Positions 1 through 64,000 are shown, numbered from the stretch's first letter. The stretch is DNA of 64,000 bases from Convolutriloba macropyga (GCF_964194025.1 NC_134475.1:19096001-19160000); one strand, 5' to 3'. Notes: generated from the sequence alone by a model not told the origin. Program-made: numbers and translations.

Positions 1-117
1 CATTTTAAATTCCTTTTGTCAGTTTTTGACAATTTATATCTTATCTTACAGTTTCGAACACAATAAGAGTCAAACTTAAATAGTGTCTTTTCATTTTTGA
101 TTTGAGGGCAGCCGTGG

Positions 118-921
118 TTGCACTTTATAAATGATCATCTTTGTAGCCAGTTCATTGTTCGGATCCTTGAAAACTATAGAGTAGTTGGCACCAACACTGA
201 GACACTTCAGATAGGCGACAGCAGAGTCTGGCAATGGTGTTCCAAAAACATGATAAAGCTGAGTCTGGCAAAATGCAAACTGCTGAGCATTAAGGGGGAG
301 GCGAACGTACTGATTGGAGGGAGATTCTGGGAAAAAGCAGATTTCGAGGACCTGGGGATTGCTGTCTGTTCGGTTATTTCTTGGACAACTCGAGCAGACA
401 GAGTCGAAAAAGGTGTGAAAGCTTTCTGGAGCATCAAACGCAATATCTTCAAAGTCTCCGTCTTGGATCACCAGGAAAAACGTCTTCCGCAGCTACGCTG
501 TTCCCGTAATTTCCTACGGATCATATTTAAAGAAGGCAATCAAAGCAGACCTCAGAGGGATAGAGGTCTGTAGAAGAAAGTTGCTTCCTGGATCCTACAG
601 ACAACGCAACTGGAGTACAAAGAGTGCCTGTAAAGACTCAAAGTTCATCCACTGGCGTTGTATCATGAGGCTCACGTTCCCTTGACGTTTATGGACATAA
701 TACAAGGACGATACTACATGAAATGGGAGATTTACGTCTTCAAAGAAAATTCGAACGAACTAGAACGGCGGGGAACATCTTCAGTACGAGAAGTCTCCGA
801 AAACGAACACAGGATTGCGATTTCTGGACGAGAGAGCGATTTCAACTGTGATACTCAAAGCCTGAAGAACTTCAAAGAGCGGCTGACAAGAGTTAATGCA
901 GATGCGTGGGCAAAAATTTGA
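118..921 (+). mobile_element. Degenerate 3' fragment of a non-LTR retrotransposon (LINE) ORF2, RT thumb/C-terminal region
   Basis: Broken frames give FIND...VWQWCSKNMIKLSLAKCKLL...EDLGIAV...ISW and YAVPVISYGS...IE...KKVASWIL...EYKECL*RLK.HPL, the usual post-RT motifs of CR1/L2/Jockey-group LINEs. Frameshifts and stops are present. Confidence 0.7.
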
Positions 922-1455
922 CTACGTAAAAATATGTACATGGAGTGTCATGTTCGTGCAATGAATGTAGAAACATAAAGAAATTAAACTTTGACTCAAA
1001 CTACTCGTCGAAACGAATTTGTCCCGGAAGTGGTTTGTTGTCCCGATAACGTTGAGCTGATAATTTGTTGTCGCAGAGAGTTTTTGAAATTTATGTGCCT
1101 ACATATACTCAGCGGACCCGTGTTGTTAGCTTGCAGAAAGTCCTCGCGTTAAATGTTTGTGGATTGTTTTTTTTCGGTGACTGCGGGTCTCTGGAAAGTG
1201 TATCCTACTGATTTACTTTTTCATCTTCTCTGGTAGTTTTGATTTGTTTTCAGCTGCATTCGATATACTAGCGTATAGAATCATGGTTACAATTGGGATG
1301 GCTGACAGTGTCCATTTAATACATTTCGTTTTCAAACTATGAATGCCGAAACTACTTATGCTACTCTCTTATACTACATTAAAAACAGTAGTCATATATG
1401 TAATTGAATGAATTAAATTCGGATATAAACAATTTTGGAATGGAACAATTTTGTG

Positions 1456-3192
1456 CTATGTCGTCAAGGCTTTGATCTCGTCCGATAGTACACGTGTGAC
1501 GTATATAGCACGAGTCGCCTCATCGCCCCCGATTAACTCCAGTGCCAATAAAGCGGCATCACGAACTACTGAAATGACATCATTCCTCCATACACTTATC
1601 AGTTTTTCTATTTGGTCCTCGGCTTTCATGCGCCCTAAGGCCACGCAAGCCGATTCACGTACCAGTCTATCCTTGTCTTTTAGTAGCTTCGCAACTCTTG
1701 CGGTAGGAGAACCTTGTGTATCGTAACCAAAGGACACCTTCGCCAGCGACAATGCTGCAATGCTTCTCACATTCGCATCAGGATCCCTCAATAAATCCAA
1801 CAGCGCCTCCTGTACAGCTGCACTTTTAAATTTGCTCAAATTCTCTATGGCATCCAAACGTACAGAAGAATCAATAGCAAAAACTGCTTTTATAGCAAGT
1901 TGCTCACGCGCGTATTTTTCCACGCTCTCCCAGACAAACTGCTCTGATCGTGAGTTTGCAGGCTTGCAAAAATCTTTAAATGCTTGCAGTGTAACTGAAT
2001 CAGGGTTATCGCTGCTTTCATCGCAGAGCTCTGACTTGAAAATAGATAAAAGCCAATGTTGATCTGTTATTGGAACTCGTGATTCGAGCTCGTGGCCAAA
2101 TTGGACCATGAATAGTTGCACAAATTCTGGCCAGTTACAGCTTTGACCCCCAGGTATATACAAATCCCAGAATGTCTCAGCTTTCATGTCATTCTGAACT
2201 GACAGGCTAGCTGTCATGCTGTCTGTAGCATCTGTTTCTGACAAAAGATTGGCAATTTTGTTTTTGATTTGCTTGCACATGAATTCAACTTGAGACTTTT
2301 TCAATCTCAAATCAGTTATCTCGACAAACTTGTTTTTATGGGGAGCCAATGTGAGTTTTTGGCCGAAGTCCATTTGAGCGAAAAGATCGTCGGGATCAGA
2401 AGAGCAAATTACGTTGAGAGGCTTGTTCGAAATGTATGCTAAGCTGAGTTCGTCTTTGCAGTATTTCGATACCACCGAGGAATCTGTCAGTATTTGCAAA
2501 AAGCACGTCGAAATCACAATTGCCTTTCCAATTTTGCTGAGGAAGTCAACACCAGCTCCCAGACCTTCTTCATCAACCCACACTTTCAAACCTTCATTTT
2601 TGAGCGCATCTTTGATATAGCGCATCAGGTCCATGTCTTGGTGGCTATACGAGATCATGACGTCAAATTTCTCTTCCTCGTCTTCTGTGTTTTGGTTATT
2701 TTGTTCTTGCGGAACTGGCGATGAAGAGCGTGATGGTTCGCCACCTGATTGTTGACTTAATCTGCGAATTGTTTGCTGCATCAAATTCTCCGGCGCAGGG
2801 GAAGAAGATTCAGCTGAAGGGTCCTGGTTTCCTTCGTTTGTTACACTTGCTACTGAGTGAAAGTTGGCGGGGACGGGCAAGTTATTTGGGGTCTGTTGTT
2901 GTGGCTCAGTGACTTGAAGTAATGGGTTGTTCGTTGGCTGTTTAATAGGTTTCGTTGGAAAACTGACGATTTGGGGAGTTTTATTGTCCACTTTTCTGAT
3001 GCTGGAACTATTCTCTGATTTGATAGATTGTGCATGTTTTGCGAAATGGATTACTCCAGCATTTGATGGTTTCGGTTTGCTTCCTGCGAGGGATGTCGAA
3101 AGATTATTAATGGTTATTTGAGTGGAATTTTTGCTGGGAATCCCCGCCAAAGGTGGCAGCTTTGTTTTGTTTTTCAGTGTAGTGCGTTGCAT
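1456..3192 (-). CDS. TIR-domain (TIR_2-like) protein with disordered N-terminus and C-terminal HEAT repeats, copy 1 (578 aa, single exon)
   Basis: FDVMISYSHQD...LKVWVD...GVDFLSKIGKAI...SKYCKDELSLAY is a TIR signature. ALLDLLRDPDANVRSIAALSLAK and LLKDKDRLVRESACVALGRM are HEAT repeats. ATG at 3192 chosen because copy 2 starts at the same Met with identical length. Confidence 0.85.
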   Translation of the reverse strand: MQRTTLKNKTKLPPLAGIPSKNSTQITINNLSTSLAGSKPKPSNAGVIHFAKHAQSIKSENSSSIRKVDNKTPQIVSFPTKPIKQPTNNPLLQVTEPQQQTPNNLPVPANFHSVASVTNEGNQDPSAESSSPAPENLMQQTIRRLSQQSGGEPSRSSSPVPQEQNNQNTEDEEEKFDVMISYSHQDMDLMRYIKDALKNEGLKVWVDEEGLGAGVDFLSKIGKAIVISTCFLQILTDSSVVSKYCKDELSLAYISNKPLNVICSSDPDDLFAQMDFGQKLTLAPHKNKFVEITDLRLKKSQVEFMCKQIKNKIANLLSETDATDSMTASLSVQNDMKAETFWDLYIPGGQSCNWPEFVQLFMVQFGHELESRVPITDQHWLLSIFKSELCDESSDNPDSVTLQAFKDFCKPANSRSEQFVWESVEKYAREQLAIKAVFAIDSSVRLDAIENLSKFKSAAVQEALLDLLRDPDANVRSIAALSLAKVSFGYDTQGSPTARVAKLLKDKDRLVRESACVALGRMKAEDQIEKLISVWRNDVISVVRDAALLALELIGGDEATRAIYVTRVLSDEIKALTT

Positions 3193-3503
3193 ATTATATT
3201 TTATTGGTAAAAACGTCTCGTTTTTGTAATCTCTTACACTTGTTGTATATAATGCGTGAAAAGCCGTAAAGTGTGTGTATTCAATTTTGGCACCAATTTT
3301 GAGTAAATTCAATTTGAACTATGTTTTAATTTTTGAGCTGCTTAATTTGAAGCGATCTCAAGTTTACCGATAATTTTCGTGTGTGAGAATGACGTTAAGT
3401 TTTGATAACTGTCAATTCCTAATAACTTAAATTTTTCAGTTTTCGACGATATGCATACGTTTCTGATTGGTATTGAAATTTTAAATTCCAGAAACCCTTT
3501 AAT
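3193..3503. promoter_or_regulatory. Probable bidirectional promoter between the TIR-HEAT gene and the AspRS gene
   Basis: Divergent start codons only 311 bp apart; the spacer is conserved in the second copy (56556-56868). Confidence 0.55.
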
Positions 3504-5501
3504 ATGATCTTATCAAACCTTCGAATGGTCGAGTCCATACTGCTCTATAGGACTCGAAGAATTACTGCGACATATTTTAGTTCGTTCAATTCAACCTATA
3601 CATCAAATCTTTGCAATTTTTGCAGAGAGAGGTCAAGTTTGGCTCAAGTGAAGTTTGAAACTGAAAAACAACACATCCGTAGAGTATCGAAAAGTGTGAA
3701 AAGATATCGGACTCTCCACTGCGCTGATGTTTCCAAAGATCATGTTGGGTCAGAGCAGCTGTTTTCCGGGTGGGTCAAATATGTAAGAAATTTAGGAAAA
3801 TCTTCATTTGGGTTTCTGGTGTTGACGGATCATACTGGTGACCTGCAATTTGTTCTGCGAGATCAGAATAAGAGTGATCATCAAGAAGACAGCTTTTCAA
3901 ACGTAATTACTCCTGACGGGTTTTTATGGTCTGACGTTACTGCTCAAAGTGCGATGACAATTCGGGGAATGGTTCTGAATCGGCCAGCGACAGATGTTAA
4001 TCCAGAAATGGAAAGTGGAGCTTTCGAAGTTCTAATAAACGAAGTTCTGTTTTGTAATTCTTCAGCTCCCGTACCTTTTAACATTTATAAACCTCAATTC
4101 TTGGTACGAGAAGATATAAGGTTACAATACCGATATTTAGACTTAAGACGTCAAGAAATGCAAAAAGTTCTACGCTTCCGTTCTTCCGTCATGCACAAAA
4201 TGAGGCGTGTTTTGGTGGAGAAATTGTTTTTCACAGAAATTGAAACTCCAACTCTATTCCGAAGTTCCCCGGGTGGTGCAAAAGAATTCTTGGTCGCATC
4301 ACAACAACCGGATCATTATTTTGCTTTGACTCAGAGTCCTCAACAGCTTAAGCAGCTTCTGATGGTTGGCATGGTTGATCGATATTTCCAGTTTGCGAAA
4401 TGCTATCGTGATGAAAGTCAATTTTCAGATCGACAACTTGAGTTCACACAGCTGGACTTAGAAGTAAGCTTCGAATCAAAAGAATTTATTCAAGATGTAA
4501 TTGAAAGAATAATTTGGGAAACTTGGCCTAGTGAGATTTCAATTCCACCGAGCATTCCCTTCAAAAGAATGTCGTATGATGAAGTGTTTAGTAACTATGG
4601 GACTGATAAACCTGATTTGCGTTATGAAGATATAAAGTTGAAGAAGGTACCTTCAGATTTATTGCGAAAACTGAATAATCCTGTTCTAGACCAACATTTA
4701 AATGCAGGCTACGGTGGTCGTGGGTTGTTGATTAAAAATGGGCAAAAAATGACTCGGGCCTCCGTGAAAAAAAATGTACAGATCATTGAGAAAGAGCTTC
4801 GTTGGATGGTATCTGTAGTGAATATTGGACAGGATGGAAGATGGCACCACCACCCGTTTCAAAAAGCGGAGAACGAAACTGTTGATGATTTGAATTTGCT
4901 CTTCAAATGTGAGGAAGGGGATATTTTGTTTTTGTGTTGTGGTCCAGAAGATCTAGTGTGTACTATGTTAGGAAGAGTAAGAGCTAATATGATTGAAAAT
5001 TTACGGGAAGTCTCCAAATTCTACCAGAGGAATGGAAGGGATTTTCGGTTTTTATGGGTTGAAGATTTCCCGCTTTTTGAGCGAAGAATTGACAATGACA
5101 AAGAAATCTGGGTTGCAAGTCATCACCCGTTCACAGCTCCTCGTCAGGACGACATCGAGTTCCTTGAATCGGATCCCTCCAAGGTCAGAGGTCAACACTT
5201 CGACTTGGTTTTGAATGGCAATGAGATTGCTGGTGGTTCAATGAGAATAAGCGATTCGAAAGTCCAGCAGAAAATACTAGGTGATATTCTGAAGCTGGAT
5301 TGTTGTAACTTCCAGTACTTGATAGATGCATTGTCTTATGGAGCACCAGTGCATGGTGGAATTGCTATTGGTCTCGACAGGTATTTCGCTGTGATTCTGG
5401 GAAAGAAATCGATCAGAGATGTGATTGCCTTCCCTAAGAGTAATAAAACGGGAGCTTGTTTAATGAGTGATGCACCGAGCCGGATTGAGCTTGGTGGTTA
5501 A
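3504..5501 (+). CDS. DARS2: Mitochondrial aspartyl-tRNA synthetase, copy 1 (665 aa, intronless)
   Basis: OB-fold (GWVKYVRNLG..FLVLTDHTG), RLQYRYLDLRR, EIETPTL, ALTQSPQQLKQLLMVG, YFQFAKCYRDE, DRQLEFTQLDLE, YGTDKPDLR, HHPFTAP, FDLVLNGNEIAGGSMRI, GAPVHGGIAIGLDR, IRDVIAFPK (bacterial/mitochondrial-type AspRS). Arg/Ser-rich N-terminal extension resembles a targeting peptide. Confidence 0.93.
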   Translation: MILSNLRMVESILLYRTRRITATYFSSFNSTYTSNLCNFCRERSSLAQVKFETEKQHIRRVSKSVKRYRTLHCADVSKDHVGSEQLFSGWVKYVRNLGKSSFGFLVLTDHTGDLQFVLRDQNKSDHQEDSFSNVITPDGFLWSDVTAQSAMTIRGMVLNRPATDVNPEMESGAFEVLINEVLFCNSSAPVPFNIYKPQFLVREDIRLQYRYLDLRRQEMQKVLRFRSSVMHKMRRVLVEKLFFTEIETPTLFRSSPGGAKEFLVASQQPDHYFALTQSPQQLKQLLMVGMVDRYFQFAKCYRDESQFSDRQLEFTQLDLEVSFESKEFIQDVIERIIWETWPSEISIPPSIPFKRMSYDEVFSNYGTDKPDLRYEDIKLKKVPSDLLRKLNNPVLDQHLNAGYGGRGLLIKNGQKMTRASVKKNVQIIEKELRWMVSVVNIGQDGRWHHHPFQKAENETVDDLNLLFKCEEGDILFLCCGPEDLVCTMLGRVRANMIENLREVSKFYQRNGRDFRFLWVEDFPLFERRIDNDKEIWVASHHPFTAPRQDDIEFLESDPSKVRGQHFDLVLNGNEIAGGSMRISDSKVQQKILGDILKLDCCNFQYLIDALSYGAPVHGGIAIGLDRYFAVILGKKSIRDVIAFPKSNKTGACLMSDAPSRIELGG

Positions 5502-5598
5502 TTGATTCTTATGAGGCAGATTTTACTTTTAAAAATTGAAAAAAGTCGCGAGCTTGCTTTCTAGCTTGGTGCAAATGACCCTGAACGCACAGAATTAT

Positions 5599-6162
5599 TA
5601 CAATTCAAAGAATTTGAATTGTATTGGGGCGCTGTCTTTTTTTTTTTTAAGATCTGTTCACACATTTTCATGATTTTTGAAGTCAAATTGGAGTAGTGAT
5701 TTTGGTCACGCCGAAACAGGAAATGGAGCGAAAAAGCGAGTGGTTTTGCTGCGTGAAATTTTTTCGCTCTAATTTTGAAGTAGAGTGAGAAAACGGTGTT
5801 TGAACAAAAATTCGGTTTCTCGGTAGCGGTTTTTTTGTTCACATGCGGCAATTTCACTCTGATTTTTACTGTTTTTTCGAGTTTTTGGATCGGATTTTTT
5901 CTAAATGGTTTTCCCAATCCATTCACAGCTCATTATAGGCCTAGTTTTTTGTTTGAATTAAATTTTCATTTCTCGCTAGTGGTTTTTTTGTTCACATGCG
6001 GCGTTTTGACTTTGATTTTCTGTTTTTTTTCTTATTTTTTTGATCTGATTTTTTAAAATTGGTTTTCTCAATTCACTCATAGTCCATTCTAGGTCTAGTT
6101 TTTCTGTTTAGTCAATGAAAATTCTTTGAATTGTACGTCAGGACTTGTCCTGCTATGTTTTT
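5599..6162 (+). mobile_element. Non-autonomous Helentron-associated (HINE/DINE-1-like) element
   Basis: 5' hairpin TACAATTCAAA-GAA-TTTGAATTGTA; matching 3' sub-terminal IR AAATTCTTTGAATTGTA (6119-6135); then stem-loop CAGGAC-TT-GTCCTG and CTATGTTTTT; internal ~150-bp tandem duplication. Absent from the paralogous site near 58950. Confidence 0.7.
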
Positions 6163-6383
6163 TAAATTATATTGTTTACTAATTGTTTCGGTACAGATCT
6201 TGAAAAGAATTATGATTTTCAGTGTGTTTGAGCTTCCCGGAACAATAATTAACATTTGAATCAAAGGAAACGACAACAATATGAATTGGGAGATTATAAA
6301 TTTCAAAACTGCTAGGTCAACTTTCAGGTATTGTAACATGAGTGTAGGACGATGAATTTATCCTGAGTCGTCTGGCAAGAGAA

Positions 6384-6656
6384 TTGCTCCTGGTTTGCCT
6401 TCCCAAGCCCCATTGGTTCCTTGACGGGCAATCCCATTGGGTAACCATGAAGTACAATCATTCGGCTGTAACATATTTCACTCTCCGCAATTCTTTCATC
6501 CACAATTACTTGATGGCAATGACTAAGTATCTTTGGAAGTGCAAAGTGCTTCTACCCTTTCTGGTGACGTCACTGATATTGGCGAGTAACGTTAGGATGA
6601 GGTTCACTGTTCGGTTGCCTGGAGATAATGATGATGTTCAGGACGAGCAGCAATAA
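6384..6656 (+). CDS. Candidate small ORF or terminal exon of unknown function, copy 1
   Basis: 90 codons identical in protein to 59178-59450, with four nucleotide differences that are all synonymous. Hydrophobic stretch VLLPFLVTSLILAS. No family recognised and the start is uncertain. Confidence 0.35.
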   Translation: MLLVCLPKPHWFLDGQSHWVTMKYNHSAVTYFTLRNSFIHNYLMAMTKYLWKCKVLLPFLVTSLILASNVRMRFTVRLPGDNDDVQDEQQ

Positions 6657-7217
6657 ATCTAAATTGAGCTGATAACTGAAGAATAAAATGTTGGCTAATA
6701 AGTTTATACGGATCTGTTACCCCCTAAACTTTTTTCCACAAATTTGCGAAAACAACAATCAGTATATAATTAAGCACAGCCTAAAATGAGATTTCGAACT
6801 AGTTATTGCCTCCAATATACTCCAAGAGAATGATATCATGAGTGTGTTGAAGAAGAAATTGTAGGTGATCATATCGTACTGGGGTTATGAAACAGTCTCG
6901 TGTTTACTTTATTTCCATTATAGATATTTTGTTTTATAAGTGAAATAGCTATTTTGAAATTCTTGACATGAACAGATTTTAATTAATTAGTTTTGCTTAG
7001 ATTTTTTATTGGGAAGGTGGCTTTCAATGAAACAGGTCTGAATTATTGTTTCGATCCCTCTTGAGGGGGGGGGGGGAGGAACTATATACTCAAATGGGTT
7101 TTTTTTTGTTCAGTCAATTTTGGCCGATCGATATATTCATCGTAGAGAGTTGAGACTGGTATCATTAGAAAGCGTGTCCAGCGTCGAATATGGAATTTAA
7201 AAGATTTTTTTTTTATT

Positions 7218-7720
7218 AATAGCCGCACAGCGATAGCTGAGGCTATTATTGGCCTTCTCTTGGTTTTTTTTTATTTCGTCGTCATGATTTTTGTTACGAC
7301 CATATGACGTCACAGCCATTTTTTGTTCATTCGTTCATGCAATTTCAACTGAATTGCATGTGTGACGTCATTTTTCGCTCTTAGTGGAGCGAGTTTTTTT
7401 GTTCATGCGCGTGATTAAATTTTTGGTCACACTTGACTTACCTCACTCTCAAAAATGACTTCCTCACTTTGAAATTGACTTTTATTTACTTTAATTCAAA
7501 GAGATAAGGTCAAATGGGTGTGTATCACTCTAAATGAAGGTTATTTGAGATCAGCTAATGGAAGCAGTAATAACTTATACAGATTTTTAATCAAAATATA
7601 ACAGATCAGCCTTCAATGAAAACACGAATTTTTTTGGTCTGTCTTTTTTACTGTTTTTTTAGACTGCCGATCTACGAATCTATTGCGGCTATTTTCTGGC
7701 AATCTGCCAGCTATGTTTTT
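7218..7720 (+). mobile_element. Second HINE/DINE-1-like element (different family)
   Basis: 5' AATAGCCGCA with nearby partial IR (GGCTATT); 3' sub-terminal IR TGCGGCTATT (7684-7693); stem-loop CTGGCA-ATC-TGCCAG; CTATGTTTTT; flanked by T runs. Confidence 0.65.
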
Positions 7721-9099
7721 CGTTTTTGACAGGGAGATATCGAGGTTTAAACTTTCGAGAAAATAGAGTGAATTCCGTTGATTTCATTCACCTTTTTTCG
7801 GAATTTTTGACTAAAATTTTGCCAATTTTGATAAAATTTAATAAAATTTTTCAAGAAAATGTTGCTGATTTTACGTTCGGCTATTTTCATTGAATATTTT
7901 GTCACAAATTCGCGCTAAATATTTCACAAAATTCAGACTTTTTCATCAAAAACAGCACGAAATAAGTTTCTTTAGTCCACTCTGATTAAATTTGCAGGAA
8001 CTGCACACCCAAACACCACTAACACAATCTTAGTAGACTGAAAAGGGGGCTTATTCCACTTCAACTTCCGTTGAGAGCGCTCTGTAAATAAAACTTTGCC
8101 GTTTTTTGCTAACTTTATTCGTTGATTATCAAAAACGCACTATTTATTTTTGATTTTTTAACTAACAAAATATCTACATCAATGGCATTCCAAAAGTTAG
8201 ATATTCCTAATGGACCATAAACATTAGCAAGACTAGTTATGTACCAATCTTGGACCGTTACAATCCAAAAATAATTCGGATTGTCGTCAGTCGGTTTTTT
8301 ATAAAAAAAATTCGATCTTTTTTATGTTAATTGAATAACAGAACATTTCAAATCAAAGCTCACTAGTGATAGGTCTTATTGGCTTCCTAATTATCTCGAA
8401 ATTAGTTTATCTATTTGATTGCTTGAAAGCTTATGGTCGTTTTGACTTTTAAAATATTTGATTTTTAAATAAAAAAATGGCTTATTGAACTTTGCCTCCA
8501 TTTTTCTCTTAATTTGGTCAACTTGTACTTTAGTGTCAGCGATCAAAGAGTGTACCTTCTTTCTGCTGAATTCAAATTTAGTCTTTATTGCGGTTTTATG
8601 CCTTAAGTTATGGTGTTCTGGCTTTGATACTACTAGATTTCACAATTTTTTTTAACTTTTAGGTATTTGCCCATTTTTCATGTTTTCTGGTTTTGTCAAA
8701 TTATCACGTTATTGTCAGTTCATATATCACATTTTCAAGTTCAAAATAACGCAAAATTGATAATACTTAAATCCTTAGCGATATAGATTGTGGTTCTTTA
8801 CCGCTTCTACAGTACTTTCTCGAAGATTTTATTTGAATTTTTTAATTTTGTCTCAAACTGTCGGTTTTACTTTGTCTTTTTAGTCGTGTTTAATTTCCTG
8901 TACAATGACCAGGTTTGATTAGCTTTTCCTGGAAGAGCAGATGAGCCGATGTTCTGATATTTGAAGATAGATAATGGCTTTCATGACTTTGAAAACAATT
9001 GTTTTCCAAAATGACAAAAAACATTTCAACTTTGTTCCATTGTTGTTCCCCGCAATTTTGTTCCTTTTATTTTTCCCCGCAATTTTGTTCCTTTTATTG

Positions 9100-10230
9100 C
9101 CTGTTTGTTACCTGGTCTCGTTAATTAAAGGTTAAAGATGACATTTTTTTCTTCAAGAGAAGGTGTCAAAAGATATTGGTGTCACAAAATCTAATGTTTT
9201 TTAAGAATTCGTTATGACTTTACTGGCTTCGACACGGGTTTTTCACAAAAAAAGTCAATTAATTTTTGATTTTTGTCATATTTGACGTTCATTTTGCAGA
9301 CGTAAGACTTGTTCTGGATAATTGCAGGTCTCGAGGGCTTCCTTTAGAAGAATAAGCGAACTTATTCAAGTTTTTCCTTTTGTAATTAATGGCTTTCATG
9401 TCTTTGGAAATATATTTTTTTCGATAAAAACAAGTATTACATAATCTTGTTTTTTTTCCTTTTTGGTCTGGTTGTTACCTAGTTTCATTAATGAGAGGTC
9501 ACATTATACATTTCAAGGGAAGGTGTCAAAAGGGATTGGTGTCACAAAATCTAATTTTTTAAGAGAATTCGTTATGACTTTACTGGCTTCTACACGGGTT
9601 TTTCACAATAAAAAGTAAATGAATTTTTGATTTTTGTCATATTTGACGTTCTTTTTGTAGACGTAAGACACCTTCTGGATAATTGCAGGTCTCAAGGGCT
9701 TCCTTTGGTTGAATGGACGAACCTATTCAAATTTTTCATTTTGTAATTAATGGCTTTCATGTCTTTGGAAATATATTTTTTTCGATAAAAACAAGTATTA
9801 CATAATCTTGTTTTTTTTCCTTTTTGGTCTGGTTGTTACCTAGTTTCATTAATGAGAGGTCACATTATACATTTCAAGGGAAGGTGTCAAAAGGGATTGG
9901 TGTCACAAAATCTAATTTTTTAAGAGAATTCGTTATGACTTTACTGGCTTCTACACGGGTTTTTCACAATAAAAAGTAAATGAATTTTTGATTTTTGTCA
10001 TATTTGACGTTCTTTTTGTAGACGTAAGACACCTTCTGGATAATTGCAGGTCTCAAGGGCTTCCTTTGGTTGAATGGACGAACCTATTCAAATTTTTCAT
10101 TTTGTAATTAATGGCTTTTATGTCTTTGGAAAACTTTTTTTTTCGAAAAAAAAAAGGATTACATAATTTTGCATTTTTTCTTTTCTATCTAAATGTTGCT
10201 TATTTTCATTAATGAGGTGCCACATAATAC
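9100..10230. repeat. Tandem repeat, about 3 units of ~360 bp
   Basis: AAGGTGTCAAAA recurs at about 9161, 9520 and 9881 with the surrounding sequence conserved. Confidence 0.85.
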
Positions 10231-10685
10231 ATTATTGGTGCTCGACGAAGGTGCAATCGAACATGTTTTGGGGGCTAAAGTAGGGCTTTACCGCTTCCAA
10301 AGCTTTTTCTGGCAAGTTTAAATTGATTTTTAGTTTGTTGTCTATTTGTTGTTCTTTTTTTAACTGCATAAAAAATTGAATACCAAGAGTTCTTAATTCC
10401 CTTCTTTAGAAGCATTGGTAATTGTAAAGGTATGGGATATTTTAGTTGATTCCTAATGGTTTTCATTACTTTGAAATTAATTTTAAAAAAAAAAATTCAG
10501 CGAATTTTCTAACTTTAAAGTTTCTGTTCTTTTTTGTCTAATTGTTACCAAGCTTTATTATGAACTGGTGAATAAACATTTTTTTCTGGTAAATTACAAG
10601 TTATTTTGTTTATTTTCAGTTCTATCTGACGCTATTTTGACTTTGTTATTAAGTTTTTTTTTTAAAACGGACATAAATTTTTTGA

Positions 10686-11372
10686 TGTAATTAATGTTTG
10701 TTGTTGTTTGATTTTGCCGTTCGTCTTCGCTCGCTTTCTTAATATAGACTTATCTCATCAATCTATTGCATCACTTTTTACTCCACTGAGTTATTTGCTT
10801 TGATCTTTTCGTTCATACACCAGTTTTTTTTTGAAAAATACTTGAATTTTTTTGTGTTTTTCCATCTGTTCCTCATTTGCTGTACAATGACCCGGTTTGA
10901 TTAGCTTTTCCTGGAAGAGCAGATGAGCCGATGTTCTGATATTAGAAGATAGATAATGGCTTTCATGACTTTGAAAACAATTGTTTTCCAAAATGACAAA
11001 AAACATTTCAACTTTGTTCCATTGTTGTTCCCCGCAATTTTGTTCCTTTTATTTTTCCCCGCAATTTTGTTCCTTTTAATGCCTGTTTGTTACCTGGTCT
11101 CGTTAATTAAAGGTTAAAGATGACATTTTTTTCTTCAAGAGAAGGTGTCAAAAGATATTGGTGTCACAAAATCTAATGTAATTAATGTTTGTTGTTGTTT
11201 GATTTTGCCGTTCGTCTTCGCTCGCTTTCTTAATATAGACTTATCTCATCAATCTATTGCATCACTTTTTACTCCACTGAGTTATTTGCTTTGATCTTTT
11301 CGTTCATACACCAGTTTTTTTTTGAAAAATACTTGAATTTTTTTGTGTTTTTCCATCTGTTCCTCATTTGCT
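10686..11372. repeat. Local patchwork duplications (10686-10880 repeated at 11177-11372; 8900-9197 repeated at 10881-11177)
   Basis: Direct sequence identity of the segments. Confidence 0.8.
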
Positions 11373-12878
11373 AGACAATTATGCCAAAATTGTGGATGAG
11401 CGGGGTCGGAACTTTATGTGCCATCGCACTATACCGAGCCGCCTTGTTGAAGTATATGAGTGCATACTAAACTTCTCTCTCTGTCACCCTTTTCAGCAGC
11501 TCAATTCAATTTGCGGTAGTGATCCATTAAAAGTCCAATGAAAGGAACCCGAAAGTTGTTTTCGTTTTTGAATGGCTCTCAGGCAAAATTTGTTGCAATT
11601 ATTTGAGTCTCACTGGTCCTGTATAATGCAAATTCTTTCTTTGACTGTTTCTTTGCCTAAAGCTTTGACTATTCGAGTGTCCTTTTGCGCTTTTGTTCTT
11701 GATTTTTATGTGATCTAAATTGCTCCCATTCAGAGTTTAATGTGCTTACTTCGACAGTTGACTACTAAAAGTCAAATCAAGATTGCGCCAACATTTGTTT
11801 GAATATAATTTTTAGCTGTGGTCTGTATGTAATAGGCTCTAGTGCCGTCATTTCAATTCCTTTTTTGACTTTATATCACACTCATGGTTAAATGCAAATG
11901 TTATCCCGCCGGTTGTCTTAGAGCAATTTGAGCAATTCTGTTTCACATTTTTATGCCAGCCGCACTTTGTTCAGAATTTTTTTGACTTTTTTGATGGCAT
12001 CGTTTCAAGAAATTCTTATTTTAAAAAGTAAGAGATAATTTTTGTCCTATTTCAGCCCCCCATTTTGACTATTTTTGGCATACTTTGGCGATTTTCAGAA
12101 ATTTTGTTTTTTAATTAATTTTCCAAGATGGACTACTTCTATGAGATATCATTTTACTGTTAATTTTATTTTAATCTTATTTTAATTGTTGATATGTTGT
12201 TTGACGGTTTTTTAAAAATGATCTTTATGCTACCGTAATATTTTCGGGCTAGTTAAAAAAAAATGAGGGTATCACAGAACCAATTGTCTTATTTCATTTC
12301 AATGCTTTCTCTGAGCATACAATTGAACAATCATTATTTCCTTAAGAGTTGCAGTTTCTGAAAAATAATTTATGATGAAATCTCCGACTAATTTGCAATT
12401 TTTTGAAACAAATTTTTTCTCATTTTTAACATACTTTCGGAATTTCAATTTATTTTTTCATTAATAAACGTTGTCTTAATGTTCTCGGCTTCCGAATTTG
12501 AGTTCACGAAGAAAAGAAATTTTAGTTTTTTTGAGAAATTTATAAGGAAACTTTTTTTTCCATATAGTAGACCAGTTTGGTTAATTAGCTAATTTTGGAT
12601 ATTTTGCTTCCTCAGTTAGTCATCCACTCTTTTGGATTTCTTAAATTTAGGGAATGAGATGCATATCAGCTCAAAGTTTCAAAATCCAGAAGAAAACTTT
12701 CATTCAGAATATTCAATTGGACAGCTTTGCGATATATGGCAGAAAAAAAGCGATATAAAGCAAAACAATTGTCTGTTTCGATTGAAATACATAACTTTGA
12801 AATACATAACTAGAGACAAAAGGTTAATGCTGGTTTTTTCAAATCAAATTACCAACTGTAAGCTCAACTTTGATTTTT

Positions 12879-13212
12879 AATTGCTCTTGAACGAAGTTCA
12901 TAGCAATTATTGTGAACGTGTTGGTCTTTTTGCAATTTTTTGCTTGACCTTTTATTCGCTTTTCTAGAACATTCTTTGACTTCTTTCGTTCTTCATTTTT
13001 GAGTGATCTCTATCTCTCTCACTCCGAAGTAAAGCTTGTTGCTAAGTTAAATTCGGTTGCAGCATAGCAACAAGAAAGGCCTGATGGCCTAGTGGGCAGT
13101 GCTTCTGGTTAGGGATCATGAGGTCCATGGTTTGAATCCCGGCGTGGTCAACTGTTTTTCCACCCGTCTGGCGTTCGAGAGCAATTCTTCCGACATTAGT
13201 CGGTTTATGTTT
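12879..13212 (+). mobile_element. HINE/DINE-1-like element containing a tRNA-like unit
   Basis: 5' AATTGCTCTTGAA with local IR (AGCAATT); 3' sub-terminal IR TTCGAGAGCAATT (13174-13186); stem-loop CCGAC-ATTA-GTCGG; TTTATGTTT. Confidence 0.6.
13078..13150 (+). pseudogene. tRNA-Pro(AGG)-like sequence (pseudo-tRNA / SINE-type head), copy 1
   Basis: A box TGGCCTAGTGG, B box GGTTTGAATCC, anticodon loop TTAGGGA, 73 nt, followed by a T5 run. Acceptor stem is imperfect. Confidence 0.6.
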
Positions 13213-15411
13213 CGTTATTGTCGAAAAGAAAAAGGCTAATAGTAGTCCATGTCCGTTTTGTTGATGACCATAAAAAAATTTGGCTGCAATTAAAACGCTT
13301 TTTAGTTTCTCATTTTGATGGATTAAAATAAACGTGATATATTTTTCTTAAATTTAATATAATTGACGAAAAAATATAATCGAAACTAAGTGATACTTTT
13401 TTATTGCTTAAAACTTCTTTGCTGTGCAGTTAAATGATTTTATGGTTTGTCAAGTTTATAACAGAACTGGCTTGGTTTTATCCTTTGGATATTTTTATGC
13501 AATTTGATCTAAATAATTGCATATTATCAGAGCTTGGTTTTCACAAAAGTCCTCCAATACTGTTAATAAAGTAACATCAGTAGCTTAAGTTGATTGTCGA
13601 AGCTCATTAGCAATTCAATTATTTTTTAATTGCTCTCAAACGAAGTTTGTAGCAATTATATTAGTCCTGTTGGTCTTTTTTGAGATTTTTTGCTTGACCA
13701 ATTTTTCGTCTGGCCCATTTGACGTGTCGTCCTTAAAACGGGATAAACAGGTAGCGGCCAGCAGGCTTCTAGTTTCATAGAGGCGCTCGGCGGAGTTTAG
13801 CGTTATCAAGTGCTTAGTGTTATAAAGCTACCGGGAAGGCCTTAGTTTAAGGTTAAAAGGTCGTTTTTAGATGTTTTTGAGCCCACAGTGTTGCAATTTT
13901 TGTGTATTTTGTCATTGTTCGAAGTTTTTGTTGGACCCAGTCTATAATTGAGGCTGGTTAAAGTTGTTAAAGGTCTTTTTGCAAGACATAAGTACTTTTT
14001 ATGACCGTTTTAAGAGCTATATGTTTTCGTAATCCAAACAAAAACGCAAATTTTACTAATTTTAACATTTTTTTCCAAGATTTTTGAAAGTTTTGTGATT
14101 TTTTCAGCCCTAGGTGTCAAGGAAACTCCTCTAATAGATTACTGCACGGTTTCTAGTGGAAATAGAATGTTTTTCAACATTTTATTGTCACGAATTCTAG
14201 CATTTTTTTCTGACAGAACTTGCAATTTTCATTTTTTTTGACATTTATTGTCATTATTCAAGTTTTTCCAGACACAGGGGCCAGAGGTTTAGACAATAAG
14301 GTTTAGACAATAAGTTACTGAAAAATTTTTAGTGGCTATGGAATAGTTTTCAACTTTTGAATATCACAAATTTCAGCAGTTTTTTAGATAAAACTTACAG
14401 TTTTCAGTTTTTGACATTTATTGTCATTCAGATTTTCTAGCCTCTGGGATAAAAAACCTCCCTTTAGGGTTTGAAATTAAGTTACTGAAAAGGTTTTATT
14501 TGCTATGGAGTAGTTTTCAACTTTGTATTATCACAAATTTCAGCAATTTTTTTGATAGTTTACAATTTTCTGTTTTTTCTGACATTTATTGTCATTATTC
14601 AGATTCTGCAGCCTCAAGGGTCAGAAAACCTCCTTTAGGGTTTGAAAAAAAGTTACTGGAAAATTTTTGTTGGCCATGGAATAGTTTTGAACGTTTTAAT
14701 ATCACGAATTTTTTGCTATTTTTTTTAGAAAACTTGCATTTTTTCAATTTTTTTTGTATGTTTTTGTAATTTTTTTTCATCCAGACTCAAGAGCCAAGGA
14801 ACCTCATCTAGTGTTTGATAATGGATTACTGCTTTGGTACTAGATGTAATCGAATGTTTTTCATGACTTTAATATCAGGAATTTAAGCAATTTCTTTAAA
14901 AAATATTTGCAATTTTTCCTAGTTTGAATATTTGATTTTTTTTTCGTTACTAGGGTCCCAGGGACCTCCTCCGTGGTTTGGTAATAATCTGCGCCATAGT
15001 TTTTGGAATCAAGGTAATGGTTATCAATATTTTAATGTCTCGAATTTTCAGCAATTTTATGATAAAACTTGCAATTTTTTATCAATTTTTCTGAGAATAT
15101 TTGTCATTTTTTAGGTTTCTCTGGCCTCGAGAGTCAAGGAACCTCCTCCAGGGTTTGACAATGGGTTACTGCGTAATTTTTTGATGTAATTGAAGCTTAT
15201 TTAATAGCAATTCAATAACCTGTAATCGAAGTTCATAGCAATTATTGTGAACGTGTTGGTCTTTTTCAATTTTTTGCTTGACCTTTTATGCGCTTTTCTA
15301 GAACATTCTTTGACTTCTTTCGTTCTTCATTTTTGAGTGATTTCTATCGCTCTCACTCCGAAGTAAAGCTTGTTGCTAAAATAAAGTCGGTTGCAGCATA
15401 GCAACAAGAAA

Positions 15412-15484
15412 GGCCTGATGGCCTAGTGGGCAGTGCTTCCGGTTAGGGATCATGAGGTCCATGGTTTGAATCCCGGCGTGGTCA
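15412..15484 (+). pseudogene. tRNA-Pro(AGG)-like sequence, copy 2
   Basis: Near-identical to 13078-13150, within the 2.3-kb tandem duplication. Confidence 0.6.
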
Positions 15485-17434
15485 ACTGTTTTTCCACCCG
15501 TCTGGCGTTCGAGAGCAATTCTTCCGACATTAGTCGGTTTATATTTCGTTATTGTCGAAAAGAAAAAGGCTAATAGTAGTCCATGTCCGTTTTGTTGATG
15601 GCCATACAAAAATTTGGCTGCAATTAAAACGCTTTTTAGTTTCTCATTTTGATGGATTAAAATAAACATGATATATTTTTCATAAATTTAATATAATTGA
15701 CGAAAAAATATAATCGAAACTAAGTGATACTTTTTTAGTGCTTAAAACTTCTTTGCCGTGCAGTTAAATGATTTTATGGTTTGTCAAGTTTATAACAGAA
15801 CTGGCTTGGTTTTATCCTTTGGATATTTTTATGCAATTTGATTTAAATGTTTGCATATTATCAGAGCTTGGTTTCCACAAAAGTCCTCCAATACTGTTAA
15901 TAAAGTAACATCAGTAGCTTAAGTTGATTGTCGAAGCTCATTAGCAATTCAATTATTTTTTAATTGCTCTCAAACGAAGTTTGTAGCAATTATATTAGTC
16001 CTGTTGGTCTTTTTTGAGATTTTTTGCTTGACCAATTTTTTGTCTGGCCCATTTGACGTGTCGTCCTTAAAACGGGATAAACAGGTAGCGGCCAGCAGGC
16101 TTTAAGTTTCATAGAGGCGCTCGGCCGAGTTTAGCAGTCCTTCAAGTGCTTAGTGTTATAAAGCTACCGGGAAGGCCTTAGTTTAAGGTTAAAAGGTCAT
16201 TTTTAGATGTTTTTGAGCCCACAGTGTTGCAATTTTTGTGTATTTTGTCATTGTTCGAAGTTTTTGTTGGACCCAGTCTATAATTGAGGCTGGTTAAAGT
16301 TGTTAAAGGTCTTTTTGCAAGACATAAGTACTTTTTATGACCGTTTTAAGAGCTATATGTTTTCGTAATCCAAACAAAAACGCAAATTTTACTAATTTTA
16401 ACATTTTTTTCCAATATTTTTGAAAGTTTTGTGATTTTTTCAGCCCTAGGTGTCAAGGAAACTCCTCTAATAGATTACTGCACGGTTTCTAGTGGAAATA
16501 GAATGTTTTTCAACATTTTATTGTCACGAATTTTAGCATTTTTTTCTGACAGAATTTGCAGTTTTCATTTTTTTTGACATTTATTGTCATTATTCAAGTT
16601 TTTCCAGACACAGGGGCCAGAGGTTTAGACAATAAGTTACTGAAAAATTTTTAGTGGCTATGGAATAGTTTTCAACTTTTAAATATCACAAATTTCAGCA
16701 GTTGTTTAGATAAAACTTACAATCTTCAGTTTTTGACATTTATTGTCATTCAGATTTTCTAGCCTCTGGGATAAAAAAACCTCCCTTTAGGGTTTGAAAT
16801 TAAGTTACTGAAAAGGTTTTATTTGCTATGGAGTAGTTTTCAACTTTTTATCACAAATTTCAGCAATTTTTTTGATAGTTTACAATTTTCTGTTTTTTCT
16901 GACATTTATTGTCATTATTCAGATTCTGCAGCCTCAAGGGCCTTTAGGGTTTGAAAAAAAGTTACTGGAAAATTTTTGTTTGCCATGGAATAGTTTTGAA
17001 CGTTTTAATATCACGAATTTTTTGCTATTTTTTTTTAGAAAACTTGCATTTTAATTTTTTTTGTATGTTTTTGTAATTTTTTTTCATCCAGCCTCAAGAG
17101 CCAAGGAACCTCATCTAGTGTATGATAATAGGTTACTGCTTTGGTTCTAGATGTAATCGAATGTTTTTCATGATTTTAATATCAGGAATTTAAGCAATTT
17201 CTTTAAAAAATATTTGCAATTTTTTCTAGTTTGAATATTTGATTTTTTTTCGTTACTAGAGTCAAGGAACCTCCTCCGGGGTTTGACAATGGGTTACTGC
17301 GTAATTTTTTGATGTAATGGAAGGTTATTTAAGATTTCATTAACACGAATTTAAGCATTTTTTTAATTAACACTGCTAGAAAACTAGAAGTTGCAGAGTC
17401 GAATCTCATCATGGAAAATATTCCTAGAGCTCTG

Positions 17435-17437
<3 letters not shown>

Positions 17438-17499
<62 letters not shown>

Positions 17500-17522
17500 T
17501 CCCCCTCTCTCCCCCTCTCTCT
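17438..17522. repeat. (TC)n microsatellite
   Basis: Direct sequence. Confidence 0.95.
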
Positions 17523-18279
17523 GTTGGCTGGGGTTTCTTTCCTTGTCTTTCTCGTTCACGTTTTATCTCTCGCACACTCTATCGGTCTTTCCTTGACTCT
17601 TTTATTGATGCCGCACTTAGCTGCTGTTATGTGGCGTTAATGGAGTCATCTTTTTCCCTCACCTCACGCCCATTCAATTAAGCTAAAGCTGGCCTTACTA
17701 AACCGTGGAGGTACTGACGAATCCAAACTACTGATAAAGTCAGAACAAAATAAATGGTCAAAACAAAATAAACAAACAAAATACTTCGGCATTAAAAAAC
17801 AGTGTAGAGTTTTGGCGATGTTACATAAATTAGAGCAATTTTGGTTTTGGAGACATAAAGTCCAACGGTCGAGGGATTGTATGTGAACACCCGTTCACAA
17901 TTTTGTTGTTCGTACAAAACTTGTTTTGTACAATTTTTTGGGGCCTTACAAATCTTTGTTTCTTTGGAGCAATATTGTGCTTCCCTGAAACAAGCGACTG
18001 TTAAGAGCAGTTATTGACAATTTTTTCTGAAAAAGATTGATTTTCCGAATTCAATTCTTTAATTTTGATCATGAGTTCTTCAACTTACATATGTTGACAA
18101 AATTTTCAACCATCCTATTGCTATATTCAGTAGTATGCTGCTTCTGGCTGAGGAAGAACTACGTTTTTTAGCGCTCTCTTTGAATTAAGTTTTTTCTCGT
18201 GTTTGTTAGCCAATTATTTTTGTCAGAAATGTTTTCGGCTGTTGTGTCTCAGGTTTAATATTGCATCTAGTCTTATAAA

Positions 18280-19525
18280 TATCGACCATGAATGTAAGTA
18301 TCTAGGATTGATAATTGATTCAAAGCTCTCCTACCACGCTCATATAAGTTCCGTAACTGAACGTCTTGGACGACAATGCGGTGTAATATCCAAATTAAAA
18401 CACTTTGTTCCGCGTTACCAATTGATTGAATACTATAGAAATGTGGTATGCCCCATTATCCAATATGGTGTTCTTGTTTACGGGTGTTGTAGCTTCTCAT
18501 CCCTTTCTCCGATTTATCAATTGCAAAAGAAAATAATCAAAGTAATATACTTCAGAAAACGTCATGATGATAATGAAGACTTGTTCACGGCTAATAAGAT
18601 ACTAACAGTGTTCGAATTGCATATCTATGAATTACTAAAATTCGTTTTGAAGTCATTAAATCATATGCATTCCGAGTATTATCTTAATACTATTTTTCAG
18701 ATCGAAAGTTGCACTCATTCAACTAGACGCGCTGATTTTATGCTGCTGAAAGTTCCATTATGCAAAACTAAATAAAGCGAAACTCGATTTGTCACCGAGC
18801 TTCCAAATTGTTTAATATGTTGAAAATACAATTTCTCATACCTAACTTTGTAGGAAATGCAACCATTAAGCAAGTCTCTGATATCTATCATAAGTTGAAG
18901 GACTCATATATACAAGGGAATTATGATCTCGTTCGAAATGTGTTTTTTGGATAATTTGTTACATCCCTGCAACTCTTGGTAATTCTTTGAAAATAGTTGA
19001 AAAGTATACGCAAAAATTTGTGCGGTGCCTTCGTAGAGGGCACCGCGATTCGATTTCTGCTGTCGAAAATCACTCTTTTCAATTTCTAAAGACAGTTTTT
19101 GTCACTTTTTCCTCCTTCATAGGACCATTTGACAAAACACGACAATTTTTTCTTTACAACCTTGCTCTCTGCTGTAAACAAGTTTCAATTCGATGTAGTT
19201 TAAGTACTTATCTCCGGGCTCTGGTGGAGCAATAAGTTCGAGCAGTTAAAAGTTTGCATAATAAGAAGTCGTTTACAAAATGGCAAGAATATTAATTTAA
19301 ATAAAAATTGAGTTTATTCACTCGACGTTTATATTACAGTGCACGCTGGAAAGTAGGTCTAAAGACCTCGTTGCGCGTCCTTTCCCAGCCTAAAATAATC
19401 TAGAATAAATTTTAATTGGATTGTTGGATACATTAAATGCATTTATTTTTTGATGTTTGATTGTGATTTATGTCGTGATTTGATTATCCTTCTTTGTACA
19501 TTTGATTTATAGGCCGGGATAAATT

Positions 19526-19585
<60 letters not shown>
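18280..19585 (+). mobile_element. 5'-truncated LINE (CR1/L2-group) ORF2 C-terminus plus 3' UTR ending in a (TC)n tail
   Basis: ECKYLGLIIDSKLSYHAHI...GVISKLKHFVP...YYRNVVCPIIQYGVLVYG...LQKKIIKVI...ILTVFELHIYELLKF. Terminates at AAATTAAC(TC)n. Confidence 0.8.
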
Positions 19586-21554
19586 GTTGTGCTTTTGCAA
19601 ACTTATAGAAATTGATTTGTCAAGTCGACCCCAGTTATCATAATTCGATTATCATTTTTTAAAAAAAACAGAAGCACGTGAATTTCGGACCCATGTAATT
19701 GGCAGACTCCAAAAGTCTGCGCGCTATATAAACTTTAGCGCGCATTTATCAGAGAAAAATTTATGCGTGCGCACCTACAACAAAATTAATTTGATATGTA
19801 ACAATAAAGGCAATATGTCGACGTGCATTCCAGCAGCCGTTGTAAATTTTTCTGTGTTTCCTGACATTAGGCGCGTATAGTTTCTTTACATGGCGAGCAA
19901 AGCTAAAACTTTCTGGCAATTCTTTCAACTTTTTTTGTTGGGTTTAGATTTTTGAATTGGAAGGCCTTTTAACTTTTAAAGGTTTTGTTACTGTATGGTA
20001 TTGGCATTCGGTAGTGTTATGAAGACAAACACTCCGCCTATAAAAAGTGCAAAACTAAATATTCCTAATTTTTGAATTGATTGTCTTATGTACGTTAATG
20101 TTGTAATATACGGTAAAGTTATATGTAATGTTGGGGTAAAATTTTCCACCTGCTGTTCACGAAACAGATTTTTAGGCTTTCATTCCGTTGGATATTTGAA
20201 TTTGTTAAAATTTTGAATTTGACAAAAGCGAAATGCAAAGACAGGAAGAACGATAATACGCGTCCGAAAACGTCGATGACGAAATCTTTTCAAAAACTTG
20301 ATTTGGAAATGGTTTCCATTACTGAAATTTGTCTTTAGCCCTACCTCGCAGCCAGTTTTTTCTCGGAGCCTGTTGTAACAAGTTTTTTGGTTGAATAAAT
20401 ACCTTGTCTTCATGAGTTTGAAAAGTCTCATTGTATTGAGCTTGATTGCCAGTGAATTGATTGGATGGCATTTTTTGACCTGTCCTTCAAATTTTTTTAT
20501 GTATTTCTTTGTGAGGAACATTTGGTCGCTCTCAAGAAGTTACTCTTTCTTTCGAGACTACTACCAACAACATTGAAAATCGCGTCTGACGTCATTTGCT
20601 ACTCCTTGTATAAGTTTTAAGGTCAATTGCGTGATAAATGGTTAACCCTAAATTGGATTCGAAAGTAAAGATCGAGGTGGAAATATTTTTTTTGCGTAGC
20701 ACGTATTTTGTGCTTGGTGTTAGAGATTTCTCTTCTCTTGAAAAGTCTCTTGGACTAATTCGAAAAAATCGGCAAACTATTGAAGAGGTTGATTATTACA
20801 AAAAAGGTGCGAATGGAAGCGCTTTCACCGCAAATTAGTTAAAATAACTTGTCATATACAGCACCAGCACTTCTCTAATAGTTTTGCAATCACGTCCTAA
20901 AAATGCACCTAGTGCATTTGTTTCATTCTCAATTTCGAATAAAGAGAGCTTCTCCTTTCGAGCGCAAGATTTTTCTGGTATACAAAGTGAGTCGCTTCCC
21001 AAATCGGTAAAATCGATTCTAGAGGAAAACAAAGCAATCATCTAAAAATGAAAATTGGGATTTTGGCGTTCTTCAAATTTCTACTTTGTTAAACGTCGAC
21101 AACCGCTCAACCGCTGTGATCATCTACACCACACAAGATATATCATCCGAAAAATTTAAACCGTTAAAAATTGAATAAATCCAAATGAAACAATTTTTGA
21201 AAATTATTCTAGGAGAGTATTCAATGATCAAAAACCTTTCTGTAAGATCGGAAATTGAAAATATAACAGCAGGTGAGCGGTCCAGTCACGACCAGTCTTT
21301 CGTTGGAATATATAAGCAGAGAAGACTCGGTCTTAAAGGAGTTCAAAGGTTCAACTCGAGTTTTTAGCGATTCACTGCAGTCTATCATTATCAGTAGATA
21401 TGCAAAATTCCATGTTGCCTTTGTTCTCTTTGAATTTTTTTGTTAGAATACAATCCACCAAAAATAAATTTCATTTTTATGAATGGTTGTATTAGGTCTT
21501 TGTTGCAGCTGAAAGAGATAGTTTGCATAAATGGAATTCCTTTGAAAGATCGAT

Positions 21555-22163
21555 ATGAATCATCAACAACAAGCCCAGATGATGAGAAACCGATCCATGG
21601 TGCCTCCAAATGCTGCTCAAGTTCCGCCAAATCAAAATATTTCAATTGCTAATATGCCACAGTATTACGATCAAAACCCACCCAATACAAATCAACTTCC
21701 GATGACTGCGTCAATGCAAACAAATCTCCAACCTGGTATGGGTCAGTACCAACAGCAGCCTGCAAATGTTAGCAATGTTCCACAAAGCCAATCATATTTA
21801 GGTGGTCAGTCCCAGCATCAGCAACAGTCTACTAATGTTCAAGGCCACCCTAATTCCTCGTCAAGTCTTGGTTCAAGTCAGAATACCACGTCTTCAAGTG
21901 GCAGTGATTCGAACGCAGCTAAAGCAACCGACGTTGTTAATAGATTGAAAGTTTTATCTGATCGACATTTGAAAGATTCCTTGAGCAAGTTGATGACGTG
22001 TTGTGTGATGGCTGTGAATAACCAAGGAGGGAGAGATAATGGTGCTACTGACGTCAGTTCTAGCACCAGTGGAAGTGTAGTGACTTCGTCCTCGGGTGGT
22101 GAAAAGGACCCCGCGAACGAATACAGCAACGTCGCTTTGGGCCAAGCTGCCGAAGAATGCATG
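21555..22163 (+). CDS. MED29: Mediator subunit 29 (Intersex)-like gene, exon 1
   Basis: Q/P/N-rich N-terminus, then DVVNRLKVL...LKDSLSKLMTCC...AAEECM, followed by donor ATG|GTGAGT (phase 0, 203 codons). Confidence 0.75.
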
Positions 22164-22552
22164 GTGAGTTTTAGTTTTTCCAGTAGTTAAAGTTTGATAA
22201 ATATAAGAAGGGTATCAGAGGGAATTATATCAGTATGTATATTGTTGTTATTAAGAAATATTCAGAAAAGATTTATATGGCGGAAACTGAGTGGATGAAT
22301 CCCTGGCAATTTAAGGTTTCTTTATTAGTAGCCCGAAAGCGATAGCGAAGCAATTGTTGCTCTTACCGTAAATTTTTTTTTCAAATGCAAAGAATTTGAA
22401 TTGTTTTGGGGAGCTGTCTTTTGAATCGAAGAGTATGCTTTCTACGGGTTTTTTTTTCAAACCGTAAGTACTACATTCAAGTGGCGTTTTGACCTTAAAA
22501 GCGAAAGTGAGTAAATTTATAGTGTGAACTAACATCTTCTGAGCTCGATAAC

Positions 22553-22917
22553 TGTGATATCCTTGGATATCAAGAAGTCCTAAAAAGGATTGTTTTGATG
22601 ATCATAGAGTTAATAAAGATTTGGTTGTTTTAAGTTACATTTCTTAACCGGTACATTTAAATTATACAAGTATATTTGTTGTTAAATTTACTATGCTGTA
22701 AACTATTGCACTCAATGCCCATATATGCTTTGTTGAATCCGGATAAATGTTTAATGAATATACATAACAAAGGTAACCTACTGAAAGCTATTATTTTATG
22801 AGAGAAAAAAGAATAAAGTCTTGAGAACAGTTGGTTGTTTTAACAGAAGAAAACCGTGATCCACCACTCCGAAGAGCCTTAGGAGCTCAGGCTGAAAGTT
22901 AAAACAAGATTATTAGA
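22553..22917 (+). repeat. 5' LTR
   Basis: Direct repeat of 38764-39129 with about 14 differences by eye (~96%). Starts TGT, contains AATAAA. Confidence 0.92.
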
Positions 22918-22935
22918 TGGTGACAGAAGGGAAAC
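22918..22935 (+). promoter_or_regulatory. Primer-binding site
   Basis: TGGTGACAGAAGGG immediately after the 5' LTR; resembles the complement of a tRNA-Leu 3' end (primer identity uncertain). Confidence 0.7.
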
Positions 22936-23615
22936 GGTTGATCTTACCTTCCATTGAAACTTTAAACTTCTGATCTTTTATTTGTCTTTATTTCGGCCAA
23001 AGTCAAATTGTCATCATCGCTTTCATCAGAGAGCTAAAAATCCATTTAAACTATTAACAAGCCATGCAAAACATGCAAATGAAATTTGCACTTCAGTCGT
23101 GTTAACTTTAGAAAATTAATTGTGAAAAATTTCGAAATAAAACTTGTTAGATAACTTGCAATTCGTATCATTGGTTAATGTGAAAAATCCTTATTGAGAA
23201 TTATTAAGAACGACTTCATTGAACGACTTAACAAAAAACACGGATCATCAGGAGACGACAGTTGGAGGAAGGTGCAGAACCAGAAGTCTCAACACAGAAT
23301 AACAACGGGATTTGGGCAGAACGGAAGAGAACAATAGGGTGAAAACTCCGAAGAGCTGAGAACTACAGAGAACAGTCAGACTTCAAAAACTAGTAAGTTT
23401 ACAAATGCAGTAAAACCAATTATCTCAGTGTAGTTTATACATGTCATCACGTGCTTTCACTTTCACTCTATCCTTCGCTAATCAGTTTGCTATCAGTGCT
23501 AACCCAGTCATCTTTTGAAACAATTAGAAAGGTTTTTCATAAGCTTATACAAAGAAAATACCTTCTCTCTCCTCCTTATTAGGGAAATGGTTAAACAAAA
23601 TCTAATTTAACAAAC

Positions 23616-24867
23616 ATGGCTCAAACGCATGGCTCAACCATATATCTCTCAGCTCATTCCCGGGCCTCGAAAGTGAAAATTGGCGCGAGTTTGAAGCTTT
23701 ATTGCGCAGTCTCATAGCAGTAACAGCAGTCCCTAATGATCAACAAGCAAATTTCTTGCTATTTCACTTAAAAGACGGAGCTCTTAGATTTTTTCTAACA
23801 CTAGCTGAAGCGACTCAAAACAACTTAGAAAATGCACTCACAGCACTACGAAATCAGTATTGTGACCCAAATTTAAGAGAAGTTCATGCAATAAAGTTAC
23901 AGAACTTTAAGTTTAATCCCGGAAAAACAACGCAAGAGGATCTTCTAGTACAGATTCAAACATGCGCACAGCAGGCTTACCCAGATCCTAATTTGCCAGT
24001 TGTAGCGTCAGCTGCAAATGACGCTGATAGGCCTAGGTTTGACAGAGAAACCGCTGTAAATGCGGAAAGGTTAGCAAGCGCAATCAGAAATAGAGAAAAT
24101 CAAATTAAAAGAGCATTTATAAGAGCAATGCCAAATTGGCTACGCCTAAAACTTTTTGAACTTCCCGATAAATGCGACACCGCAAGAAGCATGTAACGCA
24201 GCTCGGAAAAATTTAGTTTTGAAGGACCTTTGTCCCACAGATGAATGGTCACCAGGATCAGTTAGTGAAATTCAACAAGGAGTTTTTGAGAATTTAGTAA
24301 ATGCGCTCACAAAAATGGGCCAAGCACAAGATTAACTAGAGACTAAAATTTCGGAACTTACACGTAAATTTGATAATAGTCAAACCCGACAAGAAGGAAA
24401 CTCGCAGAAAAACATTACTCAAAACACAAGGTGGCGGAAATATATTTAAACCACGAAATTAGAATAACTCAGGTCAGCGTTCGTTTAGACCAAATAACAA
24501 TCAATGGCGCTACCAAAATTATCAACGAAATAGAAATAGACCAAAATTTCCAAGAAATAGGAACCTACAATGGCAATTACCATTCCAAACATCTCCCCAG
24601 CAATTCTATCAGAACTAATTTCCAGCACCAAATCAATATAATCAACAAACAAGTCAGAGCCAATTTTCTGAGCAAAACCCCCAGGTTTCCCAAACATTCC
24701 AGACAACAGATCAGAGTTTCCACTACCCATATGTGCAATCGGCACCAAAAATATGCTTCAAATGTGGATATCCCAACCACTTAGCAAAAGACTGTCAAAC
24801 TTCAAGTAACCAAAATGCTAATCAGTACAAATCTGAAACGTTACCGTTTCCGATGCAAAAAAACTAA
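23616..24867 (+). pseudogene. gag: gag (frameshifted) with CCHC zinc knuckle
   Basis: FLLFHLKDGALRFF...ALRNQY capsid-like region; CFKCGYPNHLAKDC at 24754-24795; ends with the slippery heptamer AAAAAAC then TAA. Confidence 0.85.
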
Positions 24868-27800
24868 CTAAGCCACAGCTAAATTAGTCCAATAAAAAAC
24901 AAAAAAATATAAAAAAAAACTCAAAAAAATTAATTATAATCATCGTGTAGAGTCATCATCTATAAATGCTGTTATAACATTAGAAGAAGAACTCTCCTAT
25001 GTTCAAATTAATTTCTTGAAAAATTTTAAGCGTTGAGCACTAGTTGACACAGGAGCAACAACAAGTGCACTGTCGGAGTCAGTTTATTGGAGCTACAGAA
25101 AAATAGCGTAATAAATTAAAGTTCTTATTGTGAACCAAAATTCAGTCAAGTTAAAACAGCATCAGGCCAAGTAATAAACATTGATAAACAAGTATCAGTC
25201 GATTTGCACATCGGAGACTATAAGTTCACAGAAGATTTCTCAGTGCTACCTGAAATGAATAACATAATTATTGGAAATTCATTTTTCATAAAAAATATCC
25301 AAATTTGTCCTAGATACAAAATACTCAAGTTTGAAGACATATCTGTTCATTTGAATGAAATCAAACCTTTAACAGGCAGACGTAGAATATTGAAACCTTG
25401 TAAGTTCAATTTAACTGCTGCAAGAAAAATAATTATTGAAGCAGTCCCGGAGAGTCTTAGAATGCAAGTTTGAGGACTCACAGCCTGAAATCAAACATTA
25501 TAGTGGAGTCGTTACGCCTCAAAAACAGTTTGAAACAGAAGCAGAGTTATTGGTTAGCTCAGCAATAGTAACAACAACTGAGACAAACACAGTTTTTGTC
25601 TCAGTTATAGATTTCAACACTCACCCAATTACAATAAAAATAAACACGCCAGTAGCACAATTTAAAGTTTTAAACTTCCAGGAGTTACAAAAACTTCAGC
25701 ATGTTAGTTCAGATACTATACAGTTAGCAAAACTGATAGATGAATCAAACTACTTAGCAGAAATTAACAAGTTAATAGAAATACCAAAAGTGCAACAAAT
25801 CGAAAAACCAGCACCAGAATACGAGAAATTTTGGTTTCCAACACCGGAAAACTGTCCAGACATAACCTGTCTATCAAATTGGCAAAAACAGGTATATGAT
25901 AAAATAAGTGAGTACAGAGAAAGAGAAAAAATTAACCCAATACAAAATCAGAGTGATAGGAATGAGTTTTTACAACAATTTTCTTGGCAAGACTCAATCT
26001 TATCAGAAACAGAGCGTAAACAAGTTGAACAACTCCTAGTAGAAAATTTTGACGTATTTGCTAAACACAGATTTGATGTTGGCTACAACTCTGAACTTCA
26101 AATAAAATTGACACCATCATTACTTGTGTTTTTACAAAGCCTTCACACTCCAGTTCATCTTAGAGATGAACTTCTGACTGAAATAGCTTCAATGCACTCT
26201 TTCGGACTAATAACAACCTTGTCAAACTGAAAGTACGGAAGTCCCATTTTTGCCCAACTTAAAGAATCAGGTAAACTCAGCATTCTCATTGGTCTCCGTA
26301 GAATAAACCATTTACTACGAAACGACTACCTAAATTCAAAGTTTCCAATTTCATATGCAAGACGCAGTGAACCAGTTTGCTGGAAAAAAGCTATTCTGTA
26401 AGCTTGATTGCTCTCAAGCTTACCACTGTTTACAGATGGCCGATGATGTTTCTGTACAACTACTATCATTTAACTTCGCATCTCGAATTTACGTCGAAAG
26501 TAAGAAAATAGATAAATTTCTTTCAAAAATGAAAATGCCACAGACCGTAAAGCAGGTAAAGAGATTGATTGGAGTTGTCCAGTTCTTTCCTAGTCATATA
26601 CCTCAGCTAAATGAAATCTTGATACCTTTTTACAAACTTCTCCAAAAGTCAGCATTTTTTTCAACAAGTGATCGTCATCAAGAAGCTTTAGAACAGATAC
26701 GTAATGCCTTGAGGAAAGCAACAACTGTTTTACTCAGATTTCCAAAACCAGGTCTCCATGTTATATTATGTGACGCAAGCTACCATGGAGCTGGATACGT
26801 ACTTTTAGTTGAAGATTATCTGAAAGATGACAAACACAAAGAGCAGAGATTATATGCTCCAGTTTCTTTCGGCTCGAAACTATTTAACAAAGCACAGCTT
26901 AAATTGTCAATCTTCTGCAAAGAATTTTTTGCACTATATTTTGCATTGGAAGAATTTTCTCACTATATTTGGGGAGCAGAAAAGCAAGTTTTAGTTTTCT
27001 CAGATAATAAAAGCCTAACCCAGTTCTTCAAGGCAAGAACATTTCATCCTTCGCTTTGCGGATACTTGGACAGAGTACTAGCGTACAATATTGCCTTAGC
27101 ACACATTCCAGGCAAAGCAAACGTTGCAGCAGACTATATTTCACGAATTCAAACAGACCCTGAAAATGCCATTGAATTGGCAATGTAAGAGAGCATTCCA
27201 GTACGAGAAGTCAAAATATCGTTATCAGCAAAAACACCAGACGTTGCATTGTCAGCTATTACAGAGTTTGAAAATATGTTTGAAAAATCAGAGGATCAAG
27301 TTTTTGACACTGAAATAACCGACAAATTCAAGAAGGAAGGAATTTACGATGCTACGCTTTCACAGTTGAAAAACCAGGGAATCTCAATCAATTCGACGGA
27401 GCCTAGAAGTGATATTATGAAAATTCAGTTTAAGCCGGAAATGAATGCATTAGAATTGCAAAACCCACTGGACTCATTTCCAGACATAGAAAAATTGTCT
27501 AATCCACTATCATTTGTGGAGGAGCAGCAAAAAGACAAAGATATTGTCAAAGTAATAGGGTGGTTAAGCAGAAATGAAGTGGATAACAGCCGTTATTTGT
27601 CATTTGAACTCAGAAAGTATAGGAAGCAGTTTCCACGTCTAATTGTTTGGAATCAAATCCTTTACAGAAATTTTTGACGACACAGGAGAGATTTCAGCCT
27701 ACCAGTTTTGTGTCCCAAAACACCTGAGGAATGAGATCCTCTATCGACTCCATAATTCAAACTTAGTGGTCACATAGGTATCACCAGGACAGTAGCTGAG

Positions 27801-29272
27801 TTTATAAACAGATTTTATTTCCCAGGTTTCACAGAATACCTTATTGGCTATATCCGAAACTGTATAACCTGTTGGCAGTTTAAAACAGCGAAAAACGTTA
27901 CCCTTAGACCGCCACTTCAGCCCCTTCAGAGCAACATTATCCAGGTGATGTAATGCAAATTGGTATCATAGGTCCGTTTGACAGTAATCAAGACAAATTT
28001 GCACTAACTGCAGTCGATGTATTTTCTAAGTACATTTTTGCCATTCCAATTTCAAAAGCAGATGCACCAACAGTAGCAAAGTCCTTAGTTTCCATTTTCT
28101 TCAGACATAGTTACATGCCGTACATGATGATAGCAGATTTAGGCTCAGTTTTTACTTCTGACCTAATGCATGAATTAGTGAGTCTTCTCGAGATCAAACT
28201 AAGACATGCAACCCTTAAACACTATCAGTGGGAGTGGTTGAGCAATCTCACCTTTCCATGAAAAGAATCCTTAGGTTGGATTCAAATCAAACAGGCAGTG
28301 ACTGGCATAAATGGTTAGACATAGGAGTGTTTATACATAACACATCTTACTCTTCAGCTATAGGGTGCTCACCAACCTTAGTCTTTCATGACCGAGAACC
28401 TCATAAACCACTGGTTGTTAGAATTTACATCAAAGCCATTCAAGCAGCCATGCCAAGTTCAGACTTTCTTGATACCTTACAAGATGCAATGACACAACAA
28501 TTTTCTCGAGTCAAAGAGAAACTTGTGACAATGTATCACATGTATAGAAGTTATTACGATGACAAAGCGGAAGCTAAACCTTTAGATTAATTTTCTTATT
28601 GTCCTTTGCTCAATCCGCGCTGAGTAAATCAATCTGATCTTTGTAACAATTTTGTCCAAATTTGGCTCCCGCTATGCAAAGTTGAAAAAGTTCCTACAAA
28701 CTAACTATCTGATCCGAAAAGTTGGAACGCAATTTACGCAATGTGTTCATGAAGTCAGATTACGATCAATAGTACCACAGACCAGAATAGACGATATTGA
28801 TACATTAACAACCAAATTTTTTGCAGACCCAAGTTTGAGCAAATTTAGACAGGAACCTGAACTTTTTGACGAAAAAATTGGGAAATTGTTCGAAGAGTAC
28901 TATGAAGATCGAACAACAAGCAGTAACAAAAACGGTCTTAGCACCCCTTCAGCGCAGGTATATTGGAGTTATCCAATAGGTCATCCAGCACCAGGACTAC
29001 CAAATGGGCCTGGAACACCACCAAGGGCACCAAGTCCCCCAATTTTTTTTGAACCACCGGAAGTACAACCTGACGACGAACCAGTCCTTTTTGTTGACGA
29101 TCCAGCCCCTGCTGAACCATTTGAGGATCTATCAGATGCCCATCGTAGTATTGATGAGTCTGAGGAGCTATTAATAACAATACAAGGCCATAACAATGAT
29201 CAGGATCAAATTGAAAGTCCAAGATCAATAAAATCAAAAATTCACGAGATGCTAACTGGAGCGAGGACCTGA
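24868..29272 (+). pseudogene. pol: pol: protease, dUTPase-fold-like spacer, RT (catalytic centre deleted), RNase H, integrase with Pro-rich tail; multiple stops and frameshifts
   Basis: ALVDTGA (25037); FCKLDCSQAYH; CDASYHGAGYVL, KEFFALYFAL, FSDNKSL, HIPGKANVAADYISR; H..GHIG/CITC zinc finger; VDVFSKY, ADLGSVFTS, GVVEQSH. No YxDD is present between FASRI and VESKKI. Confidence 0.9.
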
Positions 29273-29486
29273 TTCACCGGTCAGCACTACGTCAACTCCT
29301 TCACCAATGGCTGGCAATCATCGTAGGTCGTCGCGCATACCCAAAATGCCAATACCAATCTACACAGAACCAAATATTTCAAAGGAAAAAAAAGTAACAT
29401 TCAAGTAGCCTTCAACTTCGAAGTCAAACAGAGGAGATAGATCTCTTAAAACTCAAACGGTAGATGAAGCGCTGAACAAATTTGGT

Positions 29487-30135
29487 ATGCGAGACTACAG
29501 CTCTATAGGTGATCTAGCAAAAACTATAGAAAGACGTAGAAAAGAAAGGGAAAAGGAGAAAAGAAACACCCCGTCAACTTTGATACAATCAAGTTCAAGT
29601 CAAGATACTTCAAAAAACAAGTCTAAAATATGCAAACCCAGTAGTTCTAGGCAATCGCTGACAAAGGAAGATTATTCTAGCTTTGAGTTGAGCAATATAA
29701 TTTGTTTGAGAGCGGAAATGAAAGAAATAAACGGCAATATTGTACAAAGTACATTGTCTGATCCTTTTTTTCGAATAATTTGTGGCAAAATCTTGCAAAA
29801 TTTTGTCCAGCTTGGTAAATATTGACGTACCAACTAACATTAACCTTGCAGGCGGCTCAATACATGTTCATTACAATAGATACTCGGACCGATTCGTTTA
29901 TAATCCCATCACAAAACAAAAAGTTTCGAAAAATGAGTTGATAGCAAATGTTTACCAATCGCTCATTTTACTAAGAAACCATTTCGTAGAAAATCATTTG
30001 ACCCAAATTTTTGTACCAAGACTAGGCATTGGTCTCGATGCAGTGCCCTGGCATGTAGTGAAGCAAATTTTTCAGAATATCTTTGGACAAACAGCGCTAA
30101 AGGTTGTGATAGTTTTTCCAACAGCGATTATTTGA
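29487..30135 (+). pseudogene. TARG1/OARD1-like macrodomain, copy A (frameshifted)
   Basis: FVYNPITKQK...VYQSLILLRNHFVENHLTQIFVPRLGIGLDAVPWHVVKQIFQNIFGQTALKVVI parallels TARG1 IYYLITKKR...[53 protein letters not shown]. Confidence 0.8.
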
Positions 30136-31224
30136 ACTTGAACATCATATCATGTGTCAATAATTACAGGCAAGTTGTAACATTTGGGCAAATAAAATAT
30201 GAGAAAAACTAACTAAAAAACAAAAACATAACAGAACTGAATTTTTAACCAAACTTTGAAAAGCACACAAGTTACAACTGATAAACAGATGACCCAAAAA
30301 AAGCTCGTGAAACCTTCAACAATATGCCAGGGGGACGAGAGGTGAAAATAAAATGCAAAAGTTTAAGTTAAAAACGCAAGAAAAATGGAATAAACGTCAA
30401 AAGTGCAGAAAAAACGCAAAAAAACCAGTTCTCTATGAAGGAGTAACAGCAGGGCCACCAAACTTTATCACCATCTGCACCAATTGTTCTTGTGCCTGCC
30501 AAGTTTGCTCAATTTTGAACCAATAGTTGAGAAGTGAATGCGTTTTTTTAATTAGGCCGAAAAATGGGAAAACTTGATTCTCAATTTTTTTTCATGGGCT
30601 ATTTTCCCAACTTATCACACTAGGGTTAAAAAAATTAGCCTGGAGTCCCAACTATAACCATACTGAGAGGAATTGGGGATAAAAAAGTCCTATCTATCAT
30701 GCATTAGGAGAACTGACCACCAGAAATCGCCAAAAATCAGACTCCAAAAAATGCGATTTTTTCTCAATGAAAAGGTAGCCCTAAAAAACTGAATAATAAA
30801 TCACCGTCTCTGACTACACTCAAATTAAGTATTCACATCGATACCTAACTGCATGCAAAAAATTTCAACGAAATTCGAATTATTTAGCAAGTTATAGACC
30901 TTTCGTGGTCAAAAATTTTTACACATCAAAAATCGTCGTTCTGGCTGAAATTTCATATCTTTATGAGGAGATGAATATGCTTGTTTGGCGTCTGTTATTT
31001 AGCTTAGAACTAAATTTTATTGATACAGAAACAATGCCGCATAGTTAGAAGGTCCACAGAAGTGAATTTTTTGAGTTTTGAACATTAATTGAACATTCAT
31101 TTTTTAACACCTAAAATTAGGCCAAAAATGCACAAATTGCAAGTTATTTAACAAGTTAGAGCCTCAAACGACGGCAGTTCTCTACTATTACCATGCATTT
31201 GAGCTGCTACTTTGTGGAAAACCG

Positions 31225-32071
31225 TTAAAAATGACATTGAGGTGAAATACATGAGACAAAAGTGACAACAAAGTAATAGATTATTGATGAAAAAATTAAA
31301 TAAATAAAGTAGCTTACAAGTAGAGTAGTTATAACGCCTTGCGAACGCTGTATCTCACGCTGCTTTTGTAATCTTTCTTGAGCTATACCTGGCCAAGCCA
31401 TTTTTTGATCCTTAGGGCTAATAAAAGTAGATACAGACAAAAGACATGTCCATTGATCGGGCCGAGCAATTGTTAAAACGCAGTGATATTGCCCGAAGGG
31501 TAAATAGACTGTATCGCCAGGTAACTGCCACCCTTGAACTGCATAGTCTTTGAAATAATCAAGCTGGTGAATTGAGCTGCTGGGATTTTCGCTGAAACGC
31601 TCTAGATTTGCAGCCATTTTACATGGGTTAAGAAAAACCCAGAACCTTTTTCCTGTACCATGCAACGTGATGAAAGCATCACAGGGATCTTCCCAATCAC
31701 AATGAAAGTTTGTGTACTGAGCTCCGGCACTTAGGATATTGAAACCGATGGACCAAGGACTCAGGGTAAACCCATGCGGCAACTGACAGTTAAGAAAATT
31801 GTGTTGAGTAGTCTTTAAGACACAATGATTGTTGTCTTTTGTCCTGAAAAATCCAGTTTTCTTATCATTACATGTAAACTTTGAAAGCACTGTACTGAAC
31901 TTTTTTGCACCGTAATTTGCTCTCTAAATAGCAAAAATAACTGAATATCAACTCAAACATTGAGGTGTTAAAACAAAGAATTAATGAAGTTTTTATTTAA
32001 AAAAAAAGCAAAAAGAAACATCAATATTTTTGTCCTGATATTTCACCAAAGGTTCCCGAATAATGAAAGGT
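31225..32071 (-). pseudogene. JmjC dioxygenase gene, copy A (5'-truncated at the duplication junction)
   Basis: YTNFHCD...GTGKRFWVFL...QLPGDTVYLPFGQYHCVLT (HxD...H triad). Confidence 0.8.
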
Positions 32072-33094
32072 ACCTTTCTTGATACCTTACAAGATGCAAT
32101 GACAACAATTTTCTCGAGTCAAAGAGAAACTTGTCACAATGTATCACATGTATAGAAGTTATTACGATGACAAAGCGGAAGCTAAACCTTTAGATTAATT
32201 TTCTTATTGTCTTTTGCTCAATCCGCGCTGAGTAAATCAATCTGATCTTAGTCACAATTTTGTCCAAATTTGGGTCCCGCTATGCAAAGTTGAAAAAGTT
32301 CCTACAAACTAACTATCTGATCCGAAAAGTTGGAACGCAATTTACGCAATGTGTTCATGAAGTCAGATTACGATCAATAGTACCACAGACCAGAATAGAC
32401 GATATTGATACATTAACAACCAAATTTTTTGCAGACCCAAGTTTGAGCAAATTTAGACAGGAACCTGAACTTTTTGACGAAAAAATTGGGAAATTGTTCG
32501 AAGAGTACTATGAAGATCGAACAACAAGCAGTAACAAAAACGGTCTTAGCACCCCTTCAGCGCAGGTATATTGGAGTTATCCAATAGGTCATCCAGCACC
32601 AGGACTACCAAATGGGCCTGGAACACCACCAAGGGCACCAAGTCCCCCAATTTTTTTTGAACCACCGGAAGTACAACCTGACGACGAACCAGTCCTTTTT
32701 GTTGACGATCCAGCCCCTGCTGAACCATTTGAGGATCTATCAGATGCCCATCGTAGTATTGATGAGTCTGAGGAGCTATTAATAACAATACAAGGCCATA
32801 ACAATGATCAGGATCAAATTGAAAGTCCAAGATCAATAAAATCAAAAATTCACGAGATGCTAACTGGAGCGAGGACCTGATTCACCGGTCAGCACTACGT
32901 CAACTCCTTCACCAGTGGCTAGCAATCATCGTAGGTCGTCGCGCATACCCAAAATGCCAATACCAATCTACACAGAACCAAAAATTTCAAAGGAAAAAAA
33001 AGTAACATTCAAGTAGCCTTCAACTTCGAAGTCAAACAGAGGAGATAGATCTCTTAAAACTCAAACGGTAGATGAAGCGCTGAACAAATTTGGT

Positions 33095-33745
33095 ATGCGA
33101 GACTACAGCTCTATAGGTGATCTAGCAAAAACTATAGAAAGACGTAGAAAAGAAAGGGAAAAGGAGAAAAGAAACACCCCGTCAACTTTGATACAATCAA
33201 GTTCAAGTCAAGATACTTCAAAAAACAAGTCTAAAATATGCAAACCCAGTAGTTCTAGGCAATCGCTGACAAAGGAAGATTATTCTAGCTTTGAGTTGAG
33301 CAATATAATTTGTTTGAGAGCGGAAATGAAAGAAATAAACGGCAATATTGTACAAAGTACATTGTCTGATCCATTTTTTTCGAATAATTTGTGGCAAAAT
33401 CTTGCAAAATTTTGTCCCAGCTTGGTAAATATTGACGTACCAACTAACATTAACCTTGCAGGCGGCTCAATACATGTTCATTACAATAGATACTCGGACC
33501 GATTCGTTTATAATCCCATCACAAAACAAAAAGTTTCGAAAAATGAGTTGATAGCAAAAGTTTACCAATCGCTCATCTTACTAAGAAACCATTTCGTAGA
33601 AAATCATTTGACCCAAATTTTTGTACCAAGACTAGGCATTGGTCTCGATGCAGTGCCCTGGCATGTAGTGAAGCAAATTTTTCAGAATATCTTTGGACAA
33701 ACAGCGCTAAAGGTTGTGATAGTTTTTCCAACAGCGATTATTTGA
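33095..33745 (+). CDS. TARG1/OARD1-like macrodomain ORF, copy B (open, 216 aa)
   Basis: Same motifs as copy A (ITK, PRLGIGLD..PW) in one uninterrupted frame. Confidence 0.78.
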   Translation: MRDYSSIGDLAKTIERRRKEREKEKRNTPSTLIQSSSSQDTSKNKSKICKPSSSRQSLTKEDYSSFELSNIICLRAEMKEINGNIVQSTLSDPFFSNNLWQNLAKFCPSLVNIDVPTNINLAGGSIHVHYNRYSDRFVYNPITKQKVSKNELIAKVYQSLILLRNHFVENHLTQIFVPRLGIGLDAVPWHVVKQIFQNIFGQTALKVVIVFPTAII

Positions 33746-34927
33746 ACTTGAACATCATATCATGTGTCAATAATTACAGGCAAGTTGTAACATTTGGGCA
33801 AATAAAATATGAGAAAAACTAACTAAAAAACAAAAACATAACAGAACTGAATTTTTAACCAAACTTTGAAAAGCACACAAGTTACAACTGATAAACAGAT
33901 GACCCAAAAAAAGCTCGTGTAACCTTCAACAATATGCCAGGGGGACGAGAGGTGAAAATAAAATGCAAAAGTTTAAGTTAAAAACGCAAGAAAAATGGAA
34001 TAAACGTCAAAAGTGCAGAAAAAACGCAAAAAAACCAGTTCTCTATGAAGGAGTAACAGCAGGGCCACCAAACTTTATCACCATCTGCACCAATTGTTCT
34101 TGTGCCTGCCAAGTTTGCTCAATTTTGAACCAATAGTTGAGAAGTGAATGCGTTTTTTTTAATTAGGCCGAAAAATGGGAAAACTTGATTCTCAATTTTT
34201 TTTCATGGGCTATTTTCCCAACTTATCACACTAGGGTTAAAAAAATTGGCCTGGAGTCCCAACTATAACCATACTGAGAGGAATTGGGGATAAAAAAGTC
34301 CTATCTATCATGCATTAGGAGAACTGACCACCAGAATTCGCCAAAAATCAGACTCCAAAAAATGCGATTTTTTCTCAATGAAAAGGTAGCCCTAAAAAAC
34401 TGAATAATAAATCATCGTCTCTGACTACACTCAAATTAAGTTCACATCGATACCTAACTGCATGCAAAAAATTTCAACGAAATTCGAATTATTTAGCAAG
34501 TTATAGACCTTTCGTGGTCAAAAATTTTTACACATCAAAAATCGTCGTTCTGGCTGAAATTTCATATCTTTATGAGGAGATGAATATGCTTGTTTGGCGT
34601 CTGTTATTTAGCTTAGAACTAAATTTTATTGATACAGAAACAATGCCGCATAGTTAGAAGGTCCACAGAAGTGAATTTTTTGAGTTTTGAACATTAATTG
34701 AACATTCATTTTTTAACACCTAAAATTAGGCCAAAAATGCACAAATTGCAAGTTATTTAACAAGTTAGAGCCTCAAACGACGGCAGTTCTCTACTATTAC
34801 TATGCATTTGAGCTGCTACTTTGTGGAAAACCGTTAAAAATGACATTGAGGTGAAATACATGAGACAAAAGTGACAACAAAGTAATAGATTATTGATGAA
34901 AAAAATTAAATAAATAAAGTAGCTTAC

Positions 34928-35809
34928 AAGTAGAGTAGTTATAACGCCTTGCGAACGCTGTATCTCACGCTGCTTTTGTAATCTTTCTTGAGCTATACCT
35001 GGCCAAGCCATTTTTTGATCCTTAGGGCTAATAAAAGTAGATACAGACAAAAGACATGTCCATTGATCGGGCCGAGCAATTGTTAAAACGCAGTGATATT
35101 GCCCGAAGGGTAAATAGACTGTATTGCCAGGTAACTGCCACCCTTGAACTGCATAGTCTTTGAAATAATCAAGCTGATGAATTGAGCTGCTGGGAGTTTC
35201 GCTGAAAGGCTCTAGATTTGCAGCCATTTTACATGGGTTAAGAAAAACCCAGAACCTTTTTCCTGTACCATGCAACGTGATGAAAGCATCACAGGGATCT
35301 TCCCAATCACAATGAAAGTTTGTGTACTGAGCTCCGGCACTTAGGATATTGAAATCGATGGACCAAGGACTCAGGGTAAACCCATGCGGCAACTGACAGT
35401 TAAGAAAATCGTGTTGAGTAGTCTTTAAGACACAATGATTGTTCTCTTTTGTCCCGAAAAATCCAGTTTTCTTATCATTACACGTGAACTTTGAAAGCAC
35501 TGTACTGAACTTTTTTGCACCGTAATTTGCTCTCTAAATAGCAAAAATAACTGAATATCAACTCAAACATTGAGGTGTTAAAACAAAGAATTAATGAAGT
35601 TTTTATTTAAAAAAAAGGCAAAAAGAAACATCAATATTTTTGTCCTGATATTTCACCAAAGGTTCCCGAATAATGAAAGGTCTTCCACGTAAAACTTGAG
35701 AGCCAAGACCTTCATCAACTTGTTGAATTTGCTCAGAGAGCTTAGATAACACAGGGCTAAGATCCATGCAATCTGAAGTCAGCAGTACGGATGAAAAGAT
35801 AGACTTTAT
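34928..35809 (-). CDS. Spliced antisense JmjC dioxygenase gene, copy B: exons 35809-35657 and 35533-34928, further exons likely
   Basis: Phase-0 GT-AG intron 35656-35534 (TTG|GTGAAA...TATTTAG|AGA) joins ...LRGRPFIIREPL to RANYGAKKFSTVLSK...YTNFHCD...GKRFW...PGNTVYLPFGQYHCVLT. Acceptor ATTTAG precedes 35809; donor CTT|GTAAGC follows 34928. Confidence 0.75.
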
Positions 35810-36041
35810 CTAAATAGGCCAAGTGGGTAAACAAAAGTGAGACAAGTTCCACAAATTAATTAGAATAACCACACATTAAACTCAAACTGACGCCTTTTAG
35901 AATTCATTGCTTCTGAATTATAATGCACAAAACCAAAACTGTGCGTTAAATAACAACTAGAAAACAACACAAGTAACATTAGTTTTAAGTACTTGCTAGA
36001 AATAACTCAAATCCTTAAGTAATTGCCTGTATACAGTGGAG

Positions 36042-36329
36042 TCATTTGCTGTACTGTGGAGTCATTAAACATCTCCTGTAAGCGCTCTCTGTTTCCTGAT
36101 TAGATTCATGAACGCAACAAATAGAATGGAGATCGGAATCAAAACAAATGAATTGATCCACGAAAAATCTTAAGTACCCTTCCAGAATTGAAACTTCCGA
36201 AGCTGTTCGGGGGCAAATAGAGGGAACTGTTTCACTGAATGATAAAATGCCATCAGGAATTGACCACGCAAAAGTGCCATTGGGGCGGCAAAGCAAACCA
36301 AATTGTCCCAAACTTATGTTGAAACACAT
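36042..36329 (-). CDS. Possible upstream exon of the JmjC gene or separate antisense ORF
   Basis: 95-aa ATG-initiated ORF on the same strand just upstream, separated by an AT-rich intron-like stretch. No clean splice join found. Confidence 0.3.
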   Translation of the reverse strand: MCFNISLGQFGLLCRPNGTFAWSIPDGILSFSETVPSICPRTASEVSILEGYLRFFVDQFICFDSDLHSICCVHESNQETESAYRRCLMTPQYSK

Positions 36330-36529
36330 TTCCGAACTGAAAAACTCCTTTTGAAATTAGCTATGAATATTTGCAAAACAGAGTAAAAGTCATTAACCAA
36401 AACATTCACACAAAAGAGACGATAAAAACAAAGAGCACAATCGTGAAGATTTTGCATTACAAAATCAGCTTATAGAATTAAAACAAAAAAGTAAAAGCCT
36501 CATCTAACTCAAAAGGGACACATTTAATT

Positions 36530-38602
36530 CTGATTTCATCTTGCTCATCTGTTCCTCTTCGTCTGTTCACAAATTCAACACCTAAACAGCTACTTTTTTT
36601 ATGATTTCAACCTAGACTGGATTCTGCGAAAAATTGAGAAAGAGGTGGCAATTGCTAGAACAGAGGTTAGCTACCTGCATAATGAGACACAGCACTTCTT
36701 GGAAGCATTGAAAAACACAGTTCCTAATCGCAAAAAACGAGCAGCGCCAGTAGTTCTAGCAGGTTTGGCAGCAATCGGACTTTTTGGAGGAATTGCTTTC
36801 GGCTCATCAGGCAGCTGTGGAATTATTGGAGTATTTGGAGGATGTCACGATAAAGCGAAGAAAAATGCAGAAAACATTCAAAAACTGGCCGACTATACAG
36901 AACAGATAGCGACCTAGGTCTCATTTGTAAAATCAGAGACAGACGACAAAATCTTTCTCAGTTCGAATGAACTGGCCACTCTGCACAAGATTCAAAATGA
37001 ACTTATTGAGAACCAGAACAGAAACTGGGAAATAATTCAAAAGCAGTTCGAAGTTTTCGAGAAAAACATTAGATTGCTCCAAGATTATGATCAATTACTT
37101 TTTTTCAAATCAGCAGATAAACTTTAATTTTGACACTGCGGCATTGTTACTCAATATGATATACTCGGATGTCAAAAGCTATAGAGCTGCACTTACTGGA
37201 TATCGCATGAATCTTCTCAATTCAATACCAACACTTACAGAAAAGATTACCGATGTCCTTAGTACCTCGAGATTCCCTAATGAAAATTGAAGACTATGTT
37301 GCACGCGAACAGATGAACGCTCGTGACCGACTGACCCTAGCAATTCCCATGGATGATCTCCTGTCTTACTATAATGCAGAACTGTTGACGGATGCACTAT
37401 CGATTAAGCAAGGGCTACTTTTAACCCTTGCAATCCCGTTGGCTTCTCGTCAAACAGTTTTCACAGTTTTTACCGATAAAATTGTACCAATGCCACAAAA
37501 AGGCACTGGAAGCGCAATTAGATGGAAAATAGAAACTCCATACTTAGCCGTATCAGAAGACTCTATGGAAACAGCAGTGCTAAGCGAAGATCAACTAGGG
37601 AAATGTTAAGGATCTTCCAACAACAGAATTTGTCATGAGACAATTCCAACGGAGTTGGGACACTCCTCATGCTTAGCCACTCTTTTTCGGAACGAACTTG
37701 GATGCTTTAGTAACTTGTCCAACTGAAAATGTTGTTTTGCCTGCTATAGAGGCAGCAGAAAACCTAGGATACGGTATCTAGGTAATCTTGTCAGCGACGG
37801 ACACATTTACCTTGCGAGAGTCCTCCATGGATAGTTCAAACGCTCTCCAAGTCAGAACCTACCCCGGTTGCCAGATATGTCTTATCACATTGGAATGTGG
37901 CAAGCAAATTACAACTCCACACTTGAAAATTAGATCTGACCTAGGAAGCTGTCACAAGATTCCAGCAATTAAAATTCAAGTAGAACTTTCTGACCCTCTC
38001 AAGCATTTACTGACTGAAGTGCCAGAAATAGACCAACTCCCATATTTCAACAAAAAAGATCAGGCCAGTCTTACTCTTATGAGACAAGTACAAGAAAAGT
38101 TAATAAAAATTCCGTCAATGAGAACAACAGAAAACCTTGCAGAGATAGCCAAGCCCATCGCCATTCAAATGACACATTCGAAACCTGTTTTGAGTAACAC
38201 CTTTGAGAGCTACATGCCGTTTAAATACGCGCTCCTTATGGGAGTGGTATCATTCCTAGTTTCATTGGTCTTGCACTTACTATGCATGTATCTTTATCAC
38301 AGATTTAGTTCTGTACGTCGTTTAGTCCCGAACTTTATGAAGGTCGGTAAACAAAAGGTTCCAGTCAAACCAATGGTCGTAGTTGACAAAATCACTTTCG
38401 AAAAATAGCAGGAGAGAGATAAGTGGGAAAAGCGTGCACATGTTGTCATGAAAAAGTCCAAATCGGATAACAGCCTTAGAGCCCCTGACACCGAAAGGGA
38501 GGAAGAGCTTATGGAGCGGAGAAAAAGTCTATGCTCGGTATATACAAAAAGTGATTCCATAAACGACTTCGAAGAAGTCAATGTGAAAATTATTCATTTA
38601 TA
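36530..38602 (+). pseudogene. env: env: class I viral fusion glycoprotein (disrupted)
   Basis: Furin site RKKR followed by fusion peptide AAPVVLAGLAAIGLFGGIAFG; heptad region; Cys-rich ectodomain (CQICLITLECG); TM ALLMGVVSFLVSLVLHLLCMYLY; cytoplasmic tail; located just before the PPT/3' LTR. Start approximate. Confidence 0.85.
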
Positions 38603-38739
38603 AAATGTCTATCCTTCTATATTTGAAACTTTCTGTAAATCATTCATTATTATTTCAAAAAGTTTTGACTCAATTAAGCTGTGGTAAATTGGTGCAATGA
38701 TCTGTAGCCGTATATTCTTATTTTGAAAAAAAATATGCT

Positions 38740-38759
38740 AAAAGAAAAAAAAGAGGGAG
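38740..38759 (+). promoter_or_regulatory. Polypurine tract
   Basis: AAAAGAAAAAAAAGAGGGAG just upstream of the 3' LTR. Confidence 0.85.
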
Positions 38760-38763
38760 CTAG

Positions 38764-39129
38764 TATGATATCCTTTGATATCGAGTAGTCCTAAAAAGGA
38801 TTGTTTTGATGATCATAGAGTTAATAAACATTTGGTTGTTTTAAGTTACATTTCTTAACCGGTACATTTAAATTATACAAGTATATTTGTTGTTAAATTT
38901 ACTATGCTGTAAACTATTGTACTCAATGCCCATATATGCTTCTGTTGAATCCGGATAAATATTTAATGAATATACATAACAAAGGTAACCTACTGAAAGC
39001 TATTATTTTATGAGAGAAACAAGAATAAAGTCGTGAGAACAGTTGCTTGTTTTAACAGAAGAAAACCGTGATCCACCACTCCGAAGAGCCTTAAGAGCTC
39101 AGGCTGAAAGTTAAAACAAGATTTTTAGT
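38764..39129 (+). repeat. 3' LTR
   Basis: Direct repeat of 22553-22917, followed by TSD ATAAC. Confidence 0.92.
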
Positions 39130-40236
39130 ATAACTGTTTTGTTCATTGTACTTGTTGAGTAAATGAGTTTTTGACTTCGAATAGTTCCTCCAAAAGAAGG
39201 TGCATTTAGCTAACCGTTTTAGCCGTTTTTCGTCGAGTTAGCTTTTTTAAAGGTTGTTTTGGAACAAATATTTGATCCAGGCTGAAGATATGGAAATGTT
39301 CTCTGCAGTTCATTTTACGGAGACTAGTAATACGTTCCAAGAGAAAAAATGGCTAAATTTGTTTTTTTTTCAATAAGTGACCTTTTTCTTTAATCAGTAT
39401 GGCAAGGACATTTTATTAAATTTACCATTGCTCTCCTGAGTTTTTGTTTTTACATGAGGTACTTTTCTTTTTTAAAAAATAAATTTATACATATTTTTCT
39501 TAATGTTTTTGGTTCAACTAGAATAAACATTTGCATGCACTGCCAAGTTTCGAATTTTTCAAACATTATTCTGACATTTTTGGCATTTGATCTTAACTAT
39601 GTACACATTGTCTTATTGAGTCAAAATATTGAACTCACATTGGTTTAATGGATGAGAAAAGCCGTGGCTGAATGAAGAGTTTTACTTTTTTCTATTTTGT
39701 TTTCTTATTGTTTTTCAAATTGTTTAAGGGCTTACTATTTTGTTTGCAAATTTTCGTAATCTATTCTTAACATTTTTGGATGCTGTTTGTTTCTTTCAAA
39801 TAATATCTGTTTAGCATAGTGACCATAATGTTGAGTCTTAATTGCTCTGCATTATCAGCATTTAACAATTTCTTCAATTTGCATTCCTTTTTGTTGAAAT
39901 TTTCAGTAATGTAGTGCAATATAATGTAATGTCGTCCTTAGAATGCGATGGGATTAGCATTTCATTTTGAGAGTTTTTTTTCCCGAAACATTGTTTGGGA
40001 ATGGTTCTGGTTATGATTTTGGCTTTCAATTTCAATCCTTTTTTTATTTTGCATTCCGTATTCATTTTTGAATTAATTGAAGTAAGAAGTCACCGATACT
40101 GGAAATCGAAATATTGGTCAAGCTCTTTCAACAGTTTGAGTTCTAGAAATTGATGAATTTTGCTTACAAATCCTTTCAAATACAACTCTTAAATTTGCTT
40201 GTAATGAATCGTTGCTCAAATTGATAATCCCTTTAG

Positions 40237-40566
40237 GCCTTGCTGGACCAAATTGAAATGAACCTGCAATTATCTATCGACTGGACAAATCAGCTTAAAA
40301 TCATGGACAAATTCTGCTCACCTCAAATGAGTCAATTATCTCCTCAGGATCAACAATACAGAAATATTACTACCGAAGATTTCCTCAGTGGCTACGCTGT
40401 CCATAAAGAGTACTCCGACAAAATGACGGCAACTATTGATGATTTTTTCAAGCAACTTTCTTCTATATCATCTAATGAGCATTTGTCATCGACTGATGGA
40501 ATGGGAACTACTGATAGTCATGATTCAAACAATGTCAACAGTTTTGCGTGTTCGGCTCTGCTTTGA
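40237..40566 (+). CDS. MED29: MED29-like gene, exon 2 (spliced product ~312 aa)
   Basis: Acceptor CCCTTTAG|GCC in phase 0. The join gives EECMALLDQIEMNLQLSIDWTNQ, matching the MED29 core motif EEFY.lCDQiE..L..A.eC..Q. Confidence 0.75.
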   Translation, partial: ALLDQIEMNLQLSIDWTNQLKIMDKFCSPQMSQLSPQDQQYRNITTEDFLSGYAVHKEYSDKMTATIDDFFKQLSSISSNEHLSSTDGMGTTDSHDSNNVNSFACSALL

Positions 40567-40975
40567 AAACGTAATGAACTGTTTTTGTCTTTCTATTTTG
40601 TTTAGATTTGTTTTGATTCCAAATTTGAACTGATGTTTAGATTTTTTTTTCAATCAGAGCGAAAGATAAATTGTTAATGTAGGCCTTTTTATGCGTGCTT
40701 ATTCCGCTGACCGATATCCTTCTTCGATTAAATTTTTTGTGATAATTTTTAATAATGAATTTCGTTTTTTAGTTCGATATCTGATCGTTTTTACTGGTTC
40801 TAACCCATTGAGAGCAGTTCCTCTAACAATAGCCACTCATACCAAGGAAGCGGAAGAGCTCCTGCAACTGTTACTGGTTACTTATCAGTTAGAGGTGATC
40901 TGTTGTCCAATTATACCAATTGACGGTGAGAATTATTGTTTTGATTTCTAACACTTGGACATAGAAAAAGTTATT

Positions 40976-41442
40976 AATTGCTCTCAAAAGAAGTTTGTTG
41001 CAATTATTAATTGCTCCCAAATGAAGTTTTTAGCAATTATTTTAATTCTGTGGTTTTGTACACGATTTTTCGCTTGACCGATTTTTCGTCTGACCCTTTA
41101 ACTTCTCCTTAAAAACAGGCTAAACCAGAAAAGACAGGAGGGAGGGCATTGAGTAATTGAGCAGCTCTCTTAGGGCCTTACTAGTCTCTAAGTATGCTAT
41201 TCACCAAAACTGTTTCTAGGAGACTTTCATGGTGTGAAGGGAGGTTCCTTATCTTAAAATTGTGACCCCTCAGTCACGCCCCCCACCAACTTTCCACCCG
41301 GCCTCCCTCCACCTGGAAATTTGGAACCGCTCTCGTGCAGCCCTCCCAACCCTGCACCCACGCTTGACCACCCTACTACAGAAGCCAACCGTTAGCTTGT
41401 CGTTTGAGAGCAATTCGCGCTGCATTCGTCGGTTGTTTTTTA
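40976..41442 (+). mobile_element. HINE/DINE-1-like element (AATTGCTCTC family)
   Basis: Doubled 5' hairpin AATTGCTCTCAAA...GCAATT; 3' sub-terminal IR TTTGAGAGCAATT (41403-41415); decayed stem-loop and T run. The 5' end is similar to 13628 and 15962. Confidence 0.6.
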
Positions 41443-41639
41443 GCCATATGGTCTTTACGGGTAGTATGGATCTGGGTATTTGTCCTAAACTATTCTCATA
41501 GTCAGTTATTAATCGCTTTTGTTGAAACCTTTTTAAGACACAATAAGTTACGAGAAAACGGAAAGTATATACTGAGCATTTGAGAGATATGTGATTACAT
41601 TTCAACAGGTATTGGAAATGTCTGCACCTTACCGGAGGT

Positions 41640-43950
41640 CAAGCAGAAATAACGGAAAAGCATCGGAAAATATGGTTTGCAAATGAAATCAATCACACAA
41701 GTCTGCGTAAATTCACCGACATAACAAGGTAAAATTAGAAAAACTTGCGAACAAAAATGGAGATAATCAAAGCAAGAAGGAAATATTATAAACAGAAGTT
41801 TTCAAAATCATCGGAGACGCAAGACAAGTTTATAGATTATAGATTTTTAAATGAACTTGAGGGGGGTGCTTCTGGTAACAATAACATTCCTTACCTACTG
41901 CAATCTGGTCGACGAATTGATGAGAACCTAAAAATTCCAAACGAGCTTAAAACTGTTTTTGTACGTATAGGACAAAAACTAAAGGAACACAACCCAAATG
42001 AGATCTTTTTTAGTTCTTGAGTTAATAAATTGAAGTGTGTTGTTTTATTATAAAATTTGCACGAAAATTTTGCAGTTAATCCAGAATCTTAAAAAATAGT
42101 CATCTTCGGGAGTTAAAGATGTCAGTCCAATTTTAATGGAGAAAACAAGTTCCTTAAATTCTAATCATCTTGTTCATCTTATAAATAAGTCATTTTAAAC
42201 ACTAATTTCCCGAGTATTCTGAAACAAGCTGAAATTGTGCCTCATCATAAAGAAGAGGCGAAAGACAAAATAAACAACTACAGAGCAATCTAACTTCTCA
42301 TTGTGTGGAGTAAAAGTTTTGAACGCGTTATGTATAGTGTTATATACGCGTACTTTAAAACGTTGAAACGTTCGATTTAATTCATCGTAGTTATTCATCC
42401 TAGCACAACCAATACCATTGCAAAATTAATGGAAACAGTTTGTGAGAACCATGAGCAGCCACATTTTTCGGTGACTTAAAAAAAGCCTTTGATACAACTG
42501 ACCACCAGATCCTTTTACAGCGTGAGCTATTTGGTGTAAGTGGGGTTTGCCTAAATTGGATTAGTGATTTTCGAAAAGAAAGCAAAGTGTATCAGTCAAT
42601 AATTGCAACTCCAGCTGGTTGAGGCCATTCTGTGGTGGTCTACAAGGCTCAATTCTCGGTCCACTATTTGTTTATATACATAAATGACCTGCCAGACGTG
42701 TGTTAAGTCTGCAGAACTTCTCTTCACAGATGATGCCAACTTAACAACAGACAATAATGATTTTGAATCAATACAAAAGGATTTGCGAAATGTAGAGAAA
42801 TGTCTCAATGAGAAAAAGCTGTCCCTTTTTCTTAAAAAGTTGTCAAATGAATATAAAAATAGGTAACAGTGCCTCTAATGTCATTGTTTTTCAGTTTTAA
42901 ATTAGTTTTCTTAATATACTTGAATCTGAAGTCTGCATATATCTTGGAGTGCTCTTAGATGAATAGTTAAGTTTTCAGAGATTTTTTAAGTTGAAATAGT
43001 CATCGATTCAGTGTGGAATAGTGTCAAAAATTAAAGTATTATGTTTCCAAAAGCGTTCTACTCCAGTTTTCTCATCAAACACAAAACGATCATTCAATAC
43101 GGCGTGTAGATATATGGATCTGTCGAATTTACCGCCCTTGAAACAGTGGTTCATTTGCAGAAATAAATTTTAAGACTGATTTTGTTTTCGAAATACACAG
43201 AGTTTAACTGACCCGTCTTCTTGTGAAATACAAGGTTTTAACCGCGCACAAATTGCACGTTTAAGAACTCCCTTAGTTAGCAATTAAATAAGTGAATAAA
43301 TTGCACACAGATACTTATCTCAATGAATTGTGTACTTTTGAATCCCGATAAAACAATTCAACTCAGATATTTGAAATGGTTGTTGAAAATACCAAACCCT
43401 AAACAAAAATTCGAACAGATATCACTGATATACAGGAGTGTCATATTTCTTAATTTTTTTTAATGGAAAGCAATGTGTTGCCATCAATCAATAATCAGCT
43501 TTCGGAAAGTGTGTTTGTCAGTTTGCTGCGCAAGCTCATAGGTAACTACATTTTGTCGAACTTTGAGTTAACAAAAACAATCTTACTGATACCTTGCATG
43601 CAGCTATTTGATGTTGTTAAAAAATTAAATAAAGGACATCACATAATGCTTTAATTTGGGGTTCTCTAAATGGATGAAAAATTTGTTCAAAAATTGAAAA
43701 TTCCTTTGAGAATTTCATCTATTATTTACCGCATTTTTAATCCGACTGTGGGAAACTGAAGGGCAGTGCTTAGTGATCCAATTGGATCCTTGAACTGTCC
43801 TCTCTGATTGTATCATGTTTTCCGATCTAATGAAAATGTGATGCAAGGATGTGTGGACGCTTTCGGATCTCGAACCCTAAACATTTTTGGAATATGTTAT
43901 TTTTTCGATGTTCATTTTTACTCAGAGAAATTAACTCTATCTCTCTCTAA
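41640..43950 (+). mobile_element. Heavily decayed LINE (CR1/L2-group) ORF2 with RT domain and 3' UTR
   Basis: Remnant motifs NNYRAI, FGDLKKAFDTTDHQILL, LQGSILGPLF, YINDL, LFTDD, YLGVLLD; ends AAATTAACTCTATCTCTCTCT like the 18.3-19.6 kb LINE. Confidence 0.82.
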
Positions 43951-44635
43951 ACAAAATTTGTAGCTTTTATCAGAGTCCTCCTGCCTTTTATTGCAATTTT
44001 TGTATTACCGATGTTGCGTCTGATAGATCTCGTCACCTGACCATTTGACTTTTGGGCCTCAAATTCAGCGAGCATAACGAAAGAGAAATAGTCATCACTA
44101 AATTCAGCGTAAAAGAGAAATAGCCATCACTAAAAAGTAATTTGGAATGATTTTGCGTTGGTGTGCTCCGCCAACTAATTTCCGGTAAACATTCTGCTAC
44201 AAGGTTCTGTTTTATATTTCGACTTTCTTCTAATAGTTGTTTTGTTGTGTGTGATTTGTAAGAACTTGTTTGTGCGTTTAAAACATGTCTGGATTTCCTA
44301 TAGATTTTTCCCAGAGATTTTGACAACTGATGTCCATGATAAATTTTTTCCCCAAACAACTTGTGAAGCCATTACTGTTGTCGAGTATCTTCTAATGTAA
44401 CAATTGTTTGAAAATTTCCCGATTGACTGTCTAGTCTGTGACTTCTGTTGTTTCGCATGTTTCAATTAACTCATTTATTCTCAATTCTAAGCAGCTGAAC
44501 TGTACCAACTTTAGTTTACTACTAAAATTCAAGTGAAAAGTTTGCGGAAATTGTTTTCCATTTTGTTTTTTTAATGAATGGCATTATAGGTTCCTTTCCT
44601 CCCCCCAAGTATGTTTTGCTTCCCCAGTTACAGAG

Positions 44636-44835
44636 NNNNNNNNNNNNNNNNNNNNNNNNNNNNNNNNNNNNNNNNNNNNNNNNNNNNNNNNNNNNNNNNN
44701 NNNNNNNNNNNNNNNNNNNNNNNNNNNNNNNNNNNNNNNNNNNNNNNNNNNNNNNNNNNNNNNNNNNNNNNNNNNNNNNNNNNNNNNNNNNNNNNNNNNN
44801 NNNNNNNNNNNNNNNNNNNNNNNNNNNNNNNNNNN
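44636..44835. other. Assembly gap (200 N)
   Basis: Direct sequence. Confidence 1.
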
Positions 44836-46380
44836 CACTAACATACAAATTTAACGAATCTATATAAGTGGGGATGCTATGATTTTTTGGGGCACCCAGT
44901 TTTGGGGAACACCAATATCACTAAAAATAAGGTGACTTTTTTTCAAATTTACCAGTCAATTCCTTTTTCACCATGCCGATTTAGGACAACACATTAACAG
45001 CAAATGCAAGGGGATTACAGCATAAGAAAAATAAGCCTACGTTCGAATAAATTGATAGAGTACTTTAGAAGATATGAGCAAACTACTGAAATGTACCCCT
45101 TTTTTGAGCTAGAAGCAGAGACAGAGTTCTTCAGAATTCAAGCATAATTGAGTAGAACAGCCAAGCTAACGTGTTTGTGGTAGTAGCTTAGGTCCACATA
45201 GTAGTTCTTAGTCACGGCAAGCCCTCATGGGGAGGTGGGAATAAATTCCCAACTCTCCATGAAGGCTATGATGTTTTGAGTGGTTTGAAAAAAAAACAAC
45301 ACACCCACAGAAATCTGTTGAAATTTTCAAAAATGAAAACTTGTTGAATTAACTATTACCACCGCCAACGTTGGCTTCAAGGACAAGAATGTGGTGTAGA
45401 CAACGCAAATTAATCAGGGAAAAGACGTATCATTGAAATTTTAACATTCCATTTACAAAGAAAAAAAACGGCAAGTTTTCGATGAATTGCAACAAAATAA
45501 CATACTAAATAGCAAGTGCCGATTAACCAATGATAAAGGAGAGCTCGCCCATTACTGACTTTAAAACAATGCGTGTTTGATCAGAGAAATTAAAGCAATA
45601 CTATTGCCGAAATTGCACAATTTCTGAAAAACAACGTTGCTTTTGTTATTTCGTCCAAGAAAATCTTCTTAGAAACCACGCAAGACTGAGTGGCTAATCA
45701 ATTGAAAGCAGGTTTCCAGATGTCTAAAATGATCTGTTTAGAGGCTTATTTAATCGAAAATCTGATGGTGATCAGCAAAAAAGCCGCCAAAAGATTGAGA
45801 GAAGTCAGTTGGTTAACAGAAGGTACCAAATGGAAAAATTTCTCTGCCGTTTCACGTTTCGCTAAAATACAACATCAAAACGTGTATAGAATTAGTACAA
45901 TGAGTATATATATATATATAAAGATACTCCTCATTAACTGAGCAATATAAGACACTACACTTTATAACCTTGACCCAAAAAATTCAACTTTTCTATGTCA
46001 CTGCCGAAATAACCGAAATTGGCCGAAAATCGAGGTTCGGCGCATACAGAGCAAAAATTGACCACTCCAACTCCGTAAAACCATATAGAAAACGTACATG
46101 GGGATACTCCCCACTAACATACAAATCCAACGAACCCTTAAATGTAGGGATGCTATGGTTTTTTGGGGCACCCAATTTTGGGGAACACCAATATCACTAA
46201 AAAAATGGTGACTTCTTTTCAAATTTACCAATCAATTACATTTTTACCAGGCCAAATTAGGGTAATACAATTAAAGAAAAAACTAGACGGTTACAATACT
46301 AACAAAATAAGCATATGCTGGTAGAGTTTTGCTGAGCACTTGACCACTTATCAACAAAACAACTAAGTGTACCTCTATCA
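44836..46380. repeat. Diverged ~260-bp direct repeat pair (44836-45100 and 46112-46380)
   Basis: CACTAACATACAAAT...GGGATGCTATG...GGGGCACCC...GGGGAACACCAATATCACT at both positions (offset 1276). Confidence 0.75.
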
Positions 46381-49300
46381 ATCTGAATCTGAAAGACTTA
46401 AAAAAAATGGAAGCTACATTGGGACCATATGTCGTTACCGCTTCTATAATAGTGTAATCTAGTTCTCCAGAGATCTATTTTATGCAGGTATATTAGTTTT
46501 TGATTTAATATATAGGGAAGAGTGATTGCATTCAAGTTGATCCACTTTAAAACCACTGCGTTTCCTGTTATTATGATTTAAAGAAATTAAAGTCTTTTTA
46601 AACCGTTTTTTTGGAACTTCTGTATTGATATTCAATTCAGACAACCCAAATGGCTTACAAATTACTTGTACGATCTAGAAACATTAGTAGCGCTGAAGAG
46701 TGGGAAACCTTTATATCAGGTTAACCGTAGCTTTGCTAAAATTTATAAACGGCAGGAAATAGTTCCATATGTGTTTGTTTTGTCCTCTATACTTTCCAGA
46801 GAGCCGAATTTCGGAAATTTTCTCCTAAAATTAACTGGCAAACTTCAGTTCGATGGACAGGGTTTTGAAGCAGTGCTTATGTTCGAAAATGGAATTAGTT
46901 CGAATTAAGAAGAATAACAATCTGATTCTGAAAGACTTTAAACAAATGGAAGCTAAATGAGGACCATATGTCGTTACCGGTTATATATACGTATAATCCC
47001 GTTTTCCAGAGATCTACATTATGCAGGAATAATAGTTTTTGATTTAATATATAGGGAAGAGTGATTGCATTCAAGTTGATCCACTTTAAAACCACTGCGT
47101 TTCCTGTTGTTATGAATTAAAGAAATTAAAGTCTCTTTAAACAGTTTTTCTGAAACTTCAGGATTGATATTCAATTCAGACAACCCAGATGGCTTCCAAA
47201 TAACTTGTTTGATCTAGAAACATCAGTGGGGCTGAAGAGTGGGAAACCTTTATATTATACTTAACCGTAGATTTGCTAAACTTAATAAACGGCAGGAAAT
47301 AGTTCCATAAATGTTTGTTTTGTCCTCTATACTTTGTAGAGCCCAATTTCGAAAAGATGCACCTAAATTTAACAGGCAAACTTCAGTTCGACGGACAGGG
47401 TTTTGAAGCAGTGCTTATGTTGGAAAATGGAAATAGTCCGAATTAAGAAGAATAACAATCTGATTCTGAAAGACTTTAAATAAATGGAAGCTAAATGAGG
47501 ACCATACGTAGTTACCGTTTCTATATACGTATAATCCAGTTTTCCAGAGAGCTACTTTATGCAGGAATAGTAGTTTTTGACTCATTATATAGAGAAGAGT
47601 GATTGCATTCAAGTTGATCCACTTTAAAACCACTGCGTTTCCTGTTGTTATGATTTAAAGAAATTAAATTCTCTTTAACCCGTTTTTTCTGAAACTTCAG
47701 GATTGAAATTCAATTCAGACAACCCATTTGGTTCCCAAAAAACTTGTTCGATCTAGAAACATCAGTAGGGCTGAAGAGTGGGAAACCTTTATATTAAACT
47801 TAACCGTAGCTTTGCTAAACTTAATAAACGGCAGGAAAAAGTTCCATATATGTTTGTTTTGTCCCCTATACTTTCTAGAGAGCCCAATTTCGGAAAGAGG
47901 CACCTAAAAAAAACAGGCAAACTTCAGTTCGACGGACAGGGTTTTGAAGCAGTGCTTATGTTGGAAATGGAAATAGTTCGAATTAAGAAGAATAACAATC
48001 TGATTCTGAAAGACTTTAAAGAATGGAAGCTAAATGAGGACCATATGTCGTTACCGGTTCTATATACGTATAATCCCGTTTTCCAGAGATCTACATTATG
48101 CAAGAATAATAGTTTTTGATTTAATATATAGGGAAGAGTGATTGCATTCAAGTTGATCCACTTTAAAACCACTGCGTTTCCTGTTGTTATGATTTAAAGA
48201 AATTAAAGTCTTTTTAAACAGTTTCTCTTAAACTTCAGGATTGATATTCAATTCAGGCAACCCAAATGGCTTCCAAATTACTTGTTCGATCTAGAAATTT
48301 CAGTAGGGCTGAAGAGTGGGAAACCTTTAGATTAAACTTAACCGTAGCTTTGCTAAACTTAATAAACGGCAGGAAATAGTTCCATAAATGTTTGTTTTGT
48401 CCTCTATACTTTCCAGAGAGCCCAATTTCGGAAAGATTCACCTAACATTAACAGACAAACTTCAGTTCGACGGACCGGGTTTTGAAGCAGTGCTTATGTT
48501 GGAAAATGGAATTAGTTCGAATTAAGAAGAATAACAATCTGATTCTCAAAGACTTTAAACAAATGGAAGCTAAATGAGGACCATATGTCGTTACCGGTTC
48601 TATATACGTATAGTCCAGTTTTTCAGAGATGTACTTTATGTAGGAATAATAGTTTTTGATTTAATATATAGGGAAGAGTGATTGCAGTCAAGTTGATCCA
48701 CTTTAAAACCACTGCGTTTCCTGTTGTTGTGATTTAAAGAAATTAAAGTCTCTTTGAAACGTTTTTCTGCAACTTCAGAATTGATATTCAATTCAGACAT
48801 CACAATTGGCTCACAAATTACTTGTTCGATCAGGAAACATCAGTAGGGCTGAAGAGTGGGAAACCTTTATATTAAACTTAACCGTAGCTTTGCTAAAATT
48901 AATAAACGGCAGGAAATAGTTCCATAAATGTTTGTTTTGTCCTCTATACTTTCTAGAGAGACCAGTTTCGGAAAGATGCACCTAAAATTAACAGGCAAAC
49001 TTCAATTCGACGGACAGGAATTTGAAGCAGTGCTTATATTGGAAAATGGAATTAGTTCGAATTAAGAAGAATAACAATCTGATTCTGAAAGACTTTAAAT
49101 AAAGGGAAGCTAAATGAGGACCATATGTCGTTACCGGTTCTTTATACGTATAATCCAGTTTTCCAGAGATCTATTTTATGCAGGAATAATATTTTTTGAT
49201 TTAATAAATAGGGAAGAGTGATTGCATTCAAGTTGATCCACTTTAAAACCACTGCGTTTCCTGTTGTTATGATTTAAAGAAATTAAAGTCTCTTTAAACC

Positions 49301-52300
49301 GTTTTTCTGAAACTTCAGGATTGATAATCACTACAGACAACTCAATTGGCTCAAAAATTTCTTGTTCGATCTAGAAACATCATTAGAGCTGAAGAGTGGG
49401 AAACCTTTATATTAAACTTAACCGTAGCTTTGCTAAAATTAATAAACGGCAGGAGTTAGTTCCATAAAATGTTTGTTTTATCCTCTAAAATTTCTAGAGA
49501 GACCAGTTTCGTAAAAATGCACCTAAAATTAACAGGCAAACTTCAATTCGACGGACAGGAATTTGAAGCAGTGCTTATGTTGGAAAATGGAATTAGTTCG
49601 AATTAAGAAGAATAACAATCTGATTCTGAAAGACTTTAAATAAATGGAAGCTAAATGAGGACCATATGTCGTTACCGGTTCTATATATTTACAATCCAGT
49701 TTTTCAGAGAGCTACTTTATGCAGGAATAATAGTTTTTAATTTAATATTAGATAAGAGTGATTGCATTCAAATTGATCCACTTTAAAAGCACTGTGGTTC
49801 CTGTTGTTATGATTTAAAGAAATTAAAGACTCTTTAAAGCGTTTTTCTGAAACTTCAGGATTGATATTCAATTTAGACAACCCAAATGACTTCCAAATTA
49901 CTTGTTCGATCTAGAAACATCAGTGGGGCTGAAGAGTGGGAAACCTTTATATTATAATTAACCGTAGATTTCCTAAACTTAATAAACGGCAGGAAATAGT
50001 TCCATAAATGTTTGTGTTGTCCTCTATACTTTGTAGAGCCCAATTTCAAAAAGATGCACCTAAAATTAACAGGCAAACTTCAGTTCGACGGACAGGGTTT
50101 TGAAGCAGTGCTTATGTTGGAAAATGGAATTAGTTCGAATTAAGAAGAATAACATTCTAATTCTGAAAGACTGTAAACAAATGAAAGCTAAATGAGGACC
50201 ATATGTCGTTACCGGTTCTATATACGTATAATCCCGTGTTCCAGAGATCTACATTATGCAGATAATAGTTTTTGATTTAATATATAGGGAAGAGTGATTG
50301 CATTCAAGTTGATCCACTTTAAAACCACTGCGTTTCCTGTTGTTATGAATTAAAGAAATTAAAGTCTCTTTAAACAGTTTTTCTGAAACTTCAGGATTGA
50401 TATTCAATTCAGACAACCCAAATGGCTCACAAATTACTTGTACGATCTAGAAACATTAGTAGCGCTGAAGAGTGGGAAACCTTTATATTAGGTTAGCCGT
50501 AGCTTTGCTAAAATTTATAAACGGCAGGAAATAGTTCCATATGTGTTTGTTTTGTCCTCTATACTTTCCAGAGAGCCGAATTTCAGAAATTTTCTCCTAA
50601 AGTTAACTGGCAAACTTCAGTTCGATGGACAGGGTTTTGAAGCAGTGCTTATGTTGGAAAATGGAATTAGTTCGAATTAAGAAGATTAACAATCTGATTC
50701 TGAAAGACTTTAAACAAATGGAAGCTAAATGAGGACCATATGTCGTTACCGGTTCTAAATACGTATAATCCCGTTTTCCAGAGATCTACATTATGCAGGA
50801 ATAATAGTTTTTGATTTAATATATAGGGAAGAGTGATTGAATTCAAGTTGATCCACTTTAAAACCACTGCGTTTCCTGTTGTTATGAATTAAAGAAATTA
50901 AAGTCTCTTTAAACAGTTTTTCTGAAACTTCAGGATTGATATTCAATTCAGACAACCCAGATGGCTTCCAAATAACTTGTTTGATCTAGAAACATCAGTG
51001 GGGCTGAAGAGTGGGAAACCTTTATATTATACTTAACCGTAGATTTGCTAAACTTAATAAACGGCAGGAAATAGTTCCATAAATGTTTGTTTTGTCCTCT
51101 ATACTTTGTAGAACCCAATTTCAGAAAGATGCACCTAAAACTAACAGGCAAACTTCAGTTCGACGGACAGGGTTTTGAAGCAGTGCTTATGTTGGAAAAT
51201 GGAATTAGTTCGAATTAAGAAGAATAACATTCTAATTCTGAAAGACTGTAATCAAATGGAAGCTAAATGAGGACCATATGTCGTTACCGGTTCTATATAC
51301 GTATAATCCCGTTTTCCAGAGATCTACATTATGCAGGAATAATAGTTTTTGATTTAATATATAGGGAAGAGTGATTGTATTCAAATTGATCCACTTTAAA
51401 TCCACTGCGTTTCCTGTTGTTATGATTTAAAGAAATTAAAGTCGCTTAAAACCGTTTTTCTTAAACTTCAGGATTGATATAAAATTCAGACAACCCAAAT
51501 GGCTTCCATATTACTTGTTCGATCTAGAAACATCAGTGGGGCTGAAGAGTGGGAAACCTTTATATTATACTTAAGCGTAGATTTGCTATTCTTAATAAAC
51601 GGCAGGAAATAGTTCCATAAATGTTTGCTTTGTCCTCTATACTTTGTAGAGCCCAATTTCAAAAAGATGCACCTAAAATTAACAGGCAAACTTCAGTTCG
51701 ACGGACAGGGTTTTGAAGCAGTGCTTATGTTGGAAAATGGAATTAGTTCGAATTAAGAAGAATAACATTCTAATTCTGAAAGACTGTAAACAAATGAAAG
51801 CTAAATGAGGACCATATGTCGTTACCGGTTCTATATACGTATAATCCCGTGTTCCAGAGATCTACATTATGCAGATAATAGTTTTTGATTTAATATATAG
51901 GGAAGAGTGATTGCATTCAAGTTGATCCACTTTAAAACCACTGCGTTTCCTGTTGTTATGAATTAAAGAAATTAAAGTCTCTTTAAACAGTTTTTCTGAA
52001 ACTTCAGGATTGATATTCAATTCAGACAACCCAAATGGCTCACAAATTACTTGTACGATCTAGAAACAGTAGTAGCGCTGAAGAGTGGGAAACCTTTATA
52101 TTAGGTTAGCCGTAGCTTTGCTAAAATTTATAAACGGCAGGAAATAGTTCCATATGTGTTTGTTTTGTCCTCTATACTTTCCAGAGAGCCGAATTTCAGA
52201 AATTTTCTCCTAAAGTTAACTGGCAAACTTCAGTTCGATGGACAGGGTTTTGAAGCAGTGCTTATGTTGGAAAATGGAATTAGTTCGAATTAAGAAGATT

Positions 52301-54240
52301 AACAATCTGATTCTGAAAGACTTTAAACAAATGGAAGCTAAATGAGGACCATATGTCGTTACCGGTTCTAAATACGTATAATCCCGTTTTCCAGAGATCT
52401 ACATTATGCAGGAATAATAGTTTTTGATTTAATATATAGGGAAGAGTGATTGCATTCAAGTTGATCCACTTTAAAACCACTGCGTTTCCTGTTGTTATGA
52501 ATTAAAGAAATTAAAGTCTCTTTAAACAGTTTTTCTGAAACTTCAGGATTGATATTCAATTCAGACAACCCAGATGGCTTCCAAATAACTTGTTTGATCT
52601 AGAAACATCAGTGGGGCTGAAGAGTGGGAAACCTTTATATTATACTTAACCGTAGATTTGCTAAACTTAATAAACGGCAGGAAATAGTTCCATAAATGTT
52701 TGTTTTGTCCTCTATACTTTGTAGAACCCAATTTCAGAAAGATGCACCTAAAACTAACAGGCAAACTTCAGTTCGACGGACAGGGTTTTGAAGCAGTGCT
52801 TATGTTGGAAAATGGAATTAGTTCGAATTAAGAAGAATAACATTCTAATTCTGAAAGACTGTAATCAAATGGAAGCTAAATGAGGACCATATGTCGTTAC
52901 CGGTTCTATATACGTATAATCCCGTTTTCCAGAGATCTACATTATGCAGGAATAATAGTTTTTGATTTAATATATAGGGAAGAGTGATTGTATTCAAATT
53001 GATCCACTTTAAATCCACTGCGTTTCCTGTTGTTATGATTTAAAGAAATTAAAGTCGCTTAAAACCGTTTTTCTTAAACTTCAGGATTGATATAAAATTC
53101 AGACAACCCAAATGGCTTCCATATTACTTGTTCGATCTAGAAACATCAGTGGGGCTGAAGAGTGGGAAACCTTTATATTATACTTAAGCGTAGATTTGCT
53201 ATTCTTAATAAACGGCAGGAAATAGTTCCATAAATGTTTGCTTTGTCCTCTATACTTTGTAGAGCCCAATTTCAAAAAGATGCACCTAAAATTAACAGGC
53301 AAACTTCAGTTCGACGGACAGGGTTTTGAAGCAGTGCTTATGTTGGAAAATGGAAATAGTTCGAATTAAGAAGAATAACAATCTGATTCTGAAAGACTTT
53401 AAAGAATGGAAGCTAAATGAGGACCGTACGTCGTTACCGTTTCTATATACGTATAATCAAGTTTTTCAGAGAGCTACTTTATGCAGGAATAGTAGTTTTT
53501 GACTTATTATATAGGGAAGAATGATTGTATTCAAATTGATCCACTTTAAAACCACTGCGTTTCCTGTTGTTATGATTTAAAGAAATTAAAATCGCTTAAA
53601 ACCGTTTTTCTGAAACTTCAGGATTGATATAAAATTCAGACAACCCAAATGGCTCCCATATTACTTGTTCGATCTAGAAACATCAATGGGGCTGAAGAGT
53701 GGGAAACCTTTGGATTATACTTAACCGTAGATTTGCTAAACTTAATAAACGGCAGGAAATAGTTCCATAAATGTTTGTTTTGTCCTCTATACTTTGTAGA
53801 GCCCAATTTCAAAAAGATGCACCTAAAATTAACAGGCAAACTTCAGTTTGACGGACAGGGTTTTGAAGCAGTGCTTATGTTGGAAAATGGAAATAGTTCG
53901 AATTAAGAAGAATAACAATCTGATTCTGAAAGACTTTAAAGAATGGAAGCTAAATGAGGACCGTACGTCGTTACCGTTTCTATATACGTATAATCCAGTT
54001 TTCCAGAGAGCTACTTTATGCAGGAATAGTAGTTTTTGACTTATTATATAGGGAAGAGTGATTGTATTCAAATTGATCCACTTTAAAACCACTGCCTTTC
54101 CTGTTGTTTTGATTTAAAGAAATTAAAGTCGCTTAAAACCGTTTTTCTGAAACTTCAGGATTGATATAAAATTCAGACAACCCAAATGGCTCCCATATTA
54201 CTTGTTCGATCTAGAAACATCAGTAGAGCTGAAGAGCGGG
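46378..54240. repeat. Satellite array, ~538-bp monomer, about 14.5 copies
   Basis: CAGACAACCC-like marker every 536-540 bp from about 46639 to 54174. Confidence 0.97.
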
Positions 54241-54414
54241 AAAAATTGATGCTAAACTTTACAGTAACCTCGCAAAATTTAAAATTGAAACACTTTGAAA
54301 AAATGCTGGACGCTGCCTAATAAATGTGTTGATGTTTCTCCTAAAGTTTGTATTTGTGTTGTGTTTTAGTTTCTGCTAAACTTTTGTTGTTTCACTGCCG
54401 AATGCAATGAAAGT

Positions 54415-54571
54415 TATTTTCAGGTAACCACACCTGAACTTGTTCAGGTGAAAATTTACCTGAAATTCAGTTCAGGTGTATTTCAGGTGCTTTTACACCT
54501 GAACTTCACATGAACTTCTAGTTACCTGAACTTGGTTCAGGTAAATTTACCTGAACTTTTTTTAGTGTGTA
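54415..54571. mobile_element. Probable DNA-transposon/MITE end with alternating ACCTGAA/TTCAGGT sub-terminal motifs
   Basis: About ten copies of the motif in both orientations, ending TTTTTTTAGTGTG-TA exactly where homology to copy 1 (position ~1214) begins. Confidence 0.5.
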
Positions 54572-54818
54572 CTTTTTCATTCTCTCTGGTAGTTTTGAAT
54601 TGTTCAGCTGTTTCAGCTGCATTCGAGATACAAGCGTATAGAATCATGAGTACAATTGGGATGGCTTACAGTGTTTATTTAATACATTTCGTTTTCAAAC
54701 TATGAATGCCGAAACTACTTATACTACTCTCTTATACTACATTAAAAACAGTAGTCATGTTTGTAATTGAATGAATTAAATTCGGATATAAACAATTTTG
54801 GAATGCAACAATTTTGTG

Positions 54819-56555
54819 CTATGTCGTTAAGGCTTTGATCTCGTCCGATAGTACACGTGTGACGTATATAGCACGAGTCGCCTCATCGCCCCCGATTAAC
54901 TCCAGTGCCAATAAAGCGGCATCACGAACCACTGAAATGACATCATTTCTCCACACACTAATCAGTTTTTCTATTTGGTCCTCGGCTTTCATGCGCCCTA
55001 AGGCCACGCAAGCCGATTCACGTACCAGTCTATCCTTGTCTTTTAGTAGCTTCGCAACTCTTGCGGTAGGAGAACCTTGTGTATCGTAACCAAAGGACAC
55101 CTTCGCCAGCGACAATGCTGCAATGCTTCTCACATTCGCATCAGGATCCCTCAATAAATCCAACAGCGCCTCCTGCACAGCTGCACTTTTAAATTTGCTC
55201 AAATTCTCTATAACATCCAAACGTACAGAAGAATCAATAGCAAAAACTGCTTTTATAGCAAGTTGCTCACGCGCGTATTTTTCCACGCTCTCCCAGACAA
55301 ACTGCTCTGATCGTGAGTTAGCAGGCTTGCAAAAATCTTTAAATGCTTGCAGTGTAACTGAATCAGGGTTATCGCTGCTTTCATCGCAGAGCTCTGACTT
55401 GAAAATAGATAAAAGCCAATGTTGATCTGTTATTGGAACTCGTGATTCGAGCTCGTGGCCAAATTGGACCATGAATAGTTGCACAAATTCTGGCCAGTTA
55501 CAGCTTTGACCCCCAGGTATATACAAATCCCAGAATGTCTCAGCTTTCATGTCATTCTGAACTGACTGGCTAGCTGTCATGCTGTCTGTAGCATCTGTTT
55601 CTGACAAAAGATTGGCAATTTTGTTTTTGATTTGCTTGCACATGAATTCAACTTGAGACTTTTTCAATCTCAAATCAGTTATCTCGACAAACTTGTTTTT
55701 ATGGGGAGCCAATGTGAGTTTTTGGCCGAAGTCCATTTGAGCGAAAAGATCGTCGGGATCAGAAGAGCAAATTACGTTGAGAGGCTTGTTCGAAATGTAT
55801 GCTAAGCTGAGTTCGTCTTTGCAGTATTTCGATACCACCGAGGAATCTGTCAGTATTTGCAAAAAGCACGTCGAAATCACAATTGCCTTTCCAATTTTGC
55901 TGAGGAAGTCAACACCAGCTCCCAGACCTTCTTCATCAACCCACACTTTCAAACCTTCATTTTTGAGCGCATCTTTGATATAGCGCATCAGGTCCATGTC
56001 TTGGTGGCTATACGAGATCATGACGTCAAATTTCTCTTCCTCGTCTTCTGTGTTTTGGTTATTTTGTTCTTGCGGAACTGGTGATGAAGAGCGTGATGCT
56101 TCGCCACCTGATTGTTGACTTAATCTGCGAATTGTTTGCTGCATAAAATTCTCCGGTGCAGGGGAAGAAGATTCAGCTGAAGGGTCCTGGGTTCCTTCGA
56201 TTGTTAGGCTTGCTTTTGAGTGAAAATTGGCGGGGACGGGCAAGTTATTTGGGGTCTGGTGTTGTGGCTGAGTGATTTGAAGTACTGGGTTGTTTGTTGG
56301 CTGTTTAATTGGTTTCGTTGGAAAACTGACGATTTGGGGAGTTTTATTGTCCACTTTTCTGATGCTGGAACTATTCTCTGATTTGATAGATTGTGCATGT
56401 TTTGCGAAATGGATTACTCCAGCATTTGATGGTTTCGGTTTGCTTCCTGCGAGGGATGTCGAAAGATTATTAATGGTTATTTGAGTGGAATTTTTGCTGG
56501 GAATCCCCGCCAAAGGTGGCAGCTTTGTTTTGGTTTTCTGTGTAGTGCGTTGCAT
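54819..56555 (-). CDS. TIR+HEAT-repeat protein, copy 2 (578 aa)
   Basis: Same domains as 1456-3192; substitutions are concentrated in the disordered N-terminus. Confidence 0.87.
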   Translation of the reverse strand: MQRTTQKTKTKLPPLAGIPSKNSTQITINNLSTSLAGSKPKPSNAGVIHFAKHAQSIKSENSSSIRKVDNKTPQIVSFPTKPIKQPTNNPVLQITQPQHQTPNNLPVPANFHSKASLTIEGTQDPSAESSSPAPENFMQQTIRRLSQQSGGEASRSSSPVPQEQNNQNTEDEEEKFDVMISYSHQDMDLMRYIKDALKNEGLKVWVDEEGLGAGVDFLSKIGKAIVISTCFLQILTDSSVVSKYCKDELSLAYISNKPLNVICSSDPDDLFAQMDFGQKLTLAPHKNKFVEITDLRLKKSQVEFMCKQIKNKIANLLSETDATDSMTASQSVQNDMKAETFWDLYIPGGQSCNWPEFVQLFMVQFGHELESRVPITDQHWLLSIFKSELCDESSDNPDSVTLQAFKDFCKPANSRSEQFVWESVEKYAREQLAIKAVFAIDSSVRLDVIENLSKFKSAAVQEALLDLLRDPDANVRSIAALSLAKVSFGYDTQGSPTARVAKLLKDKDRLVRESACVALGRMKAEDQIEKLISVWRNDVISVVRDAALLALELIGGDEATRAIYVTRVLSDEIKALTT

Positions 56556-56868
56556 ATTATATTTCTATTGGTAAAAACGTCTCGTTTTTGTAATCTCTTA
56601 CACTTGTGGTATATAATGCGTGAAAAGCCGTAAAGTGTGTGTATTCAATTTTGGCACCAATTTTGAGTAAATTCAATTTGAACTACGTTTTATTTTTTTG
56701 TGCTGCTTAATTTGAAGCGTTCTCAAGTTTACCGATAGTTTTCGTGTGTGAGAATGACGTTAAGTTTTGATAACTGTCAATTTCTAATAACTTAAAATTT
56801 TCAGTTTTCGACGATATGCATACGTTTCTGATTGGTATTGAAATTTTAAATTCGAGAAACCCTTTAAT

Positions 56869-58893
56869 ATGATCTTATCAAACCTTCGAACAGTCGAGTC
56901 GACACTGCTCTACAGGACTCGAAGAGTCACTGCGACATATTTTAGTTCGTTCAATTCAACCTATACATCAAAGCCTTGCAATTTTTGCAGAAAAAGGTCA
57001 AGTTTGGCTCAAGTGAAGTTTGAAACCGAAAAGCAACACATCCGTAGAGTATCAAAAAATGTGAAAAGATATCGGACTCTCCACTGCACTGATGTTTCCA
57101 AAGATCATGTTGGGTCAGAACAGCTGTTTTCCGGTTGGGTCAAATATGTAAGAAATTTAGGAAAATCTTCATTTGGGTTCCTGGTGTTGACGGATCATAC
57201 GGGCGATCTGCAATTTGTTCTGCGAGATCAGAATAAGAGTGATCATCAAAAAGACAGCTTTTCAAACGTAATTACTCCTGATGGGTTTTTATGGTCTGAC
57301 GTTACTGCTCAAAGTGCGATGACAATTCGGGGAATGGTTCTGAATCGACCAGCGACAGACGTTAATCGAGAAATGGAAAGTGGAGCTTTCGAAGTTCTAA
57401 TAAACGAAGTTCTGTTTTGTAATTCTTCAGCTCCCGTACCTTTTAACATTTATAAACCTCAATCCTTGGTACGAGAAGATATAAGGTTACAATACCGATA
57501 TTTGGACTTAAGACGTCAAGAAATGCAAAAAGTTCTACGCTTCCGTTCTTCCGTCATGCACAAAATGAGGCGTGTTTTGGTGGAGAAATTGTTTTTCACA
57601 GAAATTGAAACTCCAACTCTATTCCGAAGTTCCCCGGGTGGTGCAAAAGAATTCTTGGTTCCATCACAACAACCAGATCATTATTTTGCTTTGACTCAGA
57701 GCCCTCAACAGCTTAAGCAGCTTCTGATGGTTGGCATGGTTGATCGATATTTCCAGTTTGCGAAATGTTATCGTGATGAAAGTCAATTTTCAGATCGACA
57801 ACTTGAGTTCACACAGCTGGACTTAGAAGTAAGCTTCGAATCAAAAGAATTTATTCAAGATGTAATTGAAAGAATAATTTGGGAAACTTGGCCTAGTGAG
57901 ATTTCAATTCAACCGAGAATTCCCTTCAAAAGAATGTCGTATGATGAAGTGTTTAGTAACTATGGGACTGATAAACCTGATTTGCGCTATGAAGATATAA
58001 AGTTAATGAAGGTACCTTCTGATTTATTGCGAAAACTGAATAATCCTGTTCTAGACCAACATTTAAATGCAGGCTACGGTGGCCATGGGTTGTTGATTAA
58101 AAATGGGCAAAAAATGACTCGGGCCTCCGTGAAAAAAAATGTACAGATCATTGAGAAAGAGCTTCGTTGGATGGTATCTGTAGTGAATATTGGACAGAAT
58201 GGAAGATGGCACCACCACCCGTTTCAAAAAGCGGAGAACGAAACTGTTGATGATTTGAATTTGCTTTTCAAAAGTGAGGAAGGGGATATTTTGTTTTTGT
58301 GTTGTGGTCCAGAAGATCTAGTGTGTACTATGTTAGGAAGAGTAAGAGCTAATATGATTGAAAATTTACGCGAAGTCTCCAAATTCTACCGGAGGAATGA
58401 AAGGGATTTCCGGTTTTTATGGGTTGAAGATTTCCCGCTTTTTGAGCGAAGAGTCGACAATGACAAAGAAATGTGGGTTGCAAGTCATCACCCGTTCACA
58501 GCTCCTCGTCAGGACGACATGGAGTTCCTTGAATCGGATCCCTCCAAGGTCAGAGGTCAACACTTTGACTTGGTTTTGAATGGCAATGAGATTGCTGGTG
58601 GTTCAATGAGAATAAGCGATTCGAAAGTCCAGCAGAAAATACTGGGCGATATTCTGAAGCTGGATTGTAGTAACTTCCAGTACTTGATAGATGCATTGTC
58701 TTATGGAGCACCAGTGCATGGTGGAATTGCTATTGGTCTCGACAGGTATTTCGCTATGATTCTGGGAAAGAAATCGATCAGAGATGTGATTGCCTTCCCT
58801 AAGAGTAATAAAACGGGAGCTTGTTTAATGAGTGATGCACCGAGCCGGATTGAGCTTGGTGGTTATGGGGCAGATTTTACTTTTAAAATTTAA
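56869..58893 (+). CDS. DARS2: Mitochondrial aspartyl-tRNA synthetase, copy 2 (674 aa)
   Basis: All class II AspRS motifs as in copy 1; retains the canonical EFLVPS and has a longer C-terminus. Confidence 0.93.
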   Translation: MILSNLRTVESTLLYRTRRVTATYFSSFNSTYTSKPCNFCRKRSSLAQVKFETEKQHIRRVSKNVKRYRTLHCTDVSKDHVGSEQLFSGWVKYVRNLGKSSFGFLVLTDHTGDLQFVLRDQNKSDHQKDSFSNVITPDGFLWSDVTAQSAMTIRGMVLNRPATDVNREMESGAFEVLINEVLFCNSSAPVPFNIYKPQSLVREDIRLQYRYLDLRRQEMQKVLRFRSSVMHKMRRVLVEKLFFTEIETPTLFRSSPGGAKEFLVPSQQPDHYFALTQSPQQLKQLLMVGMVDRYFQFAKCYRDESQFSDRQLEFTQLDLEVSFESKEFIQDVIERIIWETWPSEISIQPRIPFKRMSYDEVFSNYGTDKPDLRYEDIKLMKVPSDLLRKLNNPVLDQHLNAGYGGHGLLIKNGQKMTRASVKKNVQIIEKELRWMVSVVNIGQNGRWHHHPFQKAENETVDDLNLLFKSEEGDILFLCCGPEDLVCTMLGRVRANMIENLREVSKFYRRNERDFRFLWVEDFPLFERRVDNDKEMWVASHHPFTAPRQDDMEFLESDPSKVRGQHFDLVLNGNEIAGGSMRISDSKVQQKILGDILKLDCSNFQYLIDALSYGAPVHGGIAIGLDRYFAMILGKKSIRDVIAFPKSNKTGACLMSDAPSRIELGGYGADFTFKI

Positions 58894-59177
58894 AAAAGTA
58901 TCGCGAGCTTGCTTTCTAGCTTGGCGCAAATGACCCTGAACGCACAGAGTTATTTCTAAATTATATTGTTCACTAATTGTTTCGGTACAGATTTTGAAAA
59001 GAATTATGATTTTCAGTGTTTTTGAGCTTCCCGGAACAATAATTAACATTTGAATCAAAGGAAACGACAAAAATATGAATTGGGAGATTATAAATTTTGA
59101 AACTGCTAGGTCAACTTTCAGGTATTGTAACATGAGTGTAGGACAATGAATTTATCCTGAGTCGTCTGGCAAGAGAA

Positions 59178-59450
59178 TTGCTCCTGGTTTGCCTTCCCAA
59201 GCCCCATTGGTTCCTTGACGGGCAATCCCATTGGGTAACAATGAAGTACAATCACTCGGCTGTAACGTATTTCACTCTCCGCAATTCTTTCATCCACAAT
59301 TACTTGATGGCAATGACTAAGTATCTTTGGAAGTGCAAAGTGCTTCTACCCTTTCTGGTGACGTCACTGATATTGGCGAGTAACGTTAGGATGAGGTTCA
59401 CTGTTCGGTTGCCTGGTGATAATGATGATGTTCAGGACGAGCAGCAATAA
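59178..59450 (+). CDS. Candidate small ORF or exon, copy 2
   Basis: See 6384-6656. Confidence 0.35.
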   Translation: MLLVCLPKPHWFLDGQSHWVTMKYNHSAVTYFTLRNSFIHNYLMAMTKYLWKCKVLLPFLVTSLILASNVRMRFTVRLPGDNDDVQDEQQ

Positions 59451-60547
59451 ATCTAAATTGAGCTGATAACTGAAGAATAAAATGTTGGCTAATAAGTTTA
59501 TACGGATCTGTTACCCCCTAAACTTTTTTCCACAAATTTGCGAGAACAACAATCAGTATATAATTAAGCACAGCCTAAAATGAGATTTCAAACTATTTAT
59601 TGCCTCCAATAAACTCCAAGAGAATGATATCATGAGTGTGTTGAAGAAATTGTAGGTGATCATATTGTACTGGGGTTATGAAACAGTCTCGTGTTTACTT
59701 TATTTCCATTATAGATATTTTGTTTTATGAGTGAAATAGCTATTTTGAAATTCTTGACATGAACAGATTTTAATTAATTAGATTTGCCTAGATTTTTTAT
59801 TGGGTAGGTGGCTTTCAATGAAACAGGTCTGAATTATTGAAGTATATGAGCGCATTCTAAACTTCTCTCACAGTCACCCTTTTCAGCAGCTCAATTCAAT
59901 TTGCGGTAGTGATCCACTAAAAGTCCAATGAAAGGAACCCGAAAGTTGGTTTCGTTTTTAAATGGCTCTCAGGCAAAATTTGTAGCAATTATTTGAGTCC
60001 CACTGGTTCTGTTTAATGCAAATTCTTTCTTTGACTGGTTTTTTGCCTAAAGCTTTGACTTTTCGAGTGTCGAGTGTCCTTTTGCGCTTGTGTTCTTGAT
60101 TTTTATGTGATCTAAATTGCTCTCATTCAGAGTTTAATGTGCTTACTTCGACAGTTTACTACTAAAAGTCAAATCAAGATTGCGCCAACATTTGTTTGAA
60201 TATAATTTATAGCTGTGGTCAGTAGTATATAATACCTACGTAAAGAAAGGGGGGGTTATCATTCGACTCTTAACCATAGGATAATAGGTAGTGGCGGTTA
60301 AGTGGGAATAGGATAGGCGGGATAAAATCTTTCCGACTGCTGTTTATTGCCGTTTGGATTGTTCTATTCCGCCGTTCTTGCTAGTTCTTTCTGGTCGTTT
60401 GAATTTAACGCTACATGTAAAAAGTAGTCTCATTGCCCTAATAGAGGGGAGGGGCTTATTATGTGATATTTAGACGTGTGATTAAGTGGTTTTGGTCAGT
60501 TGTTAGCAAAAATTGATCATTATTGGGAGAATGTGTGCATAGATCAA

Positions 60548-60961
60548 ATGGCAACTATAGCAACGCTTGATTTGAAAAGTATTCACGAAACTTACAAGGA
60601 AATCGAAAAAGAATATTCACAATACGGTAAACGATTTTTATACTTTTTAGCCACTTGTTTGCATTTGGATCCGGATCTTGATTTGGATATTGCGTTGAAG
60701 TTGCGGCCGTACGGAGGTTTGATTGGTATTGATAATTCTTCGTTAGACAAATATTTCAAAAATTTAAAAATTTTGAGATTACATGCCATACTCCACGACG
60801 CTTCCGGTTTTGTTTATGAATATAGTGAAAAGGGTCCAGGCTATTCTTACGTATTACCTTGTTCAGTGACAAATGAGTACCTTGGTCATGTGACTGGAAT
60901 TGCTTTTTGTTTTTACGTAAAATCTTTCAAAAATAGTTTATTCAATTTGCTGGAATGTTGA
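60548..60961 (+). CDS. Phospholipase A2-like (PLA2X-type) Maverick/adintovirus protein
   Basis: PYGGLIG...LRLHAILHDA.G...GPGYSY, an HD dyad in PLA2-like context. Confidence 0.6.
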   Translation: MATIATLDLKSIHETYKEIEKEYSQYGKRFLYFLATCLHLDPDLDLDIALKLRPYGGLIGIDNSSLDKYFKNLKILRLHAILHDASGFVYEYSEKGPGYSYVLPCSVTNEYLGHVTGIAFCFYVKSFKNSLFNLLEC

Positions 60962-61533
60962 AATCCGGAGCGGTTGTTCTTGATTTTGAAGGCTTTCGAA
61001 GTAAAAAATCTGGATTTATAATAAAAGAACTTGCGGTATCTACCGAAAATTACAACGATATAATTTCGTTTTTACCTCCAAAATCATTTAACATACTTTG
61101 TTCGAGTGAGCAAAGATCTTTCCTGTGGGTATCTAAATTCCTTCATGGTCTCTCGTGGGAGACAGGAGAGTACCCTTATCATTATTTGCAACAGATTTTT
61201 CAAAGTATAGTTCTTCGATTTCCCTTTTCTGATTTTTACGCAAAAGGATTAGAAAAAACGGAAACTTTACGACAGCTTGGAAACGTTATCAACTTGGAAA
61301 CTTTGTTCTGCCCAAAAATTGAACACTTGAAGTTGTATCGGGAGACACCGGTTTGTAAATTACATGCATTGAGTTGCCCAAAACGACAGAGGACCAAGCA
61401 TTGTGCCAATAAGAAGGCAAAACTCTTTTACCAGTGGCTGACGAATGAATCGTCGGTTAGAGAAACCAGCTCCGTCTCTACTACAAGTGAATTTGTCTCC
61501 AAATTTGACAGTTTACAGTTGCATAACGCCTGA
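60955..61533 (+). CDS. DEDD-like 3'-5' exonuclease-fold protein
   Basis: VVLDFEGF...FIIKELAV...LHGLSWETG...FYAKGLEK...INLE..FCP...C..H...HCA pattern. Confidence 0.65.
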   Translation: MLKSGAVVLDFEGFRSKKSGFIIKELAVSTENYNDIISFLPPKSFNILCSSEQRSFLWVSKFLHGLSWETGEYPYHYLQQIFQSIVLRFPFSDFYAKGLEKTETLRQLGNVINLETLFCPKIEHLKLYRETPVCKLHALSCPKRQRTKHCANKKAKLFYQWLTNESSVRETSSVSTTSEFVSKFDSLQLHNA

Positions 61534-61774
61534 AAATCAGTTAACGGTTACTCTTATCAAGGAAGAAAAAATTGACACAAGAGGCCAAACAGTTTTGAGA
61601 AAACAGCAGATTGTGTGTGCTGGTGCTGAAATAGAAGCTTTCAAGAAGTATCTTTCTCTACTGGAGTACTTTCAATTGTACCATGTCTTTACAAGAGAAA
61701 ATGAAAAGGTTGAAACTAACCCCTTTACCTACGCCCAAGCGTGCAGTACCAGTTCTGATGTCTCTGGACGATGA
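61445..61774 (+). CDS. Hypothetical Maverick protein
   Basis: 109-aa ORF overlapping its neighbours in the viral-style cluster. Confidence 0.4.
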   Translation: MNRRLEKPAPSLLQVNLSPNLTVYSCITPENQLTVTLIKEEKIDTRGQTVLRKQQIVCAGAEIEAFKKYLSLLEYFQLYHVFTRENEKVETNPFTYAQACSTSSDVSGR

Positions 61775-61937
61775 GACTCTTCCCGATGACATCAAGCAGC
61801 TGATTAAAGAGAACAATGTAGAGTCAATTGTTTTTAGAGATAAACAAGATTCGATGAATGCAAACTATACAATCACTTACAAACAAGGAGACGAAGACTC
61901 TGGATATGTTTCTTATGAATTTTTTATAGTTAAATAA
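61683..61937 (+). CDS. Hypothetical Maverick protein
   Basis: 84-aa ATG ORF in the cluster. Confidence 0.45.
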   Translation: MSLQEKMKRLKLTPLPTPKRAVPVLMSLDDETLPDDIKQLIKENNVESIVFRDKQDSMNANYTITYKQGDEDSGYVSYEFFIVK

Positions 61938-61991
61938 TTATGTAAAAATTCCTGGAAAGCAATTCATTTTTTTGAACAATTTTATTTCACA

Positions 61992-62267
61992 ATGAGTCAA
62001 ACCGAAGATCAATTAGATTCGGGTGGAGGCATAACTGACTTGGTTTTTGACGCCGAGCACCAAGAAAGACAATCTTGGAGGTTTTGCAATTCGAGATTGC
62101 CTCGATCAGAGGTTGTATACTTTACACAAATCATTATAATAATTTTTCTTATAACTGTATCTCTCACCAAGTTGGTTTTTTTCAGTCTTGACTGTGAAGA
62201 ATCCACATTTTGGTTTTCACTTCTTTCTTGTACAGTTGGATACGCTCTTCCAAATCCAAAGTTATGA
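61992..62267 (+). CDS. Small two-TM membrane protein of Maverick type
   Basis: SEVVYFTQIIIIIFLITVSL...WFSLLSCTVGYALPNPKL; its stop overlaps the ATPase ATG (ATGA). Confidence 0.65.
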   Translation: MSQTEDQLDSGGGITDLVFDAEHQERQSWRFCNSRLPRSEVVYFTQIIIIIFLITVSLTKLVFFSLDCEESTFWFSLLSCTVGYALPNPKL

Positions 62268-62995
62268 ATAAAGTTATTTCTACCAATGACCGGTTGTTCA
62301 TGGCTGTTTGCGGGCCGTCTTGCTGCGGAAAAACTGAGCTCATTTTCAAAATGTTATTAGTTGGCACATTTTTCCCAGAGTTTCAAACAATTTATTATTT
62401 TTATCAGCATGATCAGCCAAAATTCCAATCGTTAGAGAAGAAACTGAACATACATTTTAAAAAATTCTCCAATTTTGAGCTCATTTCAGAGTTAGAGAAC
62501 TGCCTTCTTGTGTTCGATGATTCATGTGAAGAAATTTTTAATGACAAAGAATTTTCCAAATTAGCAACCGCAGGGCGACATAGAAACATCAGTGTAATTT
62601 ATGTTAAACACAATTTGTTCCAGCAAAGCAGATGGTCCAGAACAATTGATCTAAACACAACACATATCATATTGTTCAAATCACCCCGTGACACACAACA
62701 GATTAGTTTTATTGGTCGACAGTTGAATAATGCACAATTTTTAAAAGAAAGCTATGAGCTCGCAACCAAAGAACCGTTTGGTCATTTATTAGTTGATTTG
62801 GATCCAAAAACATCAGACGTCTTGCGCTACTGTTCAAATATTGTTCCTCCAGGACCATCAATTTTTTATCTGCCATCAGCTAAAGCCGTTATCACAAATT
62901 TGAGCGATGAGAGAGAAAGAAGTTTGTATGCTGGGGCGGCTGCTAGACATATCGGATACAAAACTAAAAGAGAAGATCGAGAGAGCTCCAAATAA
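62264..62995 (+). CDS. A32/FtsK-like genome packaging ATPase
   Basis: Walker A GPSCCGKT, Walker B LLVFDD, Arg-finger motif AGRHRNISVIYVKHNLF, and TIDLNTTHIILFKSPRD. Confidence 0.9.
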   Translation: MNKVISTNDRLFMAVCGPSCCGKTELIFKMLLVGTFFPEFQTIYYFYQHDQPKFQSLEKKLNIHFKKFSNFELISELENCLLVFDDSCEEIFNDKEFSKLATAGRHRNISVIYVKHNLFQQSRWSRTIDLNTTHIILFKSPRDTQQISFIGRQLNNAQFLKESYELATKEPFGHLLVDLDPKTSDVLRYCSNIVPPGPSIFYLPSAKAVITNLSDERERSLYAGAAARHIGYKTKREDRESSK

Positions 62996-63206
62996 ATTCA
63001 TTAAATTCCTTTGCGAATGTTTGCTCAACATTGTCAATGGTAATGTGCCAATAAGAAAAAGTGTTGTAGAAGGTTATGAAAAATCATTCAGAAAGCTATT
63101 GTCTAGACAAACAAGTTTGAAAGAAAAGAGGCAGATTTTTGCTAGAGAAACAGATTTGGTCAAAATTGTTGGTTTCGCTTGTTATCGATATTTGACAAAA
63201 TCATAA
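62928..63206 (+). CDS. Small basic Maverick protein adjacent to the ATPase
   Basis: IKFLCECLLNIVNGNVP motif and KEKRQIF, typical of the small ORF next to Maverick ATPases. Start uncertain. Confidence 0.65.
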   Translation: MLGRLLDISDTKLKEKIERAPNKFIKFLCECLLNIVNGNVPIRKSVVEGYEKSFRKLLSRQTSLKEKRQIFARETDLVKIVGFACYRYLTKS

Positions 63207-63958
63207 TGCGCACCGAAGAATTCATTTTAATTCCAAAACGAATGTTTGCTTCACATCAACCGGTAAAAAAAGAAGTTTTGGACAATCCCCTTTATAAACA
63301 GAAAGCTGCACAGCTGTCTCTTTTGCAAAGAAACCAGTCCAACTCAATGGAAAAACCAGAGAAAGCATTTGAACCAGTTGAGACTGCAAACAAACTGATG
63401 ATTGAAACAGCAGAAGAGGAGAAAACAGAACCCATGAGCGAAGACAGCGAGATTGAACCGGTAGTGAAAAAACAAAGAAAAAGCGACGATTTCACCTCTA
63501 TAATGATAGAGCTAGAAGTTATGAATAAAAACCAAATCAAAAGATCAAAAATCATACTTGACTTGATTAACCAATCTGAAACAGTCACCATAGAGTCGAA
63601 CGACGTTCTTCACGTTAATAAAGAAACACTGGGCATCAAAGCTTCAACATTTCTGTACAATCTACAGCAACCAACTAAAAAAATTGACATTGAAAAATAC
63701 TCAAAAATTTTATTTGCTCTTAATATCTCACCTCATCTTGTTGCAAATACACATGCCAAGCAAATCTTGGAAGCCTCGTCTGAAAGTGAACAAGAATTTT
63801 TCCCAAGTAGAGAACAACCCAGTCAACAAGAGTTCTCCTCTACTGGAGAACGACTCAGTGGCTCAAAACCAACCCGAAAAAAATATAAAGAAGAAACGGA
63901 CCAAACGCCAGACAAAGAAGAGACCAGTCAAGATGTGGTCTTTCTTTTCCTGAAGTAA
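63206..63958 (+). CDS. Hypothetical Maverick protein (~250 aa)
   Basis: ATG coupled to the upstream stop (TAATG); intact ORF. Confidence 0.6.
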   Translation: MRTEEFILIPKRMFASHQPVKKEVLDNPLYKQKAAQLSLLQRNQSNSMEKPEKAFEPVETANKLMIETAEEEKTEPMSEDSEIEPVVKKQRKSDDFTSIMIELEVMNKNQIKRSKIILDLINQSETVTIESNDVLHVNKETLGIKASTFLYNLQQPTKKIDIEKYSKILFALNISPHLVANTHAKQILEASSESEQEFFPSREQPSQQEFSSTGERLSGSKPTRKKYKEETDQTPDKEETSQDVVFLFLK

Positions 63959-63963
63959 AAAAA

Positions 63964-64000
63964 ATGGATCAGTTGTATTTAAAAGAACCAGCTTCGTATG
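63964..64000 (+). CDS. Probable start of the Maverick retroviral-type integrase (truncated by window end)
   Basis: MDQLYLKEPASY resembles the LY...PASyG N-terminus of Maverick integrases; only 12 codons are visible. Confidence 0.45.
   Translation, partial: MDQLYLKEPASY

Follow-up and report, generated by a model that had tools for sequence, protein, structure and literature searches.

The window, a 64,000-nt stretch of the Convolutriloba macropyga genome (GCF_964194025.1 NC_134475.1:19096001-19160000), contains a decayed env-carrying Ty3/gypsy element (gag-pol-env) in which the interval from pol to env holds a JmjC gene in antisense orientation. Self-comparison of the window revealed direct repeats at 22555-22916 and 38766-39128 (96.7% identity), and a 5-bp TSD was obtained with the element ends placed at 22553 and 39129. 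In Pfam searches the plus-strand matches were the gag zinc knuckle, RT/RNase H, integrase and Macro; JmjC_2 matched the minus strand. The assignment to Ty3/gypsy env-carrying elements is based on the paired LTRs with TSD, PBS and PPT, the gag zinc knuckle, the position of RT/RNase H ahead of integrase and the F-type env. The element comprises:

22548..22552: left 5-bp TSD; the same 5-mer occurs at 39130-39134
22553..22917, plus strand: 5' LTR, 96.7% identical to the 3' LTR, with a PBS-like TGGTGACAG directly after it, at 22918
23606..24867, plus strand: gag remnants with a CCHC zinc knuckle (Pfam zf-CCHC, E 4.6e-5)
25120..30135, plus strand: highly fragmented pol remnants, with RT/RNase H ahead of integrase and Macro last (Ty3/gypsy order; Pfam RT_RNaseH, rve, Macro)
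28464..32071: unit 1 of an internal 3.6-kb tandem duplication, 99.06% identical to unit 2 at 32074-35681
31318..32071, minus strand: duplicate of the JmjC gene, 5'-truncated (catalytic exon 31318-31923, intron and exon 1 end; without start codon)
33017..33745, plus strand: TARG1/OARD1-like Macro domain (OARD1, E 6e-10), the Pol C-terminus in less decayed copies
33753..34767: non-coding stretch in which cassette types with saturated JmjC synonymous sites share 70-76% identity
36534..38408, plus strand: env remnants (F-type fusion protein), lacking about 330 nt of the 5' part through a deletion near 36600
38764..39129, plus strand: 3' LTR, preceded by a polypurine tract, with an antisense donor-like site at 38993
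39130..39134: right 5-bp TSD, matching the left 5-mer

In a sister copy (L042), Macro is in frame with pol. The env of this copy scored 0.95-0.96 to Baculo_F/Fusion_gly clusters by Atlas features, with a recognition value that was low, at 1489, and Pfam and PDB sequence searches with the sister-copy env returned no fusogen match. The duplicate JmjC copy, a product of the 99% tandem duplication, was absent from the first-pass annotation of this DNA. The non-coding stretch at 33753-34767 could possibly be a cis element or a 3' UTR.

The first-pass annotation had described a 202-codon frame at 35533-34928 carrying the motif YTNFHCD, antisense to the retroelement genes, and this is what we found: the frame is present and runs antisense to pol, Macro and env within a single LTR element bounded by a 5-bp TSD. 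Comparison of copies also upheld its phase-0 acceptor before 35533, which is in frame and at a homologous position in all subfamilies, the existence of a coding exon upstream of the catalytic exon, and, as a motif, the donor after 34928, which lies just before or after the stop. However, three of the five details of its exon map were wrong. The donor proposed at 35656 corresponds to a Val/Ile codon; among the 30 copies, out of 41, in which both sites could be placed, GTRAGT occurs there in none, GT in 22 and AT in 8. The conserved phase-0 donor lies 27 nt beyond, at 35629, with GTRAGT in 22/30 copies and GTR in 28/30, the exceptions being the window copy, damaged here by a short deletion, and L031. 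Amino-acid similarity runs nine codons past 35656 to this site, and the homologous intron in other copies measures 67-111 nt. The 35629 donor is independently supported because the exon-1 profile matches database relatives without an intron (P0047 and P0127, E 7e-5 among 138 proteins; also P0062) across the junction motif. In place of an acceptor before 35809, the conserved exon-1 acceptor is at 35773, 5 nt before an ATG. The region at 36042-36329, taken earlier for a further JmjC exon, is a stand-alone ORF in sister copies, and a supposed tail exon at 34040-34150 has no AG directly before it and a broken frame in the closest copies (L003 and L004). These four candidate sites and exons were discarded on copy comparison, giving the following minus-strand map:

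36042..36336, minus strand: small ORF, predicted single-pass membrane protein (acceptor 36337, ATG 36329; frameshifted in the window near 36170)
35630..35772, minus strand: JmjC exon 1, 46 codons from the ATG at 35767, with its acceptor at 35773; its profile fits the uninterrupted relatives P0047/P0127
35534..35629, minus strand: JmjC intron, conserved, phase 0, 96 nt; donor damaged in the window copy
34928..35533, minus strand: JmjC catalytic exon, 202 codons, H74-D76-H147
34922..34927, minus strand: second donor-like site, following the catalytic exon; 22/28 copies have GTAAGT/C close to the end of the ORF

Across the cassette, nine representatives together contain 29 donor hexamers in antisense and 7 in sense. 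The window JmjC copy is a decayed one and is unlikely to yield a functional protein. The small antisense ORF reads as a gene separate from JmjC: in eight sister copies it stands alone as an ORF for about 75-95 aa that has a Cys-Cys-x-Asn-Gly-Thr (CCxNGT-like) motif and a C-terminal hydrophobic segment, to which group D copies add a signal-like N-terminus. Its broken window form had no match in Pfam or the PDB.

We then mined the genome for the catalytic exon, retrieving 74 matches at 26-100% identity that were counted as 44 places besides the window. All but the four weakest were fetched, and pol-side and/or env matches lay opposite JmjC in every one of these 40 loci (env in 39, both flanks in 35). 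A 5-bp TSD was present in 18 of the 25 LTR pairs examined, and several copies combine 99-100% identical LTRs with a retained intron. The TSDs and near-identical LTRs indicate that the JmjC gene has moved recently within whole elements. Between subfamilies, synonymous sites are saturated (pS 0.73-0.93) while pN is 0.12-0.44, and the sole unsaturated cross-subfamily pair (L048/L053) gave a dN/dS of 0.05. Close copies, with few changes, gave 0.24-1.6, as expected of decay after insertion. The H-x-D...H motif and the splice sites persist despite saturated synonymous sites, and the JmjC gene is under purifying selection. We consider it very probable that this is an element-borne, spliced accessory gene.

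The cassette is swapped between element backbones. Over gag-pol and env-LTR, the window is 89-95% identical to five other copies (L033, L035, L036, L037 and L039), whereas identity to the same copies falls to 70-76% over 33753-34767 and the sequences are barely alignable from there to 36600. Between the window and L033, integrase and env are each 93% identical at the protein level and JmjC only 57%. At least three cassette types occur on backbones that are 87-96% (about 92%) identical, and in an RT tree built without the window copy the copies sharing a backbone form one clade; the incongruence between pol and JmjC is based on pairwise identities, the tree covering RT alone. Similar backbones around a cassette with saturated synonymous sites require recombination rather than fast point mutation. 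Read depth from DNA contigs, a weak measure, drops several-fold from the backbone to the cassette. These contigs, which span LTR and non-coding regions as well, contain no junction at either intron, a result that does not bear on expression.

Sharp borders and exchange as a block are also what one might expect if the JmjC segment were a separate insertion, or a recently captured fragment of a host KDM7 gene carried as a passenger, a proposal that we regard as exceedingly unlikely. Lineages with integrases only 52-65% identical carry JmjC at the same position and in the same orientation, and the window self-comparison showed no internal terminal repeats, which speaks strongly against a separate nested insertion. 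Similarly, the host has its own conventional KDM7-like gene (L117), which aligns weakly with the element protein (hhalign probability 21%) and whose exon is unbroken across the region of the element intron, which speaks strongly against recent capture of that gene.

In order to shed light on the encoded protein, we compared 19 open frames. H74 and D76 are conserved in 19/19, H147 and the Lys in 18/19 and the Thr in 14/19, the window copy being the lone exception in the Lys column, and the metal triad and 2-OG Lys are retained down to 23% identity. For the roles of these residues we rely on those we take PHF8 to have, including its 2-OG-binding Lys and Thr and its pocket Tyr and Asn; the equivalents of the pocket Tyr and Asn are not retained. 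The family profile placed PHF8/PHF2/KDM7A first (E 2e-7 to 2e-6), followed by KDM2A (0.04) and JMJD6 (0.05). Pfam JmjC_2 was found in 17/19 rows at E<=0.1, mostly below the cut-off. An AF2 model from 71 rows (pLDDT 86.8; an earlier model from 19 rows, pLDDT 44, was discarded) shows a predicted double-stranded beta-helix JmjC fold with KDM7-type proteins nearest: the top 10 Foldseek rows were all PHF8/PHF2/KIAA1718 (KDM7 subfamily), with E 3e-6 to PHF8. In a JHD-domain comparison, the model, which leaves out any exon beyond the second donor, has two helices alone after the barrel. A compact protein of about 250 aa with these features is quite probably an active Fe(II)/2-oxoglutarate oxygenase.

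The resemblance of YTNFHCD to KDM2/KDM7 motifs, pointed out in the earlier reading, was borne out in so far as PHF8, PHF2 and KDM7A are the nearest characterised relatives, but neither motif nor architecture makes the protein a member of that group. The element protein and the KDM7 subfamily (PHF8, PHF2, KDM7A) have in common the H-x-D...H triad and the 2-OG Lys and Thr positions. In contrast, the KDM7 signature TDFHIDFGG..VWYH is replaced by H-[CST]-D-[WYF]-[EMT]...ITL in the element rows, no PHD, CXXC or other Cys/His finger was found in exon 1 (46-60 codons from the acceptor-adjacent ATG), and the small proteins form a separate, long-branched cluster. A profile search of 1.84 billion representatives gave 123 matches, layered as element-like proteins, then unnamed proteins of 160-300 aa, then cellular KDM7/KDM2. 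In a quick tree (75 rows, 120 columns) the element proteins fall together with the unnamed small JmjC proteins, outside KDM7/KDM2, with weak support (SH-aLRT 83); 5 of 80 rows, including the host KDM7 exon, had been dropped and one KDM7 row had been trimmed incorrectly. As modelled, the protein therefore resembles a KDM7-type oxygenase in fold and cofactor site without being a KDM7/KDM2 member by motif or architecture. A metagenome scan for relatives returned one locus, a JMJD6-like gene by motif and unrelated to the element.

These results bear on what the enzyme might act upon. The same gene, expressed in the same way, could encode a non-histone oxygenase, that is, a hydroxylase or demethylase like JMJD5, JMJD6 or FIH whose target would be a host factor (of defence, splicing or translation) or the proteins or RNA of the element itself. 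This we judge somewhat unlikely: it would fit a small stand-alone protein without a reader domain that has lost the KDM7 pocket residues, and by structure JMJD5, FIH, TYW5 and JMJD6 are level with KDMs (in a wide VIA-align search, generic cupins, JMJD5 and FIH were level with KDM2A/PHF2, Z 10-11.5), and the TARG1-like Macro domain of the element likewise points to countering protein modification, yet the sequence profile and Foldseek both put KDM7-type demethylases first. The protein could also be a non-catalytic decoy or binding competitor for host silencing factors, with divergence and swapping reflecting an arms race over a binding surface. The far faster divergence of JmjC than of integrase and env, the three cassette types on similar backbones and the non-enzymatic function described for fission-yeast Epe1 would all agree with a decoy; however, a pure decoy would have no need of the metal triad and 2-OG Lys kept across such divergence, and we consider it very unlikely.

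Using one of the unnamed relatives as query revealed further antisense JmjC-like ORFs in the genome. A second family of about 400-500 aa with H-x-E gave at least 151 matches (150 of 460 candidates scored), and 17 of 20 sampled loci have pol and/or env on the other strand. A 498-aa protein of this family had no Pfam or PDB match when searched alone, and its assignment to JmjC rests on its motif and on a profile match (E 1e-17 among 76 sequences). In a further family, of the L134 type, the gene lies between env and the 3' LTR with a small Cys-Cys ORF beside it, and its first intron has the same position and phase, nine codons after EPL. With several such families, the antisense JmjC is a recurring feature of env-carrying elements in C. 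macropyga. Two observations from these families count against a non-histone target: the second family keeps H-I-E-[FWY]-G-G, close to the KDM7 HIDFGG, and in the L134 family, as in several relatives, the protein ends in a basic tail that appears NLS-like.

How the antisense genes are expressed can be considered from the sites around their starts. In 17 of the 19 starts examined, the ATG is preceded at 5-9 nt by a YYAG acceptor, other JmjC families being alike, and in D-group copies a further acceptor and a micro-exon adjoin the env ATG; host JmjC genes also have acceptor-like sites just before the ATG. Of 22 3' LTRs, 16 have GTRAGT in antisense and none has it in sense, these copies being related and the chance of GTRAGT in a resampled LTR being 0.12-0.40. 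The motif can be aligned across D lineages with LTRs of 44-63% identity and is absent from both C lineages and from the C15 LTR of the HxE family; it may instead be a sense-strand promoter element. The spliced leader sequence of another acoel, S. roscoffensis, as given in PMC9911081, has 2078 matches in the genome (control, 0), whereas an ascidian-type leader motif has none. Non-GT sequence comes directly after each of six leader copies inspected, the pattern expected of retrocopies, and two genome pattern searches for leader-capped retrocopies of antisense mRNAs gave 0 matches and one unrelated mRNA.

The acceptors so close to the ATGs, together with a host spliced leader, make splicing to an LTR leader or trans-splicing likely and a promoter in the gap not necessary. 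The routes are non-exclusive: cis-splicing from an antisense leader in the 3' LTR has, on these motifs, a little less than an even chance, spliced-leader trans-splicing is a slightly weaker candidate, and an internal promoter near env seems unlikely. The promoter that the first-pass annotation had placed in the gap of about 200 bp before env found no support, as the acceptors, the LTR donor-like site and the host leader favour the other routes. Introns that lie opposite the packaged RNA strand are not spliced from the packaged RNA, and recently moved copies do keep their introns, as had been argued. However, the claim that introns survive only in antisense is too strong, as unspliced genomic RNA also retains sense introns, for example an env intron.

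Antisense transcription could also serve to restrain the element, the RNA or protein dampening sense transcription in the manner of HBZ-like latency or copy-number control. Transcripts running across env towards pol could form dsRNA, a possibility raised in PMC7264820, and HTLV antisense proteins inhibit LTR activation according to the account in PMC3391691. A role of the RNA alone, however, leaves the codon-level selection and the kept catalytic residues unexplained, and restraint in either form appears to us improbable, on a par with the decoy.

We favour instead a conserved minus-strand accessory gene whose JmjC oxygenase would counter host silencing by removing repressive histone methylation, a reading to which the sequence evidence gives about an even chance. 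An antisense pre-mRNA would start in or near the 3' LTR and be processed at the acceptors 5-9 nt before each ATG, in cis (from the LTR donor-like site) and/or in trans (from the spliced leader), yielding separate mRNAs for the small membrane protein and the JmjC protein. The packaged sense RNA would hold the introns as reverse complement, so that they would survive reverse transcription, and the JmjC protein would enter the nucleus and, by analogy with its nearest characterised relatives, act on H3K9me/H3K27me-type marks. The fuller version, in which acoel errantiviruses would be retrovirus-like elements of the complex type and their swappable antisense accessory operon is resolved by spliced-leader trans-splicing and encodes an active histone demethylase that clears heterochromatin from elements, seems fairly unlikely in all its parts.

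Elements of this kind have relatives among known systems. The 'ancient errantiviruses' (env-carrying Ty3/gypsy elements with an F-type env; PMC13524379) are alike in LTR-gag-pol-env organization, RT-RNase H-integrase order, PBS/PPT, F-type env and multicopy occurrence, whereas the C. macropyga element has in addition a Pol-borne Macro domain and, between pol and env, two antisense genes. The main text of that paper contains none of the terms JmjC, macro, antisense or acoel, and seven of its text supplements contain neither JmjC nor four acoel names. An AlkB 2-OG dioxygenase in orchid Gypsy elements, with demethylase activity in vitro, is likewise an extra Fe/2-OG oxygenase ORF fixed in Ty3/gypsy and proposed to counter host control; as described in PMC9289625, however, it is a plant m6A RNA demethylase and a recent capture, while the gene reported here, in an animal, encodes a JmjC fold, is antisense, intron-containing and deeply diverged, and resides in env-carrying elements. 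Retroelements with a conserved antisense ORF downstream of pol similarly need a transcript of their own for it, but no enzyme has been recognised in those ORFs as they are described, whereas the present gene encodes a recognisable enzyme, has a conserved intron and lies upstream of env. HBZ of HTLV-1 and APH-2 (PMC3391691) are also spliced antisense accessory genes, with a 3'-LTR origin shown for HTLV and presumed here; they are described as bZIP regulators of vertebrate deltaretroviruses that overlap viral genes, in contrast to a captured enzyme in its own cassette. Macro domains are reported from fish ERVs (PMC4977317), and the capture of readers and writers of chromatin marks by transposons is documented in 10.1101/2021.11.30.470311, the text of which has no use of 'JmjC' and the supplements of which list chromatin-TE fusions that could include demethylases. 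Targeted literature searches, with subscription journals and Repbase entries outside their scope, found no report of a JmjC enzyme as a retroelement accessory gene. A captured oxygenase and an antisense accessory ORF are thus each known, and we did not find their combination described.

These elements bear on the question of how transposons evade H3K9-type silencing in animals. Dozens to hundreds of element copies in C. macropyga carry an antisense, intron-containing JmjC gene that likely helps to loosen host silencing. Since the gene is old and selected, moves between backbones and occurs in more than one family, a transposon-encoded eraser becomes directly testable. The JmjC genes fall mostly below Pfam cut-offs and would therefore be missed by routine annotation. 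The arrangement also offers retroelements a route to keep intron-containing genes, possibly using trans-splicing. If the proposed function is true, this would be the first histone-mark eraser encoded by a mobile element, with hundreds of copies from at least two radiated families; it might also be part of the reason why acoel genomes are half LTR retrotransposon.

The element was found to be inserted in a host-gene intron, and exons of this gene flank it on either side in the window.

21546-22163, + strand: host gene exon flanking the element, followed by a splice donor
40238-40566, + strand: host gene exon flanking the element, preceded by a splice acceptor

We take this gene to resemble the Mediator subunit MED29, a likeness that a Pfam search did not confirm. 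Other repeats also lie in the window, among them a tandem array of around 15 copies of a 538-bp unit (46261-54333) and a 4.4-kb unit present twice (1214-5599 and 54570-58954) at 97% identity. The latter contains two long unbroken ORFs arranged head to head, one for a TIR plus HEAT-repeat protein, the other for a class II (D/K/N) tRNA synthetase; it may represent a segmental duplication or a further mobile unit.

JmjC-containing parts of the element occur as tandem arrays or window-like duplications elsewhere in the host genome (G000), at C2:27097964-27109893 (units of ~1.14 kb), C15:20712344-20728949 (~1.06 kb) and loci L034 and L040. Because env and integrase are also duplicated in some copies (L046, L039), duplication may be general, extending beyond the JmjC parts. 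In D-group copies (L048, L053, L057 and L063), a short CTTAATACATGG-like motif is repeated several times in the non-coding stretch between the JmjC and macro stop codons, where it could serve as a protein-binding or packaging signal.

Matches to the spliced leader, around 2000 in number, are dispersed over the host genome (for example, L150-L154, L073 and L100); the copies inspected have the appearance of retrocopies from leader-capped mRNAs, and as such would preserve trans-spliced transcripts as a genomic record. Host KDM5-like (L111, 1450 aa) and JMJD4-like (L113, 349 aa) genes were observed in long unbroken frames.

The H-x-E family carries an additional conserved antisense ORF between JmjC and env.

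L130 7290-8045, - strand: additional antisense ORF of ~250 aa, also conserved in L155-L157

As at the other antisense ORFs, an acceptor lies immediately 5' of its ATG; a Pfam search of this ORF returned zero matches. Backbones with Pol 60-75% identical to that of the C group (L158-L167) bear a JmjC of H-x-E rather than H-x-D type, so exchange is not confined to one JmjC family.
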